Assembly (NCBI GenBank): GCA_964421195.1
Contig: CAYQWL010000001.1
Coordinates: 5,203-69,202, forward strand
From: an uncultured bacterium
GTDB lineage: Bacteria > Muiribacteriota > UBA9980
Direction: 5' to 3'
DNA length: 64,000 bases
Shown here: positions 1 to 64,000 of the stretch, one piece after another
Layout: each line of letters opens with the position of its first letter
How positions within the stretch are numbered: position 1 is the stretch's first letter
The notes under the pieces: model-generated
The model's database searches: none
Seen by the model: the letters and a program-made list of their open reading frames with translations, nothing else
What the model was told of the DNA's origin: nothing
Made by a program: the position numbers and the translations under genes

Positions 1-1
1 G

Positions 2-724
2 GCCGCGCGCGTATCCGAGAAAAATGACGTTGAAAATAAAGCCGGCGGCGGCGATAATATCTCTGAAAATATCGGCGATAATAACGATAATAATATATTA
101 CCGCACTTTTCCGGCAGACCGGAATATATCATATTCGTTAACGAAGGCAGCGAACTTTATGGAACCGATTTTATTACAAAACTAATTGAGCCGCTCGAAA
201 AAGACGGCGGCATACTTTTTTCAATACCAGCCACCATACTTGCTCAAGAAAATCTTTCTTTTTACCAATTAAATCTTTCATGCGCCGAAAAAAAATATGG
301 TATCGCAATGTGTAACATTATAACTGGATTTTCACCGGATAAGTATGAAATTTTCACTCAGCTTAACATAATGGCCGTAGCTATGCGTTATAAAACTTAT
401 GTAGATCTTCAAGCCGGTTGCGATTTTATTACCAATCCGGTAGATTTCAATTTTATACCGGAGCTGATGAAGCGCCGGCCGCAATGCGCGGTAATAGCGC
501 CTCAATGCGCCGCATTTTTACCTGAATTTTCAAATTTTACCGATTTATGGAAATTATTTTATAATAACGCACGACGCAATGCATGGTTTAATTATAACAG
601 CGGCAGCCTGCAAATAAAGTCAAACCAGACGTTTAAATCTTTTTACACGATCGCGTATAGCTGCGGGCTCATACGGCAATATTTTCACCGCTTCAGCAAA
701 AGCCGTGAAAATTATAAGAGGTGA
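2..724 (+). CDS. Hypothetical protein, 5'-partial. The reading frame is open from the window edge; the ORF-track Met at 308 is internal.
   Basis: I translated frame 2 from nt 2 and found no stop before the TGA at 722-724. The stop overlaps the GTG start of the next gene (GTGA). No recognisable motifs. It sits in a polysaccharide/envelope gene block. Confidence 0.5.
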   Translation, partial: AARVSEKNDVENKAGGGDNISENIGDNNDNNILPHFSGRPEYIIFVNEGSELYGTDFITKLIEPLEKDGGILFSIPATILAQENLSFYQLNLSCAEKKYGIAMCNIITGFSPDKYEIFTQLNIMAVAMRYKTYVDLQAGCDFITNPVDFNFIPELMKRRPQCAVIAPQCAAFLPEFSNFTDLWKLFYNNARRNAWFNYNSGSLQIKSNQTFKSFYTIAYSCGLIRQYFHRFSKSRENYKR

Positions 725-1674
725 GCGGCATTAAAGTATTAATTACCGGCGCGGCCGGCCTCGTAGGTTCTTATCTTTGTGAAATCTGCCTTGAAGCCGG
801 ATATAAAGTAACCGGAATCGACAATTTTTTCAGAGGAAGCATCCAAAATCTCAAAAACGCATTACATTCGTCAAAATTTAAATTTATCGAAGGCGATATA
901 TTAAACGGCCCGGCGATACCCGGCGGCGGGTTCGACTGCGTATTCCACTTAGCGGCCGTAGTCGCCACAAAATTTTTTTATGAAGGCGTTATCGATACTT
1001 TTGAAACCAACTGCCGTGGAACTAAAATTATGCTCGACTGGTCGGCCGAAAACGGCGTTAAAAAATTCATAAACGCATCAAGCTCTGAGATATACGGCCA
1101 TGCGCAAAAAATACCGACAGATGAACTTACACCCGCGTATTTCGACGCCGTAGAAATTACTCCGCGCTGGTCTTACGCTCTCGGTAAAATGCTCGGCGAA
1201 CATATAGCTAATTCATATTCCAGACGCTTCAAAGTCTGCCATCTGCGTTACGCTAATATTTACGGGCCGCGCGATATTGACGAAAATCACATAATACCAT
1301 ATTTATTAAAAAATATCCATGAAAACCGTAAAATCATCGTAAATAAAAATGCGGACCATATACGGCGCTCTTTTTTATATGCAACGGACGCCGCCATTGC
1401 CGCTTTTCAGGCGGCCATAAACGGCGCGGGATGCGGCGAAGCATATAACATAGGCTCCATAGAAGAAATCAGCATAAACGATTTAATTCAAAAAGCCTTT
1501 CAAATATGTTCTAAAAAAGTTGAAATCGAATACAGCTTAGAACGCTCCGGCGATCCAGCCCGAAGACTGCTTGATATAACGCGGGCAAAAGAAAAATTAG
1601 GATTCATTCCCGAAGTCAATCTCGATTACGGCATGAGAAAAACATACGAAGCTATAATCACATCAGGGAAATAA
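721..1674 (+). CDS. NAD-dependent epimerase/dehydratase (extended SDR family; UDP-sugar epimerase or decarboxylase-like)
   Basis: N-terminal Rossmann motif TGAAGLVGS. Catalytic YxxxK present as Y-ALG-K. Length 317 aa. GTG start with a 4-bp overlap onto the upstream gene. Confidence 0.8.
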   Translation: MSGIKVLITGAAGLVGSYLCEICLEAGYKVTGIDNFFRGSIQNLKNALHSSKFKFIEGDILNGPAIPGGGFDCVFHLAAVVATKFFYEGVIDTFETNCRGTKIMLDWSAENGVKKFINASSSEIYGHAQKIPTDELTPAYFDAVEITPRWSYALGKMLGEHIANSYSRRFKVCHLRYANIYGPRDIDENHIIPYLLKNIHENRKIIVNKNADHIRRSFLYATDAAIAAFQAAINGAGCGEAYNIGSIEEISINDLIQKAFQICSKKVEIEYSLERSGDPARRLLDITRAKEKLGFIPEVNLDYGMRKTYEAIITSGK

Positions 1675-1693
1675 AAAATATATAGGAGTTTTT

Positions 1694-3313
1694 ATGCCAG
1701 GCCCTGAAAGCTTAATATATAAATTACATCCGGCATTAATAGCGCTTCACCCCTTCCTGCTCACTCTCGCGAACAATCTCGCCGACGCAAGTTTTTCACA
1801 AACGCTTCTTCCGCTCGCGGCGGTAACCATATTTTGTATCATATTCTCGGCGGGCGCATATTTGATATATAAAAAATGCGCGGGACGCGCGGCGGCCGTT
1901 ACCTCCATATTCATATTCATGTTTTTTTCTTACGGCCGCCTTGAAGACGCGTTATTTAATATTTGCGGCAATATTAACGATAAAATACTTTTATTCAGCT
2001 CGATAATTATTTTTTTAATAATCGCACTTAAAATAAAAGACGCGAAAAATAAAACAATTGAAAACCTCAACGTTATAATATCCGCGTTCGCCGCCGTGCT
2101 GTTTTTATTTCCGGCGTTTGAAATCGCGGCTGATAAATATTTTAAACAAACGAACGCGAAGAACCTCGACGGTATTTTTATAGAATCCGTGCCATATTTT
2201 AATAAAATCGACGATAATAAATATGAAAAACCCGATATTTTTCATATTTTTCTCGACGAATACGGCCGGTCAGATATTTTAAACGAAATATATAAATTAA
2301 ACAATTCGGAATTTATTACTTATCTTGAACAAAAAGGATTTTTTGTAGCGGATAAAAGCCGATGCAATTATTGCTACACCGACCTCTCGCTGCTTTCTAC
2401 ATTCAATATGGACTATTTAGATACCATGAGCGCCGTGTTAAATTTAAAAGACTCTTCCGAACGCAGTAATGACGCCAAAAAGCTATTATGGCATAACGCC
2501 GCTTTCAAATTTGCAAAAAAAGCCGGATATAAAATAATCACCTTTAACACCGGCGAGTTATATACCTCAATAACCAATTCCGATATACATTATTCTCCGT
2601 TCAGCGGCGATTATTATAATTCTTTTTACATAAACCTGCTGATCAATTTAACTCCGCTTCCAGTAATGCTTTCCGCGATAGGCGCAGATCCATATCTGCT
2701 ATACGACGCGGCCGAAAGTCATCGTAAAATCATATTATATCCTTTTAATAAAATCGAAGAAATTCTTTCTGCCGGCGATGGGCCGGTTTTCGCCTGCATG
2801 TGGATCGATAGCCCGCATCCGCCCTTCGTATTCGATGAAAATGGAAATCCGGTAACCGTATATAAAAAAGGCGCGGCGGCTATAGACCGCTGGGCTATAG
2901 AAAGCGAGGAAGATAGAATTGACTATATAAATAATTACAGGCGCCAGCTCGCGTTTATAAGTAAAAAAACGGCGCGGCTCATAGATACAATTATTACAAA
3001 ATCAAAACGGCCGCCTGTAATAATTCTTCAAAGCGATCACGGGCCCGCATCGAGATTTGAATTCGAAAAAATGCCTTCTGATCCGATAACATTCAGGGAA
3101 CGTTTCGCGATACTGAACGCTTATTACTTCGGCGGCCGCGATCATAAACTTATTAAAGGCCTGCATAAAGCTATCACGCCCGTAAATACGTTCAGAATCG
3201 TCTTTAACGAATATTTTAAAACCGAATTTGAAATATTAGCCGATAAATGTTTTCATTCGACATGGCTTCTGCCTTATAATTTTACCGACATAACGTCCAG
3301 AATAATTCAATAA
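1694..3313 (+). CDS. Membrane-anchored alkaline-phosphatase/sulfatase-superfamily protein (LtaS/EptA-like fold; polysaccharide or lipid headgroup transferase candidate)
   Basis: Four to five N-terminal hydrophobic helices. The C-terminal catalytic-domain-like region carries 'CMWIDSPHPPF' and 'ILQSDHGP' motifs typical of the sulfatase/phosphoethanolamine-transferase metal site. RBS TAGGAG. Confidence 0.5.
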   Translation: MPGPESLIYKLHPALIALHPFLLTLANNLADASFSQTLLPLAAVTIFCIIFSAGAYLIYKKCAGRAAAVTSIFIFMFFSYGRLEDALFNICGNINDKILLFSSIIIFLIIALKIKDAKNKTIENLNVIISAFAAVLFLFPAFEIAADKYFKQTNAKNLDGIFIESVPYFNKIDDNKYEKPDIFHIFLDEYGRSDILNEIYKLNNSEFITYLEQKGFFVADKSRCNYCYTDLSLLSTFNMDYLDTMSAVLNLKDSSERSNDAKKLLWHNAAFKFAKKAGYKIITFNTGELYTSITNSDIHYSPFSGDYYNSFYINLLINLTPLPVMLSAIGADPYLLYDAAESHRKIILYPFNKIEEILSAGDGPVFACMWIDSPHPPFVFDENGNPVTVYKKGAAAIDRWAIESEEDRIDYINNYRRQLAFISKKTARLIDTIITKSKRPPVIILQSDHGPASRFEFEKMPSDPITFRERFAILNAYYFGGRDHKLIKGLHKAITPVNTFRIVFNEYFKTEFEILADKCFHSTWLLPYNFTDITSRIIQ

Positions 3314-3373
3314 TATAACCGCAGCCATATTTATTATCACTTTTATAAAAATCAAGCCGCGCAAAATAATAAA

Positions 3374-4417
3374 ATGAACTATACTAATTTTTATAAATAT
3401 TTTATTTTTTTCGTTATAATTTTTTGCATAACCGCCGGACGGACGGATTTTACACACGCCAGAACGCCCGATAAAAAAACATACACAAAGCTCGATAAAA
3501 ATTACGATTATTACCATAATATTAGCGGCGCGCGCATGACCGATAAATATGAATCCATTAAAAACGCCTTCGACGAATTAAAATTAAAAAAATATCGGAA
3601 TAAATTTATTTTCGCGGCCATAACGGACATTAAAAATGGACGGATAATTTTTACGAGCAGCCGCGATTTTTATTTCAAAAATAAAATCAGGCCGGGATCG
3701 ATAATAAAAATTTTTGACTACGCGCTTATTTTAAAAAACATTAAAAACGCCGAAGAAAATATTTATTTCTGCCGTGATCAAATTTTTCATAACGACGTTC
3801 TTTATAATTGTTCACAAAAAGGCGGCCACGGCGAATTAAATCTTGAACGCGCATTTTACCTTTCATGCAATTTATATTTTCAAAATTACATGAGGAAAAT
3901 ACCGAGAATTAAATTTTGCCGCGCGCTTAAAAAATGCGGTTTTATAAACGATACCGTTGAACAAAAAATATTAAATGCTACTACCGAAAAATATTCACAA
4001 ATAGTAATCGGCGATGGCGATATAACTGTCACTCCCGAAAAGCTTATCGAATTGGTGAGATTTTTCGCGGCCGGCGGAGCGGCGGCCGGCCCCGCCTCAT
4101 CCTGCTATCATGAATTATTTTATACGGCAATCGAAAAAATAAACGCCGCCATGCGGCTTACCGCTTTACGGGGCACGGCGGCGGAAACGCTCCGCGGACT
4201 TGACTGCGCGGCTAAAACCGGTTCGGCCACAATTATATCAAAAATAGAAAACGGCAAAAAAATAATATTAACCTCGGCAATTTTTATAGGATACGCCCCT
4301 TATGTCTCACCAGAATACGCTATTATGACCTTTTGTGAAACCGGAATGGGCGGAGCGGACGGAGCATATATAGCGCGCCGGCTTCTTGAAGCCGTTAACG
4401 TAACCGTAATAAAATAA
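3374..4417 (+). CDS. Penicillin-binding-protein transpeptidase-domain protein (β-lactamase/PBP fold), secreted
   Basis: Signal peptide. SxxK (S109-IIK112), SxN (S164-C-N166) and KTG (K281-T-G) active-site triad in canonical order. PBP-like 'GDGDITVTPEKL' motif. Confidence 0.6.
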   Translation: MNYTNFYKYFIFFVIIFCITAGRTDFTHARTPDKKTYTKLDKNYDYYHNISGARMTDKYESIKNAFDELKLKKYRNKFIFAAITDIKNGRIIFTSSRDFYFKNKIRPGSIIKIFDYALILKNIKNAEENIYFCRDQIFHNDVLYNCSQKGGHGELNLERAFYLSCNLYFQNYMRKIPRIKFCRALKKCGFINDTVEQKILNATTEKYSQIVIGDGDITVTPEKLIELVRFFAAGGAAAGPASSCYHELFYTAIEKINAAMRLTALRGTAAETLRGLDCAAKTGSATIISKIENGKKIILTSAIFIGYAPYVSPEYAIMTFCETGMGGADGAYIARRLLEAVNVTVIK

Positions 4418-4520
4418 CGATTTTTTAATAATTTTCGGTACATCTTTACCCGGCGCATCTTTATCCTTTTTCAATTTTTTAAACAAAAATAAACAATCAA
4501 ATAGACTTTAGACTTTAAAT

Positions 4521-4549
4521 TTGCATTTCATCTTAAAATTATGTATAAT
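4521..4549 (+). promoter_or_regulatory. Near-consensus σ70 promoter upstream of the TldD/PmbA operon (TTGCAT-17 bp-TATAAT)
   Basis: -35 TTGCAT at 4521-4526, a 17-nt spacer, and -10 TATAAT at 4544-4549. RBS GGGAGG at 4602-4607 and ATG at 4614. Confidence 0.55.
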
Positions 4550-4613
4550 ATATATAATAATTTTAAAAAATATAATAATTTTAAAATAAACAGAATAAAC
4601 CGGGAGGTATGAA

Positions 4614-6053
4614 ATGAAAAGCGTTATCGAAGATTTATTCAGCCGGCTAAAAAACAGCGGAGCGTCTTATTCGGATATCAGAATTATCAACACCGACGAA
4701 GAAGGCGTTGCGACTAACAACAACAAAGTCGATAATTACAGCGTATCGGCCGATGAAGGATTCGGCATAAGAGTATTTTATAAGGGCGCGATGGGATTCG
4801 CTTCTTCAAATATTGTCAATGAAGCTGAAATTCGGCGTGTCGCTGATTTCGCTTTTTCGATAGCGAAAGCTTCGGCGCTCACGGTAGATAAACCCGCTGA
4901 ACTCGCTCCATGTGAAGCCGTTAAAGATAAATACACGACACCGATAGAAATAGACCCGTTCAATGTATCGCTCGACGAAAAGCTCGGACTGCTATTTGAT
5001 TGTGAAGATCTTATGCGAAAAGTTAAGGGTATATCAATTACAAAAGGATTTTTAAAATTCTGGAAAACTAATAAAAAATTCTATTCATCAGACGGCGCGG
5101 ATATTGAACAAACCATTTATGAATCCGGCGGTGGAATCGAATGTTACAGCGTAGTCCAGGGCGATTTTCAAAAACGTTCATTCCCTAATTCTTTTCGCGG
5201 CAATTACGGCACGGCGGGGTTCGAATACATTAAAAAACTCGGATTAAAGGAAAATTCAGAAAGAATAGCCCGTGAATGCTCCGCGCTCATCGCCGCTCCG
5301 CAAATGCCATCGGGCCTTGCAACGTTGATTATAGGCGGTTCACAGCTCGGCCTTCAGGTGCATGAATCATGCGGCCATGCGGTCGAATTAGACAGAGTTC
5401 TCGGACTCGAAGCCAGTTATGCGGGAACTTCCTTTTTAACTTTAGATAAACGCGGTTCGTTTAAATACGGCTCCGACATAGTAAATATTACCGCTGACGC
5501 CACTATAACGGGCGGGCTCGGTTCATTCAAATACGACGACGAAGGCGTCGCCGCGCAAAAAATAGAAATAGTCAAAAACGGAATATTTTTAAATTACCTT
5601 TCTTCACGCGACACCGCGGCCTGCCTCAAAGAACGCTCTAACGGCACGGCGCGCGCGGACGGCTGGGCGCGTATACCAATAGTGCGTATGACAAACGTTA
5701 ATTTAGAACCTGGCGAACCGGAGCTCGAAGAACTTATCGCCGACACTAAAGACGGATATTATATCGACACTAACACATCATGGTCGATAGACGATAAGCG
5801 CATCAATTTTCAATTCGGTTGTGAAATCGCATGGGAAATTAAAAACGGAAAGCTTGGGAAAATATACAAAAATCCTACATATTACGGCATAACTCCAGAA
5901 TTCTGGAGCAATTGCGACGCCATCTGCAATAAAAATCATCAGGTAATATGGGGTACGCCGAATTGCGGCAAAGGCGAACCTGGCCAGGTCATGCATGTAG
6001 CGCACCGCACTTCTCCGGCAAGATTCAAAAATGTAAGGGTAGGTGTTAAATAA
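4614..6053 (+). CDS. tldD: TldD-family metalloprotease
   Basis: HExxxH zinc motif in context 'HESCGHAVELD'. Glycine-rich C-terminal β-region. Length 479 aa, matching TldD. Immediately followed and translationally coupled to a PmbA-like paralog. Confidence 0.8.
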   Translation: MKSVIEDLFSRLKNSGASYSDIRIINTDEEGVATNNNKVDNYSVSADEGFGIRVFYKGAMGFASSNIVNEAEIRRVADFAFSIAKASALTVDKPAELAPCEAVKDKYTTPIEIDPFNVSLDEKLGLLFDCEDLMRKVKGISITKGFLKFWKTNKKFYSSDGADIEQTIYESGGGIECYSVVQGDFQKRSFPNSFRGNYGTAGFEYIKKLGLKENSERIARECSALIAAPQMPSGLATLIIGGSQLGLQVHESCGHAVELDRVLGLEASYAGTSFLTLDKRGSFKYGSDIVNITADATITGGLGSFKYDDEGVAAQKIEIVKNGIFLNYLSSRDTAACLKERSNGTARADGWARIPIVRMTNVNLEPGEPELEELIADTKDGYYIDTNTSWSIDDKRINFQFGCEIAWEIKNGKLGKIYKNPTYYGITPEFWSNCDAICNKNHQVIWGTPNCGKGEPGQVMHVAHRTSPARFKNVRVGVK

Positions 6054-6055
6054 TT

Positions 6056-7405
6056 ATGTTATTCGGTGAAAAAGAATTTTCAAAAATATACGATTATATA
6101 AAAGCCAATAGTAAATTCGATAAATTCGACTTATTAATAAACGCTTTCGACAGCAAATTAACCCGTTTCGCCAATTCCGTAATACATCAAAACGTGGCCG
6201 AAAAAAATTTTTCCGTACTTTTACGCGGAGTAAAAAACAACCGGGCCGCGGTAGCATCGATTAACTCAAACGATTCAAAAAAATTAAACGCTTTGATTAA
6301 AAACGTCGAGACTATAATATCGCTTAAAAAAGAAGACGAAGACGCCTGCATTATAAATAAATGGGAAGAACTGCCGGTATATTCGCAATTCTGGAATGAA
6401 AACACCGCCGCTTACACTCCCGCTCAAATGGCCGAATCGGTAAATATCATATTAAAAAAAGCGAAAAGCGATAATATCGACGCATTCGGCGCTTTTGAAA
6501 TTAATTTATCAGAAATTTTTTTCGCCAACTCATTCGGATTAAAAAGATACAACCCGGTAACCATGGCTTCGCTCAACGTTACCGCCATGGGCGGGCAATA
6601 CAGCTATGCCGGCCTTGCGCTCGGCCGAAACTGCGATGCATCAAAAATTGATTTCGATAAAATCGCGGGCGACGCATGTGGAATATGCCTCAGGGCAAGG
6701 AACCCGAAAGATATTGAACCCGGCCGTTACGATGTTATTTTATCGCGCCAGGCGGGAGAAAACCTGTTCAGCACGTTAAGTTATCTTGGCTTTTCAGCGC
6801 GCACATATCAGGAAGGCCGAAGCTTTCTATGCGGCAAACTCGGCTCTAAAATTTGCGGCGATAATATAACTTTATGGGATGACGGCGCCGATGTTACCGG
6901 TCAGCCCATGCCATTCGACTTCGAAGGCGTCAAAAAAGAAAAAATAATGCTTATAGAAAACGGAGTCGCTAAAAATTTAGTTTACGATACTAAAACCGCT
7001 AAAAAAGATAACAAAAAATCAACGGGCCATGCGCTTCCGGCAACTTCATCCTACGGCCCGCTACCATGGAACCTTTTCGTAAAACCCGGCGATCACAGCA
7101 TTGAAGAAATGATTAAATCAACCAGAAAAGGCATTTTAATCACCTCATTTCATTATGTAAATATAGTGGATCCTCGTGAAACGACCATAACCGGCATGAC
7201 AAGAAACGGAACTTTCATGATAGAAAACGGCGAAGTAACCTATCCCATTAAAAACCTTCGTTTTACCCAGAACATCTGCGAAGCGCTGTCTAACGTTGAA
7301 ATGCTCGGCAACGACCCTGAATTAATAGGCGATTCCTTCGGCGGCACGGTACTTCCATGTATGAAAATTAAAAATTTTAACTTTACGTCAAAAACGGAAT
7401 TTTAA
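6056..7405 (+). CDS. pmbA: PmbA/TldE-family protein (partner subunit of TldD)
   Basis: 449 aa. Shares the TldD/PmbA fold signatures (C-terminal 'GxxxNGxxxxP', 'FTQN') but lacks HExxxH. The start lies 2 nt after the tldD stop. Confidence 0.75.
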   Translation: MLFGEKEFSKIYDYIKANSKFDKFDLLINAFDSKLTRFANSVIHQNVAEKNFSVLLRGVKNNRAAVASINSNDSKKLNALIKNVETIISLKKEDEDACIINKWEELPVYSQFWNENTAAYTPAQMAESVNIILKKAKSDNIDAFGAFEINLSEIFFANSFGLKRYNPVTMASLNVTAMGGQYSYAGLALGRNCDASKIDFDKIAGDACGICLRARNPKDIEPGRYDVILSRQAGENLFSTLSYLGFSARTYQEGRSFLCGKLGSKICGDNITLWDDGADVTGQPMPFDFEGVKKEKIMLIENGVAKNLVYDTKTAKKDNKKSTGHALPATSSYGPLPWNLFVKPGDHSIEEMIKSTRKGILITSFHYVNIVDPRETTITGMTRNGTFMIENGEVTYPIKNLRFTQNICEALSNVEMLGNDPELIGDSFGGTVLPCMKIKNFNFTSKTEF

Positions 7406-7407
7406 TT

Positions 7408-9075
7408 TTAATTTATTCTATAAATTTCAACGGTTTTATCTTTTCCTTTTAATTTAGTTTCGCCCGCTTTTTCAAACTTAACGTTTTCGAAAAGTGCGGG
7501 CGAAATTTTTTCATAAACGCTCGATGTAATTAAAATATCTGCCTGATAATCTTTAGTCTTCGATTCTATACGTGAAGCCGTATTAACGGTATCGCCTATA
7601 ACGGTATATTCCAGCCGGTCCGTGGTCCCTATGCTGCCCGCGATAAGCGTTCCTGTATGTATTCCTATGCCAAAATGAATATCGCCGGCGGGTTTTACTC
7701 CATGTTTATTAAATTCTAAAAGAGCGCCGCGCATTTTTACGGCTGATAAAACCGCGTCATTAACATGATCATGCGATCCGAGATGCGGAAGATAAACAGC
7801 CATAACCGCATCGCCCATAAACTTGTTTACGATGCCGCGATGCGATACTATAGGAGCGGTTATATATGAAAAATAAGAATTAAGCATCTCGACTAACTGC
7901 CTTGCGTTTATACGTTCGGATATGCTCGTAAAATTTCTGATATCGCAAAAAAGAACGGTCGCTTCAGTTTCTTCTCCGCCGGGACCGAAAGCTCCGCCGC
8001 CGGTAAGAAGCTCACGGGCTACTTTTGTAGAAACATATTTGCCGAAAGTTTCACGTAAAAGTTCGCGTTCGCTAAGCTGTGCGGCCATTACATTAAAATG
8101 TGATTTCATTCGGGCTATTTCATCAGTAAAATATATTCGTGTTTTAACGCTGAAATCGCCCTCCGACAACTTTTGCATTTTTACACACAAATCATCGAGA
8201 GGTTTTTGTATATTTTTAACTATAAAAGCTATACCGAGCACCATGGGAGTAAAAGAGCCGACCACGATTAAATTAAAAATATTAGAAGATGCCGAATCGA
8301 TAAGCTTAATATTATTAATTATAAAAAAATAAAGTAAACAAAGAGGAATAACCGCCGTAGATATAAAAAGCATTATTATTTTTACCGCGATAGAAATTTG
8401 AAAGCCTTCTTTAGTTTTATAAAGCTCGTCATCATCATAAAGCGAACCAGAATAATCCGAAGCAGCGCTAAAAATAAGGCTATCAAGAAACACCGCCGCA
8501 AAACACATCTGCATAACTACCGAAAGCGTCATAGCGGGCAGATTGTATTTAAAAAAATATTCCCATATTATATAATTTTTATAAAACACTATATGCGAAG
8601 CAAGTCTCGCGGCAAATACCATTATAAATATCCTGTATATATCACGGTAAATAAACGTTAGCTTATTACGGGCCGCCTGACGATTTTTTTCCGTCGGATT
8701 TTTTGAAAATCGCCACAATGGAATAAACCAGACCAGCATCATAACCGTCATAAAAACGAAGCCAAAAAGGATCCAGTTAAAAGTGATTCCCGAATGATAC
8801 TGCATTATGGCATTAATACGTTCCTTATGCAGCGCTCCCGCCGCGGCCATATAATAAATAAGAGTAAAAAGCGTATCTATGCCGAGAGTATAACATGGAG
8901 TAATCAAAACCTGAGCGAGATTTCGAAGAGGCAGTCGCCTGTATTCCCGCCCATTTTTAAAACCGCAATCGGTCTTTTCACTTTCTTTTGCCGCATTTAT
9001 TTTTGGATCTCGCTCCGATGCCGCATCAAAAATTTTAGCTTGCTCTGCTTCGCCGTATGAAAATAATGATTTCAT
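7408..9075 (-). CDS. Membrane-bound class III adenylate/guanylate cyclase (multi-TM + HAMP-like + CHD domain)
   Basis: About six N-terminal TM helices. C-terminal cyclase homology domain with 'TVLFCDIRNFTSISE', 'KFMGDAVMAVY' and 'IGIHTGTLIAGSIG' motifs. Confidence 0.8.
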   Translation of the reverse strand: MKSLFSYGEAEQAKIFDAASERDPKINAAKESEKTDCGFKNGREYRRLPLRNLAQVLITPCYTLGIDTLFTLIYYMAAAGALHKERINAIMQYHSGITFNWILFGFVFMTVMMLVWFIPLWRFSKNPTEKNRQAARNKLTFIYRDIYRIFIMVFAARLASHIVFYKNYIIWEYFFKYNLPAMTLSVVMQMCFAAVFLDSLIFSAASDYSGSLYDDDELYKTKEGFQISIAVKIIMLFISTAVIPLCLLYFFIINNIKLIDSASSNIFNLIVVGSFTPMVLGIAFIVKNIQKPLDDLCVKMQKLSEGDFSVKTRIYFTDEIARMKSHFNVMAAQLSERELLRETFGKYVSTKVARELLTGGGAFGPGGEETEATVLFCDIRNFTSISERINARQLVEMLNSYFSYITAPIVSHRGIVNKFMGDAVMAVYLPHLGSHDHVNDAVLSAVKMRGALLEFNKHGVKPAGDIHFGIGIHTGTLIAGSIGTTDRLEYTVIGDTVNTASRIESKTKDYQADILITSSVYEKISPALFENVKFEKAGETKLKGKDKTVEIYRIN

Positions 9076-9291
9076 ATAATTTTCTTCTTTTTTTATAAAT
9101 TATTACATTAAAATCTAAATTATTTATATTCTATACTTAATTTAAGTATTATAACTCATTTTTTTAAAAAAAAATATAAAAAAAATTGCTTTTATTTATA
9201 TTTTAATATAAAATATATTTAATTTAATAACTTAAAACATACGCAGTAATAAAAGCGATCATCAGGCCGCAAATTTAAATCGAGGTGAAAC

Positions 9292-9918
9292 TTGAAACTT
9301 ATCAATATCGACGATGCCGAAGCCGAAATGAAAATCGCCCTTCCGGTGTCCATACCATTTACCGATATAACGCTCGTTGAAGCCGGAGCCATTATAAACG
9401 AATCAACGGTTATAACCCTTAAAAGCATGGGCATTAATGAAGTAACGGTTTACGAAGAAAGCGAATTACGCGAAATGCTCAGGCAGGCCGAAAATGATTC
9501 GGCGGACGCCGCCGATAAAACGCCGAAAGTAATTATTGTTGACGATGAAAAAGAAATATGCGATTATATAAGCGAAATATTATCCAGCGCGGGATTTAAG
9601 CCCATAACCGCTTCCGGCGCGGCTGATGCCTGGAAAAAAATCACTTCTGACGCTTCTATTAACGATATGTTTCTCGATTTAATGATGCCTGAAATGTCAG
9701 GGCTCGAATTTTTAACTAAAATAAGAAATGAACTCGGCAGAAATATAAATGTAATAATAATCACCGCAAAAAAAACTATCGACGAAGTCGTAATAGCAAA
9801 AAAACTCGGCGTAATAGATTACATTATGAAACCATTCAATCCCGAACGAATTTTAAAACCGCTTGCTTCCAGAATTCCGGCCGTAAAATCAGACACGGTT
9901 ACGAAACAAAACAGCTGA
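9292..9918 (+). CDS. Response-regulator receiver-domain protein (CheY-like) with an N-terminal ~80-aa domain of unknown function; TTG start
   Basis: Receiver motifs 'KVIIVDDE', 'DLMMPEMSGLEF' and 'IIITAKK'. No DNA-binding output domain. Divergent from the cyclase gene. Confidence 0.65.
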   Translation: MKLINIDDAEAEMKIALPVSIPFTDITLVEAGAIINESTVITLKSMGINEVTVYEESELREMLRQAENDSADAADKTPKVIIVDDEKEICDYISEILSSAGFKPITASGAADAWKKITSDASINDMFLDLMMPEMSGLEFLTKIRNELGRNINVIIITAKKTIDEVVIAKKLGVIDYIMKPFNPERILKPLASRIPAVKSDTVTKQNS

Positions 9919-9959
9919 TTTATAAATAATATTTTTTAAAAACGATATTTTTTTATTTT

Positions 9960-10541
9960 ATGAGTGAACAATTTAAAGGCCCCGAACTAAAATTCGAACT
10001 TAACGAACGGGAAAAAAACGCATTATTAAAACTTGCCCGCGCCACTCTCGAAATGTATGTTCGAGAAAGAAAAGCTCCCGATTTCAAACCGCACGTTCCA
10101 ATACTTGAAACGATGTGCGGCGCGTTTTCAACGCTTCATAAAAATGGCGATTTACGAGGCTGTATCGGCTATATAGAAGCCCGAAAACCGTTATATCTTA
10201 CTATTATCGAAATGACGCAGGCTGCCGCCATACACGACAGCCGGTTCGAACCAGTCGCCGCCGAAGAGCTCGAAGATATAGACATCGAACTTTCAGTACT
10301 ATCGCCCCTCGAAAAAATAACGGATTTTTCAAAAATAATAATAGGCCGTCACGGCCTTTTCATAAGGCAGGGGTTCTATTCCGGGCTTCTCCTTCCGCAG
10401 GTGGCCGTAGAATGGAATATGAGCACGGCCGTTTTTCTCGAAGAAACATGCCGTAAAGCCGGACTGTCGCGCGACGCATATAAAAATGGCGCCGATGTAT
10501 ATTATTACTCGGCGCAGGTATTTGGTGAAAAGCATAAATAA
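9960..10541 (+). CDS. AMMECR1-domain protein
   Basis: Diagnostic 'CGAFSTLHKNGDLRGCIGYIE' motif. Length 193 aa. Confidence 0.8.
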   Translation: MSEQFKGPELKFELNEREKNALLKLARATLEMYVRERKAPDFKPHVPILETMCGAFSTLHKNGDLRGCIGYIEARKPLYLTIIEMTQAAAIHDSRFEPVAAEELEDIDIELSVLSPLEKITDFSKIIIGRHGLFIRQGFYSGLLLPQVAVEWNMSTAVFLEETCRKAGLSRDAYKNGADVYYYSAQVFGEKHK

Positions 10542-10561
10542 TTATTTTATTATCGCGTAAA

Positions 10562-12955
10562 TTACGCCGCCTCGCGGCGGCCGGAATTCTTTATTATCCG
10601 CGCCGCGGCCATATATCCTTTAAGTTCGGCTTCCATAAACGCGTTTTTCCCATTATTATCCTTAATATCAACATCCGCACCGCATTCGATTAAAAAGGCG
10701 ATTATTTCTTCGTTACCCGCGCGAGCGGCTTTTATTAAAGGAGTAACGCCGTCCGCGTCCGCCAGGTCTATCAGGGCGCCATGCTCAACGAGATATTTGA
10801 CCGCCTCGAAATTATTCGACGCGGCCGCTTCGATAAGCGGCGTACGGCCATTATTATCAGCCTGATTAATCCGGGCCCCGGAAGCGCACAAAGCTTTAAT
10901 AACTGACAGATACCCGCCGCGCGACGCATCGTGAAGCGCGGTACGGCCGTTATCATCGTGTTCATTCACTTCCGCTCCGCTTCCAATCAAATCGAGCGCA
11001 ACTTCAAAATGCCCTCTCAGACAGGCTTCCATTAAAGGACTGCGATGCGCATCATCGAATATATTAACTGAAGCTCCGGCCTTTATAAGTTTTTTACATA
11101 CCGCCGTTTTGCCCGAAAATGCCGCATCATGAAGCGCTGCACGGCCACTATCATCGAGCGAATCGATATCGGCGGAATTTTCAATCAATAATTCTACCAT
11201 ATCTAAATTTTCACTATAAATCGATAACGCGGCTTCGTGAAGAGGCGTTTTACCATTATCATCTTTTAAATTAACCGCCGCATTTTTTAAAATAACGGCC
11301 TTTACGAAATCATAATTGCCTCGTAATGCGGCATCATGAAGCGCGCTGCGGCCCTCGTCGTCACGCGCATTAATTTCCGCTCCCTGTTCTAAAAGTATAT
11401 TCGCAATTAAGGAACTATATAAAGAAAAAGAAGAAGCTGCCTCATGAAGCGCGCTGCGGCCGTTATAATCACGGCCGTTAATTTCCGCTCCGCGTTCGAC
11501 AAGCATCTTAACGGCTTCGACGCCGTTTTTTCCCGCGGCATAAATAAGCGCGCTGCGGCCGTTATTATCTTTAGCGTTTATGTCAAGCCCCTTTGCAATA
11601 AGTTGTCTAAACGTTTCATAATTATTAAGGCTATCGTTAGAAAAAAGAATCGTACGGCCGTTATTATCACGGTTATTAACATCGATACCGTTTTCTATTA
11701 AAAACCGAAAAATTTTTTCATAACCTTTTTCACGAGCAATAGAAAGCGCAGTCTTACCTTCATTATTTTTTATATCGATGTTCGCCCCGGCGGTAATAAG
11801 CGATTTAACGGCGTCATAGCGGCCGTTTTCAACAGCAAATATAAGCGCGCTGCGGCCGCTGCGGTCTTTAGCGTCAATATCCGCGCAACGCGACGCAAGA
11901 AGATTTACGATTGCAAAATGTCCGGCTGCCGAGGCTTTCATAAGCGCCATACTGCGGCAATTATCGCAAATATTTGAATCGGCGCCTTTTTCTATAAAAA
12001 GCCTTACTATTTCTATATGACCTTTTTCAGCGGCATTCATAAGAGCGGTAGCGCAGTAATTTGTTTGCGCATTTATATCGGCGCCGCGATTAATAAGAAG
12101 GCTGGCTATTTCCGAATGTCCTTTTTCAGCGGCATACATAAGCGCGGTAGCGCAGCAATTAGTACGGGCGTTTACGTCAGCCCCGCTATGAACTAAAAGT
12201 CTTGTTATTTCTTTATTTCCATGTTCGGCCGCCATCATAAGAGGCGTTATTAAAGCGCTCGTAGCCGCATTTACATCCGCGCCGGCGTTTAAAAGAAGTT
12301 CTACCGCTTCGACGTCATTACAATCTACAGCTTCTATAAGCGGGGTACGGCCATGCTCGTCACTGACGTTAACTTCCGCGCCTGAATCGATGAGCATTTT
12401 AACGGTTTCAGTACGGCCGCATTCACAGGATCTCATAAGCGGCGTACGGCCTCGCGCATCGCGGGCATTTATATCGGTCCCATGATATATCAAAAATCGA
12501 ACTATCGCCGTCTGGCCACATTCAGCCGTTTCATTCAAAGCGTTTTCAACCCATTTTTTAAACGGATCAAATTCATAACCATTATTCATTATAAGACTGG
12601 CTATATTTTCATAACCGCGCCAGACCGAAAACATAAACGCGTCCCAGCCTTCTTCGTCTTTTATAGCCGGGTCCGCACCGTTTTTTAAAAGAAATTCACA
12701 TACGTCAAAATAACCCCGCCATGCGCCGTACATTAACGGCGTCCAGCCCTCTTCGCTTCGCGCGTTTATATCCGCGCCGCTTTCAATCAATATTTTAACA
12801 GTTTCAAAACGTCCTTTTTTAGCCGCTTTATGAAGCGCAGTTTCGCCGTCTATACCGCGATAATCCAGATCGGCATTTTTTAAAATTATCATTCGCAATA
12901 AATCATTATTGCCGCGCCGCGAGGCATCGATTAAATTATCATTTATCTTTTTCAT
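10562..12955 (-). CDS. Ankyrin-repeat protein of about 797 aa with about 23 tandem ANK repeats and no signal peptide
   Basis: Repeated 33-aa units of the form 'G-(R/K)-TPLxxAxxxGhxExVKxLIxxGADVNAxD'. The ORF track starts at 13012, but the Met at 12955 has a strong AAAGGGGG RBS, so I take 12955 as the start. Confidence 0.8.
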   Translation of the reverse strand: MKKINDNLIDASRRGNNDLLRMIILKNADLDYRGIDGETALHKAAKKGRFETVKILIESGADINARSEEGWTPLMYGAWRGYFDVCEFLLKNGADPAIKDEEGWDAFMFSVWRGYENIASLIMNNGYEFDPFKKWVENALNETAECGQTAIVRFLIYHGTDINARDARGRTPLMRSCECGRTETVKMLIDSGAEVNVSDEHGRTPLIEAVDCNDVEAVELLLNAGADVNAATSALITPLMMAAEHGNKEITRLLVHSGADVNARTNCCATALMYAAEKGHSEIASLLINRGADINAQTNYCATALMNAAEKGHIEIVRLFIEKGADSNICDNCRSMALMKASAAGHFAIVNLLASRCADIDAKDRSGRSALIFAVENGRYDAVKSLITAGANIDIKNNEGKTALSIAREKGYEKIFRFLIENGIDVNNRDNNGRTILFSNDSLNNYETFRQLIAKGLDINAKDNNGRSALIYAAGKNGVEAVKMLVERGAEINGRDYNGRSALHEAASSFSLYSSLIANILLEQGAEINARDDEGRSALHDAALRGNYDFVKAVILKNAAVNLKDDNGKTPLHEAALSIYSENLDMVELLIENSADIDSLDDSGRAALHDAAFSGKTAVCKKLIKAGASVNIFDDAHRSPLMEACLRGHFEVALDLIGSGAEVNEHDDNGRTALHDASRGGYLSVIKALCASGARINQADNNGRTPLIEAAASNNFEAVKYLVEHGALIDLADADGVTPLIKAARAGNEEIIAFLIECGADVDIKDNNGKNAFMEAELKGYMAAARIIKNSGRREAA

Positions 12956-13043
12956 GGCCGGCCCCCTTTCTTTACCCGAAAAAAGTAAAAAAATAGAAAA
13001 CCGAAATTTCACGAATTGAAAAATTTAATTATAAATAAATATA

Positions 13044-13283
13044 TTAAAAAAATGGAATATTAGAATTATTGAATTTGATTAAAAAAGGTAAATATAAAGG
13101 CGAAAGAAATTTTTCAATTTTAAATAAAACGGCGGTGAAGATCAGACGATATTTAACGGCTGCCCGCCGAATGCCATTCGGCATTAAAAGAAATCGGGCG
13201 ATACGCGAAAATAAATCGTTATTAGTTACAATAACGAAACACCCGCTATTTCCGGCCAGATACTTTTTTATAAAAGCGCCCAT
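13044..13283 (-). CDS. Small hypothetical protein (79 aa), possibly co-transcribed with the ankyrin gene
   Basis: ATG at 13283 is preceded by a strong RBS AAAGGGGGG with 8-nt spacing. The overlapping plus-strand ORF lacks an RBS. No homology recognised. Confidence 0.35.
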   Translation of the reverse strand: MGAFIKKYLAGNSGCFVIVTNNDLFSRIARFLLMPNGIRRAAVKYRLIFTAVLFKIEKFLSPLYLPFLIKFNNSNIPFF

Positions 13284-13425
13284 ATATTTACCCCCCTTTC
13301 CTGCAAAAGGAAAAACAAGGGATTGTTAAAGAAGCAACATCCTAATTTAATTGTATCACTAAAACATTAAAATGTCAACATAAATTTTTTTCCAACAAAA
13401 AAGTCTTTAAAAATTTTCAAAAGTA

Positions 13426-14882
<1,457 letters not shown>

Positions 14883-14932
14883 TTTTTTATCTTTATATTT
14901 TATTACTTAATAATAAGTTAAAGTAAGGCGGA

Positions 14933-15241
14933 ATGACCTTTATGCCACCGAAATATAAGTTTGAAATAGTAACTATGGATTCGTTAGTATATTCGGCCGA
15001 CGATATAGAATCGGTAATAATGCCTGGCGCGTTCGGCTATCTCGGAGTTCTTTACGGCCACATGCCTTATATTACACAATTATCGGCCGGAAGCGTAACC
15101 GTAAAAAAAGACGCCGCCGCTCAAAAAAACGATTTTGAATGGAATATAAGCGGCGGATTCGCAAAAATACTTCCCGATTCAGTTACCGTATTCGCCGACC
15201 GGGCTGAAAAAATAGAAAAAAAAGAAAAATCAGCTATTTAG
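14933..15241 (+). CDS. atpC: F0F1 ATP synthase ε subunit
   Basis: About 100 aa immediately after atpD. N-terminal β-sandwich pattern 'KFEIVTMDSLVYSADDIESVIMPGAFGYLGVLYGHMP'. Confidence 0.75.
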   Translation: MTFMPPKYKFEIVTMDSLVYSADDIESVIMPGAFGYLGVLYGHMPYITQLSAGSVTVKKDAAAQKNDFEWNISGGFAKILPDSVTVFADRAEKIEKKEKSAI

Positions 15242-15272
15242 TAATTAATTCATTCTCTATGTTTTAAATTAA

Positions 15273-16598
15273 TTACAGCTCAATATCACGGCCATCGCTA
15301 AAACTGCCGCCATCGTCTTTTACATCGTAACCGGCGCTGTATATTTGTATTTCACCGGCGCCTTTTATACTATATAAAAACGGTTTATTCGTAAACGGGT
15401 CCTGCGCCAGCCAGGGATTATCTTTAATATATTTTTCCTTCATATATTCATTAATGGACGCAGGCAGCTTTTCGCGGCCGTAAATATTTTCAATTAAGCG
15501 GGCCATAAGTTTTATAACAATCGCTCTACTACGGGCTTTTTGTAAAAGAAATTCCCTGTTGAATTTATCTACGGCGGGTAGAGAAAATAAAATAAGCGGA
15601 TTAATTTCTGAAGTTAATACGGCAAGCGGGTAAATACGCGACTTATTTATTTTATCGCTAAGATTCGAAAGCTCATGAAGCTTTTTATCCGCTTCTATAA
15701 AATCTAATTTTTCCACCGCTATAGCTTTATTGATAATTTGCGTATATTGTTCGATAATATCGCCATAATAAAACTCACTTGTTTTAACTAAAGCGAATAA
15801 GGCAAACTGATTAAACCTGCCAAAATCAGATTGATTCGAATAAATTTGACGTTTTATTAATCTTATACAGGACTCTTTTTCATGATTAAAAGCTTTTTCA
15901 AAATTATCGGTACGTAATTCATATTTTATAAGCTTAGTTATAAGTTTCTCGATTAATTCATTTTCTATATAAATACCACTTTTTAACGATAAATTAATTA
16001 CCGCCGACGCCCGGCGCTTCAACGCATAAGTAATAACGTCACATATCATAGCCTTTTCAGACCCGATGCCTATCTGTGGCACCATAGCGAGTGAAAGTAT
16101 TGAATTAACCGCGCTAAAAACTTTATCCATTTTTTTATCGGTCAGCGCAATATTAGCATATTCTTCGAGCGCGGCCGCCGCCAGACGCAGGTTCTTAAAA
16201 CTATAACTTTTGTTAAAAATCAATCGATTTGAGCTAAGAACGGTTTCAAGCGAATCGCCGGCTTTATAATCGAGAACTGATATCAATTCATTTTCAATAG
16301 TGCTAATATTATTTACCGTTATTTTTTTTAAATCTTTGCCAATAAAATTTTTTCCGCTTAACTCGATAATATAAGCGAGCCTGTTTACATATACTTCTTC
16401 AGTTTTATCAAGTATTACGGAAGGCGCCTGCGAACAATAAGAAACGTTTATACTCATAAAAAACGCATAGATAAGCACGCTTTGAAACGCTAAAAACAAA
16501 AGGACAAGAGTGAGAAGCACCGTCGTTTTAACTCCGCCATTAACCATCTTAAAATAATCCGGTTTAAAGCTTATCTTTGTTTCAAACAATTTTTTCAT
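15273..16598 (-). CDS. Hypothetical membrane-anchored protein with a C-terminal GspG (type II secretion pseudopilin)-like motif
   Basis: N-terminal TM helix. The C-terminus 'DPFTNKPFLYSIKGAGEIQIYSAGYDVKDDGGSFSDGRDI' resembles the GspG 'DPWGNxY...SLGxDG' region. No prepilin GFTLIE cleavage motif. RBS AAGGGGGG. Confidence 0.45.
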   Translation of the reverse strand: MKKLFETKISFKPDYFKMVNGGVKTTVLLTLVLLFLAFQSVLIYAFFMSINVSYCSQAPSVILDKTEEVYVNRLAYIIELSGKNFIGKDLKKITVNNISTIENELISVLDYKAGDSLETVLSSNRLIFNKSYSFKNLRLAAAALEEYANIALTDKKMDKVFSAVNSILSLAMVPQIGIGSEKAMICDVITYALKRRASAVINLSLKSGIYIENELIEKLITKLIKYELRTDNFEKAFNHEKESCIRLIKRQIYSNQSDFGRFNQFALFALVKTSEFYYGDIIEQYTQIINKAIAVEKLDFIEADKKLHELSNLSDKINKSRIYPLAVLTSEINPLILFSLPAVDKFNREFLLQKARSRAIVIKLMARLIENIYGREKLPASINEYMKEKYIKDNPWLAQDPFTNKPFLYSIKGAGEIQIYSAGYDVKDDGGSFSDGRDIEL

Positions 16599-16751
16599 AA
16601 AAACCCCCCTTTTATTTTGTTTTTATACATTTTTTTTACGCCCGCGCATGGATATTTATCCGATTTTTCTTATTTTTCTTATAAAATTTTACCAACCCGC
16701 CTGTAAATATTAATCCCGTTCTTTCCTGCAAAACTTCATTAAATCCGGTCA

Positions 16752-17291
16752 TTAATATTTATTTTTTATCAATAATCCATTTATAATTTTATAATAAAAA
16801 AATTTAAATGCCGCCGTTATAAGCATTAAGGTAATAAATAGCGCGGCTCCTTCAAGCGCAAAAAACAAAACGATAGAATAAGGATTGTCGAATTTATTTG
16901 AAATTAAAAGCCGGCCATTGTTCATTTCATTTTCGAACCGGTAATTATCATTAAAAACATTATTATAGCGGTTACAGGCATTACCGCCGTTTTCGTAGCC
17001 GCCCGCGGCATCGTAACTGCCATAGCCTTTAAAATTGTCTCCTCCCGTTCTTTTACCGGCGACAATCGAAATATTATATGCCATAAACAATATAAACAAT
17101 AATAAAAAAGCGCATAGATAATAATAAAATGAAAGGCCCGCCTTTAATTTACCCGCTCCGATTATTCGGCTATATTCTATTTTTTTGATTTTTTTCACGG
17201 AAATTTCATCGTCGGCGGCGCGTTGAGCGTTAAAAACATTCTCTAAGTCCGGCCGTGAAAAATTTATTTTATCTTCATCATTCGATTTCAT
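16752..17291 (-). CDS. Putative anti-σ factor: membrane protein encoded immediately downstream of, and overlapping, the ECF σ gene
   Basis: Overlaps the σ gene by 14 nt. One central TM helix plus a C-terminal hydrophobic segment. No sequence motif recognised; the assignment rests on context. Confidence 0.4.
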   Translation of the reverse strand: MKSNDEDKINFSRPDLENVFNAQRAADDEISVKKIKKIEYSRIIGAGKLKAGLSFYYYLCAFLLLFILFMAYNISIVAGKRTGGDNFKGYGSYDAAGGYENGGNACNRYNNVFNDNYRFENEMNNGRLLISNKFDNPYSIVLFFALEGAALFITLMLITAAFKFFYYKIINGLLIKNKY

Positions 17292-17847
17292 TTTTCATCA
17301 CTTCCTTCAATCTTTCTTTCGCGCGATGGAGCCTTGACATAACCGTGCCAGGCTCCACGCCGAGCGTTTCCGCTATTTCTTCATAAGAAAATCCATTATA
17401 ATATTTTAAAGTAATCACCGTACGGTCTTTTTCACCAAGCGCCGTCAATGCGGCGCGAAGAGCGGTAATCCTGGACGCCCGCTCAATATCCTGAAAAAAC
17501 TCGGTTTCTATATCGGCCTGTTCATCATCACGAAATGTTAATTTAAAGGCGTTATTTATATAATATTTTATTTTTCTATAATAAGATCTTTTATACCCAT
17601 AAAATTCATTAGCCGCTACCTTAAAAAGCCATGATTTAATTTTATAATTTTCAATTCCAGGCTCTTTATAAGTTTTAACGAATACCTCATGCGTCAGATC
17701 CAATGCAAGATGAGGATCGGATGACATATTTAACAAAAAATAATATACCGCCTTATAAAATTCGTTATATAAAGCTTCAAAACCTTCTTCACGGCTTCGA
17801 AAATATGCAGTCTTTATTTTATCTTCATTTAATTTTATATCGTTCAT
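17278..17847 (-). CDS. ECF-type RNA polymerase σ factor (σ70 family, regions 2 and 4)
   Basis: Region 4 helix-turn-helix 'YNGFSYEEIAETLGVEPGTVMSRLHRAKERLKE'. Region 2-like 'YKSWLFKVAANEF'. Length 189 aa. Confidence 0.85.
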   Translation of the reverse strand: MNDIKLNEDKIKTAYFRSREEGFEALYNEFYKAVYYFLLNMSSDPHLALDLTHEVFVKTYKEPGIENYKIKSWLFKVAANEFYGYKRSYYRKIKYYINNAFKLTFRDDEQADIETEFFQDIERASRITALRAALTALGEKDRTVITLKYYNGFSYEEIAETLGVEPGTVMSRLHRAKERLKEVMKNEIE

Positions 17848-17945
17848 CGCTTCACCCGCTAATATAATGACTGAAATTAAAAATTATTCCATTTTTTTTA
17901 TTTTTTTATATTATATTTTAAACGAATAAACAAGCTTAAAAAAAT

Positions 17946-17976
17946 AAAAAGGGTTTTTTTCAAAACCCTTTTTATA
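17946..17976 (-). terminator. Rho-independent terminator-like hairpin (bidirectional shape) between the lipoprotein gene and the ECF σ gene
   Basis: Stem AAAGGGTTTT/AAAACCCTTT with loop TTC, flanked by an A-run on one side and a T-run on the other. It lies 80 nt downstream of the 18056 stop on the minus strand. Confidence 0.55.
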
Positions 17977-18055
17977 ATTTATTTATATACATTTTTACTT
18001 ACGCAGACATTTTAAATTATATATTTCGAATTAATTTTTTATCGTTTAATAAGGT

Positions 18056-18385
18056 TCACTGCCTTTGAGTAGAATAAACTGAAAAATGTTCTTCTTTAAC
18101 CACCTGACCGGTATCGTATAAATATTTAATCGAAACGCCTTTTAAACGCCAGATCATAGTTTCATAAACTCTTCCAGCCTCGATAGACTGAGTTTTTTCA
18201 AAGTCATTTCCATATTTATCGATATAAGAAACGACTTCAGGCGCGTTATAACGCCCCGTGAACAAATAAGCGGACTGCGGAGATGAATCATTCGAACCGC
18301 TGCAGCCGGCAATCACGAATGTAATTATAGATATTGAAAACAAAATATAAATAATATGAAGATGATCGAACTTTAATCTTTTCAT
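18056..18385 (-). CDS. Small lipoprotein (109 aa)
   Basis: Signal peptide ending in lipobox 'IAGC'. Confidence 0.5.
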   Translation of the reverse strand: MKRLKFDHLHIIYILFSISIITFVIAGCSGSNDSSPQSAYLFTGRYNAPEVVSYIDKYGNDFEKTQSIEAGRVYETMIWRLKGVSIKYLYDTGQVVKEEHFSVYSTQRQ

Positions 18386-18470
18386 GTTTTACATATCGGC
18401 AGGCAAAAAAATACATTTAATAATCTATTAAAAAATTAAAAATTTTATGAGTAAAAACTCTCTAATTTTT

Positions 18471-20441
18471 TTAATCCATATATGGATTTTTAACCTTATA
18501 TATTCCTTCAGGATGCATTTCTTCAGCTTTTCTAACGGCAGGAGATATTTTCGGCGATACTATAGCGCCGTTAAGCACCGGTGAATCGATTGTAGAATCA
18601 GACGCAGGCATATTAATAGTTAAATAACGATTAACAGGCATAAGCGTAATTCCTTCGCTATCCAGTCCGAATATTTTTACCATCTGGTTTCTACGCGATT
18701 TTATTTTTTCTATAACGAGCGCCTGTACGAAAGGTTCCCAGTGACTTTCAGCGGCCGCCCATTCTATAGTTTTAATATCGAGAGACGCAATTTTTCTGGC
18801 CATCCACATTGCATCGGAAAAAGTCGCATTTTTCCATGCCTGCGGGTAATACATTATTTTGACTTTAAAGCCTGTATATCCGGGAAACGGCGCCAACCAA
18901 TCCCAATCATAAGAATTAATTTCTCCCGCCGTAAGAGGGCTGCCCATTACACAGCCAAGATCGGACTGATATTCGATCGGACGATCATATCTTCCAGTTT
19001 GCGGATTATATAAAAGCACCATCTGACAATTATCATCTTTAGCATCAAGGCTTGAAAGGAAAAGATTAAAAATTATCGAAGCGCGAGCGGAACGGCTCTG
19101 GTTCGCACCCAGTCCTGAAAATGCGGAAGCGCCAAGTTTTTTTACAATCGGCGGATTAAAAGACATCGTCGCTTCTTTAAAATAAACATAATACGAACCA
19201 AGATATTTCTTTTTTATGTCATATTTTTTTAAAAAATCTTCATCTACAATTCCATTACCGAGTATCCGCCCTTTATCGTCTTTAATTACATTATAAGGGT
19301 ACAACCAATCCTTAATATTAAATTGAAGAGCTTTTTCTTTAGCATGCCCCGGCGCGTATGCTTCTTCAAGCTGATAAAAATAAGAAATCGCCGATGGATC
19401 TTCATTCTGTTTATCGGACGGCTCAAGAACGAGGGGCGTCGAAGCAGACGGCATATAATATTTAAGTTCGGCATAACGTCCGCCGAGTATTATATATAAA
19501 CGAGTGGCGAAAAGCTCCGTATGAACTTCCTCACCGAATTTTACCTTCCATTTAAAACCATAACGGTCTTTAACTGAAAGTTTTGCATGAGATCCGGATG
19601 TAAGCAAATGATCAAAAGTAAAACATTTTTTTGCTTTTTTTAAAGAAAAATCGGAATCGCCGTCAGGACATATTTTTACAAGATTTTCAATCTCTTTTTC
19701 GTAAGATTTATATACTTCAGGAGAGTATGTATTATTAAACTTATAAACATTGCTTTCTTCGAGAGGCTCGAATTTAGAAACTTCACGGTACGTGGATGCG
19801 GCAATCCGCTGAATTGAAACACGGTTTTTATTTTCGTCGCAAAGAAACTGCGCTTCTAAACCGGCGCGTTCTAAACCTATTAAGGAATCCGGCCGGGCGG
19901 CGGGTATTTTTACAACAAGCGGAGCTGTAACGAGAATAGACGCGGTTCTAAGGCAAAATGCGGCTATCTGTAAAGTCGTCGCTTTCGGCCACACCTGAAT
20001 AAAAGCGTCAAGTGAATACCATACCCTCATAACAAGAACGTACGACTTTTTTAATTGCTCCATATCTACACCGGTTTTATCAAAACCGTCCAGAATTTTT
20101 TCAAGCCATTCTTCGATTAAATTACACGCAATCACTTCAGCGCTTTTTTCTATCTTTTTTTCAGATTTACCGCTGGCCGCAAGCGTCGAACGAATTTCAG
20201 AACGCATCGCGATAATACGTTCAATAAGTTTTTTCACGTTTTCTTTATTAAAATCAGGCAATTTAAAATCAGGCACCGCCTGATCGATACGAATTTTAAA
20301 ATAAGGCGCATCCTCCGCGAAAACATTTGAAGGGTAAAATAGAAGTGAATAAAAACAAATCACAAAAACAGTGCATAACAAAAACATTAATACAAAAAAA
20401 AAGCCGTTTATCGAAAAAAAATTTTTAATTTTATGATTCAC
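18471..20441 (-). CDS. Hypothetical 656-aa membrane-anchored/secreted protein of unknown family
   Basis: Long ORF with an N-terminal TM helix or signal sequence. Coding-like composition. No motifs recognised. Confidence 0.55.
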   Translation of the reverse strand: MNHKIKNFFSINGFFFVLMFLLCTVFVICFYSLLFYPSNVFAEDAPYFKIRIDQAVPDFKLPDFNKENVKKLIERIIAMRSEIRSTLAASGKSEKKIEKSAEVIACNLIEEWLEKILDGFDKTGVDMEQLKKSYVLVMRVWYSLDAFIQVWPKATTLQIAAFCLRTASILVTAPLVVKIPAARPDSLIGLERAGLEAQFLCDENKNRVSIQRIAASTYREVSKFEPLEESNVYKFNNTYSPEVYKSYEKEIENLVKICPDGDSDFSLKKAKKCFTFDHLLTSGSHAKLSVKDRYGFKWKVKFGEEVHTELFATRLYIILGGRYAELKYYMPSASTPLVLEPSDKQNEDPSAISYFYQLEEAYAPGHAKEKALQFNIKDWLYPYNVIKDDKGRILGNGIVDEDFLKKYDIKKKYLGSYYVYFKEATMSFNPPIVKKLGASAFSGLGANQSRSARASIIFNLFLSSLDAKDDNCQMVLLYNPQTGRYDRPIEYQSDLGCVMGSPLTAGEINSYDWDWLAPFPGYTGFKVKIMYYPQAWKNATFSDAMWMARKIASLDIKTIEWAAAESHWEPFVQALVIEKIKSRRNQMVKIFGLDSEGITLMPVNRYLTINMPASDSTIDSPVLNGAIVSPKISPAVRKAEEMHPEGIYKVKNPYMD

Positions 20442-20591
20442 CGTACACCTCTATTTTTAAAAAAATTCACAATGTGTTTGTAAAGATTTTCACACTCAAT
20501 TTCAGGTATTTTTTTTAATTTTTATAGCGGAGCTATTAATATTTTTCAATACTATTTTTAATATTTATATAGTTTTTATAACGGATTTATA

Positions 20592-21509
20592 TTATTTTAT
20601 TCTACCATTTTTATCAGACGGAGCCGGGCCTGGATTTAAAACAGGCTTACTCCGGAAATCTTTCAAACGTTGTTTAAATAAGTTAGCGGTTTCAACGGTT
20701 TTAGCGTCTATGCCGTTCATTTTAATCACTTCATCATAAATAACGGCTGCTTTATCAGGCATCGACATATTTTCATAAACGGCGGCCCTGCCGATCATCG
20801 CAAGAGCTTTTTGACCGCTGCTCGTCTCTTTTATCGCCAGTAAAGTATCAAATTTACCAAGCGCTTTATTGTCGAAATTTTTCAACCTTTCATTCGCGTT
20901 CATAAAAAGCGCGGGAATTCGATCTTCAGGTTTTTTTGCCAATATTTCAATACTATCAAGAGCCATATAATAATGATCTATTTTTTTTTCATTTTTATAT
21001 ATTTCAGCCAATTTATAATAACATGGAATAATTTCAGGTAAATAAGAATATTTTTCTACTATTCGATTAAGAATTTGCGTTTCAGCGCTGGTATCGCCGG
21101 CTTTACGATAAATGCCGGCAAGCGCCATACAGGCTTTTGACGCGAGATAATTACCGGGATATTTTTCGATAATTTTTTTTAATGATTCGCCCGCCTGGTT
21201 ATTATCGCCCGCTTCGATTTGCTTAAAAGCTATATAATATAAAGCAAGCGGCGCTTTTTCATTTTCGGAAAGCGCAATTTTTTTTAACGCGGCAATATCC
21301 ATTTTTTCTATTTCAGAATCGATAAACACTGCTTTTGAAGTTTTATCATTACCTTCTGGCTGTGCGCCGCCGTTCATTCCAGATATTCCATTAAATATAT
21401 TTTTTTGCAGAACGACCGCGCAAACCGCCACAATTAATATTATAAATAATAAATATTTTTTTTTCATTATAAATCCTCTTAATATAGCAGATTTTAATCT
21501 GGCATACAA
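20592..21509 (-). CDS. TPR-repeat protein with an N-terminal signal or anchor
   Basis: Several 34-aa TPR-like units (ALALYYIAFKQIEAGD..., ASKACMALAGIYRKAGD..., YYKLAEIYKNEKK...). N-terminal hydrophobic segment. Confidence 0.6.
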   Translation of the reverse strand: MYARLKSAILRGFIMKKKYLLFIILIVAVCAVVLQKNIFNGISGMNGGAQPEGNDKTSKAVFIDSEIEKMDIAALKKIALSENEKAPLALYYIAFKQIEAGDNNQAGESLKKIIEKYPGNYLASKACMALAGIYRKAGDTSAETQILNRIVEKYSYLPEIIPCYYKLAEIYKNEKKIDHYYMALDSIEILAKKPEDRIPALFMNANERLKNFDNKALGKFDTLLAIKETSSGQKALAMIGRAAVYENMSMPDKAAVIYDEVIKMNGIDAKTVETANLFKQRLKDFRSKPVLNPGPAPSDKNGRIK

Positions 21510-21539
21510 AATACGAGCGTTTTTTATAATCTTATAATT

Positions 21540-21578
21540 TTAAAATACCGCGCCGCCGGATGCGACGCGGTATTTATT
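21540..21578 (-). terminator. Terminator hairpin downstream of the proline-rich protein gene
   Basis: Stem ATACCGCG/CGCGGTAT with a 13-nt loop, followed on the minus strand by TTTTAAAATT. Confidence 0.45.
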
Positions 21579-21584
21579 TATCGT

Positions 21585-22706
21585 TTATTTAAGCGCTTCG
21601 AGTAACTCGCGCACTTCCGGTTCCTGCATCGCGGCAGGTTTTAATTTTTTAACTAATTCTTTTTTCATGGTATAAAGTTTTTCCGTCTTTTTATAAGCGC
21701 CTTTTTTAAAATTAGATGCAAATTCGCTTATTTTCGAATAGTTAAGTTCCTGAACATCCTTATCGGTCAAAGCTATATTTACTTCTTCATACGAGTTCAA
21801 TTTAGCTTTAGCTGCTTCGAGGATTTCAAGTTCTTTTTTACTGACGGAAGTCTTTTTAGCTTCGCCGGCTATTAAATTTTCGTTAATTTTACTTTTAACG
21901 ACGCTGCGATGGTAATGATTATTATTGTAGTTATTATTATAACCGCCGCTGGCATAAGACATCATGTTAGCGATTGCCTGTTCAGTGCTCTTATAATAAG
22001 CTTTTCTCATTAAACGGGTAAGGTCGTTCATGCTTCTTAAATATCTCGCGCTGACAAGTAAAACTCTATCGGCGTTAGCGTAGCTTGAAATTCCATCCCA
22101 GCAACGGCACGCATCGTCAGCCGTAATATCGGGAATAATTCCAGAACGTTCCATATTACGAATTATAGCCGCTTCACTGTCTTTATAATACACTTTTACC
22201 ACGAGCCTGAATAAGCCTTTTAACGAATTAATCCGAGCCGAACCGTTTATTAATATACCATCGGCTACCTGATAGTTCGAAGCCGCATCCCATGCGCGCA
22301 GTAAATCATCGACTGAAGTATAACCGGGATTATAAGGCGGAGTATATGGCGATGGCTGAGGAGTATAAGGATCATAAGGTGAAGGTTGTGGAGGAGTATA
22401 TGGCGACGGCTGCGGCGGAGTATATGGGCTATACGGTGAAGGGGGAATAGGATTGGCATAGCCGCAATAAGGGCATATATTGCTGCCGGGAGAATACGGG
22501 CCATTATCGCCCTGCTGATGATAAGTTCTTTTGCAGTTATTGCATTGGTGTGAATGGCCTGGATGCGCAGGATCATAATGCTTGCTAACATTAACATTGG
22601 TGTTAACTGAAGCGCTTAAATCAGCGGCATCAACCGGAGCTAATTGTGAAACGCAAACTACCGCAGCAATAGCGATACCCGAAACGATTTTTTTAACTAA
22701 ACTCAT
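21585..22706 (-). CDS. Secreted proline-rich repeat protein (PSPYTPPQ repeats) with a Cys-rich zinc-ribbon-like segment and an internally duplicated C-terminal domain
   Basis: Signal peptide. 'CNNCK...CPYCG' segment. Five or more PSPYTPPQ-type repeats. Two homologous ~55-aa units (DDLLRAWDAASNYQVADG... and DDACRCWDGISSYANADR...). Confidence 0.55.
   Translation of the reverse strand: MSLVKKIVSGIAIAAVVCVSQLAPVDAADLSASVNTNVNVSKHYDPAHPGHSHQCNNCKRTYHQQGDNGPYSPGSNICPYCGYANPIPPSPYSPYTPPQPSPYTPPQPSPYDPYTPQPSPYTPPYNPGYTSVDDLLRAWDAASNYQVADGILINGSARINSLKGLFRLVVKVYYKDSEAAIIRNMERSGIIPDITADDACRCWDGISSYANADRVLLVSARYLRSMNDLTRLMRKAYYKSTEQAIANMMSYASGGYNNNYNNNHYHRSVVKSKINENLIAGEAKKTSVSKKELEILEAAKAKLNSYEEVNIALTDKDVQELNYSKISEFASNFKKGAYKKTEKLYTMKKELVKKLKPAAMQEPEVRELLEALK
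22320..22450. repeat. Imperfect tandem DNA repeats of about 24 bp encoding the PSPYTPPQ units
   Basis: Recurrent GGAGGAGTATATGGCGACGGCTG-like units read directly from the sequence. Confidence 0.5.
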
Positions 22707-22788
22707 AATTTAATACCTCCTGCTATACCTATTTTAGTGTATTTTTACACCAGAATTAAACTTTAAATCATTAATAATAAGGCTTTTA

Positions 22789-23829
22789 TTATAAGGAACC
22801 TGCTTTTTCGGCCTGTTTTTGACTTTCTTCAAGCAATTTTTGATATTTTTCAGCTGCCGATTTATAAGCGTCAAATTCAGCGCCGTTTTCTTTAGCGCCG
22901 GCCTTTACATAATTTTGATAAGCTATGTTCATAGCTTCCTGAGCTGATTTTAAAGCTTCGTTTCCTTCGGCCGGAGCGGCTTTAGCGACATTATCAGATG
23001 CGGCCCGATTGGAAAGCCCTAACTTTTCACATGCCTGATTACGATATGAACTGGTAATGGTGATAGCCGCATTACGTTCTTTATAAACATCTTCATATTT
23101 CGAATGGGCTTCTTCCCATACTTTTTCATAATGGCCGGCTACATATTGCTTATCGTAATAACCGTCAACCCATACTTTTTCATATTCGCCATCGACCCAT
23201 ACTTTTTCATAACCGCCATCGACCCATACTTTTTCATAACCGCCATCGACCCATATTTTATCGTATTGACCGGTTTCGTCATTATAAACTTCATCGTAAT
23301 GTCCGTCTTTTTTAACGTCTTTATAATAACCGTCTTTATAAACGTCTTTATAATAACCGTCTTTTTTAACGTCTTTATAATGTCCGTCTATCCATACGTC
23401 TTTATAATAAGCGGGTATAAAACGGTCATAATAACCGGCCGGATAATTAACGAGTTGTTGTTCGTAATAGCCTTCTTTAACCGTTATAGCGCTTTGAACG
23501 GCTTTTTCGAACATTGCCCGCGCTTCAGCGCTGCTTGCGAGTTTTTCGGCTGAAAGGCCGGCTTTAAAGTACGCTTCGATCATAGTATTGGCATCGGCTT
23601 CAGCTTTAGCTTTATCGGTATATGTTTTTCCTAATTTAGCCTGATATTCAGCGGCGGCGGCTTTATAATATTCGAGGGCTTTTTGATATTCGCCGGCGCT
23701 ATATGCTTTATCGCCTTTTTGAAGATTACTGAGCATTGGATTATCGCAGCCCGAAGATATTACCGATACAAAGCCTATAATCAACAATAACGTTAATAAC
23801 CTGAAATTTTTTTTCATACTACAATACAC
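22789..23829 (-). CDS. Lipoprotein with two families of tandem short repeats (DGYYKDVK ×5, VWVDGGYEK ×4) flanked by Ala/Lys-rich helical regions
   Basis: Signal peptide with lipobox 'ISSGC'. Repeats read directly from the translation. RBS GGGAGG. Confidence 0.6.
   Translation of the reverse strand: MYCSMKKNFRLLTLLLIIGFVSVISSGCDNPMLSNLQKGDKAYSAGEYQKALEYYKAAAAEYQAKLGKTYTDKAKAEADANTMIEAYFKAGLSAEKLASSAEARAMFEKAVQSAITVKEGYYEQQLVNYPAGYYDRFIPAYYKDVWIDGHYKDVKKDGYYKDVYKDGYYKDVKKDGHYDEVYNDETGQYDKIWVDGGYEKVWVDGGYEKVWVDGEYEKVWVDGYYDKQYVAGHYEKVWEEAHSKYEDVYKERNAAITITSSYRNQACEKLGLSNRAASDNVAKAAPAEGNEALKSAQEAMNIAYQNYVKAGAKENGAEFDAYKSAAEKYQKLLEESQKQAEKAGSL
23160..23420. repeat. Tandem 27-bp DNA repeats (two perfect copies at 23187-23213 and 23214-23240, plus diverged copies) and 24-bp repeats within the lipoprotein gene
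   Basis: Unit CGCCATCGACCCATACTTTTTCATAAC is repeated exactly. Adjacent units CGTCTTTATAATAACCGTCTTT(T/A) are repeated. Confidence 0.7.
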
Positions 23830-24074
23830 CTCCCGATCATTCTTAAAACGGCATTATAAATTTGCCGTAATTAACATTCTAATTCTAATTTTTAAATTTG
23901 CACCTCCGACATTTTAAAAATCCGAACCTTCGATTTATATATTCGATTTTCAAAATAATTTGCATTTACACGTTCAATAATAATACCTTTTTAAAATTAA
24001 AATTGTTTGTTTATTTTATTTATGAGTTATTTTTTAAATTTTAAAATCACTTATATTTACAATTCACGTACAAC

Positions 24075-24860
24075 TTATATACGATTTTTATTATTATGTT
24101 TTATATCCGCCGTTCCGGAAAATCCATATTCTTTATAAAACATCAATGTTTTTTCACGCGTTATCTTATGCACCGCTTTCATGGTAATTACTAAATGGGG
24201 ATCATGAAGTTTTTTAATTCCGTCGAACATATCATGAAAAATAAGGTTCACGCCTTTAAATAGGGTACAATTAATTCCGGGCTGGATTATAGTGCAGGCA
24301 TATTTAACCATATCATAACCCTTTTTAAATTCTATTATCTTTTCCTTAACGATAAATAGATCGCCGGTTTTTAAAGTTACGGATATTTCAACATCACAAA
24401 ACGGAGTAGCATTCCATATTTCGACTAATTGCTCGATATAATCGGACGTTTCGGCGGTAAATTGTATATCTACGATAATACCGCTTCTTTTCCATAATTT
24501 CAAATGTTTAAATTCTGGAAGTATTTCATAAACCGCGCTATTTTCATCGCACAAACATTTAAAACGTTCCAATAATTTCGGCGATACTATACAGTAATAA
24601 TAATGAACATCCTGAACCAGAGCGGCCGTATTGTTTTTTTCAACATTTACTAAAGAAACCGAATCGACATATTTTAATATGTCTTCACCGCCGTAAAAAT
24701 AATCGCTGAAAAATACATTATGTTCAGACGCTTTTGGAATTTTTTCGCCGGCTGATAAATTATCGTAAAATAACGGCCAAAAATTTATTATCATCAATGA
24801 TACTATAATAACATTTAAAAAACGCCTATTATATGATAACATATTTTTTCTTCCCATCAA
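24075..24860 (-). CDS. Hypothetical membrane-anchored protein (261 aa)
   Basis: N-terminal TM helix. No motif recognised. First gene of the minus-strand array. Confidence 0.45.
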   Translation of the reverse strand: MMGRKNMLSYNRRFLNVIIVSLMIINFWPLFYDNLSAGEKIPKASEHNVFFSDYFYGGEDILKYVDSVSLVNVEKNNTAALVQDVHYYYCIVSPKLLERFKCLCDENSAVYEILPEFKHLKLWKRSGIIVDIQFTAETSDYIEQLVEIWNATPFCDVEISVTLKTGDLFIVKEKIIEFKKGYDMVKYACTIIQPGINCTLFKGVNLIFHDMFDGIKKLHDPHLVITMKAVHKITREKTLMFYKEYGFSGTADIKHNNKNRI

Positions 24861-25038
24861 AATTATTTTTCAAAAAAGCAATATTTTTTTATTACGGTTT
24901 AATTATATCCGCTGAAATTAGCAACGTCAACAAAGTTAGCTCAGTATTTTTTGTGTTTTTATAAATTTTACAACTTTTTAATTTTATTTTAATCCTAAAT
25001 TTTAGATTAACGGTAATTTGATAGTTTCGGATTCCACG

Positions 25039-25100
25039 TTCTGGATTCTAAATTCTGAATTCTGGGTTCTGGGTTCTGGATTCTGGATTCTGGATTCTGA
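25039..25100. repeat. Heptanucleotide microsatellite (TTCTGRR), about 9 units
   Basis: TTCTGGA TTCTAAA TTCTGAA TTCTGGG TTCTGGG TTCTGGA TTCTGGA TTCTGGA TTCTGA, located in the divergent promoter region. Confidence 0.8.
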
Positions 25101-25135
25101 TATAATTTGCATATATTTAACATATATGTTATAAT
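25098..25135 (+). promoter_or_regulatory. Tandem promoter elements for hldD: an extended -10 TGATATAAT, then TTGCAT-17-TATAAT that also carries an extended -10 (TGTTATAAT)
   Basis: TGATATAAT at 25098-25106. TTGCAT at 25107-25112, a 17-nt spacer, and TATAAT at 25130-25135. The downstream promoter is about 118 nt upstream of the hldD ATG. Confidence 0.5.
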
Positions 25136-25253
25136 TACACACCCGTTAGTGATCAAATATTAATTATCAAAAAAATTATGGACAATATAAACAACATTTA
25201 ACTAACATCGAAACGATTAAAAAAATGGTATAAATACAAATAGAGGTTTATTC

Positions 25254-26252
25254 ATGATAATAGTAACAGGAGGCGCCGGATTTATCGGAAGCGCCGTTAT
25301 ATGGAAATTAAATGAAATGGGCGAAAAAAATATTATCGCCGTTGATAATCTTTCAAACTCAACGAAATGGACGAATTTACGCTCCCTCTCTTTTCGTGAT
25401 TACATAGAAAAAAATGTATTTATCGAACTTATCGAAAAAGGCGCATTCGATAGCGATAACATAGAATGTTTAATCCACATGGGCGCATGTTCATCTACGA
25501 CGGAAACTAATTGCAGTTATCTTATAAACAACAATTATGAATATACTAAAAAACTTGCATGGTATTGCATAAAACGCGGCATACGATTTATTTACGCCAG
25601 CAGCGCGGCCACTTATGGCGCCGGGGAAAACGGATTTTCCGATAACGAAGCCGGAATTGAAAAACTAAAACCGCTTAACATGTATGGTTATTCAAAACAC
25701 CTATTTGATTTATACGCAAAATCGAACGGCATGTTAAATCAAATAACCGGCCTTAAATTTTTCAATGTATTTGGGCCGAACGAATATCATAAAAACGACA
25801 TGAAAAGTTTAATTAATAAAGCTTATCATCAAATCAAAAAAAGCGGCGCCATAAATCTTTTCAAATCACACATACCCGAATATAAACACGGAGAGCAATT
25901 ACGCGATTTCATATATATTAAGCAGGCAGTCGAACATCTCGCATTTTTCATCGAACGCCGGGACGTTAATGGAATATTCAATGCAGGCAGCGGTTCGGCC
26001 GCAAGCTGGAACAGTTTAGCGGGCGCTATTTTTAACGCGCTCGGTATGGAAGTTAAAATAAATTATATAGACATGCCAGTAGAAATAAGAGACAAATACC
26101 AGTATTTCACCGAAGCGGATATGTCAAAATTAAATGCGGCGCAATTTCAATCAAATACGCAGCCAAAAAAATACGGACTCGAAGAAGCCGTTAAAGATTA
26201 TGTAATAAATTATCTCGAAAAAAACGAAAAAAATCTTGACGCGCAAAAATAG
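25254..26252 (+). CDS. hldD: ADP-L-glycero-D-manno-heptose 6-epimerase
   Basis: N-terminus 'MIIVTGGAGFIGSAVIWKLNEMG...IIAVDNLSNSTKWTNL' closely matches the HldD/RfaD signature. 'YGYSKHLFD' YxxxK motif. Length 332 aa. Confidence 0.8.
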   Translation: MIIVTGGAGFIGSAVIWKLNEMGEKNIIAVDNLSNSTKWTNLRSLSFRDYIEKNVFIELIEKGAFDSDNIECLIHMGACSSTTETNCSYLINNNYEYTKKLAWYCIKRGIRFIYASSAATYGAGENGFSDNEAGIEKLKPLNMYGYSKHLFDLYAKSNGMLNQITGLKFFNVFGPNEYHKNDMKSLINKAYHQIKKSGAINLFKSHIPEYKHGEQLRDFIYIKQAVEHLAFFIERRDVNGIFNAGSGSAASWNSLAGAIFNALGMEVKINYIDMPVEIRDKYQYFTEADMSKLNAAQFQSNTQPKKYGLEEAVKDYVINYLEKNEKNLDAQK

Positions 26253-26297
26253 CTTTAATCATATAAGCAAAAAGAATTTTAATAAAAAAACACCTGT

Positions 26298-27386
26298 TTA
26301 AAGCCGGTCAAATCCTTTAAACCGCGCCCGGCCGTCGTATAAAAATGTATAAGAGATTGCGCCGGATGGGCATATATTAATACAACGCAAGCAGTACATA
26401 CAATGGCTGTTTCTCACGGGATAACCGGTATCGGGATCCATTGAAATAAGCCGCATGGGACAGTTTAGAACGCAAAGGCCGCATTTTACACACTTTTCAG
26501 TTAAAATACGGCTTCCAATAGATAGTTTCATCGTCGCATAAAGCGCTTTTTCAACGGCGCGGCCTATCGCGCGTTCGACAATCGAAGCGCGGGTAAAAGG
26601 CAGCGAAACAATCGAACTGATTTTAGCATTTTTTACCATACCGATCGAATCAAGAAATTTTTCTATTTTATTAACTATTTTTGGGCGGCGGTAATGCAGG
26701 TATTTTTTTAAAATATTATCGGCCGCCGCAAATTTTGGCAAAATCGGCACGAATTCAGTATGAATTATATAATCATCGGTATGCCCTATAACTTCGAAAC
26801 CACGGCTTTCGATAAGATTTTTAAAATTTTCCCGGAACCAGACCGGCCCCTGCATATGCGCGCCAAACGTAAACGCTTTTTTACGAAACATTTGAACGGA
26901 AATACTATTAACGAAACTTGAAAAAACCGCGGCCGGTTCAAAAAAATAAACGGGCGATCCAAAACCGATTAAATCAAAACACGACATATAGCGCACGAAA
27001 TTTTCCATTTTTTTATTCAGACGCGCTATAGCCGAAAATTCGTTTTTACCGGCCGCCTCAACTTCAGCCGAAGTAAAAGTAGAAGCAGGAATAGAAATAA
27101 AATCAGAATCAGTAACGGCGGCATTAAATGAAGCGCCAACTTCAGAATTAAAACCGGCGGCGGCGGCCGTGATTTTTAATTTTTTTCGAAGCGGAACGCG
27201 GCGTTCAGCTTCGTCCATATAAGCCGGAATAACGGGATTTATCCGCCATAATTCCGCCGTATCGAATTGCTTTTCAATATTGAAAAGATCGCAGCGATGC
27301 CCGCGGGCGTTTATAGCCGCGCCCAATTCCGAAGCAAGATATTTCGTACCGCCGGTTGCGGAAAAATAAATTATCAATACATTCAT
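26298..27386 (-). CDS. Flavodoxin-like domain fused to a 2×[4Fe-4S] ferredoxin domain (EFR1-like)
   Basis: N-terminus 'VLIIYFSATGGTKYLA' (flavodoxin). C-terminus 'CVKCGLCVLNCP ... CMYCLRCINICP' (two CxxCxxCxxxCP clusters). Confidence 0.65.
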   Translation of the reverse strand: MNVLIIYFSATGGTKYLASELGAAINARGHRCDLFNIEKQFDTAELWRINPVIPAYMDEAERRVPLRKKLKITAAAAGFNSEVGASFNAAVTDSDFISIPASTFTSAEVEAAGKNEFSAIARLNKKMENFVRYMSCFDLIGFGSPVYFFEPAAVFSSFVNSISVQMFRKKAFTFGAHMQGPVWFRENFKNLIESRGFEVIGHTDDYIIHTEFVPILPKFAAADNILKKYLHYRRPKIVNKIEKFLDSIGMVKNAKISSIVSLPFTRASIVERAIGRAVEKALYATMKLSIGSRILTEKCVKCGLCVLNCPMRLISMDPDTGYPVRNSHCMYCLRCINICPSGAISYTFLYDGRARFKGFDRL

Positions 27387-27428
27387 ATATTATAATCCTT
27401 TATAATAAAATTCATCCGCCTGCTTCAT

Positions 27429-27995
27429 TTACAATCCAATTTCTTCATGCTCCGCCTGCATGGCTTTTAAAGACTCACCTATAAATTCACCGAGCGGTAT
27501 TCCCATCCGTTCAACCGCGCAGATTTTTTCACGATTAGCGCCCGCGGCAAAACGTTTTTCATGAAAACGCTTCATTATAAACTCGACATTAATGGAGGCG
27601 AGTTTTTTATCGGGATGTATAAGCGCGCCCGCCACTATAAGACCGGTAACCTGATCGGCCGAATAAAGCATACGCGACATTTCATCGCCGGCCGGTTCGG
27701 TTTTCGGATGGTTTGTTACAGCCTGAATTATATCATCTAAAAAGCCGTTTTCTTTAAGTATTTCGGCGCTTTTTTTACCGTGCAGCGAAGGATTTTCCCT
27801 GGTAAGCTCGACGTCTATATCATGAACAAGGCCGGCTAACGCCCATTTATGTTTATCGCCGTTAAAGCGGGAAGCGAAATGTTTCATTACAATTTCAACG
27901 GCTATCATATGTTTAATAAGATTATTATTTTTAACATATTTTTTTATTAATTCGATCGCGTCTTCCCTTTGCATGTTACCTCCAGAAATTTTCAC
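27429..27995 (-). CDS. HD-domain phosphohydrolase (YqeK/HDIG-like)
   Basis: 'H...HDID' metal-binding motif (KHMIAVE...GLVHDIDVE) plus a downstream 'NH' motif. Length 188 aa. Confidence 0.6.
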   Translation of the reverse strand: MKISGGNMQREDAIELIKKYVKNNNLIKHMIAVEIVMKHFASRFNGDKHKWALAGLVHDIDVELTRENPSLHGKKSAEILKENGFLDDIIQAVTNHPKTEPAGDEMSRMLYSADQVTGLIVAGALIHPDKKLASINVEFIMKRFHEKRFAAGANREKICAVERMGIPLGEFIGESLKAMQAEHEEIGL

Positions 27996-28080
27996 CGTCT
28001 CAAACGGTCTTTAACTATGCCAGTCAATATTATACACTTTTTTTTACGAAAATAAAAGAAAAATCAGATTTCATATTTCG

Positions 28081-29469
28081 TCATATTTCAATCGAATATT
28101 TTTTCATTTTACGCCACAGAGTGGAATAATCTATTTTTAAAAACCGCGCCGCGCTTTTTTTATCGCCCTTAAACATTTCCAGCGCATTAACGAGCGAAAC
28201 TTTTTCGGCATTTTCAACGGCGCGGTCCAGCGTTACGGGAGAATAAATAACTTTTTCCGAACGCGGCGCGGAACGCATTTGCGTTATAAAGCTCCGGCAT
28301 TCAGCCGGAAGATGTTCGGGCATAAGCTTACCGTCACGGCAAAATATATAAGCATATTCTAATATATTTTCAAGTTCCCGAATATTACCCGGAAAATCAT
28401 AAATCGCAAAAAATTTAAGAACTTTCTCGGATATATCGATTATTTTATTATTTTTAACGCCGTTAAATTTACTTATAAAATGCCGCGCAAGAACTTCGAT
28501 ATCCTCACGGCGCTCCGAAAGAGAAGGGATTTTTATATTAACTATCTTCAAACGATAATACAGGTCTTCTCTGAATTTTTCCCTTTTAACCATAGCCGCG
28601 AGATCTTTATTTGTAGCGGCTATTATTCGCACATCCGCTTTTTTAGTGGATACCGCGCCGAGCGGTTCATATTGCTTATCTTCTATTACACGCAGCAATT
28701 TCACCTGTAAATGAAAAGGCATTTCAGCTATTTCATCAAGAAATATAGTTCCTCCTTCGGCGAGAGCGAAACGGCCGGACTTATTTCTTTTAGCGTCGGT
28801 AAACGCGCCCTTTTCATAACCAAAAAGTTCGGATTCAAGAAGCGTTTCCGGCAAAGCGCCGCAATTAACGGTGATAAAAGGTTTTTTAGAACGTTCGGAT
28901 AAATTATGAAGAGTTTTTGCAACAAGGCTTTTCCCGCAGCCAGATGCTCCTTCTATAAGTACGTTACAATCGCTTTCGGCTATATCCGGCAGAATATTAA
29001 AAAGCGTTTTCATATATTCGCTTTTACCGACAATATCATAATGCGAATATTTTTCATCGAGTTCTTTTTTTAAATTTTCTATACCTGAAACGTCTTTAAA
29101 AATTTCAACGCCGCCTGAAATTTTACCGTTTTCATCAAATAACGGACCGGCCGTAACGCATATAGGTAAGCGCCTGCCCCTCGCCGTTTGAATTTCAATT
29201 CTAACGCCGCCGACCTGCTTTTCTTTTTTTATGGCTTCTTTAAGCGGGCAGGCCGTCCTGCATATCGAAGTATTGAAAACATCAAAACAATTTTTAGTAA
29301 GGGCCGCTCCGCGCGATAAACCCGTAATAAGCTCCGCCGCATGATTAAATGCCGTTATTTTAAAGTCTTCATCCACCAGAAAAATACCATCTTCTATATA
29401 ATCGAGCAACTGATTTACATCCACTAAAACCACTTCCCGGAAAAACCTTTTATTATAACATAAAGACAT
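28081..29469 (-). CDS. σ54-dependent transcriptional activator (bEBP) with an N-terminal Cys-rich PAS sensor and no receiver domain
   Basis: AAA+ Walker A 'GASGCGKS'. The σ54-contact GAFTGA loop is present as 'GAFTDA'. 'ESELFGYEKGAFT' motif. C-terminal Fis-type helix-turn-helix 'AARFLKIDYSTLWRKMKKY'. PAS-like region carrying 5 Cys. Confidence 0.9.
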   Translation of the reverse strand: MSLCYNKRFFREVVLVDVNQLLDYIEDGIFLVDEDFKITAFNHAAELITGLSRGAALTKNCFDVFNTSICRTACPLKEAIKKEKQVGGVRIEIQTARGRRLPICVTAGPLFDENGKISGGVEIFKDVSGIENLKKELDEKYSHYDIVGKSEYMKTLFNILPDIAESDCNVLIEGASGCGKSLVAKTLHNLSERSKKPFITVNCGALPETLLESELFGYEKGAFTDAKRNKSGRFALAEGGTIFLDEIAEMPFHLQVKLLRVIEDKQYEPLGAVSTKKADVRIIAATNKDLAAMVKREKFREDLYYRLKIVNIKIPSLSERREDIEVLARHFISKFNGVKNNKIIDISEKVLKFFAIYDFPGNIRELENILEYAYIFCRDGKLMPEHLPAECRSFITQMRSAPRSEKVIYSPVTLDRAVENAEKVSLVNALEMFKGDKKSAARFLKIDYSTLWRKMKKYSIEI

Positions 29470-29557
29470 AATTAAGTCTTACTGCCGGCTTTTACAATGA
29501 AAATAAATTAGAATTTTTAATTTAAAAACCTTTTATTATAACATAATAATTTTATAA

Positions 29558-29580
29558 TTGCAATAATGCAATTATTGCAA
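29558..29580. promoter_or_regulatory. Perfect 10-bp inverted repeat TTGCAATAAT-GCA-ATTATTGCAA, a candidate enhancer or operator
   Basis: Palindrome read directly from the sequence. It lies 89 nt upstream of the σ54-activator start and about 490 nt upstream of the σ54-like promoter. Confidence 0.5.
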
Positions 29581-30052
29581 AATTGCAGATATTTTATTTT
29601 TATATAATCTCGTATAAGTCCATATCAATAAACCGTACGGACATAAATTTAATTTTTTTATTCAAGTACAAATTGTCAAAATCAATCAGGAAAAATATTA
29701 AAAATACGATATTATTTTTCAAAAAAGATATATTAAAATTATAAAAATTATTGATAATCAGGAAACTTTATATTATAATAAAATACCTTATACTTATCGT
29801 ATGATTCAGAAAAAACTATTTATCTTTTTAGAAAGGCGGTGCCATATATGCATAAAACATTTAAAAACCTTTCGTGACGCTTTAACGGACAAACTTCGGC
29901 GAAGTTTAAAATTAAAAATATGCATATTACGCCTTTCGTTTATAAAACGGAAAAAATATAATTACACGTTTACCCGCTAAATATACACATATTTAACGCT
30001 TGTTTTTAAAAAAAATCATTTAAGGGATAAATAATTAATTTTCTATTTTTAA

Positions 30053-30068
30053 CGGCACGTTTTTCGCT
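30053..30068 (+). promoter_or_regulatory. σ54-type -24/-12 promoter candidate (cGGCACG-N4-TcGC) for the molybdenum-hydroxylase operon
   Basis: GG at 30054-55 and GC at 30066-67 with canonical spacing. GGCACG is a perfect -24 core, and the -12 element matches 3 of 4 (TcGC vs TTGC). It is 70 nt upstream of the 30137 ATG, with RBS AGGAGG. Confidence 0.45.
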
Positions 30069-30136
30069 TATAACGATAAGGAACGCATATCTTATACATT
30101 CGTTTTAAAAAATAAAATATTATTCAGGAGGCATCG

Positions 30137-31003
30137 ATGCTAAAAAAATTAGAAAATTATTACAAACCGAAAAACCTCGAAGAAACTTTAAAACTTTTAA
30201 ACCAGAGTCAGGGACTGACGAAAATAATCGCCGGCGGGACCGCCGTTATGGCCGCTGAAAATAATGAAATCAAAACGCTTATAGATATTAAAAACGCCGG
30301 ACTCGACAAAATAGTAAAAAACGATGACGGCGGTTTACAAATCGGAGCTGCATGCACCATAGCCAATCTTCTCGAATCAAACGAAATAAAAAAATATTGC
30401 GGCGGCCTGATTTATGAAGCGGCGTATTATATAGCAAGCACCCCGCTCAGAAATATGATAACCATAGGCGGAAATATAACTCAAATATTCCCATGGTCAG
30501 ATCTTCCCGCGGCATTAATCATTTCAGACGCTGAAATCCATATCGCCTCAGAAGGCCGGAACCGAAAGTTAAAATATGTTGACGCCGTAAAAAAACATCC
30601 AATAACTATATTAAACAAAAATGAAATAGTGACTTCGGTATCATTTCCTGCTTTACCAGGTTATACCGGCAAATTTATAAAATTTTCAAAAACGAATTTT
30701 GATTATGCTTTAATTGACGCCGGAGTTAACCTGAAAATAAGCGGCGGCATATTTGAAGACGTTCGCTTCGCCGTCAGCGCCGCCGGCACTCTGCCGCAAA
30801 ACTTAAGCGAATCGGCGGCTTCTTTAAAAAACCATAAAACATCCGATGAACAGGCGATTACAGAGTCCCTCGAAAAAGCGGTTTCAGAAACAATATTTAC
30901 CGGCGACAAACGAGCGTCTATCGAATATAAAAAAGAAATACTGCCCGTATTATTAAAACGCCTGATAGATAACGCTGTAAATGAAAATAAAGGGGGCCGT
31001 TAA
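30137..31003 (+). CDS. Molybdenum hydroxylase (xanthine dehydrogenase/CO-dehydrogenase family) FAD-binding subunit
   Basis: CoxM/XdhB-like N-terminus 'YYKPKNLEETLKLL...KIIAGGT'. Length 288 aa. First gene of a three-gene operon. Confidence 0.8.
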   Translation: MLKKLENYYKPKNLEETLKLLNQSQGLTKIIAGGTAVMAAENNEIKTLIDIKNAGLDKIVKNDDGGLQIGAACTIANLLESNEIKKYCGGLIYEAAYYIASTPLRNMITIGGNITQIFPWSDLPAALIISDAEIHIASEGRNRKLKYVDAVKKHPITILNKNEIVTSVSFPALPGYTGKFIKFSKTNFDYALIDAGVNLKISGGIFEDVRFAVSAAGTLPQNLSESAASLKNHKTSDEQAITESLEKAVSETIFTGDKRASIEYKKEILPVLLKRLIDNAVNENKGGR

Positions 31004-31005
31004 TC

Positions 31006-31482
31006 ATGAAAACAATAGAAATTAAAGTAAAAATAAACAACGAAGAAAAAACTCTTACTATAAAACTTAATGAACGCCTTGTAGATGTGCTCAGAGCGGC
31101 AGGATATAAAGGTATTAAAAAAGGATGTTATCAGGGAAGCTGCGGCGCGTGTACGGTCCTTATCAACGGCCGCCCGATGAATTCCTGCATGATACCGGCG
31201 GCAGCCGTTGATGGCGCGGAAATAACCACAATTGAAGGCCTCGGCGATAACGATAATCTTCATCCGCTTCAGGAATCCATACTTGAAACAGGCGGAGTGC
31301 AATGCGGTTATTGCACTCCGGGATTTTTAATATCTTCATACGCGCTTCTAAAATCAAACCCCTCGCCGAACATGGATGAAATAAAACGGGCAACGGATGG
31401 CAATTTATGCCGCTGCACGGGATATGTAAAAAAACTCGAAGCCGTCGCTCTCGCCGCGAAAAAAATAAGAGGTGATAAATAA
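31006..31482 (+). CDS. Molybdenum hydroxylase [2Fe-2S]-binding small subunit
   Basis: Plant-type cluster 'CYQGSCGACTV...NSC'. Second cluster 'CGYCTPG...CRCTGY'. Length 158 aa. Confidence 0.9.
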   Translation: MKTIEIKVKINNEEKTLTIKLNERLVDVLRAAGYKGIKKGCYQGSCGACTVLINGRPMNSCMIPAAAVDGAEITTIEGLGDNDNLHPLQESILETGGVQCGYCTPGFLISSYALLKSNPSPNMDEIKRATDGNLCRCTGYVKKLEAVALAAKKIRGDK

Positions 31483-31484
31483 TT

Positions 31485-33887
31485 ATGAATAATACAGACA
31501 ATCATATAATCGATAAATACTCAAGCACGGCGCCGCTCGAAATTAAAGACGGCCAGGATTTTGAAATAGTAAATAAAAGCCTTAATAAAATAGAAGGCCC
31601 CGGACTCGTTACGGGAAAACCAATGTTCACTGATGATTTTAATTTTCACGGCATGCTTTATGCAAAAATTTTAACGAGCCCTCATGCGCACGCTGAAATT
31701 ATAAATATAGACGTTTCACGCGCAGAAAAACTTCCCGGCGTAAAAGCGATACTAACCCATAAAGACTTGCCGCGCATAATACACACTACCGCAGGCCAGG
31801 GATATCCCGAACCGTCTCCTTATGACAGTTTTACGCTCGATAAAAAAGTACGTTTTATCGGTGACCGTGTAGCGGCGGTAGCGGCGGATTCTCTTGAAAC
31901 GGCAAAAGAAGCCGTTAATTTAATCGAAGTGGAATATAAAATATTAGAACCTTTATTAGATCCGCTCGAAGCGCAAAAAGAAGGCGCGCCGATAATTCAT
32001 GACGAACCTGAAGCGCGTATGATAATACCTCTCGCTTATGATAAAAATAAAAACCTCGCCGCGCATGCCGAAATGAGCGAAGGCGACGTCGAAGCCGCAC
32101 TGAAAACTTCAGATTATATTTTTGAACATACTTATGAATCACATTATGCTCAACATTGCCCGATGGAACCACATATATGTATAACGCACTTAGACCCTAA
32201 CGATAGAATCAATATTATAACCAGCACGCAGGTGCCGTTTCACACGCGCCGCATAGTCGCTCAGTCACTCAATATTCCCGTAAAAAAAGTCCGCGTAATC
32301 AAACCGCGAATCGGCGGCGGGTTCGGCGGAAAACAGGAAATGCTGATCGAAGATATCTGCGCCGCGCTCACCATAAAAACAAGAAAACCCGTTAAACTTG
32401 AATACAGCCGCCATGAAGAATTTATGAGCGCGCGCACGCGCCATCCTCAACATATCATTTTGCGCACGGGCATCAATAAAAGCGGAGAAGTTACCGCTAT
32501 AGATATGAAAATAACTATGAATACGGGCGCTTATGGCTCAGCCGCGCTTACGGTTTTATGCAATTCGGCGAGCAAAGTTCTCCCGCTTTTCAACAAAGTT
32601 AAAAATATCCGTTTTTACGGCGATTCGGTTTATACAAACCTTCCAGTCGGCGGAGCTTATCGAGGTTACGGCGCCACGCAGGCATATCAGGCGGTAGGGC
32701 AGCAGGCAGATATAATGTGCCGTAAACTTGGAATAGACATTATTGAATTTTATAAAAAACAACACATAAAAAAAGGCGAAAGCTCACCGGTATTTAGAAA
32801 AATGGGTGAAGGCAAAGAAGGCGTAGAAATGAATATAGGTTCATGCGGCCTTACTCGCTGTATAGATACCGGCGTAAAAGAATTCGGCTGGTACGACAAA
32901 TTTAATAAAAAACGGATTGAAGGCGACTGGCATTATGGAGTGGGAATGGTATGCCTTATGCAGGGTTCGAGCATTCCTGAAATAGATATGGGCGCGGCTT
33001 ATATTAAAATGAACGATGACGGCTCATTCAACCTATCTCTCGGCGCGACGGATCTCGGCACCGGAAGCGATACCATATTCGCGCAAATGGCGGCGGAAAT
33101 ATTAACCGTCAAAACCGACGATATAATAGTTTACTCTTCAGATACCGATATGACGCCTTTCGATGTGGGCGCTTACGCATCTTCCACCACATATCTTTCT
33201 GGAGGCGCGGTCATTAAAACGGCTGAAAAAGTCAAAGCTAAAATAGCGAACGCCGCGGCAGAAATGCTTGAAACTACCATAGAAGACTTAACCTTCGAAT
33301 CCGCGACGGTCAAAAGTAAATCAAAAAATAAAAAAGTAACATTTAAAGAAATAGCCTGCTATACGCTTTACGAAAAAAATCAATATCAAATAGACGGCTC
33401 GGCATCGCACATCACACATAAGTCACCGCCGCCATTTTCTGCGCACTTCGTCTATATCGCCGTCGATATTAAAACCGGCTTCGTTAAACCCATTAAATAT
33501 CTTAATGTAACCGATTGCGGAACCGCCATTAATCCAAAATTCGCCGAAGGGCAATGCGAAGGCGCGGTAATGAACGGCATAAGTTTCGCTTTATGCGAAG
33601 AATTCATATTCGATAAAAAAGGCAGATTGCTTAATACATCTTTTAATGATTATAAAATATTCAATTCAATCGATATGCCTGAAATCAAAACAATTTTAAT
33701 TCCAACTTACGAAGAAACAGGGCCTTTCGGCGCTAAAAGCGTTTCTGAAATCGGCATTAACGGAGCGCTTCCCGCCTTCGCAAACGCCATATACGACGCG
33801 GTCGGAGTAAGATTATTCAGCGGCCCTTATACTCCCGAACGCGTATTAAAAGCTATAAACGAAAAAAAAAAAGAAACAATAACATAA
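31485..33887 (+). CDS. Molybdenum hydroxylase molybdopterin-binding large subunit (xanthine dehydrogenase/aldehyde oxidoreductase family)
   Basis: 800 aa. Motifs 'GGGFGGKQ' and 'GAYRGYGATQ'. C-terminal 'GESGPFGAKSVSEIG'-type motif. Confidence 0.9.
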   Translation: MNNTDNHIIDKYSSTAPLEIKDGQDFEIVNKSLNKIEGPGLVTGKPMFTDDFNFHGMLYAKILTSPHAHAEIINIDVSRAEKLPGVKAILTHKDLPRIIHTTAGQGYPEPSPYDSFTLDKKVRFIGDRVAAVAADSLETAKEAVNLIEVEYKILEPLLDPLEAQKEGAPIIHDEPEARMIIPLAYDKNKNLAAHAEMSEGDVEAALKTSDYIFEHTYESHYAQHCPMEPHICITHLDPNDRINIITSTQVPFHTRRIVAQSLNIPVKKVRVIKPRIGGGFGGKQEMLIEDICAALTIKTRKPVKLEYSRHEEFMSARTRHPQHIILRTGINKSGEVTAIDMKITMNTGAYGSAALTVLCNSASKVLPLFNKVKNIRFYGDSVYTNLPVGGAYRGYGATQAYQAVGQQADIMCRKLGIDIIEFYKKQHIKKGESSPVFRKMGEGKEGVEMNIGSCGLTRCIDTGVKEFGWYDKFNKKRIEGDWHYGVGMVCLMQGSSIPEIDMGAAYIKMNDDGSFNLSLGATDLGTGSDTIFAQMAAEILTVKTDDIIVYSSDTDMTPFDVGAYASSTTYLSGGAVIKTAEKVKAKIANAAAEMLETTIEDLTFESATVKSKSKNKKVTFKEIACYTLYEKNQYQIDGSASHITHKSPPPFSAHFVYIAVDIKTGFVKPIKYLNVTDCGTAINPKFAEGQCEGAVMNGISFALCEEFIFDKKGRLLNTSFNDYKIFNSIDMPEIKTILIPTYEETGPFGAKSVSEIGINGALPAFANAIYDAVGVRLFSGPYTPERVLKAINEKKKETIT

Positions 33888-33983
33888 ATTTATAATTTTA
33901 TAACAGGCCCATTTATTTAGCATGAAAAACATAGTAAAATAATATAAACCATTACAATTAAAAATATTTTTATTTTTTATACG

Positions 33984-34020
33984 GCGCCGGATACTTTTTC
34001 CGGCGCTCATTTTATTATTT
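33984..34020 (+). terminator. Rho-independent terminator after the molybdenum-hydroxylase operon
   Basis: GC-rich stem GCGCCGGA/TCCGGCGC with a 7-nt loop, followed by TCATTTTATTATTT. Confidence 0.6.
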
Positions 34021-34199
34021 AAATAAAAATTATTTAAATAAATTATATTCAAGATATATATGAACCCATTCTAAAAAAGGCAATTTTTAAAAAATTCAAA
34101 ACTTGTTTATAATTAGTTTCACGACCAATTTCATTTATTTTCTTAATTTTTATAGCAGACTTATATATAATAAAAATTTAAAAATATAATTTAAAAATA

Positions 34200-34228
34200 T
34201 TGACAATTTTGTTAGTTTATGCTAACAT
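34200..34228 (+). promoter_or_regulatory. σ70-like promoter (TTGACA-17-TAACAT) overlapped by the palindrome TGTTAG-N6-CTAACA (candidate operator) upstream of the methyltransferase gene
   Basis: Perfect -35 at 34200-34205 and -10 at 34223-34228. Inverted repeat at 34210-15 and 34222-27. Confidence 0.4.
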
Positions 34229-34306
34229 TTATTTATTAACCTAATAAAAGTTAGAAATAATTAACTTTTTTTTATATAATTTTCATAAACTGAAAGCGAG
34301 GAAATC

Positions 34307-35131
34307 ATGAATAAGCATAAAATAAAATTAAGCGACGATATCGCCGAAACTCTTTTAATAACTTTATATGCAAAAGCGGTTGAAAGCCGAAAAAAAAAGC
34401 CTTTAATTTATGATAAAAAAGCATGTGAATTAATAGATGATATAGATTATGATTTTTCTAAATTTAAAAACTCAAAAGCGAGCATTGCAGGAACGGCTAT
34501 TCGTTCATCACATTTCGACAATATCACCAAAAATTTCATTTCTAAAAAGGAAAACGCGATAGTAGTTTCGATAGGCTGCGGTCTGGACGCAAGAACTTAC
34601 AGGCTTGATGAATACGTAAATAAGGCGATTTTTTACAGCCTTGATATCGAAGAGGTTATAAATATTAGAAAGCGGCTGCTCCCGCCGTCTAAAAACGAAC
34701 ATTACATAAGCGCTTCAATGCTTTCAACAAACTGGATGGACGAGTTAAAAACGAAACACCCCTGTGGAAATTTCATTTTTATTATAGAAGGTGTTTTAAT
34801 GTATTTTGACGAAAAAGACAATCGATCTGTATTTAAAGAACTGGCCGAAAGATTTCATGACGCTGAAATTCATTTTGATATGCTTAATACATGGATGAGT
34901 AAAAAATCAGCAATACACGATAGTGTAAGTAAAATGAAAGCATCCTTTAAATACGGAATAGATGACGAAAAAGAAATCGAAAAATGGCACCCACGTTTAA
35001 AACATTTAAAAACATATTATTTTAACGATTTCAATGGATGGAGAAAAATGGGGATTACTTTATCGGTGCTCATGACGATTTTTTCCGTTTTTAAAAATTC
35101 ATCGAGAATGCTCGCGTATTATATATCATAA
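34307..35131 (+). CDS. Class I SAM-dependent methyltransferase, LCM/TcmP (leucine carboxyl methyltransferase-like) family
   Basis: 'ETLLITLYAKA' plus the 'VVSIGCGLDARTYRL' motif characteristic of PF04072-type O-methyltransferases. Length 274 aa. Confidence 0.65.
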   Translation: MNKHKIKLSDDIAETLLITLYAKAVESRKKKPLIYDKKACELIDDIDYDFSKFKNSKASIAGTAIRSSHFDNITKNFISKKENAIVVSIGCGLDARTYRLDEYVNKAIFYSLDIEEVINIRKRLLPPSKNEHYISASMLSTNWMDELKTKHPCGNFIFIIEGVLMYFDEKDNRSVFKELAERFHDAEIHFDMLNTWMSKKSAIHDSVSKMKASFKYGIDDEKEIEKWHPRLKHLKTYYFNDFNGWRKMGITLSVLMTIFSVFKNSSRMLAYYIS

Positions 35132-35206
35132 AAAAACGGCCATAAGCCGTAAAATTATAACAGTTTTCCTCCAGCGCGCGTAATAATATAAACGCGTATA
35201 AATTCA

Positions 35207-35237
35207 AAGGCCGGCTTATGCATCCGGCCTTTTTTTT
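35207..35237. terminator. Bidirectional terminator between the convergent methyltransferase and hydrolase genes
   Basis: AAAGGCCGG-cttatgcat-CCGGCCTTTTTTTT, with an A-run before and a T-run after. Confidence 0.65.
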
Positions 35238-35300
35238 AAAATTCTAAATGTTTCGTAAAATTATTTTAATTAAAATACTATTTATCGCGTTCATACATTT

Positions 35301-36596
35301 TTATTCAAAAACTTCATCAAGCCAGTCAAAAAGAACCTGGCTCATCAAGCTGCGGTTTTCCATTATGCAATGATTTGTAGCGCCTTCATTCGAAGGAGTA
35401 ATAACAAGCTTTTTATGAGGATTCAAAAAATTATCCATACATAATTTTTGCTGACGTTTAACTTCTTCACTTTTATATTCCCCTTCGCCAACTATAAGAA
35501 GCGCTGGAACTTCGATTTTTGAAGGATCAAATGAAAAGCCTATATTCGCTTTCGCCAATTCCGACGGCTTATCCATTGATACGCCCCAGCGCCAGCAAAT
35601 AGCCTTCACTATATTTCCATGAAAGCTCGACCATGAATCGATTTCTTTCTGATCGGCTATAACGGCCGGCATGGTGGAAAAAAGCGGATATGCATCTACT
35701 ACGGCGCTGCTCATAGCAATCGCCTTTATTCTCTTATCATACATGGCCGCCTGAGGAACAAAACCGCCGCCGCCGCTATAACCGTAGCAAGCAAGTTTAG
35801 CCGGGTCAACGTCGCCGCGGCTTAAAGCATAATCAATAACAGCTTTCATCGGCACGTTCATATCAGGCCTGAAAGGCTTGCCGTACATCGGTAAAAGGCC
35901 CTGGCCGGGAAGATCAACAGTCATAAAATTATAACCGTGTTCATAAGTTTGAGGAGCAATATAAAAAAAGAGGTCTTCAGCAAATGTTTCGCCGCCGCCT
36001 ATCATAACAAGCGTTTTTACCGGCTCCGGACCGGATTTAGCCTTACGGAAAAAAACCGGGATAACTGTATCCTCATATGGAATTTCAAAATATTCAAGAG
36101 GCGGCTCAAAAAGTTCGCCGGCTTTTTTCATTACCTGACGGCTTTTTAACGCCCTTTCTTTCAATCTTGGATCATCGGGAAGCATGGCAAGAAGCGATAT
36201 GCGATAATAATAAGCCGCCCTTGAAAGCTGCTGCCGGGCGCTAACTTTATGGCCATAAGCCAGCGATTTTAATCCTCGGGCCTCAACGAGACGCGCAAGC
36301 GTAAACCATTCCTTTTGCCAGCTTGCCGCATCGCCGTCTTTAATTTTTGATACCGTATAAAAAGCCTCGCCAATTTCACAGCCATGATTCACTACGGAGC
36401 CAAGCACTAAAGTGCCGAAATTAAAATCCATATCAGTATCATTAAAATGATATTTAACTCCTGTATCATGAGCGTCAAAAACCTTTTTAGTTTCTTGCGC
36501 ATAAACTGAAACAACACCATTAACAAAAACAATTGAAAATACTGAAATTATTAAAAATACAAAAAATATAATTATACTTTGTTTCTTATTTATCAT
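35301..36596 (-). CDS. Secreted or membrane-anchored α/β-hydrolase-fold protein (dienelactone hydrolase/S9-like)
   Basis: N-terminal signal or anchor. Nucleophile elbow G-Y-S-G-G in 'CYGYSGGGGF'. Length 431 aa. Confidence 0.5.
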   Translation of the reverse strand: MINKKQSIIIFFVFLIISVFSIVFVNGVVSVYAQETKKVFDAHDTGVKYHFNDTDMDFNFGTLVLGSVVNHGCEIGEAFYTVSKIKDGDAASWQKEWFTLARLVEARGLKSLAYGHKVSARQQLSRAAYYYRISLLAMLPDDPRLKERALKSRQVMKKAGELFEPPLEYFEIPYEDTVIPVFFRKAKSGPEPVKTLVMIGGGETFAEDLFFYIAPQTYEHGYNFMTVDLPGQGLLPMYGKPFRPDMNVPMKAVIDYALSRGDVDPAKLACYGYSGGGGFVPQAAMYDKRIKAIAMSSAVVDAYPLFSTMPAVIADQKEIDSWSSFHGNIVKAICWRWGVSMDKPSELAKANIGFSFDPSKIEVPALLIVGEGEYKSEEVKRQQKLCMDNFLNPHKKLVITPSNEGATNHCIMENRSLMSQVLFDWLDEVFE

Positions 36597-36759
36597 AAAA
36601 CTAAAAATTACTCCTTATGCTAATTTTATTTAATTCACAATCATTGAAGGCATATAAATACTGCTTTTTAAAAAATTTAATGCATATATAATAATTTAAA
36701 ATATTTCATCATAATACGCTCATTAAATTTTATACGCTATAACCGTTATACAATAATAA

Positions 36760-38229
36760 TTATCTGGCCATATCACCTCCCAACAACTTCATTAATGCGC
36801 CATAAATACAAAAAGAAAGCACAAGCCCTATCGCCCATGAATTATTTACGACCATACCGCCAAAAGATCCCGAAACAAGATCCATTATAAAAGGGGTAAC
36901 TGATAAGGCGTATGATATATATGCCACATAATTAACTCCGCCTGTATAGTTATAAAGTGCCGACTTATCTGAATACAAATCATAAAGACTCAAACGCCGC
37001 TTTCTAATGTAATAATAATCGGCTATATAAAGCCCGGTTAACGGCCCAAGAAATGAACCATAAGTCCCGAGCCAGTTAAATATATAACCCGTAGGTTCAG
37101 CATAAAGCTTCCACGGCATTATTATAAGCCCTATAAATCCGGTTATTAAAACGCCATATTTATAAGGAATATTTTTAGGGCTTATATTTGAAAATATATT
37201 CGCCGGCCCAACAACATTCGCCGCAATATTAGTAGTTATAATAGCGACAAAAACAAGAAAACCTCCAATAAGGCTCAACCACGGCATGTTAAAAGCCACA
37301 AGCGTATGCACGGGATTCCATATTAAACGGTCAAAAGCTATTATTGAGCCCAGCGTGCCAAAAACGCCTATCATAGAAAAAAATGCCATGGCAGGCGGAA
37401 GTCCTATAAACTGACCGAGCGCTTGATCTTTCTGGCTTGAAGCAAATCTTGTAAAATCAGAAATATTCAAAGCTAAAGGCGCCCAATATGAAATCATAGC
37501 ATTCAACGAAGGAAAAAATAATTCCCTGAAAGGCCGTGCTTCGACAGGCCTGCCAAGATCCATACGATTTCCGGCCTCAAGCAGGGCCGACAACGACCCC
37601 GCCTGATAAATCGCCCATGACGCTATTGAAATGCCGATTGTTACAAGCACAGGCACGCAATAAATTTCAATCGCTTTAACAGCCTCATGGCCTCTATAAG
37701 CAACGGCAAGATTAGCCGCTAAAAATAAAAAAAATATTATAAATTTAACGTGCGGATAAAGCGCAAGCGATGGAAAAAAACCGGCGAATGCGATAAACAT
37801 AAACTCGCCGCCGATCCAGCAATTTATGCCGAACCAGCCGCAGGCGACGCCGGCCCTTAAAAGCAACGGAAAATGCGCGCCTTTTTTTCCAAACGACGCA
37901 CGGCAAAAAACCGGGTATGAAATGCCATATTTAGTTCCGGCGGCGGCAAGCATAATCATGGGTACCAACACTATCAAATTACCAAGAAATATCGTAAAAA
38001 CAGCCTCACGCCAGTTCATACCGCTTGTTATCAAACCTGACGAAAGCGTATAAGTAGGAATGCATATACTCATGCCGGCCCATAATGAAGCTATATGCCA
38101 TTTACTCCATGTACGGTTTTTAATTTCAACCGACTTCAAATCTTCACTATAAAGCGAATCGCTTTTAACTATATCGGAAGCCGCACTATCGAGCTCGACA
38201 AGTCCGCCTTTTTCGATTTGATAACTCAT
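36760..38229 (-). CDS. NCS1-family nucleobase:cation symporter (cytosine/purine/allantoin/hydantoin permease-like)
   Basis: 12-TM profile. N-terminal 'NWREAVFTIFLGNLIVLVPMIMLAAAGTKYGISYPVFCRASFG' matches the NCS1 signature region. Length 489 aa. Confidence 0.75.
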   Translation of the reverse strand: MSYQIEKGGLVELDSAASDIVKSDSLYSEDLKSVEIKNRTWSKWHIASLWAGMSICIPTYTLSSGLITSGMNWREAVFTIFLGNLIVLVPMIMLAAAGTKYGISYPVFCRASFGKKGAHFPLLLRAGVACGWFGINCWIGGEFMFIAFAGFFPSLALYPHVKFIIFFLFLAANLAVAYRGHEAVKAIEIYCVPVLVTIGISIASWAIYQAGSLSALLEAGNRMDLGRPVEARPFRELFFPSLNAMISYWAPLALNISDFTRFASSQKDQALGQFIGLPPAMAFFSMIGVFGTLGSIIAFDRLIWNPVHTLVAFNMPWLSLIGGFLVFVAIITTNIAANVVGPANIFSNISPKNIPYKYGVLITGFIGLIIMPWKLYAEPTGYIFNWLGTYGSFLGPLTGLYIADYYYIRKRRLSLYDLYSDKSALYNYTGGVNYVAYISYALSVTPFIMDLVSGSFGGMVVNNSWAIGLVLSFCIYGALMKLLGGDMAR

Positions 38230-38470
38230 TTATGACTTTATCCCTCAGTATTTTTATATTAAAATAAAGAATTTTTAAGTAATTTATTTATAAACCAATA
38301 TGACCGTAACAGATATGACATAAATTAAAAATAATATAAGTGAATATATTATATCATGGTTTCAATCTTAATAGCTATATTTATTTTCGTAATTTTTAAT
38401 AACAATCGCTTTTAAACAATATTAAAATTTAATTATATTTTTCAGATAATAATTTTTTTTAAAAATAAAA

Positions 38471-38505
38471 ACCGCTCAACAATTTGAACGGTTTTTATTC
38501 AATCT
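38471..38505 (-). terminator. Terminator hairpin downstream of giant gene A
   Basis: ACCGCTCAA-caa-TTGAACGGT with one mismatch, followed by a T-run on both strands. Confidence 0.45.
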
Positions 38506-38551
38506 ATTTTAATTTAACCCAATTTTATTTATATTAATCATATATCCAATG

Positions 38552-41500
38552 TTAATTAGATATAGTTAAAGAAGTAAGGCTGTGTTTTTCATATGCGGCG
38601 CCGGTAATGCCCGAAACGCCGAGATACAGATACTTACCGTCAATCAGTGATATATTTGCAGGATTATAAGAATGAGTTATCTTAACATCACCTTCACCCG
38701 CTATGGCTGACTGCGAATAATATACCTTCCACTCGTTGCCGACAGCCGTATATTTAATTCTGACATAACGAAGAGGGTGTTCAGAAGTAGCATGAAATTC
38801 GGTAGTGGTGTTGCCGGGGAGCCATTCGCGATCGGTTTTTGTCATTTTCTGAATATTAAGCGTCGGATCCGTACCAAGAGGCGCCGACTGATCATCCGGA
38901 TATTTAATACTTATACTGTGCGCCTGAGTGTCAAACCCGCCGTTTAAGTAAGTATCGAAATCTACATAGAAACAATTGTTAATATATGAATTTATCCATT
39001 GGGCGGGCGCAAAAGCCTGCAATTCAGAAGGCGTGTATTTGGTCGCCATGAATATGATGCCGTCCGCGCCGCCGCCAGAAGGATTTTCAATTTTAAATGT
39101 AAAATCAACGGTAAAGTCTTTAGTCACATCAACTTTGTTTTCGAAGACGGCTATTCCGTTCTTGCCTTCCGCCTCAGGCGTCAACACCATATTATTACCT
39201 TCAAAAACTGCGTCTTTTAACAGTAAAACAGGAGTGCCGCGATACCAGGAGGCGGTCGTTGATGCTGTAAAACCGGAATCTTTTAACTTTAAAGTGAATT
39301 TATACGCATTCGAAGCGGATAAAACAGGGTTTGGAGTATATGATGTCTGGGGACCGGAAAACCAATTAACAAGATAAGTTCCGCTGCCGATCGGTCCGAT
39401 GTATTCGATATCCATGCCGCCTGTATCGGTATCCGGCGGATTCGTCCAGTCAATCTTGATATTACCGCCCGAGTCGGATACTATTACATTCGTTACCGGC
39501 GACAATCCCACATTGAATGACGGCGGCGCGGGCGTAGTTATGGCGCCTTTCGACGCGGTTATTGTATCGCCGTTTTTAGCCTTCGATATTTTGACATTGC
39601 CCGTCCATACGCCGTTTGTGAAATTACCTGTAACAGTAGGCGAAATCTTGTTTGTTGAATTGGTTAAGTTCGCCGTCACCGATTCATAAACGCCATTACC
39701 TGAATCATAAACCGTATTTGTGTTATTATTAGCATCCTTCGCAGTAACCGTTATCGAAAAATTAACACCGGTTTTTTGCGCCGCTATAGCAGCTATTTCA
39801 AACTTAGCGAGTGAAACGAAAGTAGAGTTATTCGTAACGGCGCGAGCCGCAAAGTTAGATAATTCGAGGCCTTCAGTACATTTAACGCCGCTGGCGCCGC
39901 GCGTGTAAGCCAATTTAACCGTGCTCATATCGCTTCCGACGGCTTTTGTCAGCGTAAGTTCGACTATGCTCTTATCGTCGGCGTTAAGCGCAACTGCCGT
40001 CACCACATCATCGTAAGACGAACCGAGAGTCGCCGTAAATCCGGCGGGCGCCGCAGGCAACGACGAAGATATGATTTTATTGAATTTAACAAGAATTTTA
40101 GTTCCGTCGGCGCTGGTTTGCACGCTCGAAACCGAAGGCGGAATCAACGCGATCGTATTGACGCGCGTTTTCGATACAGCCGCCTGCGCGATGCCGTATT
40201 CATTAACGGCGGCTGAGAATATGTCGTAGGATGTGCCGACGCCGAGGTTGGTAAAGTTAATATAAGCGATATTATTGGCGGCCACTTCGACCGTGCCTTT
40301 AAGGTTAGACGCTAATTCAACATCGGAGGCGTTTTTACCCGTTATTACCTGCGCTACTGAAGGTTCGGGCGCGTTAGCCGAAAGACATACAGCGTAAATC
40401 AAAGCTTTTTTATCGACCGTCGCACTTAAACGTACAGAAGTGTAGCCCGTAGGCTGGCCCTGCGGATAGCCGGAAGCCCAGGCAGGCGGCAGATTATCGA
40501 TGGTTTTCATCGTAACGACAGCCGGATTTGCCTGTATGGCGCCATATTCATCTTCCGCTACGGCATATATATCGTATTCAACCGCGCTTTCAAGGCCGCT
40601 GAATATATGCACGGCTTCCGAATCGGATCTGTCCATAGCGATAACCGCCTTCATGGCGGCATTCAGCGCCGCGCCCGAAGCGTCGATGCCCGCTTTAACC
40701 TGCGCCGCCGTGAGAGCGGCAGCGCCCGATTTAAGGCATGCAAGATATACCGAACCCGTCTCATTGTCTTTTACGCTGACTTTAATTTTATTAAAATCCG
40801 GAGTTTCGGCTTTCGGATAATCGGCAACCCATATAGGCGCGACATTATTGAGCGTTTTAAGTTTCACTACGGCAGGCTGTGTCTGTAAATTTTCATAGCC
40901 GTCTTCCGCTACGGCATAAACCGCATATTCAGTATTGTTATCCAGACCGGCGAAGATATGCGCCAGCGCGCCGCCTTCAACGGTATAATCGAGCGCCGCT
41001 TTCATGCCCGCCGCAACGGACGCGCCGAAAGCGTTCTGGCCGGCTTTGACCTGCGCTGCCGTTGGGGCCGCTTCTGACGCTTTAAGACAAATGAGGTAAA
41101 TTTTGCCGTCTTCGTTTACCGCAAGCGAAACTTTAAGTTTAAAATATTCCGGCGCCGCGATAGCGGGATAACCGGCAACCCATAACGGCGCGATTTTATC
41201 CGCAGCGATATATGCTTTAGATTCAGGCGCGCTATTACCTAGCGCGTCGGTATATACGGCCATAACTTCAACCGTGCCGGTTATAGCGACCGGAACACCG
41301 CCCGGATTATTAAGATTAAACGAACCGGTAACGGCGTTCCCGTTACCGGGCGCGCCTGTTTCATAAATAATACCGGGCGTCGAAGCGCCGAATACGGGAA
41401 TAACGCCGTCAAGCGAAGCTTTCGCCGCTATCGTAACGGCGCCGCCATTAGAAAGCGTTACTTTAAGGCTTTCGCCGGCATTTAACATAACGCCAGGACG

Positions 41501-44500
41501 AAGAGTAAGCGCAGATTTTCCAGATTCGGCAATTACGCCGGCCTTAGCGTCCGCGCCGCCGTCGCCCGCAAGCAGCATTTTAACCGGCGTATTCAATTTT
41601 GGAACCGCCGCATTGTAAAATTCGGACGCGGCGCCTATATTGCCGTTTGAATCGCCGAACGCCGCGCAAACTTTATCGCCCGGCAAAACTTTTAACGCGA
41701 ATTCGTTATCGCCTGAAATAAGCGCCGGCCCGACATCTTTCCAGATATTTCCGCCGTCGGTCGAAACTAATGGCACTAACCCGGACGCTTTACCCGACGG
41801 GTTTTTAAATGTAATTTTGCCGCCGGCCGCGTCAACGAAGAAATCGCCGTCGGCGATCATATTATTGCGCGGTTTCATGACCGGCTTCGATTTGGCCGTA
41901 AGCCATGTGTTCCCGCCTGGTTCGGCATAATACAACTCCACTTCATTTGACGCGCCCGGCTCATAAGCGAACACATTGTCTTCCGCGCCCGCGCTTATCT
42001 TTCCGGCTTCCGCGCCGTTGATATAAACGGTATAGCCGTCGAGCGCGCCGCCGTTATTATTGACCGCGACTTTCTTAAGCGCGGCGTTTACCGTAAAATC
42101 GCCTGCGACGGCACCCGTTAAACGATTCGCCGCTTCTTTTAAGATATAATCATTCGAAGCAAACGATACATTGCCCGTCTTCCATTCAAGTAAAGCGACG
42201 CGCACGCCGTTTCCGGCCTGGATATATTCATTCATCGGAAGAATGTTAATGCCCATATCACTCACGGCCTCGGTCGAATTCCAGCCCGCGCCGCCGTCGG
42301 TCGAATAAAAAATATTAAACCCGGTCAGCGAGCCGTCGGAATTATCGACCGATATCTTTTTAGCGTGGCCTTCTATTTTATAAGTTCCCCCGCCCGAAAT
42401 AGCGTTTACGGGAGCGGCGGCGGGCGCCGCGCCTGATTTTTGCGTCAGCGAAAAATTACCCTTTTTATCGCGGACCGCCATTTTTATTTTACTCGCCGCG
42501 TTCATCGTGATATCAAAATTCTGCCCGATTCCGGCGCTGATAGTTCCGAGCGTCCGCCACGACGCGCCGTCGTCAACCGATATATATATGGAAAATCCGT
42601 CGCGCGCGCCGTCGAAGTTAGTTATTGCAACCTGGCCAAGCAGCGCCTTTATGCTGAAATTGCCGAAACCTTCGGCAAGGTTTTCAGGCGCGCCATAAAC
42701 AAAAACTTTAGAAGCCTGGCTGACGCTCTTATCTTTATAACTGAACGCGACCGATAAAATATCGCCGGCCGCAGACTGCCAGGGCAGTTTATACGATACC
42801 GTAGGGCCGGCCGAATATTCTACGCCGCTCGATGCCGCCGGTGAAAGAAGTTCAGCTTCGCCTGAATTAAGCGCCGCGATTATCGAAATATCTGAGATGA
42901 ACCCGCCTGAATTATTAAAAATCAATTCATTGGAACGGCCGTCATATATAAAATTACCGGCCTCAGGCAATGACGAATTAAACGGCGCGGATTTTACCGC
43001 TACGCCGCGCGCGGGCTGAACGTAAATATCGTCATCGGTATAATCAGGCGTTCCATTATTCGACGATAAATAATAACTGATATATTCGCCGGCGTTCCAT
43101 GCCGACCTTACATGCAGTGGTATTACAAATTTACCGGTATCATCCGGCATTATCGGTTCTAAAAAACCTTCGGTAAGCAAAACGCCCGCCGATTCATTCG
43201 CCCCGGTATAAACGTGCACGGAAACGGCGTTGTCATTAAACATCAGCAGCCGTGCCCTTTCTTCAATACCGAACGGCGCGCTCATAACTATCGCGCCCAG
43301 CGAAGCGTCGAACGCCCAGCGGTTCGGAGTATTCTCCTCATCCATGCCGTAAACCGGCGGCTTAAAAATTATGCCGAGTTTCACTATTGTGGAATCATCG
43401 CCTTTGCGTCTCACATAAATTTCACTGCCATGGCTCACTCCGCTAAGATCCACTTCAGCGTCAGCGCCGGAATACCATATCCATTGTTCATCCGGAATTC
43501 CGCCGTTAAGACAGTATTCCATATCCAGCGGAACGGCCGATAAATAAAGCTTGCCGGCGCCGTCTTTAAGCGATATAGTATATAACCCGGCCGCGCCGCC
43601 GCCTTTTTTTATAATCAACTGTTCGCCTTCGTTTATATCTTTTTTAGTCAGCGGTGAGCTTATAGAATTGCCGGCAAGATCGGTAAATGTTATCATAAAA
43701 TCGAAATCAACGGCGAATTCGCTGCCGTCGAGATAACGCGCTATCGTCCAGTTGCGATCGTCGGTATTGCGAATAGTAACGGGTTTTCCCATCATAGACG
43801 CCGTTACGTTTTTAACCGCTTCGTCGGTTACAAGCGAAATCACTATCCTGTCGCCGAGTTCGGCTACCGACGGGCCCGACGCGTTAGACGAAGCGGCCGA
43901 TAATTTTACTCGCCGCGGCGCGATCGTATCTTTTTTCACCCGCACGCTTAATTCGCCCTTCGATTCGCCGTTCGCGCCGGCCGCTTTTATTTTAATTTCA
44001 TTCGTTTCACCCTCGACTAATTTTGATATATCAACCGGTAAAACCGCCATATTATTAACCGCATTAACCGACGAAACGCCGTCTAAGACGTTATTTCCGG
44101 AAACGGCGGCCGTAATATGCCAGCCCGGCGCCGCCGCGACGATAATATCGAAGTCGGAATTAACGGCCGTGCCGCCGCGCTTCGGCTCTATTTCAAACAT
44201 CGCCAGAGGCGGATCAGTGGATACTTCGCCCGTTATTTCAAACGAAGCATTGGAAATATCGGAATCGGCCATGCCGTCTTTAAACGCTATAGCATTAACT
44301 ACCGAGCTTTTATTAAGCATGAACGACGATGAATAAAACTCGCCGGTTGAAAATGAAGGAAGCCTGCCGTCAAGAGTAAATTTGATCAAAGCGCCCGGCG
44401 TGGCGCATGAAATAGACACCGCCTGCGGCTTATCGTAAACGCCGCCGGCCGGCCTTATAACGGGCGCGGCAACCTGCTCGCGCGGCGAATTATCTATGTC

Positions 44501-46474
44501 GTAATACGCCGTCGTAACCGAAGAATCGGCCATGTTATCCGCGAAAGCGGCCGCGTTGAGCTCCGCGCTTTCTTTTATCGATACCGGCGCGGAATAGAGA
44601 ATCCCGCTCGTTTTTTTAGGCGCGCTCCCATCGAGAGTATAGCGGATAAATGCGCCCGGCGTGTCCGTGGTTATAGTTACGGTTTGTGCGCGGTTATACG
44701 AACCGCCCGCTATATCAAAACGCGGCGCCGATACTTTCGGCGGCGGCGTCATAATACGGTATGAGGCCGTCATAACCGAAGACTGCGAACCGTTTAAAAC
44801 CGCGACGGCATTTATTACCATATTCGAATTCACTAAAATTCTATCCTGATAGATCGTTCCGACGCTCGCTGAAGGCGTCGTACCATCGGTCGTATATCTG
44901 ATGAAGGCGCCCGGCGTTTTAGTAACGAGCCCGACTTTAACGGCCTCATCATAACTTCCGGCGGGCGGCCCCGCGACAGGAGCAGCTGCGGCGGCGGGTT
45001 TCAGTATAACCACCTTCGAAGAGTCCGTAGTCACGACGATGATGCCGCTCGATGTCTTCCCGTTCACGCCGATAACCGGTTCGATCGAAAAGCTGAAAAC
45101 CTTATCGGCCTCTTCTACATCGACGCGGGCTGCATATTCGGAATCGGATATTTTATAAACCGCCGCTTTACGGCCGAATATATAAACTATGGGTTCTGAT
45201 GCGAGCGCCTTATCGCTATTAATTGACAATGTAACGGTTTCACCGGCGGCGGCGGCCGAAGGCGAAACCGAAACCGATGTAAGACGCGGCGGATTCAAAT
45301 CAACCGGCGCCGAAGTCATTTTTGAAAAAACTTTATTTATGACCGCGGAAGTTGAACGGGAGTCGATAATCGTTCCGCCGATATTAATCGAAGTGGTTAT
45401 ATTCGGAACGCTTTTAACGATATCATAGTTTTTAACGCAATTAGTAAAGCAGTCAAGCGTGCCGCCGATAAAGCTCGTTTTCGACTTAAGCAGCGATGCA
45501 AGGGTTTTTTGATTATCTTTAGATACGCTGTTCGAATTAAAAACTTTATTTACCGTCGTAACCGCGTTCGAAAACTGATTAATGCTCGATGAATCTTTGA
45601 ACCATGAGCTGACAACTTTATTGACGGTCGAAATATTCGTCACCGCCGGATCTTTTGAAGAAAATACTTTATTACTTGAAGATTGCGAACTAAAAATCTT
45701 TTTAACGGCCGATGAAAAGAAATTAATATTCGAACTCATATTATTTTCGATATTAGCCATCGAAAGAACCGTTGTCTGACTGTTTATTTCGAAATCTTTA
45801 ATCGTCAGCATGCCAGAGCCGTAATTAATAATGCGCGAAACTCCGCCGGCAGCGGGAGAAGCCGCCGCGGCTGGATCGGAAGCAAAAAAAGATTTGTCAG
45901 GCAGGCATCCGAGAGGCGCTAAAAGCATCGCTATGCCGTTATTTTTATCGACAATCGCCAGCGTGGCGTCCGGCGTATTATCATTGACGGGAATATTAAT
46001 GCTGTAATTCAACTTGCCGTCCGCGGCGTTTATTTTATCTGAACTCGCGATTACCGCGCCCGAATTAAGCAGGCGGCCGAAATCGCCGGAACTCTGATAC
46101 GACGGCGCATAAGCGGGACCGCTCATTAAAGAGGCGGACGCCCCGCCCGCAATCGACCTGCGAAAATCCATATAGGCTTTATTTTCGAGAACGACAACCG
46201 AAAGTTGCGATAAATCGGCCGAACCCGCGCGCGAAGCGCCGGGCGCCGAAAGCGATGAAGCATCGAGGCCGAGCGAAACAGGATCTATTTCGCCTTCTAG
46301 CGTTATAGACGGGCCTGACGCGGACGCGCCGCCGGGTGACGGCACCGAATCGCCGCCCCCGCCTCCGCCGCAGCCGGTAAAATTAAAGACTAAAACGGAA
46401 ACAATCACCAGAACTATTATATATTTTAACGCGCTTAACGAATTATGCGCCGAATTATATATTTTTTTATTCAT
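38552..46474 (-). CDS. Giant surface lipoprotein A (2,640 aa): lipobox + Gly-rich linker, 3 CHB_HEX_C-like domains, 3×~115-aa Ig/FN3-like repeats, many β-sandwich modules, C-terminal L-type-lectin-like domain
   Basis: Lipobox 'FTGC' followed by GGGGGGDSVPSPGG. 'PGAFIRYTTDGTTPSASVGTIYQDRI'-type units ×3. Triplicated 'APLWVAGYP...EYAVYAVAEDGYEN' units. C-terminal 'ADGIIFMATKY...' concanavalin-like signature. RBS AAGGGGG. Confidence 0.85.
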   Translation of the reverse strand: MNKKIYNSAHNSLSALKYIIVLVIVSVLVFNFTGCGGGGGGDSVPSPGGASASGPSITLEGEIDPVSLGLDASSLSAPGASRAGSADLSQLSVVVLENKAYMDFRRSIAGGASASLMSGPAYAPSYQSSGDFGRLLNSGAVIASSDKINAADGKLNYSINIPVNDNTPDATLAIVDKNNGIAMLLAPLGCLPDKSFFASDPAAAASPAAGGVSRIINYGSGMLTIKDFEINSQTTVLSMANIENNMSSNINFFSSAVKKIFSSQSSSNKVFSSKDPAVTNISTVNKVVSSWFKDSSSINQFSNAVTTVNKVFNSNSVSKDNQKTLASLLKSKTSFIGGTLDCFTNCVKNYDIVKSVPNITTSINIGGTIIDSRSTSAVINKVFSKMTSAPVDLNPPRLTSVSVSPSAAAAGETVTLSINSDKALASEPIVYIFGRKAAVYKISDSEYAARVDVEEADKVFSFSIEPVIGVNGKTSSGIIVVTTDSSKVVILKPAAAAAPVAGPPAGSYDEAVKVGLVTKTPGAFIRYTTDGTTPSASVGTIYQDRILVNSNMVINAVAVLNGSQSSVMTASYRIMTPPPKVSAPRFDIAGGSYNRAQTVTITTDTPGAFIRYTLDGSAPKKTSGILYSAPVSIKESAELNAAAFADNMADSSVTTAYYDIDNSPREQVAAPVIRPAGGVYDKPQAVSISCATPGALIKFTLDGRLPSFSTGEFYSSSFMLNKSSVVNAIAFKDGMADSDISNASFEITGEVSTDPPLAMFEIEPKRGGTAVNSDFDIIVAAAPGWHITAAVSGNNVLDGVSSVNAVNNMAVLPVDISKLVEGETNEIKIKAAGANGESKGELSVRVKKDTIAPRRVKLSAASSNASGPSVAELGDRIVISLVTDEAVKNVTASMMGKPVTIRNTDDRNWTIARYLDGSEFAVDFDFMITFTDLAGNSISSPLTKKDINEGEQLIIKKGGGAAGLYTISLKDGAGKLYLSAVPLDMEYCLNGGIPDEQWIWYSGADAEVDLSGVSHGSEIYVRRKGDDSTIVKLGIIFKPPVYGMDEENTPNRWAFDASLGAIVMSAPFGIEERARLLMFNDNAVSVHVYTGANESAGVLLTEGFLEPIMPDDTGKFVIPLHVRSAWNAGEYISYYLSSNNGTPDYTDDDIYVQPARGVAVKSAPFNSSLPEAGNFIYDGRSNELIFNNSGGFISDISIIAALNSGEAELLSPAASSGVEYSAGPTVSYKLPWQSAAGDILSVAFSYKDKSVSQASKVFVYGAPENLAEGFGNFSIKALLGQVAITNFDGARDGFSIYISVDDGASWRTLGTISAGIGQNFDITMNAASKIKMAVRDKKGNFSLTQKSGAAPAAAPVNAISGGGTYKIEGHAKKISVDNSDGSLTGFNIFYSTDGGAGWNSTEAVSDMGINILPMNEYIQAGNGVRVALLEWKTGNVSFASNDYILKEAANRLTGAVAGDFTVNAALKKVAVNNNGGALDGYTVYINGAEAGKISAGAEDNVFAYEPGASNEVELYYAEPGGNTWLTAKSKPVMKPRNNMIADGDFFVDAAGGKITFKNPSGKASGLVPLVSTDGGNIWKDVGPALISGDNEFALKVLPGDKVCAAFGDSNGNIGAASEFYNAAVPKLNTPVKMLLAGDGGADAKAGVIAESGKSALTLRPGVMLNAGESLKVTLSNGGAVTIAAKASLDGVIPVFGASTPGIIYETGAPGNGNAVTGSFNLNNPGGVPVAITGTVEVMAVYTDALGNSAPESKAYIAADKIAPLWVAGYPAIAAPEYFKLKVSLAVNEDGKIYLICLKASEAAPTAAQVKAGQNAFGASVAAGMKAALDYTVEGGALAHIFAGLDNNTEYAVYAVAEDGYENLQTQPAVVKLKTLNNVAPIWVADYPKAETPDFNKIKVSVKDNETGSVYLACLKSGAAALTAAQVKAGIDASGAALNAAMKAVIAMDRSDSEAVHIFSGLESAVEYDIYAVAEDEYGAIQANPAVVTMKTIDNLPPAWASGYPQGQPTGYTSVRLSATVDKKALIYAVCLSANAPEPSVAQVITGKNASDVELASNLKGTVEVAANNIAYINFTNLGVGTSYDIFSAAVNEYGIAQAAVSKTRVNTIALIPPSVSSVQTSADGTKILVKFNKIISSSLPAAPAGFTATLGSSYDDVVTAVALNADDKSIVELTLTKAVGSDMSTVKLAYTRGASGVKCTEGLELSNFAARAVTNNSTFVSLAKFEIAAIAAQKTGVNFSITVTAKDANNNTNTVYDSGNGVYESVTANLTNSTNKISPTVTGNFTNGVWTGNVKISKAKNGDTITASKGAITTPAPPSFNVGLSPVTNVIVSDSGGNIKIDWTNPPDTDTGGMDIEYIGPIGSGTYLVNWFSGPQTSYTPNPVLSASNAYKFTLKLKDSGFTASTTASWYRGTPVLLLKDAVFEGNNMVLTPEAEGKNGIAVFENKVDVTKDFTVDFTFKIENPSGGGADGIIFMATKYTPSELQAFAPAQWINSYINNCFYVDFDTYLNGGFDTQAHSISIKYPDDQSAPLGTDPTLNIQKMTKTDREWLPGNTTTEFHATSEHPLRYVRIKYTAVGNEWKVYYSQSAIAGEGDVKITHSYNPANISLIDGKYLYLGVSGITGAAYEKHSLTSLTISN

Positions 46475-46557
46475 AAAATTAACCCCCTTTTTAAAGTAAA
46501 GAAATACAATTAACTGCTAATATTTAACCGCCAGTTCTCTGAAATACGGTCAGTTTA

Positions 46558-49500
46558 TTAAGGGTTAATTTTAATAATATACCAGGAGCGATAGGGAAGT
46601 AGCATTTCAAATTCATTTAAATCATAAACATATTTACCAAAACCGCCGGCATAAATTGAGCCATCCGTATCCACTGCCATGCTCATAACCGTATCAGTGA
46701 ATAAAACGCCAACCGAACTCCATTCACTTCCATTCCACTTAGCAATTTTTCCCAGAGTGCCATATTTTTGTATATTTTTATCAGCATCCGCCGGAGGGGC
46801 CACGCCGTTTAAATTTTTGAAACTTCCCGACGCATATAAGACGCCCTTCGAATCGATGGCGATATCATAAACCCAGTGATCAAAACCTGAACCGAGCGCT
46901 TCCCAGGACGAGCCGTTCCATTTAGCTATATAATTAACATCAACGCCTCCCGCTTTCTTAAACCAGCCGCCGGCATATAAATTACCGGCATTATCACATT
47001 TTAAAGCCACAACGCGTTCATCCATGCCCGTGCCAAGCGTATTCCATTTCGTGCCGTCCCAGTTAGCTATGTATTTGCCGTTATCGCTATAAGCGGCATA
47101 ATTAAAAGCGCCGCCGATATAAACATTATCATTTTTATCGATCGCTACGCTATAAACCACGTTACCGCCAACTTTATAAGGAGAAGTGGTGCCTTTACTA
47201 ACCGCGCCTTCGCCGACGGCCGACCATTTTGCGCCATCCCACTTAGCAAAATAATTAACGGCTATACAATCGCCATTACTCTGCTCGGCAAGATTAAAAT
47301 AACCGCCGACATAAACATTATCTTTCGAATCACAGGCAATAGCATCAGGATAACAAGTAGTATTATAACGTTGTATGCCCGCTTTATTTTTGTCGTCCAT
47401 TCCGATACCTTTACCGAGCGCCGACCATTTTGCGCCGTCCCATTTAGCTATACCGTTGACTTTAACCCCTCCGATTTCAGTAAAATAGCCGCCGGCGTAT
47501 ATATTGCCTTTTGAATCCGCCGCTAAAGCAGTAATGTTGGCATAATTAGTTACGCCGGTGCCGAGCCCGGACCAGCTCTGGCCATCCCATTTAGCGATCC
47601 TGTTTATCACGGTGCCAACATTGCTATTTATCTCATTATCGTTTATAACTTCGAGTGCGGCTTTAGTAAAAGAGCCGCCGGCATATATATTGCCGCGCCC
47701 GTCGCTTATAACTTTATAAACGGTGTTATTAAATCCGCCGCCGCCGACGCGCTCAAAATTTTTCGCTTTTTTCAGCGAAATTTTTAACAGCGCGGGCTCT
47801 TTCTGATTAATAGAAAATGAACGAACTACGATGAACACCGAATATTCAGCGTTTGCCGGCAGATTTTTGATAGTAAACGAAAGCTCGGTATCGGTATAGA
47901 TAGCTTTTATGCCGGACGCCGTGAGCGTTACACCCTCGATCGCTCCATTTACAACATTTTCCGAAGGAACGCTTTCAAGTCCGGCGGATGCGGGCACGAC
48001 GATATAATAAGCCGTGCCGTAGCGGTTTACTTTAAGCGATAATTTAACCGAAGTATCAGAATCTTTTTCAATTTTTGGATATCCAGGGCTCCATGCCGCG
48101 CTTGAACTTATTATCGTAAACGGTTCGGCGCATGCGGCCGTAGCGCGGTTACCAACTTTATCGACGACGCTTACGCTGATTTTCCCCGTAGATATATCAA
48201 GCGATGGTATCAGCCAGTTATAGGAACCGGTATTTTCGAGACCCGCTTCTACGGTCGCCCAGCTCAATCCGTTATAAAACGATATTGTAACAGGCTTTTC
48301 AGGCATTCCGTTAGAATCGGAGGCCGACCATTTAATCATTATTCTATAACCGCCGTTCATTTTATATCCTCCGAAGTCGTTCCGCAACTTGACGACCGGC
48401 GGCGTGGTATCTATTACAAAAGTATTGCCGTCAACTATATCGATCGCCGTGCCTTTTTCATCTATAAGCCCGACGAACGCGTCGCCATCCATAAAATCAG
48501 AACCATTATTATCGTTTATTACATAATCATAATACCAGGTTTTTTTGTCAGCGCCGGGTTCCATCCACTTTTGCTGAACATCGGCTTTGCCCGGCTGGTC
48601 TATCGATATTCGCGGGCCTTTGGCGCCTTCATAATCTTCGTTGAACGAAGCCGTGATACGCATTTTTCCGGCGCCGGCCGGGTTCGCGCTAAATGAAAGT
48701 TTAGCGTAGTTAGGTATCTTCGTTCCAACCAGGAATGTTTGATTATTCGGGCGTTTTGAAATATTGCCCGCCGGATCGGTTACGGAAGAAAGCACGACCA
48801 CCGCGCGTCCGTCTGCGAATTCGCCGGATTCTCCGGTTTTAACGAAATAATCATAAGTCCACAAGGAATTTGTCGCGCCGGGGCTCATCGCCGTATCGGT
48901 GAGTTCATAAGAGCCCTGCTGGAATATCGATATATACGGAATATAGCCTTCGGCGAGCGGTTCGGAATATTCGGCCGTTATAGTTAGTTTGCCCGGCCGC
49001 GCGGGATTAGCGCTATATGAAAGCCAGACGCCTGGCTGTCTGGTATCGATGGTAAAATGCCTGTTCGACGGCTGGCTGAAAATTTTTCCGAATTCGTCCG
49101 CTACCTGCGAGATTGAAACCGTCACATCGCCGTCAATATATTCACAGCCATTATCAGGTTTTATAGAATACTCATAAGTCCACACCCGACGGTTATTTGA
49201 AGGCGACATCTTCTGATCTCTGATATATTCAAGACCGGAAGTAATTATATTAATCCCTGGAGTAACGCCGTTTTTAACGTCCTTTGAAAATACCGCCGTT
49301 ATAATAAGTTTGCCTTCTCTGAATATATTCGAATCAGTCTGGTTTTCGTTGCCTCTGAGCAGCTGCTTGCCTCTATAGATTTCACTGCCATCGGCCGCGC
49401 GCCGCGGGACCGTCGGTACGAACGCATAAGAAAGCGATACGGCCGGCGAGGATGTATTAATCGTAAACGACGCGTTAGTAGGCTGCTGAGCGGCATTGCC

Positions 49501-52431
49501 GGCGGGATCGGACACTTCTGAAAGGCTTACCGATGCGATGCCGTCGATATATTTAGAGCCGTCGAATGCATTGACGTAATAGTCGTAATACCAGACGGCC
49601 GGAGCGGATTTATCGCGCGTCATCGCGGCGTTTTTAATATCTTCGGAACCCGGCTGGTCTATGCTGATTTTAACGGCGCTGCCGTCCGCTGGCAATTCCG
49701 AATACGAGGCCGTTATGCGCATAACGCCTTCTCCGGCGGGATTGGCGCTATATGAAAGCGACACGGAAGGCCGCGTGGTATCGATTATAAACGATACGCT
49801 CGATTTAGCGGAAAGCCCGCCTTTTTGGGCCGCGGCGGATACCTCGATAATATAACTGCCGTCTTCGCTCACAGATGCGCCTTTTTCAAAAGCGGCCGGA
49901 GCGCTTCCAAACTTAGTGAGCGTCGCGCTCGTCGTAACGCCATCAGTTTCGTTCCATGAAAGCGTAACGGGTTTATTATAATAAGCACCGTTCACCGCGC
50001 CCGTTATCTTCGGCGCGGCCGGACCGGTTTCAGTTTTAACGCCTTCTTTAGTAAAAGTAATCGACGCTTTACTCGTAAGCGGATTCGAATATTCGAATGA
50101 ATTGTTATAAACTGCCGTAGCGGTTATTTCAAGCGTATATTCACCGTCTTCTTTTATGATCGAATTTTTCGAATAATCGGCCGGCTGGCCGCCTTTTTTG
50201 GATAATTTAGCCGAGTACGAAGCGGCGGGGTCTTCGCTCCATGTAACGTAAACGCCATCTTCCTTCGTAAGCACCGACAGCGCGGGCGACTGCGGCGCGG
50301 CGGTATTGACCATAAATGAAATATCAGTTATATTGGTAAGGCCGTTCGCCGCGCGCGCCGTTACTACGAGCCGGTTCAGGCCGTTATACGATATCGGCGT
50401 GCCTTTTATATACTCGACGGGGCCGTTTTGACCGGCGGCATATAAAAACGCTTTAATAACCGCGCCGCGCTGGTCTTCCCAGCTCGCCGAAACCGGCGCC
50501 GTATATCCGCGTTTTGAAGCGACGCCGGTAACTACGGGCTTCGCCGGAGCGTCGGCGTTGATCGTAAAATTAAGAACCGAAGCGGATTTTAAGCCGTTCG
50601 ATTTCTTTTGCGCGTTGAGCTCTACACGATAGGAACCGTTCGCTGTGATAAGCGCGCCGTTTGAAAGCTGCTGCGGATTGCCATTATCTTTTATAACAAA
50701 CGCCTTCGTCGTTACGCCTAAAATTTCAGTCCATGAAATTTTAACGCCTTCAGAAACCGTGATGCCTTCTTCAGCGCCGCTTATTACAGGCGACGCCGGA
50801 GGCGTCTGGTCGATAGTAAAATTAATTTCAGTTTTCGAATCGAGGTTATTCGACATTTTAACGGCCTGCACAATAAGCCTGTAGCGGCCGTCTTCGTTTA
50901 TCGGATAACCGTTGCCGTAATTAAGCGGCGTCTGTTCGTCGTCTTTATAAAGATGCGACGAATAGAAAACTCCGGGCGCTTCCTTCCATGACGCTTTTAC
51001 GCCCGCCGCGTAAACCGCTTCGGCTTTAACGCCTTCGACCGCCGGCATATCAGGCGGCAGAGTATCTATCGTAAACGATAATTTAGAGCGGTTGGTAAGG
51101 CCGTTGGATTTCTTTTCAGCCTTCACTTCAAGCGAGTATTTGCCGTTTTTAGATATTAACGAGCCGTTTTTAAATTCAACGGGATTGCCGCCGTCTTTTT
51201 CGAGCAATGCGTAATAAGCGACGCCGTCTTCTTCAGGCCATGAAAGCGTTACGGCCTTCGCGCTTACCGCGCCTTCGAGCGCGCCCGATACTTTCGGAGC
51301 GAGCGGGCCGGAATAAAATCCGTCGGCCATACGACTGAAACGCATCGTCGATTTAGTAGAAAGACCGTTTAAAAGTTTTTTCGCGGTTACTTCGATTACA
51401 TATTTACCTTCTTCGGATATTTCGGCGTTTTTATCATAAGCCGCAGGCGCGCCGCCGTTTTTAGCGAGCGTAGCCGTGGTAGAGCATCCCTGCTGCTCGT
51501 TCCAGCTTACCACCGTCGGGCCGTTAAGCGGCGATTTTTCAACGATAGTTCCGCCGTAAGAAGGAGCGTTTTGCCCTTCGGCCGTTTTATTGATCAGGTC
51601 TATCAAAGGAGCCGCAGGCGAAGTTTTATCGATTATGAAAACCGCCGTGGTCGAGCTCGAAAATCCGTTCTGCTTTACCGCTGAAAGCGTGAATTCATAA
51701 CTTCCGTCGTCAATAACGGCTGTACCCTTCGAATATTCGCCGGTCGCGTCATTATCGCGCTTTATTTCGGCTTTATAATTTATACCGGATAATTCAGGCC
51801 AGTAAATAATCACCGGCGCCGAATAAACCGCGCCGTTAGTAAACCCGGCGAATTCAGGGACTTCAGGCGCCTTGCGGTCTATCGTAAAGCCTATGGTTTT
51901 AGAATTCGAAACGCCGCTTATATCGTTTTTGACGGTTAATTTCAGCGTATAATAGCCTTCTTCTGAAATTTTTTCGCCTTTTTTATAAACCGTTTCTTTA
52001 GAACCGTCGCGGGTATAAACGGCCGACGACGAAATGCCGGCTTCGTCCTGCCATGATGCGATTATATCTTCCGACGTATAAACGCCGTCTTTAACGCCGG
52101 TAATTTCAGGCACAGCCGGGACCGAGCGGTCTATTTTAAATTTAATCGACGCGCTCGACGATCTGCCGTTAGATTTATTGGTCGCGGTCACTTCAAGATA
52201 ATACGAACCTTCGAGGGTTATCGGTGAACCCGATTCATAAAACAGAGTTGTTTTTTCATCTTTAAACAATTTAGCGAGATAATTAACGCCTTCTGACTTT
52301 TCCCATGTAATGGTAACATTTTCAGAAGTAACGGCGTTATTGTCTATGCCCTTTAATACAGGCGCGGCAGGTTCGTTCTGATCGAGCGTAAATTTAACTC
52401 TCGAAACGGCTTTAAGCCCGTTATATTTCTT
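46558..52431 (-). pseudogene. Distal 1,958 codons of giant gene C, in frame downstream of an internal TAA. The ORF track reports 46558..52269 from an internal TTG. Content: β-sandwich modules, 4 'LSYSANPA' Ig-like units and a C-terminal β-propeller (IAKWDGxxWSxLG repeats).
   Basis: I translated 52270-52431 on the minus strand. There is no stop and the repeat module continues seamlessly ('EVTA*KKYNGLKAVSRVKFTLDQNEPAAPV...'). The β-propeller carries about eight 'IAKW(D/N)GxxWSxLGxG...GNxYxGGxF' blades. Confidence 0.7.
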
Positions 52432-55400
52432 TTACGCCGTCACTTCGAGTATATACTCGCCGTTTTCAATTATAGACGAATTTTTCTCATAAGGCGATTC
52501 TATATAACTCTGCGTGCTGGTCGTAGTAATTGCCTGCACTGAATTTTGAGACTGCTGCTTGAAATACTCTTCAAGCCGGCTTACAAAAAGTTTATTTCGC
52601 TTAAGTGTCGGGGATATATTTTCATCAAAAAACGAAAGGAATTCATCATTCCGGCCACGCATGATCATATCATAAAAATACCAGTCATTATTAGTCAACT
52701 GGAGCCTGTATATAGCCTCCAGAATATCATCATTCTGGCCATTGCCGCTCTGCTCCGTCTTAGTCTGAACGGTTGTTACTGATCCTGATTTAGTAATGCG
52801 CGCCGTGGTTTCGCAGCCGTCCTGGTCGTTCCACGACAATTTCAACTCGCCGCCGGCGGTCTCGCCGTTTTTAACGCCGCTTATAACCGGCGCGGCTGGC
52901 GATTTTTTATCTATGGTAAACGATATAACGCGCTTAGAAGATAATCCTGATTTAGGCTCTTTAGCTTCGAGTTCAAATGTGTACGAGCCGTCTTCGGTTA
53001 TCGCAGTTCCTTTTTTATAATCCGCGAACTCGCCGCCGTCTTTTTTAACGCGGCCGCCGGTAATAACGCTCGTTAAATCCTGCCAGTTAAGTGAAACGTC
53101 AAATCCCGTAACGGCCCCGTCTTCGACGCCGCGCACCTGCGGAGCTTCCGGCGCCACGAGTATCTGCATGGCTTCGCGGTTAAACGACACGGACGCTTTA
53201 GTTTCAAGCCCGTTAGCGGAGCGTTTGGCGGTAACCGTTACTATATAATTGCCTTTTTCCGATACCGCGCTGCCTTTGGCATAATTAGACTCCGCGCCGC
53301 CGTCTTTTGAAATTTTAGCCGTATAAACGACGCCTTCGGCTTCTGACCAGCTCACATAAGATTTGCCGTCTTCATCTTTTACGGATACGATCGGAACTTC
53401 AGGCGCGTTCATATCGATTATAAATGAAAGTTTTGAAGAAGACGAAAGCCCGTTCGTTTTTAACGCTTTAACCGTAAGAATATAACTTCCGTTTTCAGCC
53501 ACGGTGGAGTTTTTTGAATAAGGTTCGGGACTTCCGCCGTTTTTAGAAAGGCCGGCGCTGTATTTAATATCTGAAACTTCCTGCCATGAAAGTTTAACCG
53601 CGACGGCGGACACCGCGCCTTCGGTTATGCCCGTTATGACCGGCGCGGCTGGCGCATCGGTGTTAACTGTAAAATTAACCTTTTTAGATGCGCTGACGCC
53701 GGTCGAATTTTTCTTAGCGCTCAATTCGAGTACATAAGAACCGGATTCGCTTACCGGCGTGCCTTTTTTAAATTCAACGCCAGCCGCGCCGTTTTTATAC
53801 AACTTTGCGCCAAGCGTCACGCCTTCGATTTCATCCCAGGAAGGCTTAACTTCATAACCGTATATTCCATTTTCAGATACGCCCGTTATTTCAGGCAATT
53901 CCGGCTGGCGCGAATCTATCGTAAAATTAACCGATGATTCCGAAGTCAATAAATTACGGATGTTTTTAACGCTCACTTCGAGAGTGTAGGCGCCTTCTTC
54001 GCTCAATTCATAATTTTTAGCGTATTCAATTTTTAACCCGCCGTTTTTAACAAGACGCGCGCTCGATTCGCACCACTGTTGATCGTTCCAGAAAAGTTTA
54101 ACGGGGCCCGCCGTCACGGCGCCTTTTACAACGCCGGTTATAAGCGGCGCTGAAGGCGCGGTTTTATCGATAACGAATTTAACCGCCGAACTGTTCGACA
54201 GGCCTGTGCTGTTTTTAACGGCCTCGACCGTAAGGCTGTACTCGCCTTCTTCTTCAATTACCGTATCTTTTGTATAGTAAGCCTCATTGCCGCCTGTTTT
54301 AATTAATTTAGCGCGGGTGGTAACGCCTTCCTGCTCGTTCCAGCTAATCTGGACTTTACCGGCGGTATATGCGCCGTCGATTATGCCGCTTATTGCCGGC
54401 GCGGCGGGTTTCGCCTTATTTATCGTAAATTTTACGAGCGTTTTAGCCGTGCTGTTATTTAACGCGCGTGTCGCGCTTACTTCAAGAGAGTATTCACCGT
54501 CTTCAGTTATGACCGCGCCGTTTTGCAGTGCAGACGGAACGCCGCCGTTTTTAGAAATATAGCTCTGCAGCGATACTCCCGTACTGTCGCCGGCCGCTTC
54601 CCATTTAATCGTAACGTCATACGGCGTTATCGCGCCGTTTTCTACGCCGGAAACTACGGGCGGCGCAGGCGCTTCACGATCGATAGTAAACGATACGCTT
54701 TCTTTTGAAGTCTTCTGATTGGCGAGTTTCAGCGCCGTCACTTCTACAAGATATTTACCGCTCACGCTTATCATCGTGCCGCGGCCGTATCCGACCGCCG
54801 TGCCGCCGTTCTTACTTATAACGGCTGAATAAACTACACCGGCTTCCTCGCGCCACGACAGAACTACGTCGCGCGTTATCTGATCGCGCTTAGATTGAAT
54901 ATAACTATCTATCCATGCCTGATTTTCTTCCCGCATGTGAATATGATCAAAAATTATGCGCCTGCGTATATATGACAGATCAAGCTCGTCGTCAAGACCG
55001 GTTATTACAGGTTTTGCCGGAAGCGCCGAGTCTATTTTAAAACTGACCGCCGCCTTATTTTTAAGCCCGTTAAGCGCTTTTTCAGCGATTACTTCGAGAA
55101 TATAAGAGCCGTCCCGGGTAATTTGCGTATTTTTTTCGTAAAGAGACGCATCGCCGCCGTCTTTTTTAAGCAGCGCATAATATGAAACGCCCGAAACGCT
55201 TTCCCATGAAGCGAATACGGCATCGCTGTAATAACCGCCGTTATTAACACCGGTAATGACAGGATAATCCGGGCCGGCGTCAAATCCGGCGGGCGTTCTG
55301 TTAAAATAAAGAACGGCCGTAGATGAAAGCCCGTTGCGTTCTTTCAGCGCGGTTATAACGAGACTGAACTTCGACGCCTGCTCGTCGTCTATCTTGATAA

Positions 55401-58400
55401 CCGAGCCTTTTTCATAGTCGAATTCCTTCGATGAAGATACTTTTATCTTCGCGCTTATCTTAACGCCTTCTACTTCAGGCCATTCAAGGGCCGATTGGCC
55501 GTTTCCCTTATCTACATACTTAACTTCAGGCACGCGGGGCGCCGTATTATCTATTTCAAAACCGACCGCGCTGTCCTTTACAAGTCCGTTTTTCTTCCCG
55601 GCCGTTACTTTAACGCTGTATTTACCATTAGCAGCTACAGGCGAGCCTTTTACATAAGCGTAAGACCGGCCGCCTTCAGGCGTTACAACCGCGCTGTATT
55701 CATAATCTTCACGCGCTTCCCACGATACATATACCACGCCCGCGTTCACGGAACCGTCTTTCACGCCGCTTATTACGGGCGCTTCAGGATATACGCTATC
55801 GACGCTGAATTTTATAGTTTTTTTGTTGGATACGCCCGTAACATTATTTTTAACAGTGAGCGTTAAGCTATAAGAACCATCGCCTTCTATGAACGAGCCT
55901 TTTAAATATTCCGACGCCGTACCGCCGTTTTTCGAAATTAATGCGGTAACGCTTTCGCCGTCTTTTTCTTCCCAGGCGATGCGCGGCCCTGAAGCTAAAA
56001 TATCGCCGTCTTTTACGCCGGTTATAACCGGCACTTCAGGAACGGTCTTATCTATGGTAAATGAAAGCGACGACATATTCGAAAGCCCGTTAGATATCTT
56101 TTTCGCCGTTACTTCAATAACATAGGCGCCTTCCTCGCTTACTTCGGAATCTTTATTAAATATCATAGCGGCGCCCTGGTTTTTATATAGTTTCGCAAAA
56201 TATTCGACGCCGTTTACTTCCTGCCATGAAAGATTAACCGACTTCGCCGTTACCGTCTTATTTTCAACGCCGCTTATTACGGGCGCATCGGGTTTTTCTT
56301 TGTCTATAGTGAAAGATACTTTCGATACAGTTACCATCAAATTGCCGGTTTTTTTAGCGTAAACTTCTAATGTATAAACGCCTTCGTCTTTTATAGCGGA
56401 ATTTTTTTCGTATTCAACGCTGTCCATCAATGACAGCGAAGAAGTATTTTTAAATAATTTCGCCGTAGTTTCGACTCCGGCCTGTTCGTTCCAGCTCACT
56501 TTAACTTCAGACGCGGTTATCGCGCCTTCAGTTATACCGCTAATTACGGGCGCGGGCGGGGCTGTTTTATCGATAGTGAATGTTACGAAACTTTTCGAAG
56601 TCAGTCTGGTAAACGAATCTACCGCTTCCACTTCCACGATATAAACGCCTTCTTCATTTACCGGCGCGCCTTTTTCATAAGACGCGGCGTTACCGCCGTT
56701 TTTCTTAATAGAAGCCTTCGTGGTAGTGCCGTCGGCGGTTACCCATTCAATTTTTACGCTCTTTCCGACCACGGCATTATTTTCGACGCCTATGATTTCA
56801 ACTGCGCGCGGACCGACGACAAGATCGGTGAATAATCTGTTGAAATTAGCCTTAGCTATCGCTATAACGCCGTTATCGACGCGGCGCGCGGTGAGCGTAA
56901 GCGCGTATGCGCCTTTTTCATTAACAGGCGTTTTCATTATATAATCGACGGGCTCACCGCCGTCTTTTGCCAATTTAGCCGAATACGATACGCCGGGCTG
57001 TTCTTCCCACGAAACAACCGAAGCGCCGCCTTCGTCGGCGACCGTTATAAACGGCGTATCAGGGGCATCTTTATCGATTTTAAATTTTATGATTTTTGAT
57101 TTTTTTAATCCGTTCGGTTTAATTGCCGTTACGGTAACCGTATAAGAACCGGGCAATGATATTACGCTGTTTTTAAGATATCTTTCAGCCCGGCCGCCGT
57201 TTTTTGAAATTTCGGCGCGATAAACGATTTTATTCTTAGCGTTCGGGCCGTATAAAGGCGCGCCGAAATCACTTTCATCCCAGGCGATTCTTACTTCCGA
57301 TGAAGTAAGCGCGCCGTCTTCTATACCTGAAACCACAGGCGCTAAAGGCTCACTCTTATCAACGACGAATGAAATCGAACGGCTGTTTAGAGTGCCGGTA
57401 TCGTTTTTCTTAGCCTTTAGCGTCAAAACATAATTTCCGTCTTCACCGATCGGCGTTTTCTTGATGTATAAAGACGCTTCGCCGCTGTTTTTGCTTAATT
57501 CAGCCGTAAGCGTTACGCCTTCTATATCGTCCCAGCCGGCCGCGACTTCAGATGCGTTCTGGCTGTTATCGGCAATACCGCTTATATAGGGAACTTCGGG
57601 TACGCTCGAATCGATTTTAAATGGAAGTTTTTCAACTGCCGAAAGCCCGTTTTTCTCGTTCACCGAAGTTACTTCAAGCGCGTACGAACCATTCTCGGTT
57701 ATTTCATAGCCTTTAGCGTAATCAGCTTTAAGGCCGCCTTCTTTTATAAGCTTCGCCGTCGTTTTAGTCCACAGGGCATCCTGCCAGTAAAATATAACCG
57801 GCCGGGCCGATATTTCATCGGTGCCTATGCCTATTACGGCCGGAACTACGGGCGGCGTACGGTCGATCACGAAAGCCGCCGAAGCGCGATTGGTCGTATT
57901 ATTAGCCGTTTTTCTGACCAGCACTTCGAGAGTATATGCGCCTTCAACGCTTAATATCGAATTTTTTAAATATTGCGACGCTTCATTATTAAATATTATC
58001 TGCGCAGAAGATGAAACGCCTTCCTGCTCGTTCCATGTGAGCGAAACTTCATAAGGCGTTATGGCGCCGTCTTTTACGCCCGAAATAACGGGCGGCGCGG
58101 GCGCGGCGTTATCGTTGCGAATCTCATAAAACGCCGTTACCACTTCGGAATCGAGCATTTTATCTTTAACGGCGACCGCTTTGAATTGGACCGAACGGTT
58201 TATAGTAATCGGGCCGGAATATATTTCGCCGTTTTCAGCGCCGGGCGTTGTGCCGTCGGTGGTATATATAATTTTTGCATCTTTAACCTGAGTAATAATT
58301 TTTACCTTGAATTCGTTATATGAAGTGTATTTGCCCTCCTGCGGCGAAAAAACCGGCGCGGCAACTTCTTCGAGCACCGGCCCGACTATGTTTACATCAA

Positions 58401-60474
58401 AAAATCCGGACGCCGCGGCCGAATCATTCATACCTTCTTTTATAACTACGGCTTTAACGGTTACCGGTTCCATAATAACGAGCGGCTCGCTATAAACAAA
58501 ACCGTTGTTATACGACGGCGCGCTGCCGTCAAGCGTATATTTGATAAGCGCGCCTTCTACGGCGCTTACTATAGCGACGCTCTGCTTAGAAATAAACGCT
58601 CCGGGAGCAGGATTAAATACTGGCGCGGGAGCAGTTTCCGAAGCTATATTTACGTCGTAAAACGCCGCCGTAACCGCGGAATCAAGCATGCCGGCCTTGA
58701 ACGCGGCCGCTTTCAGAGACATACGTTTATCGATAGCGATCGCGCCCGAATAAAGCGCGCCGTTTGTTTGCGTCGGCAGCGTGCCGTCGGTAGTATATTT
58801 TATCGACGCGCCCGCCGTGGCGCAGCTTATCGCAACGCTCTGCGCGCGCGAAAACGATCCGCCCGCGAAGCTGAATACCGGAGCTTCAACCCGCGGCTTC
58901 GGTATGCTTATTAAATAAGGCGCGTTATTTACTATCGAAGATATGCCGTTAAATACGGCCACGGCCTTAATCGTCGTATCAGAAGCGAGCGTGACCGGCG
59001 ATTCGTAACGCGTACCGTAAGACGGCGACGGCTCGCCGCCGTCGAGCGTGTAATAAATTTCGCAGCCGGGAGTTTTTGAGTAGATTGAAACTATCTTCGC
59101 GCTTTTATAAATGCCGGCTGGCGGATCGAATACAGGCGGCTGGACCGTAGTTACGCCTTCTTCTACCTTCGGTTTCGCGCCATCGGTCACTTCGGTTACA
59201 TCGACGCCTTTCCTGCCGTTTTCACCCACTAAATTGCCTATCTTGAAAGTGACTTCCTTCGGGTCGGAGCCGAGAACGCTGGTTACCGCTTTATAAGTAT
59301 TCGTATCAACCCGGACCGCTTCGACGGTCCTGTTGTTAATAACTACAACCGGAGGAACTATCAAAAGCCGGCTGGTAGTAAACGATAACTGGAGTTCATC
59401 GCCGATTCTCACCGTTTTCGGAGTTAAAACCACGCTTGTAACCGATGGCGGCTCGTTATCGGATGCGCCGCCTATATTGTCCGCGCCGCCGTCTATTACG
59501 GCTACCGTCGAGCGCCCGTCTATGCGTGTGCCGTTTAAATCTATGCTGGTCGTTATTCCAAGCTCTACGGCATTTTGCTGGACTTTTAAATTTTTAAGGG
59601 TTAATACATAATCGGAAATAACGCCCGCCGCGCTCGGCACGACTAATTTCTCGCGCGTATTTTCGAATACGGCGCTTTTTTCCGCCGCGCTCATTTCGTT
59701 GGTAACAAGAACCGCTTTAATAGCATCGACGGCCTTAGCCATTTCGCTGATAACGCCCGAACCCGCTTTATTTTCTATAACCGTATCAACTGGCAGGCGG
59801 TCGCCCGAACCGAGCACGCGCACGACAACCTCCTGAGAACCTTCACTGCCAGTCAAAGTAACGAGCGGAACGCTTATTTCCATCCTGTTGTCATTGGCAA
59901 GAACGGCGCGCGCCGTCGATTTTGAGTCTATCAAAACGCCTTTCACATATATCTTTTTCACTTCTTTCGGAATATCCGAATACGCGGGCGCCTGTCCCGG
60001 AATGCATGACAGCACCACTTTATTCAATATTTTGCTCTTTATGGTTATAAACGGTATCTTACGGCCTTCGCCAATATTGATAACGGTTCTGTATTTATAA
60101 CGATATAACGAACTTTCGCTTGTTTCAATGACCACAGGCGCGAGCTCACGGGAAAGCGCCGGATCGTCGCGGTCGATAACAGCTATGGTAAATTCTTTTG
60201 AATCGCCGAATTCGACGGCGCGATTAGCGCCCGCCGGTGCGTCAGGCGCTATTATCGCCGTATTTTGGGCTATTTCATCAGGTATGGGGCCTTCTATTAT
60301 AAGCTGCTTTTCAGCGATGTCAGGCTGCGTTCCGCCGCCAGTCGAAGGAACTCCACCGCCGCCGCCGTCGCCACAGCCCGCTAACGGTAAAACAAATAAA
60401 ACAAATAAAACAAATAAAAATAAAATACGCATTAAAACATAAGGTTTACAATTTTGAAATAATAAATTTTTCAT
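52432..60474 (-). CDS. Giant surface lipoprotein C, proximal 2,680 codons: lipobox, Gly-rich linker, 4 CHB_HEX_C-like domains and about 21 tandem ~90-aa β-sandwich modules. It ends at an in-frame TAA.
   Basis: Signal 'MRILFLFVLFVLFVLPLAGC' then GDGGGGGVPSTGGG. Four 'IKYTTDGTLPTQTNGALYSG'-type units. Modules of the form 'VSWxEQEGVxYxAKLxKNGG...YxKGxxIxEEGxYxLEVTAxKKxxNGLSxxSxVSFTIDKTxPxAPVIxGV'. RBS AAGGAG. Confidence 0.85.
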   Translation of the reverse strand: MKNLLFQNCKPYVLMRILFLFVLFVLFVLPLAGCGDGGGGGVPSTGGGTQPDIAEKQLIIEGPIPDEIAQNTAIIAPDAPAGANRAVEFGDSKEFTIAVIDRDDPALSRELAPVVIETSESSLYRYKYRTVINIGEGRKIPFITIKSKILNKVVLSCIPGQAPAYSDIPKEVKKIYVKGVLIDSKSTARAVLANDNRMEISVPLVTLTGSEGSQEVVVRVLGSGDRLPVDTVIENKAGSGVISEMAKAVDAIKAVLVTNEMSAAEKSAVFENTREKLVVPSAAGVISDYVLTLKNLKVQQNAVELGITTSIDLNGTRIDGRSTVAVIDGGADNIGGASDNEPPSVTSVVLTPKTVRIGDELQLSFTTSRLLIVPPVVVINNRTVEAVRVDTNTYKAVTSVLGSDPKEVTFKIGNLVGENGRKGVDVTEVTDGAKPKVEEGVTTVQPPVFDPPAGIYKSAKIVSIYSKTPGCEIYYTLDGGEPSPSYGTRYESPVTLASDTTIKAVAVFNGISSIVNNAPYLISIPKPRVEAPVFSFAGGSFSRAQSVAISCATAGASIKYTTDGTLPTQTNGALYSGAIAIDKRMSLKAAAFKAGMLDSAVTAAFYDVNIASETAPAPVFNPAPGAFISKQSVAIVSAVEGALIKYTLDGSAPSYNNGFVYSEPLVIMEPVTVKAVVIKEGMNDSAAASGFFDVNIVGPVLEEVAAPVFSPQEGKYTSYNEFKVKIITQVKDAKIIYTTDGTTPGAENGEIYSGPITINRSVQFKAVAVKDKMLDSEVVTAFYEIRNDNAAPAPPVISGVKDGAITPYEVSLTWNEQEGVSSSAQIIFNNEASQYLKNSILSVEGAYTLEVLVRKTANNTTNRASAAFVIDRTPPVVPAVIGIGTDEISARPVIFYWQDALWTKTTAKLIKEGGLKADYAKGYEITENGSYALEVTSVNEKNGLSAVEKLPFKIDSSVPEVPYISGIADNSQNASEVAAGWDDIEGVTLTAELSKNSGEASLYIKKTPIGEDGNYVLTLKAKKNDTGTLNSRSISFVVDKSEPLAPVVSGIEDGALTSSEVRIAWDESDFGAPLYGPNAKNKIVYRAEISKNGGRAERYLKNSVISLPGSYTVTVTAIKPNGLKKSKIIKFKIDKDAPDTPFITVADEGGASVVSWEEQPGVSYSAKLAKDGGEPVDYIMKTPVNEKGAYALTLTARRVDNGVIAIAKANFNRLFTDLVVGPRAVEIIGVENNAVVGKSVKIEWVTADGTTTKASIKKNGGNAASYEKGAPVNEEGVYIVEVEAVDSFTRLTSKSFVTFTIDKTAPPAPVISGITEGAITASEVKVSWNEQAGVETTAKLFKNTSSLSLMDSVEYEKNSAIKDEGVYTLEVYAKKTGNLMVTVSKVSFTIDKEKPDAPVISGVENKTVTAKSVNLSWQEVNGVEYFAKLYKNQGAAMIFNKDSEVSEEGAYVIEVTAKKISNGLSNMSSLSFTIDKTVPEVPVITGVKDGDILASGPRIAWEEKDGESVTALISKNGGTASEYLKGSFIEGDGSYSLTLTVKNNVTGVSNKKTIKFSVDSVYPEAPVISGVKDGSVNAGVVYVSWEAREDYEYSAVVTPEGGRSYAYVKGSPVAANGKYSVKVTAGKKNGLVKDSAVGFEIDNTAPRVPEVKYVDKGNGQSALEWPEVEGVKISAKIKVSSSKEFDYEKGSVIKIDDEQASKFSLVITALKERNGLSSTAVLYFNRTPAGFDAGPDYPVITGVNNGGYYSDAVFASWESVSGVSYYALLKKDGGDASLYEKNTQITRDGSYILEVIAEKALNGLKNKAAVSFKIDSALPAKPVITGLDDELDLSYIRRRIIFDHIHMREENQAWIDSYIQSKRDQITRDVVLSWREEAGVVYSAVISKNGGTAVGYGRGTMISVSGKYLVEVTALKLANQKTSKESVSFTIDREAPAPPVVSGVENGAITPYDVTIKWEAAGDSTGVSLQSYISKNGGVPSALQNGAVITEDGEYSLEVSATRALNNSTAKTLVKFTINKAKPAAPAISGIIDGAYTAGKVQISWNEQEGVTTRAKLIKTGGNEAYYTKDTVIEEEGEYSLTVEAVKNSTGLSNSSAVKFVIDKTAPSAPLITGVVKGAVTAGPVKLFWNDQQWCESSARLVKNGGLKIEYAKNYELSEEGAYTLEVSVKNIRNLLTSESSVNFTIDSRQPELPEITGVSENGIYGYEVKPSWDEIEGVTLGAKLYKNGAAGVEFKKGTPVSESGSYVLELSAKKNSTGVSASKKVNFTVNTDAPAAPVITGITEGAVSAVAVKLSWQEVSDIKYSAGLSKNGGSPEPYSKNSTVAENGSYILTVKALKTNGLSSSSKLSFIIDMNAPEVPIVSVKDEDGKSYVSWSEAEGVVYTAKISKDGGAESNYAKGSAVSEKGNYIVTVTAKRSANGLETKASVSFNREAMQILVAPEAPQVRGVEDGAVTGFDVSLNWQDLTSVITGGRVKKDGGEFADYKKGTAITEDGSYTFELEAKEPKSGLSSKRVISFTIDKKSPAAPVISGVKNGETAGGELKLSWNDQDGCETTARITKSGSVTTVQTKTEQSGNGQNDDILEAIYRLQLTNNDWYFYDMIMRGRNDEFLSFFDENISPTLKRNKLFVSRLEEYFKQQSQNSVQAITTTSTQSYIESPYEKNSSIIENGEYILEVTA
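60389..60420. repeat. 9-bp tandem repeat (AACAAATAA ×3) encoding the (FVL)3 core of the giant-gene signal peptide
   Basis: The C of each unit falls at 60393, 60402 and 60411 (period 9). Confidence 0.6.
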
Positions 60475-61133
60475 AAAAACTCCTTAATAAAATATTTTTT
60501 TATTTTTTTAATTTATTTTTCTATCTAATTTTACCTGATTCATTAATAAGCCTGAAGCAAAGGTATAAAATACAAAAACAACTGCAAATAAAATAAAACT
60601 TATAAGCCATAAAAATACACCATCGTTTTTAAAAAAATCACATTTTTAAAAACGACAAATTAATAAAAATAAAATAAGGTAACGAAAAACATCATAAGTT
60701 AATGACACTAACATAAATAAGCACTTAACGAAACGAATTATTATGAGCATATTTTTTAATATAAAATAATACGTTATATATTTATTTTATCGCTTATAAT
60801 TTCTAATGGTTATTATAAAAAATTCACATATTAAAACTACTCGCTTAAACTTTAAAAAAATTATAATTTTAATAAAGTAAAATTAAAATGAATTATACTA
60901 AAATATGATAACAAATACAATATTTTATATTTTTTATTTTTTTATTTTTTCCGACATTATATTAACGAACCTGCTATAAAAACTAAGAAAACACACGGAA
61001 CCTGGAGTCGATAATCAAAATCCTTTTAAACACCTTTAAATATTTTATTAATTTTCAAAAATTGACTTTTCTTAGAATAAACTAATCAATATAATACGGC
61101 AAACATTAAACAGACTCACAAATAATAAAAAAA

Positions 61134-64000
61134 TTATATTATCTGTCTTTCGGCTAATTTTTTAAACTCGCCGCCGTATTTCATTAATTCGTCATAAGTA
61201 CCGCTTTCTATAAGCCGGCCGCCGTCTATTACATAAATTTTATCGGCTTTTATAATAGTGCTTAGCCTGTGTGCTACCACTATTCTTGTAGCGCGCAGTT
61301 TTTCAAGGCTTTCCGATACTACCGCCTGCGTCTTATTCTCGAGCGCGCTGGTAGCCTCGTCAAATAAAATAATACGGGGCTTTTTAACCAATGCTCGCGC
61401 TATAAGTATTCTCTGCTTCTGTCCGCCGGATATACAGGAAGCCCCTTCGCTTATAACGGTATGCATCTGCATGGGCATCATTTTAATATCGCCGGCAAGC
61501 CCGGCGCGTTCGGCCGCTTCCCATGCATCATCTATTGTAAGCATTGAAGAACCGATTATATTCGATAAAATAGTGCCCGCCATAAGCTGACTATTTTGAA
61601 GCACCGCGCCGATCTGACGTCGAACGGCTCTTATATCTATTGCCCGAAGATCGCAACCGTCATAAAAAATAGAACCGGAAACGGGCCGGTCAAATCCAAG
61701 AAGAAGCCTCATCAACGTGGATTTTCCGCTTCCCGACGGACCGACTATAGCGGCGAATTCACCAGGTTTTATACTCAACGATATATCGTTTAAAATATTT
61801 ATAAGGCCGCCTTCATATTTAAAAGTAACGCCGCTTATTTCAACCGCGCCGTTTAATTCGCCCGGATCCTCGCCGCCCGCGTCAAATTCAGGAACCGCTT
61901 CAAGTATCGGCCGGGCGCGGTCATAAAGTATAAATACATTTAAAAACGACATCATTGAAGTAGAAATTTCGATTATCGACGAAAAAAAAGCGGTAAAAGC
62001 TGAATTAAAAGCCACAAATGTACCGGAACTCATAACGCTATTTTCACCCGGATAATTTATTATACACCAGAAAAAAACTCCGGTACATACGCTTATATAA
62101 ACCGAATTAAAAACCGCCGTTAAATTATTCAATATGTAAACACGTACGCCTTTTTTTTCTTTAAAAAGCGACGCCCATAAACCAAAAGCGCGTTTTTCCG
62201 CTCCGGCGACGCGAAATTTAGCTATCGCGGTAATTATCGAAAACACGAGTCCTGAAAGTTTTCCTTCAAGTTTTATTATTTTTTTCGAATAATTATACTG
62301 TATAATAAGAACGGACGTATAAAAAAATACGGCCAGCATGGTAAGCGCAACGGCCACAAAAGCGAGTTTCATATTATAATAAAACAATAACAAAAAATTT
62401 AAAACTGAAAAAGACCCGGTAAGAAGCGAACTGAAAATCGTCGTTGAAATCGTCTGCCTGACGGTATTAACACTCATCGCCCGCATCGCGAGATCGCCCG
62501 TGGAAAATTTTCTGAAAAAAGGCGCGGGCAAAGCGATAAGTCTGTCCCACACAGCCGCCTGCAATGAAGCGTCAAGCTTATTTTCAAAACGCATAACCGC
62601 TACGGAACGAAAAAGCTGAAACAAAAAAAGACAGACGGAAGCGGATATAAGAATGAGCGTCATTTGCAGCATCTGCGAACGTTCGATTTCGGGTATTAAC
62701 GAATCAAACGCGATGCCGCTGGCCATAGGCAGCAGCATGTTAATAATACCGATAACTATCCCGGCGAAAGCCATCATAATTGAATCGCGAAAAACTCCGG
62801 CGCCGAGTACATAAGAACCAATATCGGCTATAGTAAGAGAACGCATGGGAAGCGGCCTGTAAAACATATAAGCGAAGCCGGAAACCATAGCGGCTTTTTT
62901 CGCATCTACCGCGACGGGCCTGGCGGAACCGGGCAGATACAATTTATAACCCTTAAAAGACGATGGTATAAGCGCCGCGGGCCGGCCGTCTTCACAAAAA
63001 ACAAGAAGAGGGCCGGCGTCTTTATTCCACCAATCATCGCGTAAAAGCACCTTACGGTAACGAACCATCGAAACGCACGCTATCCGCTCTATAAAATCAG
63101 AAACGGATAATTCATTATCAGTTGCCGCGGGCGGTATTTTCATTTTTATACCGGCAGCATCGCCTATCATCATACAGGCGGCGGCAAGCCCGTCAGTTGC
63201 ATCATATTTTCGAGCGGTTTCATCAAATTCAGAATCGATAATAGACGCAAACAAAGCAAACGAATTATCGACTATAGCCGCGTCGCGCGAACACTTTTTT
63301 AAAAGCCGCGCATACTCTTCCGCGCTCTCATTTTCATGTTTTTCAATTAAAAGCCATAAAAATATTGAATGAAAAGCGTCAAAAGATGACCGCTCTTTTG
63401 TAAGAGATAAAAATTGACGGGTATCGAGCGCGGTTACAACGGGTTGACCGGCGGAGGCCGGATCGCCTTCAGATAAAGCGGAATCGCCGGCCAGTTCAAC
63501 AACGGGGCCCGAATCGAAACCGGACGAATTAATTTTAAACCAGAAACGATCGGTAACCGGAAAATAACCGGAATGTCCTTTAAAAAAGGCCGCGTAACTC
63601 GATAATATATCGATTTCGCCTTCAATTAATTTAATCCATAAAACTTCGCCTGTTCTGGCGCCGTAACATGAACCCGATGATAATTTAAGATTTTCGGAGG
63701 CATATAAAAATTCAAGATTGTTCGGAGGCAGTTTATAGCCGAGAAGAGCAAAAGTCAAATTTTTCGCCCAGCCATCAACAAGCGCGGCATGAAAATCGGC
63801 CATAACCGGATCGTCATTATTTTCATATAAAAAATCAAGATTTTTTTCTTCGAGCTCCGCTTCAGGCAAAGCGGACGCCGTTATTTTGAACCTTCCGCCG
63901 GAACGATAATCAAAACCAGCCATCATACAGCCTTTTTCAACGGAAAACAGCCATTCTTTACGCCCGTACGAACCGTCAGAAAGCAAACGCGTTCGATAAA
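61134..64000 (-). CDS. ABC exporter (6-TM permease + ATPase) with an N-terminal non-catalytic C39-like domain and an additional N-terminal domain; 5'-partial because the ORF runs off the window edge
   Basis: Walker A 'GPSGSGKST'. ABC signature 'LSGGQKQR'. Walker B 'ILFDEATSALE'. The pre-TMD region 'PLLVFCEDGRPAALIPSSFKGYKLYLPGSARPVAVDAKKAAMVSGFAYMFYRP' resembles the end of the HlyB/CvaB C39 domain, but the catalytic Cys and His are replaced (TDGLAAAC; LLVF). The frame stays open upstream of the TTG at 63986. Confidence 0.8.
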   Translation of the reverse strand, partial: YRTRLLSDGSYGRKEWLFSVEKGCMMAGFDYRSGGRFKITASALPEAELEEKNLDFLYENNDDPVMADFHAALVDGWAKNLTFALLGYKLPPNNLEFLYASENLKLSSGSCYGARTGEVLWIKLIEGEIDILSSYAAFFKGHSGYFPVTDRFWFKINSSGFDSGPVVELAGDSALSEGDPASAGQPVVTALDTRQFLSLTKERSSFDAFHSIFLWLLIEKHENESAEEYARLLKKCSRDAAIVDNSFALFASIIDSEFDETARKYDATDGLAAACMMIGDAAGIKMKIPPAATDNELSVSDFIERIACVSMVRYRKVLLRDDWWNKDAGPLLVFCEDGRPAALIPSSFKGYKLYLPGSARPVAVDAKKAAMVSGFAYMFYRPLPMRSLTIADIGSYVLGAGVFRDSIMMAFAGIVIGIINMLLPMASGIAFDSLIPEIERSQMLQMTLILISASVCLFLFQLFRSVAVMRFENKLDASLQAAVWDRLIALPAPFFRKFSTGDLAMRAMSVNTVRQTISTTIFSSLLTGSFSVLNFLLLFYYNMKLAFVAVALTMLAVFFYTSVLIIQYNYSKKIIKLEGKLSGLVFSIITAIAKFRVAGAEKRAFGLWASLFKEKKGVRVYILNNLTAVFNSVYISVCTGVFFWCIINYPGENSVMSSGTFVAFNSAFTAFFSSIIEISTSMMSFLNVFILYDRARPILEAVPEFDAGGEDPGELNGAVEISGVTFKYEGGLINILNDISLSIKPGEFAAIVGPSGSGKSTLMRLLLGFDRPVSGSIFYDGCDLRAIDIRAVRRQIGAVLQNSQLMAGTILSNIIGSSMLTIDDAWEAAERAGLAGDIKMMPMQMHTVISEGASCISGGQKQRILIARALVKKPRIILFDEATSALENKTQAVVSESLEKLRATRIVVAHRLSTIIKADKIYVIDGGRLIESGTYDELMKYGGEFKKLAERQII

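What the first reader, a model, noticed from the sequence alone, without database searches (positions are those of the whole stretch)
28081..38229. σ54/PAS-activator-controlled molybdenum hydroxylase module with LCM methyltransferase, secreted hydrolase and NCS1 nucleobase permease
A receiver-less, Cys-rich PAS-bEBP (28081-29469, minus strand) is encoded divergently from a three-gene FAD / [2Fe-2S] / Mo-pterin hydroxylase operon. That operon is followed by an LCM/TcmP-type methyltransferase, an α/β-hydrolase and an NCS1 transporter.

The 667-bp AT-rich intergenic region carries a σ54-type -24/-12 element (cGGCACG-N4-TcGC at 30053-30068), 70 nt upstream of the operon. Further upstream is a perfect TTGCAATAAT-GCA-ATTATTGCAA palindrome (29558-29580), a plausible enhancer site for the activator.

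Direct metabolite sensing by a PAS domain coupled to σ54 control of a xanthine-dehydrogenase-family enzyme plus a nucleobase permease suggests an inducible purine, pyrimidine or N-heterocycle hydroxylation pathway. The substrate cannot be assigned from sequence. The methyltransferase is an atypical companion for such enzymes.
Basis: partly seen in the sequence, partly recalled or inferred. Interest (0 to 1): 0.6.

Follow-up and report, generated by a model that had tools for sequence, protein, structure and literature searches.

The report
Molybdenum-enzyme operon with unrecognised UGA leader
An uncultured anaerobe's three-gene molybdenum-enzyme operon does have a sigma-54 promoter and a neighbouring activator (an ordinary arrangement), but its most conserved control element is an undescribed nine-codon upstream reading frame ending in UGA inside a folded RNA, and the methyltransferase, hydrolase and transporter are only neighbours.

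Summary
The sigma-54 promoter (30053-30068) is the best GG-N10-GC site in the window and recurs at the same place in four orthologous loci. It overlaps the activator gene's own -35 box.

The "module" is not supported. The hydrolase and NCS1 genes are on the opposite strand, behind a terminator, with no sigma-54 site. The LCM methyltransferase sits in a 28.5% GC island and is absent from relatives. The Mo subunit lacks the xanthine-binding Glu802 and Arg880. It is closest to E. coli XdhD (a urate dehydroxylase), selenium-dependent nicotinate dehydrogenase and 4-hydroxybenzoyl-CoA reductase. The substrate remains unknown.

It has a sigma-70-like promoter and a 9-codon uORF (consensus M-x-K-I-H-G-N-W-L) that ends in UGA in 8 of 8 lineages. 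An invariant hairpin follows 13-14 nt later, and a covarying helix sequesters the uORF's ribosome-binding site and start codon. The frame after UGA stays open through the helix's 3' strand in 8 of 8. There is no Rfam or literature match.

I read it as a UGA-decoding leader-peptide attenuator. Its mechanism is inferred, not shown, and this window's uORF peptide has diverged.

The parts
26298..27386 (-). EFR1-family ferredoxin (flavodoxin-like domain plus 2x[4Fe-4S]); candidate electron partner
   Evidence: NCBIfam NF038196 scores 101 bits against a cut-off of 75. A 50%-identical counterpart lies at the same place in L004. The Fer4 genes divergent from the operon in L003 and L220 match the window's protein only over ~55 residues at 35-39%, so they are not clear orthologues.
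27429..27995 (-). HD-domain protein between the ferredoxin and the activator
   Evidence: Pfam HD. The L004 neighbour is 80% identical.
28081..29424 (-). sigma-54 enhancer-binding protein: 3-Cys PAS sensor, AAA+ domain, Fis-type HTH. The probable true start is GTG 29424; the longest ORF runs to ATG 29469.
   Evidence: Pfam PAS_9, Sigma54_activat, AAA_lid_14 and HTH_8. Walker A is GASGCGKS and the GAFTGA loop reads GAFTDA (sequence). The L004 orthologue is 86% identical and starts at the equivalent of 29424. The C-x8-C-x3-C motif is invariant in 19 of 19 PAS homologues.
29441..29546 (.). Window-specific 83-bp duplication: perfect 23-nt direct repeats at 29441-29463 and 29524-29546, covering the annotated N-terminus of the activator
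   Evidence: the repeat finder family D2. The duplication is absent from L004 and L067.
29535..29563 (-). sigma-70-type promoter of the activator gene (TTGCAA-17-TATAAT with an extended TG)
   Evidence: Promoter scan, 10 of 12 matches. The same -35/-10 arrangement is conserved in L004 and L067.
29557..29587 (.).
   Evidence: Five hexamers fall within 31 bp, against 0.36 per kb across the window. Homologous clusters occur only in the activator-bearing loci L004 and L067, and none in L001, L135 or L220.
29751..29779 (+). sigma-70-type promoter of the leader (TTGATA-17-TATAAT)
   Evidence: It is the best promoter match in the region, 11 of 12. Equivalent promoters precede the leader in L220 (11 of 12) and L135 (10 of 12).
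29824..29945 (+). Conserved leader RNA (whole element)
   Evidence: Covariance model R1 matches eight distinct loci at 40-143 bits. nhmmer finds no other full-length copies in 1.56 Mb of held sequence. Rfam gives no match.
29831..29854 (+). P1 5' strand: the Shine-Dalgarno-like GAAAGGCG (29831-29838) and the start-codon segment AUAUGCAUA (29846-29854)
   Evidence: Minimum-free-energy fold, z = -2.9. Duplex energy -22.0 against -8.1 kcal/mol for shuffles, with 0 of 500 as good. Across the family, 16 pairs are 92% paired and 10 show compensatory changes.
29848..29877 (+). uORF of 9 codons plus UGA. It reads MHKTFKNLS* here; the family consensus is M-x-K-I-H-G-N-W-L*.
   Evidence: In seven canonical relatives, the variable columns at codon positions 1/2/3 number 2/2/6 of 7. 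Gly uses four codons, Ile three, and Leu UUA/UUG/CUU/CUC. The stop is UGA in 8 of 8, whereas window genes use TGA in 5 of 34.
29891..29907 (+). Invariant hairpin AAACUUC-GGC-GAAGUUU, 13 nt after the UGA
   Evidence: Exact match. The seven stem pairs never vary in eight leaders, and the loop is GGA in L220. The spacer is 13 or 14 nt in all eight. The hairpin alone is only -3.5 kcal/mol.
29919..29937 (+). P1 3' strand (UAUGCAUAU, then CGCCUUUC), acting as an anti-Shine-Dalgarno segment
29959..29961 (+). First in-frame stop (TAA) after the UGA; a read-through ribosome would cross the hairpin and the P1 3' strand and stop here
   Evidence: The frame after UGA is open for 24-30 codons in 8 of 8 leaders, and its stop lies 4-27 nt beyond P1. 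The other frames are open for 24 codons or more in only 4 of 16 cases.
30053..30068 (+). sigma-54 -24/-12 promoter CGGCACG-N4-TCGCT
   Evidence: It is the only GG-N10-GC site scoring 10 or more of 12 in 128 kb. Homologous sites occur in L003, L220, L221 and L067.
30137..33887 (+). Operon for a three-subunit Mo-hydroxylase/dehydroxylase: FAD 30137-31003, [2Fe-2S] 31006-31482, Mo-pterin 31485-33887
   Evidence: Pfam and NCBIfam. The three genes are tightly spaced or overlapping. The triad is the only unit conserved in all related loci.
34307..35131 (+). LCM-family methyltransferase; a neighbour, not part of the system
   Evidence: Pfam LCM at 66 bits; TIGR00027 is below its cut-off. The surrounding kb (34001-35000) has 28.5% GC. 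There is a 420-nt gap after the Mo gene, and no related locus carries this gene.
35206..35238 (.). GC-rich hairpin plus T-run between the convergent LCM and hydrolase genes (likely terminator)
   Evidence: Read from the sequence AAAGGCCGGCTTATGCATCCGGCCTTTTTTTT.
35301..38229 (-). Separate minus-strand unit: NCS1 transporter (36760-38229) then FrsA-like hydrolase with a signal-like N-terminus (35301-36596)
   Evidence: Pfam. PDB best matches are Mhp1 at 124 bits and SMU_737 at 159 bits. Orthologues 84-85% identical lie beside the operon in L218, and NCS1 alone does in L067. No sigma-54-like site lies upstream.

Best explanation
The locus encodes a three-subunit, XdhD/XdhA-like molybdenum hydroxylase or dehydroxylase of unknown substrate, in a Wallbacteria-like anaerobe. 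Two stacked control layers appear to act on it.

Layer 1 (well supported). A sigma-54 promoter lies 84 nt before the FAD gene (its -12 element ends 68 nt before the start codon). It is presumably activated by the divergently encoded activator, which has a 3-Cys PAS sensor. The activator's probable binding sites are TGCAAT dyads that overlap the -35 box of its own sigma-70 promoter, so it would also autoregulate.

Layer 2 (new; existence supported, mechanism inferred). Between the dyads and the sigma-54 promoter sits a separately promoted ~120-nt leader. A ribosome loads co-transcriptionally on a 9-codon uORF and reaches a conserved UGA. An invariant hairpin is held 13-14 nt downstream, just beyond the ribosome's leading edge.

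The outcome at that UGA would decide whether the long-range helix P1 forms. The possible outcomes are release by RF2, nascent-peptide-dependent stalling, or read-through. P1 pairs the uORF's Shine-Dalgarno and AUG with an anti-SD strand. A read-through ribosome would run across the hairpin and the P1 3' strand and stop 4-27 nt beyond it, keeping P1 open. Normal termination would let P1 close.

In lineages without a sigma-54 promoter (L001, L135), this leader is probably the main 5' control of the operon, acting by attenuation. In this window it would add a second, sigma-70-driven input. The window's uORF has lost the conserved HGNWL motif, so the peptide-dependent step may be altered or disabled here.

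The LCM methyltransferase is an unrelated insertion. The hydrolase and NCS1 genes form an independent neighbouring unit with at most a loose functional link.
For: Genes and domains:
- Assignments.
- AAA+ motifs and the GAFTDA loop.

Sigma-54 promoter:
- It is the best site in the window, and sites scoring 9 of 12 or better recur in 5 of 9 orthologous upstream regions at 58-153 nt from the start.

TGCAAT dyads:
- They occur only in activator-bearing loci and overlap a conserved -35 box.

Leader:
- Eight distinct copies exist, all directly upstream of orthologous FAD-FeS-Mo operons whose FAD subunits are only 51-70% identical.
- Substitutions in the uORF show a codon pattern, and the stop is UGA in 8 of 8 against 15% TGA usage in window genes.
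- P1 has 10 of 16 pairs with compensatory changes and 92% of cells paired. Slid controls give 32-55%, and 0 of 500 shuffles match it.
- Each sequence folds into P1 on its own.
- The UGA-to-hairpin spacer is 13-14 nt while its sequence is free.
- The frame after UGA is open in 8 of 8 leaders against 4 of 16 other frames. My hand calculation gives a hypergeometric p of about 7e-4.
- A sigma-70 promoter precedes the leader.
- In L135 the read-through stop overlaps the 5' arm of a terminator-like hairpin.

Precedent:
- PepNL is a 14-residue arrest peptide that acts at UGA and is relieved by read-through (PMC11890864).

Neighbours:
-.
Against: - In the window, L067, L003 and L220 the leader lies upstream of the sigma-54 promoter, so sigma-54-initiated transcripts would not contain it.
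- No canonical intrinsic terminator follows P1 in the window or L220.
- L221 has the sigma-54 promoter but no leader.
- The window's uORF differs from the consensus at 5 of 6 conserved residues.
- There are only eight leaders, from one narrow clade. L004 and L067 are close relatives, as are L001 and L201.
- The covariation alignment was fitted to the model.
- L004 has the activator but a degenerate -12 element.
- rpoN is not in the window, and the genome could not be searched.
- No expression data exist.
Confidence: 0.55

Rival explanations
1. All seven genes form one sigma-54/PAS-activator regulon: an inducible nucleobase or N-heterocycle hydroxylation pathway comprising hydroxylase, methyltransferase, secreted hydrolase and NCS1 importer. 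The palindrome is the enhancer, and the PAS domain senses the substrate directly.
For: - The sigma-54 promoter and activator are real.
- NCS1 stays next to the operon in the window, L218/L219 and L067 despite different intervening genes.
- The hydrolase has a distant match to 2,6-dihydroxy-pseudo-oxynicotine hydrolase (54.6 bits).
- The closest characterised Mo homologue, E. coli XdhD, acts on a purine.
- E. coli has a comparable neighbourhood: xdhABC, ygeV and nucleobase transporters.
Against: - The hydrolase and NCS1 genes are on the opposite strand, behind a terminator, with no sigma-54-like site.
- LCM is absent from all relatives and sits in an AT-rich island.
- L004, L003, L220, L221 and L001 have other genes downstream.
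- The lineages that share the NCS1 adjacency are closely related, so it may simply be inherited synteny.
- Glu802 and Arg880 are not conserved.
- The PAS domain carries an invariant 3-Cys motif typical of a generic, very large subfamily.
Confidence: 0.12
2. The leader is a selenium sensor. The UGA is decoded as selenocysteine when Sec-tRNA/SelB is available, and the invariant hairpin is a SECIS element. Read-through then opens P1 and permits expression of a selenium-dependent molybdenum hydroxylase.
For: - The stop is UGA in 8 of 8 leaders, and the frame beyond it is open in 8 of 8.
- The hairpin meets three of the four criteria of the bacterial SECIS model given in PMC13188914: a 3-nt loop starting GG, a 7-bp stem, and 20-21 nt from UGA to the loop.
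- Sequence invariance of the hairpin suggests recognition by a protein.
- The Mo subunit's active-site segment matches selenium-dependent nicotinate dehydrogenase best (100 bits).
- The protein scores 645 bits on TIGR03313 and is 39% identical to XdhD. The XdhD pathway is stated to need Se.
Against: - The hairpin is only -3.5 to -4.3 kcal/mol and fails the SECIS energy criterion of -7.5 kcal/mol or lower.
- No selA, selB, selC or selD, no tRNA-Sec and no convincing selenoprotein gene turned up in about 300 kb of related sequence. That sample is too small to exclude them.
- Selenocysteine insertion does not explain the conserved KIHGNWL peptide.
- The TIGR03313 score is far below its cut-off of 1102.
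- The region after UGA is not conserved as protein, and the hairpin falls in two different frames.
Confidence: 0.12
3. The element works at the DNA level or independently of the operon. Either the 17-bp palindrome and flanking inverted repeats are protein-binding sites (an enhancer or operator for the sigma-54 promoter), or the unit is an independent small RNA or micropeptide gene that merely lies upstream.
For: - The element sits 150-240 bp upstream of the sigma-54 promoter, where enhancers are expected.
- The palindrome is sequence-invariant with no covariation.
- The leader has its own promoter, and in several loci its 3' strand ends in a U-rich tract.
Against: - The palindrome co-occurs perfectly with the uORF and P1, but not with the sigma-54 promoter. 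It is present in L001 and L135, which lack such a promoter, and absent from L221, which has one.
- The GGC-to-GGA change in L220 breaks the 8-1-8 DNA dyad but keeps the RNA stem.
- P1 covaries as RNA.
- Substitutions in the uORF show codon periodicity.
- The element is always in the same orientation directly upstream of the same operon.
Confidence: 0.12
4. The element is a metabolite-binding riboswitch, and the small ORF is incidental.
For: It is a structured, conserved 5' element upstream of a catabolic operon. The fold z-scores range from -2 to -7.
Against: - Variation in the conserved core is confined almost entirely to third codon positions. It includes a switch between Leu codon families (UUR and CUY) and use of all four Gly codons.
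- The inner helix P2 is not conserved.
- The stop codon identity is conserved.
- Rfam gives no match.
Confidence: 0.05

Closest known systems
E. coli ygeV-xdhABC / ygfK-ssnA-ygfM-xdhD purine-catabolic region
   Same: A sigma-54 enhancer-binding protein is encoded beside XDH-family Mo enzymes and nucleobase transporters. The window's Mo subunit is 39% identical to XdhD (553 bits) and 35% to XdhA. XdhD-YgfM reduces uric acid to isoxanthine (bioRxiv 10.1101/2025.05.19.654654).
   Different: - None of the other uricolytic genes (ssnA, ygfK/uacX, hyuA, ygeW/X/Y) is present here or in related loci.
- The gene order here is FAD-FeS-Mo, with a separate FeS subunit.
- The activator shares only the AAA+ and HTH part with YgeV (41% identity), and the sensor domain differs.
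- NCBIfam equivalog cut-offs are not reached.
- I did not examine the E. coli region for a leader.
Eubacterium barkeri nicotinate dehydrogenase (selenium-dependent; PDB 3HRD) and Thauera 4-hydroxybenzoyl-CoA reductase (PDB 1RM6)
   Same: These are the best solved-structure matches: 4-HBCR alpha at 342 bits, and NdhL plus NdhM at 207 + 142 bits. The active-site segment matches NdhL best, at 100 bits. All are anaerobe enzymes of the same fold.
   Different: - The Mo subunit here is not split as in nicotinate dehydrogenase.
- The FAD subunit (288 aa) scores only 64 bits on the 4-HBCR beta model against a cut-off of 405, so the extra [4Fe-4S] loop is not indicated.
- NdhL has Arg where this protein has Ser, at the position of XDH Arg880.
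Termination-stage regulatory leader peptides: TnaC, SpeFL and PepNL
   Same: All have a short conserved uORF upstream of a catabolic gene, with action at the stop codon. PepNL (14 aa) stalls at UGA and is relieved by UGA read-through to a downstream stop (PMC11890864). Here the stop is UGA in 8 of 8 leaders and the read-through frame is open in 8 of 8. From my own knowledge: the tna leader is also followed by a ~200-nt untranslated spacer.
   Different: - There is no detectable sequence similarity.
- This uORF is only 9-10 codons long.
- It is combined with an invariant hairpin at a fixed distance and a helix that sequesters its own SD and AUG. I do not know of either feature in TnaC or PepNL.
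- Stalling, the ligand and read-through are all untested.
- 'HGNWL' is absent from the searchable literature.
Bacterial SECIS elements
   Same: The stem-loop follows a UGA and has a small G-starting apical loop. The UGA-to-loop distance is within 16-37 nt (model in PMC13188914).
   Different: - The hairpin energy is too weak.
- It lies in a tiny uORF rather than a selenoprotein gene.
- No Cys-containing homologue exists for comparison.
- Whether the lineage has the selenocysteine machinery is unknown.
NtrC-type enhancers overlapping a sigma-70 promoter (for example glnAp1/glnAp2; from my own knowledge)
   Same: Clustered dyad sites lie upstream of a sigma-54 promoter and overlap the -35 box of a divergent sigma-70 promoter, giving activation plus autorepression.
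   Different: The sites are about 400-480 bp from the sigma-54 promoter, with a whole leader transcription unit in between. Binding is untested.

Membership tests
Bacterial enhancer-binding proteins (sigma-54 activators) | AAA+ sigma-54 interaction domain with Walker A/B motifs and a GAFTGA loop, plus a C-terminal HTH | tested here: met
   PF00158 at 232 bits and HTH_8 at 41 bits. The sequence shows GASGCGKS, FLDEI and EKGAFTDA, which is one substitution in GAFTGA.
Bacterial enhancer-binding proteins (sigma-54 activators) | A -24/-12 (GG-N10-GC) promoter at the target operon | tested here: met
   The site at 30053-30068 is the best in the window. Conserved sites occur in L003, L220, L221 and L067.
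Bacterial enhancer-binding proteins (sigma-54 activators) | rpoN present in the genome | not testable with these tools
   No Sigma54 factor domain was found among the window's ORFs.
Xanthine dehydrogenase (purine-specific XDH) | Substrate-binding Glu802 and Arg880 (bovine numbering) | tested here: not met
   In the alignment to bovine XDH chains, GGKE aligns with GGKQ and MER aligns with CNS.
Xanthine dehydrogenase (purine-specific XDH) | NCBIfam equivalog score above the curated cut-off | tested here: not met
   XdhA_XDHase 654 against 780; PRK09970 647 against 916; pucD 388 against 784; xdhB 250 against 850.
XDH/CODH-family Mo hydroxylase (general) | Ald_Xan_dh_C + MoCoBD_1 + MoCoBD_2 subunit, with [2Fe-2S] (Fer2 + Fer2_2) and FAD_binding_5/CO_deh_flav_C subunits | tested here: met
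   All of these Pfam domains score far above their gathering thresholds.
4-hydroxybenzoyl-CoA reductase | Equivalog scores for the alpha, beta and gamma subunits; the beta subunit has an extra [4Fe-4S]-binding insertion | tested here: not met
   Alpha 548 against 995; beta 64 against 405; gamma 153 against 258. The FAD subunit is 288 aa.
Selenium-dependent molybdenum hydroxylases | Genomic co-occurrence with selD, yqeB and yqeC | not testable with these tools
   None of these genes is in the window or in about 300 kb of related loci. Whole genomes were not searchable.
Selenium-dependent molybdenum hydroxylases | TIGR03311, TIGR03312 or TIGR03313 scores above cut-off | tested here: not met
   Se_sel_red_Mo 645 against 1102; Se_sel_red_FAD 62.5 against 241.5; Se_dep_XDH 314 against 830.
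Leader-peptide (uORF) attenuators | A short ORF with a ribosome-binding site, conserved at the amino-acid level, immediately upstream of the regulated operon | tested here: met
   The peptide is M-x-K-I/T-H-G-N/R-W-L in seven lineages, with third-position variation and a purine-rich SD 4-9 nt upstream.
Leader-peptide (uORF) attenuators | Mutually exclusive RNA structures that couple ribosome position to a terminator or to the downstream ribosome-binding site | tested here: inconclusive
   The covarying helix P1 is established. A terminator-like hairpin at the read-through stop is seen only in L135. No terminator follows the leader in the window or L220.
Leader-peptide (uORF) attenuators | Translation of the uORF, with ribosome stalling or read-through, alters expression | not testable with these tools
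   This needs toeprinting, ribosome profiling or reporter assays.
Bacterial SECIS | [quoted passage not shown] | tested here: met
   The loop is GGC or GGA, the stem has 7 bp, and the distance is 13-14 + 7 = 20-21 nt.
Bacterial SECIS | Minimum free energy of -7.5 kcal/mol or lower | tested here: not met
   The hairpin gives -3.5 to -4.3 kcal/mol.
Bacterial SECIS | Organism encodes SelA, SelB and tRNA-Sec | not testable with these tools
   No tRNA genes were found in the window or in 19 related loci.
Any Rfam family | Covariance-model match | tested here: not met
   No match at gathering threshold in the window. Only chance-level matches appeared at E up to 10 in the intergenic region and up to 1 in L135 and L220.
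NCS1 nucleobase:cation symporters | Transp_cyt_pur domain; a specific equivalog for the substrate | tested here: inconclusive
   Pfam scores 306 bits, so the family criterion is met. TIGR00800 scores 313 against 353, and allantoin permease 232 against 620. The best PDB match is Mhp1 at 124 bits. The substrate is not assignable.
LCM / TIGR00027 methyltransferases | Family model above cut-off | tested here: inconclusive
   Pfam LCM scores 66.5 against 22.3, which is met. TIGR00027 scores 69.8 against 93.55, which is not met.

The most novel reading that the evidence does not exclude
The leader is a translational selenium sensor. The conserved UGA of the 9-codon uORF would be read as selenocysteine by SelB bound to the invariant hairpin. 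Read-through across the anti-SD strand would open helix P1 and switch on a selenium-dependent molybdenum enzyme only when selenium is available. A wider version of the same idea is that the leader is a new class of attenuator whose input is the decoding fate of a single UGA codon (release factor 2, near-cognate Trp-tRNA or Sec-tRNA), tuned by the nascent peptide KIHGNWL.
Probability: 0.12. Interest if true: 0.85.

Novelty: new variant of a known kind. Interest (0 to 1): 0.55.

Why it matters
It is a sigma-54/activator-controlled XDH-family operon, comparable to the E. coli ygeV-xdh region.

The leader is not ordinary. It is a small, sharply defined cis-element with a conserved 9-residue uORF, an obligatory UGA, an invariant hairpin at a fixed distance and a covarying SD-sequestering helix. 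It has no Rfam or literature counterpart and comes from a candidate phylum with no cultured members.

If it works as inferred, it would add a very short member to the few known bacterial peptides that act at the termination step. It would also give a compact system for asking how stop-codon decoding (release, stalling or read-through, possibly selenocysteine) is turned into gene control.

The work also corrects the functional picture. The enzyme's nearest characterised relatives are reductive dehydroxylases and a selenium enzyme rather than classical xanthine dehydrogenase. The methyltransferase, hydrolase and permease should not be annotated as one pathway with it.

Tried and rejected
1. Exact look-up of the window's Mo protein, to recover the source contig, failed twice.

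2. I scanned genome contigs and metagenome contigs for the 17-mer. Nearly all of the ~200 hits were chance matches. My first regular-expression filter missed two true copies, which nhmmer then recovered.

3. RNAalifold on plain MAFFT alignments of all leaders found only the hairpin, because the P1 strands were out of register. I solved this with a covariance model built from three in-register sequences.

4. Rfam at permissive thresholds gave only chance hits, to snoRNA and miRNA families.

5. I tested whether the 17-bp palindrome is the sigma-54 enhancer and rejected that reading. It tracks the uORF and P1, not the sigma-54 promoter.

6. A word-indexed search with the PAS domain returned only two proteins. 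The exhaustive HMMER search was needed instead.

7. I looked for selenoprotein-like TGA-bridged ORFs and for tRNA-Sec in about 300 kb of related loci. Nothing convincing was found.

8. Related Mo-subunit clades at 75-76% identity (L005, L215-L217, L222) have other contexts and no leader, so the element is confined to the clade at 81% identity or above.

9. I looked for a sigma-54 site upstream of NCS1 and found none.

10. The first sigma-54 scoring script had an index error and returned nothing. It was corrected.

Full report
**1. Observation**

- A 462-codon ORF at 28081-29469 (-) with PAS, a sigma-54 interaction AAA+ domain and a Fis-type HTH, and no receiver domain.
- Three tightly packed plus-strand genes: FAD subunit 30137-31003, [2Fe-2S] subunit 31006-31482 and Mo-pterin subunit 31485-33887.
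- An LCM-family methyltransferase at 34307-35131.
- An FrsA-like alpha/beta-hydrolase with a signal-like N-terminus at 35301-36596.
- An NCS1 transporter at 36760-38229.

The -24/-12 motif CGGCACGTTTTTCGCT (30053-30068) and the perfect palindrome TTGCAATAAT-GCA-ATTATTGCAA (29558-29580) are both present.

Three corrections apply.
- The hydrolase and NCS1 genes are on the minus strand, convergent with the operon, beyond a GC hairpin plus T-run at about 35206-35238.
- The activator most likely starts at GTG 29424. Its 86%-identical orthologues start there. The 15 extra codons lie in a window-specific 83-bp duplication marked by perfect 23-nt repeats.
- The organism is probably a member of Candidatus Wallbacteria or UBP16. 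This rests on the names attached to the nearest homologues.

**2. Is the sigma-54 promoter more than chance?**

With two mismatches allowed, the 16-mer consensus occurs 6 times in the window against 5.7 expected. On that test the motif is unremarkable.

Requiring the invariant GG-N10-GC changes the picture. The site at 30053 is then the only one on either strand scoring 10 or more of 12. Only 8 sites score 9 or more in 128 kb, which gives about 0.04 expected per 600-nt upstream region.

Equivalent sites occur at the same relative place, 58-153 nt before the FAD start codon:
- L003: AGGCATGTTTCTTGCC
- L220: AGGCATAAATTTTGCA
- L221: GGGCATGAATTTTGCA
- L067: AGGCATACTTTTTGCT

L004 has a degenerate copy, AGGCATATTTTTTTCC. 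L001 and L135 have none.

The promoter is therefore supported by conservation. rpoN itself could not be checked. It is not in the window, and the source genome could not be retrieved.

**3. The palindrome**

The palindrome is part of a cluster of five TGCAAT/ATTGCA hexamers at 29557-29587, against 0.36 per kb across the window. L004 and L067, the other two loci with the divergent activator, have homologous clusters. The activator-less loci L001, L135 and L220 have none, and L003 and L221 have a single isolated hexamer elsewhere.

The leftmost dyad supplies the -35 hexamer of a conserved sigma-70 promoter (TTGCAA-17-TATAAT, minus strand, 29563 to 29535) that would drive the activator gene. The dyads lie about 480 bp from the sigma-54 promoter.

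Its position argues that autoregulation is at least one of its roles. Binding is untested.

**4. The 'module'**

I retrieved genomic contexts for twelve relatives of the Mo subunit.

- Only the FAD-FeS-Mo triad is constant.
- The LCM gene is found in none of them. It follows a 420-nt gap and lies in a 28.5% GC kb, against 39-45% around it.
- Orthologues of the hydrolase (85% identical) and NCS1 (84%) lie convergent to the operon in L218/L219, and NCS1 alone does in L067.
- L004, L003, L220, L221 and L001 have unrelated genes there.
- No sigma-54-like site precedes NCS1.

NCS1 is thus a recurrent neighbour within a group of fairly close relatives. That is weak evidence for a functional link and is not evidence for co-regulation.

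A more persistent neighbour is a ferredoxin gene. An EFR1-family gene lies in the window and L004, and Fer4 genes lie divergent from the operon in L003 and L220. The latter two are only distantly similar to the window's.

**5. The enzyme**

No NCBIfam equivalog cut-off is reached. The best scores are XdhA_XDHase (654 against 780) and TIGR03313 (645 against 1102).

Among solved structures, 4-hydroxybenzoyl-CoA reductase alpha scores 342 bits. The two pieces of selenium-dependent nicotinate dehydrogenase score 207 + 142 bits, and classical XDH only about 150. In the active-site segment nicotinate dehydrogenase is clearly best, at 100 bits against 69 and 56. In that alignment the xanthine-binding Glu802 and Arg880 of bovine XDH correspond to Gln and Ser.

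Against E. coli, the protein is 39% identical to XdhD and 35% to XdhA. A 2025 preprint reports that XdhD-YgfM reduces uric acid to isoxanthine.

The nearest characterised relatives are therefore reductive dehydroxylases and a selenium enzyme. Together with the ferredoxin neighbour, this suggests (inference) a low-potential, possibly reductive reaction on an aromatic or heteroaromatic hydroxyl group. The rest of the uricolytic gene set is absent, so the substrate cannot be assigned.

E. coli also provides the precedent for the general arrangement: xdhABC, the sigma-54 activator ygeV and nucleobase transporters are neighbours. YgeV resembles the present activator only in its AAA+ and HTH part.

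**6. The sensor domain**

An exhaustive HMMER search found 17,775 representative proteins with this type of PAS domain, many of them multi-PAS proteins.

In 19 of 19 aligned homologues the motif C-x8-C-x3-C is invariant.

This points to a metal, Fe-S or redox function for a widespread PAS subtype rather than to a substrate-specific pocket. That is an inference only.

**7.

Comparing upstream regions showed a ~120-nt block shared by the window and by L004, L003 and L001, whether or not an activator is present. Collection scans, further context look-ups and an nhmmer search raised this to eight distinct copies: window, L004, L067, L003, L001, L201, L135 and L220. Where the contig extends far enough (all but the 1.8-kb L201), each copy lies in the same orientation directly upstream of an orthologous operon.

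The FAD subunits of these operons are only 51-70% identical. Neighbouring clades lack the element.

**8. Anatomy of the leader (window coordinates)**

- A strong sigma-70-type promoter, TTGATA-17-TATAAT, lies at 29751-29779. Counterparts precede the leader in L220, L135 and L003.
- A purine-rich SD is followed by a 9-codon ORF at 29848-29877.
- In seven lineages the peptide is M(L/H/F)K(I/T)HG(N/R)WL. Variable columns at codon positions 1/2/3 number 2/2/6 of 7. Ile uses three codons, Gly all four, and Leu UUA/UUG/CUU/CUC. This pattern indicates selection on the peptide, not on RNA.
- All eight ORFs end in UGA, although window genes use TAA in 27 of 34 cases and TGA in 5 of 34.
- After a spacer of free sequence but fixed length (13 or 14 nt) comes the hairpin AAACUUC-GGC-GAAGUUU (29891-29907). 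It is invariant except for a GGA loop in L220. It is thermodynamically weak, at -3.5 kcal/mol, so its conservation implies sequence-specific recognition.
- A segment starting 11-18 nt after the hairpin (29919-29937 in the window) pairs with the SD and start codon (29831-29854).

**9. Support for helix P1**

- Every sequence folds this way on its own, with z-scores from -2 to -7.
- Duplex energies beat shuffled partners in 94-100% of trials.
- On a covariance-model alignment, the 16 pairs are 92% paired and 10 show compensatory changes.
- Partners slid by 1-3 columns give 32-55% pairing. None of 500 shuffles matches the observed values.
- One caveat applies: the alignment was fitted to the model.

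**10. The frame after UGA**

The reading frame stays open for 24-30 codons beyond the UGA in 8 of 8 leaders. It crosses the hairpin and the P1 3' strand and closes 4-27 nt after P1. The other two frames are open that far in only 4 of 16 cases. My hand calculation gives a hypergeometric p of about 7e-4, which is less impressive once relatedness is allowed for.

The hairpin falls in two different frames, and the extension is not conserved as protein. The openness, rather than a product, therefore seems to be what is selected.

**11. How the leader probably works**

The features are those of a translation-coupled attenuator whose decision point is the UGA.

- The P1 5' strand is the uORF's own ribosome-binding site, so only a ribosome that loads before the 3' strand is transcribed can translate it.
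- With UGA in the A site, the ribosome's leading edge would lie a few nucleotides short of the hairpin. This rests on established footprint dimensions, from my own knowledge.
- Release would let P1 close.
- Read-through would carry the ribosome over the anti-SD strand and keep P1 open.
- In L135 the read-through stop overlaps the 5' arm of a terminator-like hairpin (GACCGTTTCGGTC plus a T-run). That is the classical attenuator geometry.

The conserved peptide suggests nascent-chain control of termination, as in TnaC and especially PepNL. PepNL is a 14-residue peptide that blocks RF2 at UGA and is relieved when Trp-tRNA reads through to a downstream stop (PMC11890864).

Shown here: the uORF's coding signature, the UGA, the spacing, the hairpin invariance, P1 covariation and the open frame. 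Inferred: stalling, read-through, any ligand, and the effect on the operon.

**12. Difficulties with this reading**

- In four lineages, including the window, the sigma-54 promoter lies downstream of the leader. Sigma-54 transcripts would bypass it, so it would act only on sigma-70-initiated read-through transcripts or have some other role.
- Most copies lack an obvious terminator.
- L221 lacks the leader altogether.
- The window's uORF reads MHKTFKNLS. It keeps the length, the UGA, P1 and the hairpin but has lost HGNWL.
- A 14-nt copy of a sequence from the duplicated activator-promoter region lies inside the uORF, and this may be chance.

**13. The selenium reading**

The hairpin satisfies the loop, stem and distance criteria of the consensus bacterial SECIS model (PMC13188914), and the enzyme's relatives include selenium-dependent hydroxylases.

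Against this, the hairpin fails the energy criterion, and selenocysteine insertion does not explain the peptide conservation. No selenocysteine machinery or selenoprotein was found in the limited sequence available.

I keep it as the most novel reading that the evidence does not exclude, at about 12%.

**14. Other alternatives**

- A DNA-level enhancer is unlikely. The palindrome tracks the uORF and P1 rather than the sigma-54 promoter, and the L220 variant preserves the RNA stem but not the DNA dyad.
- A riboswitch with an incidental ORF is unlikely, given the codon periodicity.
- Rfam has no matching family, and 'HGNWL' does not occur in the searchable literature.

**15. Verdict**

The flagged system is a genuine but ordinary sigma-54/activator-controlled XDH-family operon, with unrelated neighbours wrongly grouped into it. 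The interesting object is the unflagged leader. It is a new family within the known class of leader-peptide/RNA attenuators. Its architecture is well supported and its mechanism is unproven.

Noticed in passing
window 38552-60474 (-): Three giant ORFs (2640, 1903 and 2680 aa) carry CHB_HEX_C_1/Fn3_assoc repeats, Big_13 and a C-terminal legume-lectin-like domain. Their GC content (46-53%) is markedly higher than the rest of the window (29-45%). They are probably surface or secreted adhesin-like proteins.
   Followed up: partly
window 10562-13012 (-): An 816-aa protein consists almost entirely of ankyrin repeats (Ank_2 at 642 bits), which is unusual in bacteria.
   Followed up: no
window 29441-29463 and 29524-29546: A perfect 23-nt direct repeat (an 83-bp duplication) is specific to this window. 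It duplicates the -10 region of the activator promoter and creates the apparent 15-codon N-terminal extension of the activator ORF.
   Followed up: yes
window 29520-29533 and 29859-29872: A 14-nt exact repeat, ATTTAAAAACCTTT, has its second copy inside the window's diverged uORF, covering the codons that replace HGNW. It could be a small conversion patch or chance.
   Followed up: partly
L222 1-22352 (ENA ERZ21878443 contig_1, 5.18 Mb): A related organism has a run of genes: a ModABC-like transporter, DUF134, MOSC, Nitro_FeMo-Co, Prx, TrmO_N, and then several consecutive sets of XDH-family subunit genes including three Mo subunits. It has no leader.
   Followed up: no
L001 5688-12609 (Wallbacteria JASDSY010000002.1): In this lineage the leader-bearing operon is preceded by an HGD-D/BcrAD-type dehydratase/reductase plus activase pair. 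It is followed by an 82-aa ThiS/MoaD-like ORF, which is also present in L218/L219. This may hint at an aromatic or CoA-ester pathway and at sulfur or selenium transfer to the cofactor.
   Followed up: no
L012 6180-6233: This locus carries only the 3' half of the L135-type leader (hairpin plus P1 3' strand), joined to a TPR-like coding sequence. It is either a rearrangement or a co-assembly chimera.
   Followed up: partly
L004 2281-6588: A 1435-aa CheB-CheR-PAS-histidine kinase-receiver fusion is inserted between the HD gene and the activator. The window has no such insertion.
   Followed up: no
L221 5455-5928 (-): A 108-aa ORF and a 46-aa Catalase-rel ORF are in the same frame, separated by a single TGA. 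This may be a read-through or recoding candidate, or simple adjacency.
   Followed up: no
L003 2490-2530 and L221 535-570: Between the sigma-54 promoter and the FAD start codon, both activator-less loci share a block TTATGCAATAT(T/C)ACA...TAATATT that contains one TGCAAT hexamer. It may be an operator in the 5' UTR.
   Followed up: no

Follow-up and report, generated by a model that had tools for sequence, protein, structure and literature searches.

We consider it probable that the minus-strand frame at 46558..60474 of the window (the whole 64,000-nt stretch of DNA that was analysed) is a single gene for a giant, lipid-anchored surface protein built of Ig-like repeats, in which a real nonsense substitution (CAA to TAA) has arisen very recently. 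From the ATG at 60474 to the terminal stop at 46560..46558 the frame is open except for one TAA at 52434..52432 (minus-strand context GAA GTG ACG GCG TAA AAG AAA TAT AAC GGG), and its translation yields 4,639 codons with two stops, one internal (TAA, codon 2681) and one terminal (also TAA). The 4,637 sense codons are thereby divided into 2,680 upstream and 1,957 downstream of the internal stop, and the product would measure 4,638 aa if codon 2681 were read as Gln. In the ORF listing the gene appears as two entries, 52432..60474 (2,680 aa, ATG start) and 46558..52269 (1,903 aa, TTG start), the second of which opens at an internal TTG 55 codons past the TAA. We estimate the random chance of a 1,957-codon open frame right after a stop at (61/64)^1957 ≈ 1e-41, and the downstream frame is moreover 90% identical to that of an orthologue, with a dN/dS of 0.205; it is thus more than a product of chance. 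The original prediction, i.e. one gene of ~4,637 codons split by a lone TAA, is thus confirmed by the translation of the frame and by the intact orthologues.

It had also been proposed to compare orthologous loci in related genomes. The orthologue set consists of the two related MAG species that could be found, L001 and L002, and both carry a single uninterrupted ORF with a sense codon at the site of the stop. The L001 orthologue (4,629 aa) is colinear with the window at 89.9% nucleotide identity over 13,837 alignment columns (13.8 kb) and falls in one 90% cluster with the window's 2,680-aa ORF, and the L002 orthologue (5,443 aa) shows ~53% amino-acid identity over 4,218 residues. In place of the TAA (52432..52434), CAA (Gln) is found in L001 and CAC (His) in L002. 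These alignments indicate that the gene was ancestrally one ORF and that the stop is derived and specific to the window's assembly. Since L001 has CAA and is identical to the window over ~40 codons on either side, the change is a C→T transition in the codon for Gln2681 (on the plus strand, G→A at 52434). The ancestral AAA (Lys) with an A→T change, as postulated originally, is not compatible with the CAA and CAC of the orthologues. Its premise holds in part: Lys is indeed the commonest residue at the corresponding position of the repeats, yet it occurs in only 10 of the 34 hits of a regular-expression scan for the repeat motif, a few of which are not true repeats. A methylation hot spot was considered as well, as the ancestral GCGCAA contains GCGC, and was dropped as speculation, because the cytosine that HhaI-type enzymes methylate within GCGC differs from the mutated C.

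Relative to L001 the dN/dS is 0.157 for the upstream part and 0.205 for the downstream part, which points to purifying selection on both halves. Derived amino-acid changes in the window and L001 lineages number 60 vs 50 upstream and 35 vs 34 downstream (Fisher p = 0.65), i.e. compared with the L001 lineage the window lineage has no excess of amino-acid changes downstream of the stop. Neither a second stop nor a frameshift was found in the 1,957 downstream codons, for which 4.4% of the possible point mutations create a stop. The lack of such an excess and of a second lesion implies that the stop is very young (we bound its age at ~0.2-1.1% neutral divergence, with a dS to L001 of 0.27-0.36), and the constraint on the downstream part can be explained by selection that acted before the mutation arose.

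The proximal part (52435..60474, minus strand, delimited by the ORF listing, Pfam and the repeat register) comprises the 2,680 codons that are presumably still translated. A Shine-Dalgarno sequence AAGGAG (60480..60485, minus strand) lies 5 nt upstream of the ATG at 60474, and the first codons (60373..60474, minus strand) encode what we take, by the lipobox rule applied to the translation, to be a putative lipoprotein-type signal peptide, MKNLLFQNCKPYVLMRILFLFVLFVLFVLPLAG followed by C (lipobox LAGC, Cys34), and then a Gly-rich linker; a Cys followed by a Gly-rich linker is also present in L001, L002 and the paralogue. Further on come an N-terminal region of unknown fold, four CHB_HEX_C_1/Fn3_assoc domains (Pfam CHB_HEX_C_1 in 4 stretches, 1.2e-59) and roughly 20 Ig-like repeats (Big_13, 4.8e-11), the last of which is left incomplete. 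The distal part (46558..52431, minus strand; 1,957 codons; ORF listing, Pfam and dN/dS vs L001) continues with ~10 Ig-like repeats, four SYSANPAG-type modules (~115 aa), an Fn3-like region and a C-terminal β-propeller, and has Big_13 and Reg_prop as its Pfam families. The β-propeller (46561..47760, minus strand; residues ~4239-4638), of the Reg_prop/SBBP type (Reg_prop 2.9e-11, SBBP 7e-07), is likely the distal tip of the protein. The matches to Reg_prop, SBBP and Big_13 agree with the β-propeller and Ig-like distal half described from the sequence at the outset.

According to the repeat register, the Ig-like (Big_13-like) repeats form one array of ~30 units of 84 aa at 49765..58107 on the minus strand (residues ~790-3570) that runs through both halves of the gene, Big_13 being matched in each. 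An AF2 model of one repeat unit is all-β (pLDDT 94.6) and resembles the Ig/PKD/SiiE-BIg fold: it superposes on SiiE BIg domains (TMq 0.57-0.67) and also on fragments of GhpA, while none of the fold matches to the modelled repeat was significant (best E 8.6e-03). In the modelled unit the residue equivalent to the stop, residue 70, sits in strand 61-71, so that the stop interrupts the second-to-last β-strand of an Ig-like repeat and the last strand, 77-86, would be lost. The stop-bearing repeat also harbours an 86-aa non-Ig insertion (52492..52749, minus strand) that ends 19 codons before the TAA; it is found at the same place in L001 and also in L002, where it is longer and of low complexity. 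The 300-codon block around this insertion has a dN/dS of 0.40, the highest outside the two C-terminal blocks. By its domain array the protein would be a giant Ig-repeat surface adhesin of the BIg/Big_13 class, and the lipobox and domain types suggest both its surface location and a role in binding.

If the stop is a real nonsense allele, ribosomes would halt at the TAA and produce a 2,680-aa lipoprotein stalk that ends in an incomplete Ig domain. Its distal Ig repeats and all four SYSANPAG modules would be gone, and with them the β-propeller tip that presumably serves for binding. The 5.9-kb untranslated tail would probably be poorly expressed through transcriptional polarity. The allele would then represent a loss-of-function or truncation variant, i.e. 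an incipient pseudogene, which may have gone to fixation in the sampled population or may still segregate there.

A less likely reading is that the T was introduced by faulty sequencing or consensus calling in a metagenome assembly of low coverage, and that the organism's gene is intact (4,638 aa), with CAA at this codon. An error would account equally well for a single departure from sense with everything downstream perfectly preserved, and it fits the identity of the flanks to L001, which has CAA. Moreover, the TAA allele is carried by a single assembly, in which it is known from one contig of 108,355 nt, and a close relative derives from a ~8x co-assembly, so that the window's MAG may be similarly shallow. 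A second copy of the allele was recovered neither in the metagenome look-ups nor in the exact-protein look-ups. In the gene-position index there are no exact matches on record for either of the two ORFs, for the ABC exporter or for two housekeeping proteins; a metagenome scan with a 31-nt pattern (N at the mutated base) gave 0 matches, and one with a three-sequence alignment of the junction gave one distant match (27%, L003) that was left out of the comparisons. A word-indexed protein search with a 350-aa junction query returned no match, which is a false negative as the 4,629-aa orthologue exists; probably the repeats saturated the candidate list. A search for papers on SRP192927 (the related MAG and its environment) found none. 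Against an error speaks that the change is a substitution and not an indel, and that it lies outside a long homopolymer. In their DNA the repeats have diverged too far to have been collapsed or misassembled, the best self-match within the array being 72 nt at 82%. No other broken genes are visible in the 64 kb: among the remaining listed ORFs of at least 120 aa (n = 32) there is no obvious split gene. Finally, by a rough prior per 64 kb, real disabling mutations are one to two orders of magnitude commoner than stop-creating short-read consensus errors, and a 14-kb gene is a large mutational target.

We regard it as improbable that the stop is real but leaky, in which case UAA readthrough or a suppressor tRNA would yield small amounts of the complete protein next to a short form that is abundant and the stop would act as an expression dial. 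Reports on bacteria describe in-frame stops that are read through at a low level (PMC9122581, PMC7918605), as well as constrained in-frame stops and low-level translation of pseudogenes (PMC7918605, PMC9122581), and the downstream frame is intact in the window. The stop is nevertheless not conserved, with sense codons in both orthologues, selection for it is not demonstrable, and the constraint on the downstream part predates the mutation. The leaky context that was reported (PMC9122581) mostly involves a UAG next to a C, and TGA has been described as a leaky codon (PMC7918605), whereas in the window a UAA is followed by an A. As was noted before, TAA is the usual terminator here: it ends 28 of the 33 ORFs, 721..1674 among them. 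There are no tRNA genes in the window. The locus resembles the bacterial in-frame stops and 'pseudo-pseudogenes' (Belinky et al. 2021, PMC7918605; Feng et al. 2022, PMC9122581) in that a single stop is found in a constrained-looking gene, but differs from them in that its stop is confined to one lineage and belongs to the type least prone to leak, and in that the constraint is attributable to the time before the mutation. The sense codons in L001 and L002 speak against programmed readthrough or recoding, for which a stop conserved at that position would be expected. Still a little more doubtful is a scenario in which the TAA allele is maintained, giving a tip-less anchored stalk with rare traces of readthrough and acting as a slow population-level switch by way of a nonsense polymorphism; such a switch could e.g. 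let cells evade phage or predators whose recognition depends on the β-propeller tip.

Only a very remote chance is left for a genuine two-gene layout, for a TAA reassigned to sense or for a phase-variable switch. In their favour, the frame yields two long ORFs, which the public gene calls treat as separate proteins (2,680 and 1,903 aa), but the orthologues are single ORFs, none of which begins a gene here, the break falls in the middle of a domain and of a β-strand, and the downstream part is devoid of the signals of an independent gene. It has no ATG or GTG start within 55 codons past the stop, no Shine-Dalgarno sequence upstream of the TTG at 52269 (AAGGAG and GGGGG precede the genuine starts at 60474 and 46474, respectively) and no signal peptide, the first 60 residues of the downstream ORF not being hydrophobic. 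A scan for promoters and terminators near the junction gave nothing beyond shuffled expectation to support an internal transcription unit, and Rfam matches are, like tRNA genes, absent from the window. Among 1.84 billion representatives searched with the downstream 1,199 aa, the only homologue that starts at the junction-proximal TTG is the window's own ORF (100% identical); the next two best matches, P0002 and P0003, have a first residue other than Met, which suggests that they are partial gene calls. Reassignment, which had been judged unlikely beforehand, is excluded by TAA being the main terminator, by the gene having one in-frame TAA and by no other listed ORF looking split. The suggested population-level on/off variant finds no mechanism in the sequence, as there is no tandem or simple-sequence repeat at or near 52432 and the change is a point transition; population variation at the site would be at most ordinary polymorphism.

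The finding is of use mainly for annotation: the public gene calls (2,680 + 1,903 aa) should be merged and flagged as one interrupted 4,638-codon gene. The giant lipoprotein of this clade (~4,600-5,400 aa, three orthologues) can be described as one unit that consists of a lipid anchor, four CHB_HEX_C domains, ~30 Ig repeats and a β-propeller tip. A real allele would add one more very long surface-protein gene that has gained a disabling mutation and would raise no new question.

Natural nonsense substitutions in inlA of Listeria monocytogenes likewise truncate a surface adhesin and segregate as ordinary polymorphisms. There, the truncated protein loses its anchor and is set free, whereas the window's protein would keep its N-terminal lipid anchor and lose the distal tip. 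Salmonella SiiE (BIg) and Aureispira GhpA share with it a long stalk of tens of ~85-100-aa tandem β-sandwich domains and a distinct distal module. Unlike these adhesins, the window's protein has an N-terminal lipobox and not a C-terminal type I secretion signal, and there are no RTX or calcium-binding repeats among its Pfam matches. An RTX or type I-secreted adhesin (SiiE, LapA type) was rejected on these grounds, and also because the neighbouring ABC exporter in the window, which belongs to the NHLP-bacteriocin type, has no syntenic counterpart, being absent from the loci of the relatives.

The closest parallel to the split itself is ebh of Staphylococcus aureus, which is one ORF in most strains and is split into ebhA and ebhB by a small mutation in Mu50 and N315 (PMC3868527). 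In both cases a giant, repeat-rich surface-protein gene appears as two adjacent ORFs after a single small mutation, although the ebh split is a frameshift and that in the window a nonsense substitution, and the proteins are not homologous: Ebh is a Gram-positive protein with helical-bundle repeats (as PMC7587433 describes for the Ebh-related Embp) and the window's protein an Ig-repeat lipoprotein. Just as ebh is controlled by the two-component system ArlRS, the orthologues in L001 and L002 adjoin a histidine kinase/response regulator pair. This two-component system, which flanks the gene in both relatives, is missing from the window, a possible sign of decay of the locus.

The minus-strand interval 60474..46558 translates into 4,639 codons with only two stops, namely an internal TAA (codon 2681; 52434..52432, in the minus-strand context GAA GTG ACG GCG TAA AAG AAA TAT AAC GGG) and the terminal TAA. 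In the ORF list this frame is represented by an upstream ORF of 2,680 aa with an ATG start (52432..60474, minus strand) and a downstream ORF of 1,903 aa (46558..52269, minus strand), whose TTG start lies 55 codons past the stop. Because the probability of a 1,957-codon open frame right behind a stop is, by our own estimate, about 1e-41 in random sequence, its presence is no chance event. Sequence, translation and ORF list thereby confirm as written the original prediction that a single in-frame TAA splits one giant gene into two ORFs.

When a peptide that spans the junction was searched against GTDB, each species being represented by one genome, two loci were obtained, L001 and L002, both in metagenome-assembled genomes (MAGs) of uncultured bacteria. 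The orthologue is a single ORF in each and not a pair of genes, which favours one gene over a two-gene arrangement: that of L001 (4,629 aa) is colinear with the window gene at 89.9% nucleotide identity over 13,837 columns (89.6% at the amino acid level), and that of L002 (5,443 aa) is colinear at 53% amino acid identity over about 4,200 residues. The case is an ordinary one: the relatives have this giant surface-lipoprotein gene intact, and in the window it is interrupted by one nonsense substitution of very recent date (or by a base error). The main reading put forward earlier, one interrupted giant gene, is supported.

In the codon alignment, the TAA of the window is matched by CAA (Gln) in L001 and by CAC (His, within EVVAHKKYNGLKA) in L002, and some 40 codons on each side of it are nucleotide-identical between the window and L001; for these reasons the ancestral codon was CAN and the stop arose by a single C→T transition. 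This takes the place of the A→T change from AAA that had been deduced from the repeat consensus. The related claim that the stop occupies a consensus Lys position holds in so far as Lys is the commonest residue there, but it does so in only 10 of the 34 motif matches of a regex scan.

Between the window and L001, dN/dS is 0.157 upstream of the stop and 0.205 downstream; with L002 as the outgroup to polarise the amino acid changes by lineage, those derived in the window and L001 lineages number 60 versus 50 upstream and 35 versus 34 downstream (Fisher p = 0.65), i.e. these lineage-specific changes give no sign of relaxed constraint in the distal part. Of the point mutations that could occur in the downstream 1,957 codons, 4.4% would create a stop; as these codons contain neither a second stop nor a frameshift, no more than roughly 0.2-1.1% neutral divergence has accumulated since the mutation, the figure varying with the assumed indel rate (dS to L001 is 0.27-0.36). 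With constraint intact and no further lesion downstream, the stop is either very recent or absent from the DNA altogether.

On rough priors from general knowledge, the TAA is probably a real allele, and an error is a rather unlikely source of it. The total absence of downstream decay speaks for an artefact, as does coverage, which is likely to be low in such MAGs (about 8x for the L001 contig, according to its title). Against an artefact, the change is a substitution and not an indel, the rest of the 64 kb holds no broken genes, and the repeats, which are old, are too diverged for misassembly (the top DNA self-match within the giant gene is 72 nt at 82%). Metagenome scans and exact-protein look-ups returned no second copy. 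The window proteins are present in the public protein collection, each of them on a single contig (108,355 nt, NCBI), and the 1,903-aa protein that the representative search returned is the gene call of the window itself. A word-indexed protein search with the junction query gave no match though the collection contains the 4,629-aa orthologue, which shares a cluster at 90% with the 2,680-aa ORF of the window; the 8,000-candidate list of this search seems to become saturated when the query is rich in repeats.

Independent expression of the distal half was considered at the level of both signals and structure. Strong SDs are present at the true starts (AAGGAG ahead of the ATG at 60474, GGGGG ahead of the ATG at 46474). 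There is no SD ahead of the TTG at 52269, no ATG or GTG within 55 codons after the stop and no signal-peptide-like segment in the first 60 residues of the downstream ORF, and promoter and terminator scans gave nothing that exceeds shuffled expectation. One repeat unit, modelled with AlphaFold from an alignment of 20 repeats taken from the window itself, came out all-β and with high confidence (pLDDT 94.6). The stop falls at residue 70 of this unit, within the modelled strand 61-71, so that truncation would leave a terminal Ig domain without the final strand 77-86; a real gene boundary is not expected within a β-strand. Background readthrough of the stop may occur at some low level. Programmed readthrough is not supported: both orthologues have sense codons at this position, the window contains zero tRNA genes, and UAA-A differs from the context reported in bacteria, for the most part UAG next to a C (PMC9122581), the leaky codon described elsewhere being TGA (PMC7918605). 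Phase variation is without a substrate, there being no tandem or simple repeat at the stop site, and codon reassignment is excluded because TAA terminates 28 of the 33 ORFs, as befits the normal stop it had been taken for.

The N-terminus of the giant protein reads MKNLLFQNCKPYVLMRILFLFVLFVLFVLPLAG followed by C, that is, a lipoprotein-type signal with an LAGC lipobox (read off the translation and assigned by the lipobox rule), after which comes a Gly-rich linker. Within the hydrophobic core of this signal, FVLFVLFVL is encoded by 3.6 perfect tandem copies of the 9-nt unit TAAAACAAA (60388..60419, minus strand); a change in copy number would alter the length of the signal peptide with the frame kept. 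Pfam places four CHB_HEX_C_1/Fn3_assoc domains at residues about 445-790, Big_13-type Ig-like matches in both gene halves and a Reg_prop/SBBP-type β-propeller at the C-terminus; the Ig-like array comprises ~30 units of ~84 aa each. The modelled unit is similar to PKD, Fn3 and BIg domains, among them those of SiiE and GhpA, at a level of match that is not significant. Non-Ig insertions, both partly predicted-helical-looking and with a GC of 0.40-0.42 (0.477 for the giant gene), are present in two Ig repeats (86 aa at 52492..52749 and 42 aa at 54868..54993, both minus strand). The 86-aa insertion lies just ahead of the stop, is also found in L001 and is expanded to an N/M/Y-rich low-complexity stretch in L002; the 300-codon block that contains it has a dN/dS of 0.40, the top value outside the two C-terminal blocks.

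In its mode of action the protein is probably comparable to the giant Ig-repeat adhesins. It does not belong to the RTX or type I secreted ones, as it has a lipobox and no RTX repeats among its Pfam matches. Listeria inlA, for which premature-stop alleles exist, offers one parallel to the truncation. The closest precedent for a split giant gene is ebh of S. aureus: most strains carry it as one giant ORF, and in Mu50 and N315 a frameshift divides it into ebhA and ebhB (PMC3868527). The split in the window, in contrast, is due to a nonsense substitution.

The genome context of the gene differs as well (regions compared: window 60378..64000, L001 1..2443, L002 1..2536). A histidine kinase and an OmpR-type response regulator lie directly 5' of the giant gene in L001 and L002; its 5' neighbours in the window are a 660-nt AT-rich spacer and an NHLP-bacteriocin-type ABC exporter (61134..63926; TIGR03797, 853 bits). 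Because nucleotide homology to L001 ends at 60378, 32 codons into the gene, a rearrangement breakpoint lies at its 5' end, and since spacer and exporter stand in place of kinase and regulator, the gene has lost its conserved regulatory neighbours in the window lineage. This fits, but does not prove, a locus that is being let go. In the alignment of the upstream regions of the intact orthologues (columns 220-290) a motif is shared, TGCAATAAAAATGCAA and then AATGC (L001 about 2140..2200, L002 about 1850..1900), which could be the binding site of the adjacent response regulator; no such motif can be recognised in the window.

A second giant lipoprotein gene follows in tandem (38552..46474; 2,640 aa, with an L-type-lectin-like C-terminal domain) and shares only the CHB_HEX_C region with the first (36% at the amino acid level). 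Together, the tandem genes (38552..60474) have a GC of 0.48-0.50, as against 0.32-0.43 for most of the remaining window. The window further encodes an ankyrin-repeat protein of 816 aa and two adjacent low-complexity, secreted-looking proteins (21585..23829 and 10562..13012, both minus strand), with PSPYTPPQ repeats in one and repeated DGYYKDV and VWVDGGYEK motifs in the other.

Follow-up and report, generated by a model that had tools for sequence, protein, structure and literature searches.

A probable second, non-cutting ABC subunit of an NHLP-type peptide exporter at the window edge of an uncultured Muiribacteriota contig

Haft, Basu and Mitchell showed in 2010 that a three-gene cassette, encoding an HlyD protein and two ABC proteins, ABC1 and ABC2, co-occurs with NHLP and Nif11 precursors (PMC2887384). 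Wang, Fewer and Sivonen (2011, PMC3140520) then described, in cyanobacterial clusters of groups IV, V, and VII, an extra ABC transporter that has a CAP_ED-like module at its N-terminus and no active peptidase, and that is encoded beside a short C39 transporter and HlyD; in group VII, ABC1 and ABC2 are fused. In both papers, the ABC2 subunit is described as being without a peptidase domain. HetC of Nostoc PCC 7120 is a long-type PCAT, a peptide-exporting ABC transporter in which a single recognisable cNMP-like domain precedes an active C39 peptidase; this domain binds ppGpp and is indispensable in vivo (PMC10986499). HlyB (3zua, 8dck) works with an HlyD-type adaptor and has an N-terminal C39 fold that lacks the catalytic Cys but keeps the His; it is a homodimer that exports RTX proteins carrying C-terminal signals.

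The window analysed here is a stretch of 64,000 nucleotides. On its reverse strand, an open frame extends from a stop codon at 61134-61136 to the window edge with no upstream stop, as seen in the ORF list and translation, and it is a genuine gene. The database protein P0001, of 983 residues, is 100% identical to this frame, and therefore just 29 codons (87 nt) lie past 64000. The sequence-only reading had the gene running off the window, as it does, and placed more than 250 residues ahead of the C39-like domain, partly within the window. About 297 residues do precede that domain, but with 29 codons missing about 268 of them are already inside, so that the implication that most of the N-terminal domain lies beyond the edge fails. 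An internal start at a pair of ATG codons (MMAGFDY, 63906-63926) is ruled out, as homologues align across the 53 preceding residues.

The assignment of the gene comes from the NCBIfam models. The protein scores 853.4 bits against TIGR03797, for which the curated equivalog cutoff, applied to the whole-protein score, is 709.4, and profile positions 2-686 of 686 are matched by window residues 269-953. TIGR03797 is the NHLP bacteriocin export ABC transporter permease/ATPase subunit (NHLM_micro_ABC2), an ABC exporter TMD plus NBD without an active peptidase, and this is what the window protein contains. Other models fall well short: TIGR01846 (HlyB) gives 270.7 bits against a cutoff of 725.55, TIGR03796 gives 305 against 853 with a match that starts only at the TMD, TIGR01193 gives 223 against 524, and the LssB, PrtD, and bacteriocin_ABC models are all far under their cutoffs. 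Pfam finds ABC_membrane and ABC_tran in the window protein, and neither Peptidase_C39 (PF03412) nor cNMP_binding. Judged by these models, the gene is the second, non-cutting ABC subunit (ABC2) of an NHLP-type peptide exporter and a typical representative of an established family. Nothing essential sets it apart from the subunit described in PMC2887384. It shares the TMD-NBD core, and its relatives share the place in the order HlyD-ABC1-ABC2 and the association with LanM, radical-SAM, and double-glycine precursor genes. The window member is the most divergent ABC2 of its own clade in the alignment, with a private insertion of 30 residues, lineage-specific and modelled with low confidence, and with SALE in place of SALD as the D-loop. 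The features are collected in Table 1.

Table 1. Features of the ABC2 gene and of the adjoining spacer in window coordinates; P0001 numbering refers to the full-length protein.
Feature	Position	Strand	Basis
ABC2 gene (TIGR03797), 5'-truncated by window end	61134..64000	-	ORF list, P0001 identity, NCBIfam
N-domain beta-barrel 1 + helix, P0001 30-118 in window	63732..64000	-	CRP/FNR-like cyclic-nucleotide-binding fold, degenerate binding cassette
N-domain beta-barrel 2, P0001 119-228	63402..63731	-	model secondary structure; weak similarity to barrel 1
30-aa insertion in barrel 2	63438-63527	-	alignment, P0001 only
Long helical linker, N-domain to C39-like domain, P0001 229-297	63195..63401	-	model helices 229-283, 285-297
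Degenerate C39-like domain, P0001 298-417 (predicted)	62835..63194	-	structure model, profile alignment; start of TIGR03797 profile
ABC exporter transmembrane domain	61977..62780	-	Pfam ABC_membrane, E 4.7e-13, window residues 407-674
Nucleotide-binding domain	61137..61856	-	Pfam ABC_tran, E 3.2e-32, window residues 736-884
Walker A	61716-61742	-	motif mapping
ABC signature	61410-61433	-	motif mapping
Walker B + catalytic Glu	61338-61373	-	motif mapping
H-loop	61257-61280	-	motif mapping
AT-rich 659-bp non-coding spacer, exporter gene to giant lipoprotein gene	60475..61133		sequence, short-ORF list

The segment of P0001 that follows the linker is modelled with a pLDDT of 86.5, and its best Foldseek matches are the C39 domains of ABC transporters, namely HlyB (8dck, E 3.8e-4) and the C39-like domain (CLD) of HlyB (3zua, E 6.9e-4). 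The first ~120 positions of the TIGR03797 model fold, in the window protein, as a C39 domain without the catalytic residues. The residues were mapped by hhalign of 101 CLDs against 73 ABC1 C39 domains, and because this match is weak (E 0.006, probability 6%) the positions are approximate to within one or two residues. The catalytic Cys column falls at Gly299, beside Asp298, the His column at Arg368, the Asp column at Leu384, and the Gln column at Lys293. In the family, a Cys near the site is found in 1 of the 101 CLDs and a His in 5, whereas the partner ABC1 proteins keep the catalytic Q/C/H/D in 71-73 of 73 sequences. The model and the missing residues support the view that ABC2 still has a C39 fold, but with the catalytic Gln, Cys, His, and Asp gone, and that it is non-proteolytic. 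The sequence-only reading had reached the same conclusion from Cys to Asp or Ala and His to Leu substitutions, which are not matched in this weak alignment. In lacking the catalytic residues and a Pfam Peptidase_C39 match, and in having an extra N-terminal module of 297 residues, the window protein differs from PCAT1, ComA, and LahT (4ry2, 8vp3, 5xe8, 6mpz). It differs from HlyB in that the His is also lost, and in its probable pairing with a peptidase-active paralogue and its probable double-glycine-leader cargo.

CAP and PKA bind cAMP or cGMP through a phosphate-binding cassette, Gly-Glu followed by Arg-Ser/Thr-Ala. The extra N-domain of ABC2 folds, in the model, as a CRP/PKA-type beta-roll plus helix, the fold of a cyclic-nucleotide-binding (CNB) domain, and its cassette is degenerate. 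G52 and G57 are conserved, the Glu position is F, T, M, or A, and an Arg occupies its position in 7 of 21 sequences, followed there by I or L instead of Ser/Thr; the canonical Glu and Arg-Ser/Thr are missing. The earlier suggestion that the N-terminus resembles a cNMP-binding domain is supported at the level of the fold and does not extend to the binding cassette or to Pfam, in which cNMP_binding (PF00027/CAP_ED) gives no match to the window protein at E<=0.1 and matches 4 of 21 relatives weakly (best E 5.7e-4). Neither the N-domain nor the C39-like region finds anything meaningful in a PDB profile search, and therefore the CNB and C39 homologies rest on predicted folds and not on sequence. 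The second barrel is poorly modelled over P0001 190-211 (pLDDT<50).

The N-domain is conserved, being carried by 2369 clusters at 50% identity. About one third of ABC2 proteins have no N-domain at all, so the core mechanism does not depend on it. In some family members, one to three FHA domains precede the N-domain, as would suit a role in regulation; long N-domain matches suspected of being ABC1-ABC2 fusions proved to be FHA-domain extensions. Unlike the transporters of the cyanobacterial groups, the window protein belongs to a MAG from outside the cyanobacteria, and among its named relatives the closest are Candidatus Wallbacteria; its N-domain is without the Pfam cNMP_binding match, and the cassette of its lineage adds Peripla_BP_6 and an outer-membrane factor. 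HetC shares the order of a CNB-like domain ahead of a C39-fold domain, but the window protein combines a dead peptidase with a double barrel and a degenerate cassette.

The setting of ABC2 is best seen in its relatives. In 75 of 83 related loci, spread over many phyla, ABC2 directly follows an ABC1 gene (TIGR03796, with a C39 peptidase), and often the stop codon of ABC1 overlaps or abuts the start codon of ABC2; in five or six further loci, a contig end carries part of an ABC1 gene. An NHLP-type HlyD gene is upstream of ABC1 in 66 of the 75. Two loci, L002 and L007, have an ABC2 without an adjacent co-directional ABC1. In the loci L081, L083, L085, and L086, at 54-68% identity, the order is (OEP)-Peripla_BP_6-HlyD-ABC1-ABC2, with no OEP visible in the L086 cassette. 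For L081, NCBIfam confirms HlyD as TIGR03794 (342 bits) and ABC1 as TIGR03796 (1082 bits). LanM or radical-SAM genes adjoin the cassettes of the closest relatives, and next to LanM in L085 is a gene for an 87-residue double-glycine leader peptide with ELSDDELSLAAGG. ABC1 is the most conserved gene of the cassette, at 82-85% identity among the nearest relatives. A scan of genome contigs found relatives that, among the matches listed, are all at <=49% identity.

One likely partner from the same genome can be named. P0202 is an NHLP-type HlyD, 73% identical to that of L081; it is encoded outside the window and, like P0001, is an NCBI singleton on a contig of 108355 nt. No ABC1 on a contig of that length appears among the best 120 relatives of the L081 ABC1 or in the ten closest clusters. 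An intact ABC1 in this genome is therefore no more than presumed from the cassettes of the relatives. Within the window, there is no NHLP, Nif11, or other double-glycine-leader precursor gene. One of the two sequence-only readings, that the exporter serves an unseen bacteriocin or NHLP-type substrate beyond 64000, gains support from the TIGR03797 match, from the HlyD-C39-ABC-ABC2 order of the relatives, and from P0202. The genes that had been suggested as signs of such a system are found in part: the membrane-fusion protein probably as P0202, the TolC-like gene in close relatives only, and a GG-leader ORF in L085.

We therefore consider it likely that the gene product is the second ABC half-transporter of an NHLP/Nif11-type export cassette made up of HlyD, ABC1, and ABC2. 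The rest of the cassette, that is ABC1, HlyD, a periplasmic binding protein, and a TolC-like outer-membrane factor, would lie just past 64000, together with RiPP enzymes and double-glycine-leader precursor genes. ABC1 and ABC2 would pair as an asymmetric heterodimeric exporter; we infer the heterodimer from the neighbouring positions of the two genes, whose stop and start codons overlap or touch in some loci, and from the published fusion. The leader would be cut after Gly-Gly by the ABC1 peptidase, while the inactive CLD of ABC2, by analogy with the HlyB CLD, may dock leader or cargo without cutting. The CNB-like N-module may act as a regulatory input that gates export on a ligand. It is tempting to go further and to propose, tentatively and with rather less than even confidence, an obligate asymmetric heterodimeric PCAT in which only one of the two C39 domains is live. 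The dead one would hold the unusually long leader of the NHLP/Nif11 type, and the CNB-like double barrel of ABC2, to which some lineages add FHA domains, would be a ligand- or phospho-signal-gated switch that licenses export. The ABC2 NBD is predicted to be catalytically competent. In a family-wide survey, the Walker B Glu, the signature, and the H-loop are canonical in both ABC1 and ABC2, and therefore there is no asymmetric-site signature.

That survey result is also what homodimeric exporters display, and it favours a different arrangement, in which ABC2 is a separate homodimeric exporter, either a self-immunity or efflux pump acting on the mature peptide or a second channel taking some of the products, that shares HlyD and the outer-membrane factor. 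ABC2 has its own domain of the cargo-docking type, two loci do without an adjacent co-directional ABC1, and the best 120 relatives and ten closest clusters include no ABC1 from a 108355-nt contig. Against this stand the tight ABC1-ABC2 tandem in the great majority of the loci, the published co-occurrence of the three genes (PMC2887384), and the natural ABC1-ABC2 fusion (PMC3140520), and we regard a homodimeric ABC2 as unlikely. Still less probable is that the locus is in decay or has been rearranged, so that ABC2 and HlyD remain but ABC1 has been split, has become a pseudogene, or lies elsewhere, and the system is inactive or rewired. This would account for the finding of HlyD on a contig of that length and not of the better conserved ABC1, and for the divergence of P0001 with its unique insertion and D-loop change. 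But ABC2 is an intact frame of 983 residues with all the ATPase motifs, and the absence of ABC1 from the best 120 is weak evidence, since an assembly frameshift that broke the gene in two would lower its score to beneath the range covered.

Directly downstream of the exporter gene, on the same strand, is the locus of the giant proteins. These have the N-terminal lipoboxes LAGC and FTGC, in agreement with the lipoprotein signals read earlier from the sequence, and consist of Ig-like/CHB_HEX_C repeats; a motif count finds 0-1 GGxGxD motifs and no RTX repeats. The spacer (GC 0.36) contains 11 promoter-like sites, where 6.6 +/- 2.4 are expected, which is not a clear enrichment, and no terminator-like site was found in it by a promoter/terminator scan. 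The giant lipoprotein gene has its own ribosome-binding site, AAGGAG, and the downstream neighbours of ABC2 are different ones in each close relative. These observations support the conclusion that the giant Ig-repeat lipoproteins are unrelated to the exporter, being predicted Sec/SPII substrates of a separate transcription unit and not its cargo, as the sequence-only reading had also suspected. A further alternative, foreshadowed there by the mention of an RTX-like substrate, is an HlyB-type transporter whose CLD chaperones a large substrate with a C-terminal signal, RTX or adhesin and possibly one of the adjacent giant proteins. It has in its favour the Foldseek matches to HlyB and the position of the giant-protein locus but is very improbable in view of the HlyB, LssB, and PrtD scores, the lipoboxes and repeat content of the giant proteins, the spacer with its separate ribosome-binding site, and the varying downstream genes.

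The family was defined in 2010, and the gene is readily annotated from existing models; its presence flags a RiPP or bacteriocin cluster that probably starts just beyond the window end. At the level of the family, the "peptidase-less" second transporter appears to retain a dead C39 fold and, in many members, an N-terminal sensor-like module that is very widespread and so far uncharacterised. Together, the dead fold and the sensor-like module suggest, as a hypothesis open to test, that the peptide exporter is an asymmetric heterodimer under regulation. If the obligate asymmetric PCAT proposed above is correct, published descriptions of ABC2 as being without a peptidase domain would need correcting to state that it carries a pseudo-peptidase, and the system would be a regulated peptide exporter new to the structural and biochemical literature.

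The exporter gene ABC2 occupies a minus-strand frame that is open from its stop codon to the end of the window, with no stop upstream. The sequence-only reading had the gene running off the window; it does, but the overrun is small. A full-length database protein, P0001 (983 aa), is identical to the window's ABC2 across all 954 in-window residues, so the gene leaves the window by only 29 codons. P0001 begins MLFKLETKDNF..., in register with the starts of homologues. Translation does not begin at an internal Met pair, since the alignment with homologues extends upstream of it.

In the window's ABC2, Pfam recognises two domains, the transmembrane part of an ABC exporter at window residues 407-674 and an ABC ATPase at 736-884, and neither Peptidase_C39 nor cNMP_binding. 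The protein is a member of NCBIfam TIGR03797, [quoted passage not shown] (853.4 bits versus a curated cutoff of 709.4), with window residues 269-953 matching positions 2-686 of the 686-position profile. Every other NCBIfam model falls far under its cutoff: TIGR03796, the model for the C39-peptidase transporter ABC1, scores 305 versus 853 and has no alignment ahead of the membrane domain, HlyB-type TIGR01846 scores 271 versus 726, and bacteriocin_ABC scores 223 versus 524. The family that ABC2 joins is already known, as the "Trans" component of a three-gene transport cassette whose phylogenetic profile Haft et al. tied to leader peptides of the nitrile-hydratase-like and Nif11-like kinds (PMC2887384). 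In order, ABC2 carries an N-terminal module, a C39-like domain, the membrane domain and the ATPase, the last with intact Walker A, signature ISGGQ, Walker B with its Glu, and H-loop. Its D-loop reads SALE; at least 90% of relatives have SALD.

The region in which a non-proteolytic C39-like domain had been proposed coincides with the start of the TIGR03797 profile, at P0001 residue 298. A structure model of residues 285-445 (22 homologues as input, pLDDT 86.5) gave as top Foldseek matches HlyB (E 3.8e-4) and the isolated HlyB C39-like domain (E 6.9e-4, 20% identity), followed by PCAT1. At the sequence level hardly any kinship to C39 can be seen: searching the PDB with a profile of the region gave no match, and hhalign of 101 ABC2 C39-like domains against 73 genuine C39 domains from ABC1 gave E 0.006. 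The alignment runs collinearly for about 135 columns and sets the catalytic Gln, Cys, His and Asp of ABC1 opposite Lys293, Gly299 (beside Asp298), Arg368 and Leu384 of P0001, uncertain by about 1-2 residues; these differ from the substitutions named in the sequence-only reading. The four catalytic residues are kept in 71-73 of the 73 ABC1 sequences, and in the ABC2 family a Cys lies near the site in only 1 of 101 and a His in 5 of 101. With these residues lost, the predicted C39 fold cannot act as a cysteine protease, as had been proposed.

The closest ABC2 relatives are 54-68% identical, and the named ones are Candidatus Wallbacteria. Their gene order is outer-membrane factor, Peripla_BP_6, HlyD adaptor, ABC1 and, last, ABC2 (no OEP gene was seen in L086); in L081, HlyD matches TIGR03794 at 342 bits and ABC1 matches TIGR03796 at 1082 bits. 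In a survey of 83 loci, one genome per species, ABC1 lies directly upstream of ABC2 on the same strand in 75, with a fragment cut by the contig end in 5-6 more, and HlyD precedes ABC1 in 66. A LivJ-like periplasmic binding protein (Peripla_BP_6), which is outside the published cassette, recurs within or right after these genes in several phyla. Upstream neighbours include a radical-SAM gene in L081 and an acetyltransferase with LanM in L083 and L085. Beside the latter pair in L085, an 87-aa ORF has a classic double-glycine leader, ELSDDELSLAAGG followed by AG.... Its 36-aa core is WW-domain-like (LPPGW...Y.N..TGE) and has no Cys, which lanthionine formation needs. The genes 3' of ABC2 vary by relative: a GAF histidine kinase, an ankyrin protein, a Gly/Asn/Ser-rich secreted protein, or a radical-SAM gene with prepilin-like genes, the latter in L086 being two near-identical 141-aa N_methyl genes.

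P0202, an NHLP-type HlyD, is 73% identical to that of L081. Like P0001, it is an NCBI-only singleton on a contig of 108355 nt, and no part of the window encodes it, so the adaptor gene is almost certainly on ABC2's contig, outside the window. Among the best 120 matches and the ten nearest clusters, no ABC1 sits on a 108355-nt contig, which is unexpected because ABC1 is the most conserved cassette gene. An ABC1 split by a frameshift would score under the matches listed; it is also possible that the partner is missing or decayed in this genome. Family membership, the relatives' cassettes and P0202 favour the suggestion that the substrate is a bacteriocin or NHLP-type peptide encoded upstream, beyond the window; the rest of the window holds nothing else resembling RiPP machinery.

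Coordinates of features in the window and in loci of other genomes
Feature	Sequence	Position	Strand
ABC2, in-window part	window	61134-64000	-
ABC2 stop codon	window	61134-61136	-
ABC2 D-loop	window	61338-61340	-
ABC2 barrel 2 insertion (P0001 187-216)	window	63438-63527	-
Internal Met pair	window	63906-63926	
Three large ORFs	window	38552-60474	-
Large ORF without signal peptide	window	46558-52269	-
Gap between large ORFs	window	52270-52431	
2680-aa lipoprotein ORF	window	52432-60474	-
TldD/PmbA-type pair	window	4614-7405	+
HAMP + adenylate/guanylate cyclase	window	7408-9075	-
816-aa ankyrin protein	window	10562-13012	-
HNOBA + guanylate cyclase	L081	14149-15903	-
Ankyrin protein after ABC2	L083	12955-13512	
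87-aa leader ORF	L085	1124-1387	
Radical-SAM and two prepilin-like genes, directly after ABC2	L086	14270-17210	
Peripla_BP_6, close relative	L081	5287-6450	
Peripla_BP_6, close relative	L083	5182-6429	
Peripla_BP_6, close relative	L085	7452-8633	
Peripla_BP_6, close relative	L086	6506-7744	
Peripla_BP_6	L004	12977-14167	
Peripla_BP_6	L017	4051-5280	
Peripla_BP_6	L051	13835-15016	
Peripla_BP_6	L072	13249-14409	

The tight tandem arrangement, together with a natural ABC1-ABC2 fusion reported in Trichodesmium-type clusters (PMC3140520), suggests a heterodimer of ABC1 and ABC2. The two may instead form two homodimers: the ATPase sites are canonical in both, and thus no sequence signature tells one arrangement from the other, but the tandem and the fusion argue for the heterodimer. 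In such a heterodimer, ABC1 would remove the leader after Gly-Gly and the N-terminal module of ABC2 would regulate the cycle. The dead C39 domain would supply a non-cleaving docking site, like the HlyB C39-like domain, which docks its own substrate without cleaving it.

Downstream of ABC2 on the same strand are three large ORFs with Ig-like, CHB_HEX_C/Fn3-associated and lectin-like domains. Lipoprotein signals open two of them (LPLAGC, FNFTGC), each has 0-1 GGxGxD motifs, and they carry a separate AAGGAG ribosome-binding site beyond a 659-bp spacer (36% GC) without a credible ORF. These features, with the variable downstream genes of relatives, bear out an exporter unlinked to the lipoproteins, and the near-lack of GGxGxD motifs and the low HlyB-type score speak against the RTX or type I secretion alternative. 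The 2680-aa ORF stops in the middle of a repeat of about 90 aa (...GEYILEVTA, then stop), and the next begins mid-repeat at TTG; the two look like pieces of one gene encoding about 4600 aa, with a stop, a frameshift or an assembly error in between. Elsewhere the window encodes a protein made almost entirely of ankyrin repeats, of a size uncommon in bacteria; an ankyrin-repeat protein also directly follows ABC2 in L083. The window's TldD/PmbA-type metallopeptidases belong to a housekeeping pair of many bacteria known to process microcin B17 leaders (PMC10885120).

Residues 1-297 of P0001 are conserved among long ABC2 members from Cyanobacteria, Acidobacteriota, Actinomycetota, Pseudomonadota, Chlamydiota and others. 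A profile search recovered the domain in 2369 clusters (50% identity; 1692 of them at E<=1e-10), nearly always as the N-terminal part of a protein about 955-1000 aa long; about one third of ABC2 proteins (~725 aa; mostly Bacillota and Coriobacteriia) lack it. The earlier suggestion of a cNMP-binding-like N-terminus holds at the fold level, with a weak Pfam match in 4 of 21 relatives (best E 5.7e-4) and none in the window protein itself. The binding cassette retains its Gly-x-x-x-x-Gly but not the Glu and the Arg-Ser/Thr with which CAP and PKA bind the cyclic phosphate, and therefore we would not predict binding of cAMP or cGMP. In barrel 2, a 30-aa insertion rich in Gly, Ser, Asp and Pro (pLDDT<50) is private to the window's ABC2. 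Cyclase genes lie in the window and, in the closest relative, 1.4 kb downstream of ABC2, which is worth noting beside a CNB-like domain and may be coincidence. Some ABC2 proteins (P0443, P0406, P0442) have one to three phosphothreonine-binding FHA domains ahead of the N-domain. The module agrees with Wang et al., who described a CAP_ED-type N-terminus on the additional, "peptidase-less" transporter found in bacteriocin clusters of cyanobacteria (PMC3140520); in the PCAT HetC, a comparable domain that binds ppGpp is required in vivo (PMC10986499). Our best guess is a regulatory role. Two points are mildly new, at the family level only: ABC2 has a pseudo-peptidase in place of the "missing" peptidase domain, and its sensor-like N-module, widespread and uncharacterised, is sometimes FHA-extended, an extension that hints at export tied to Ser/Thr-kinase signalling.
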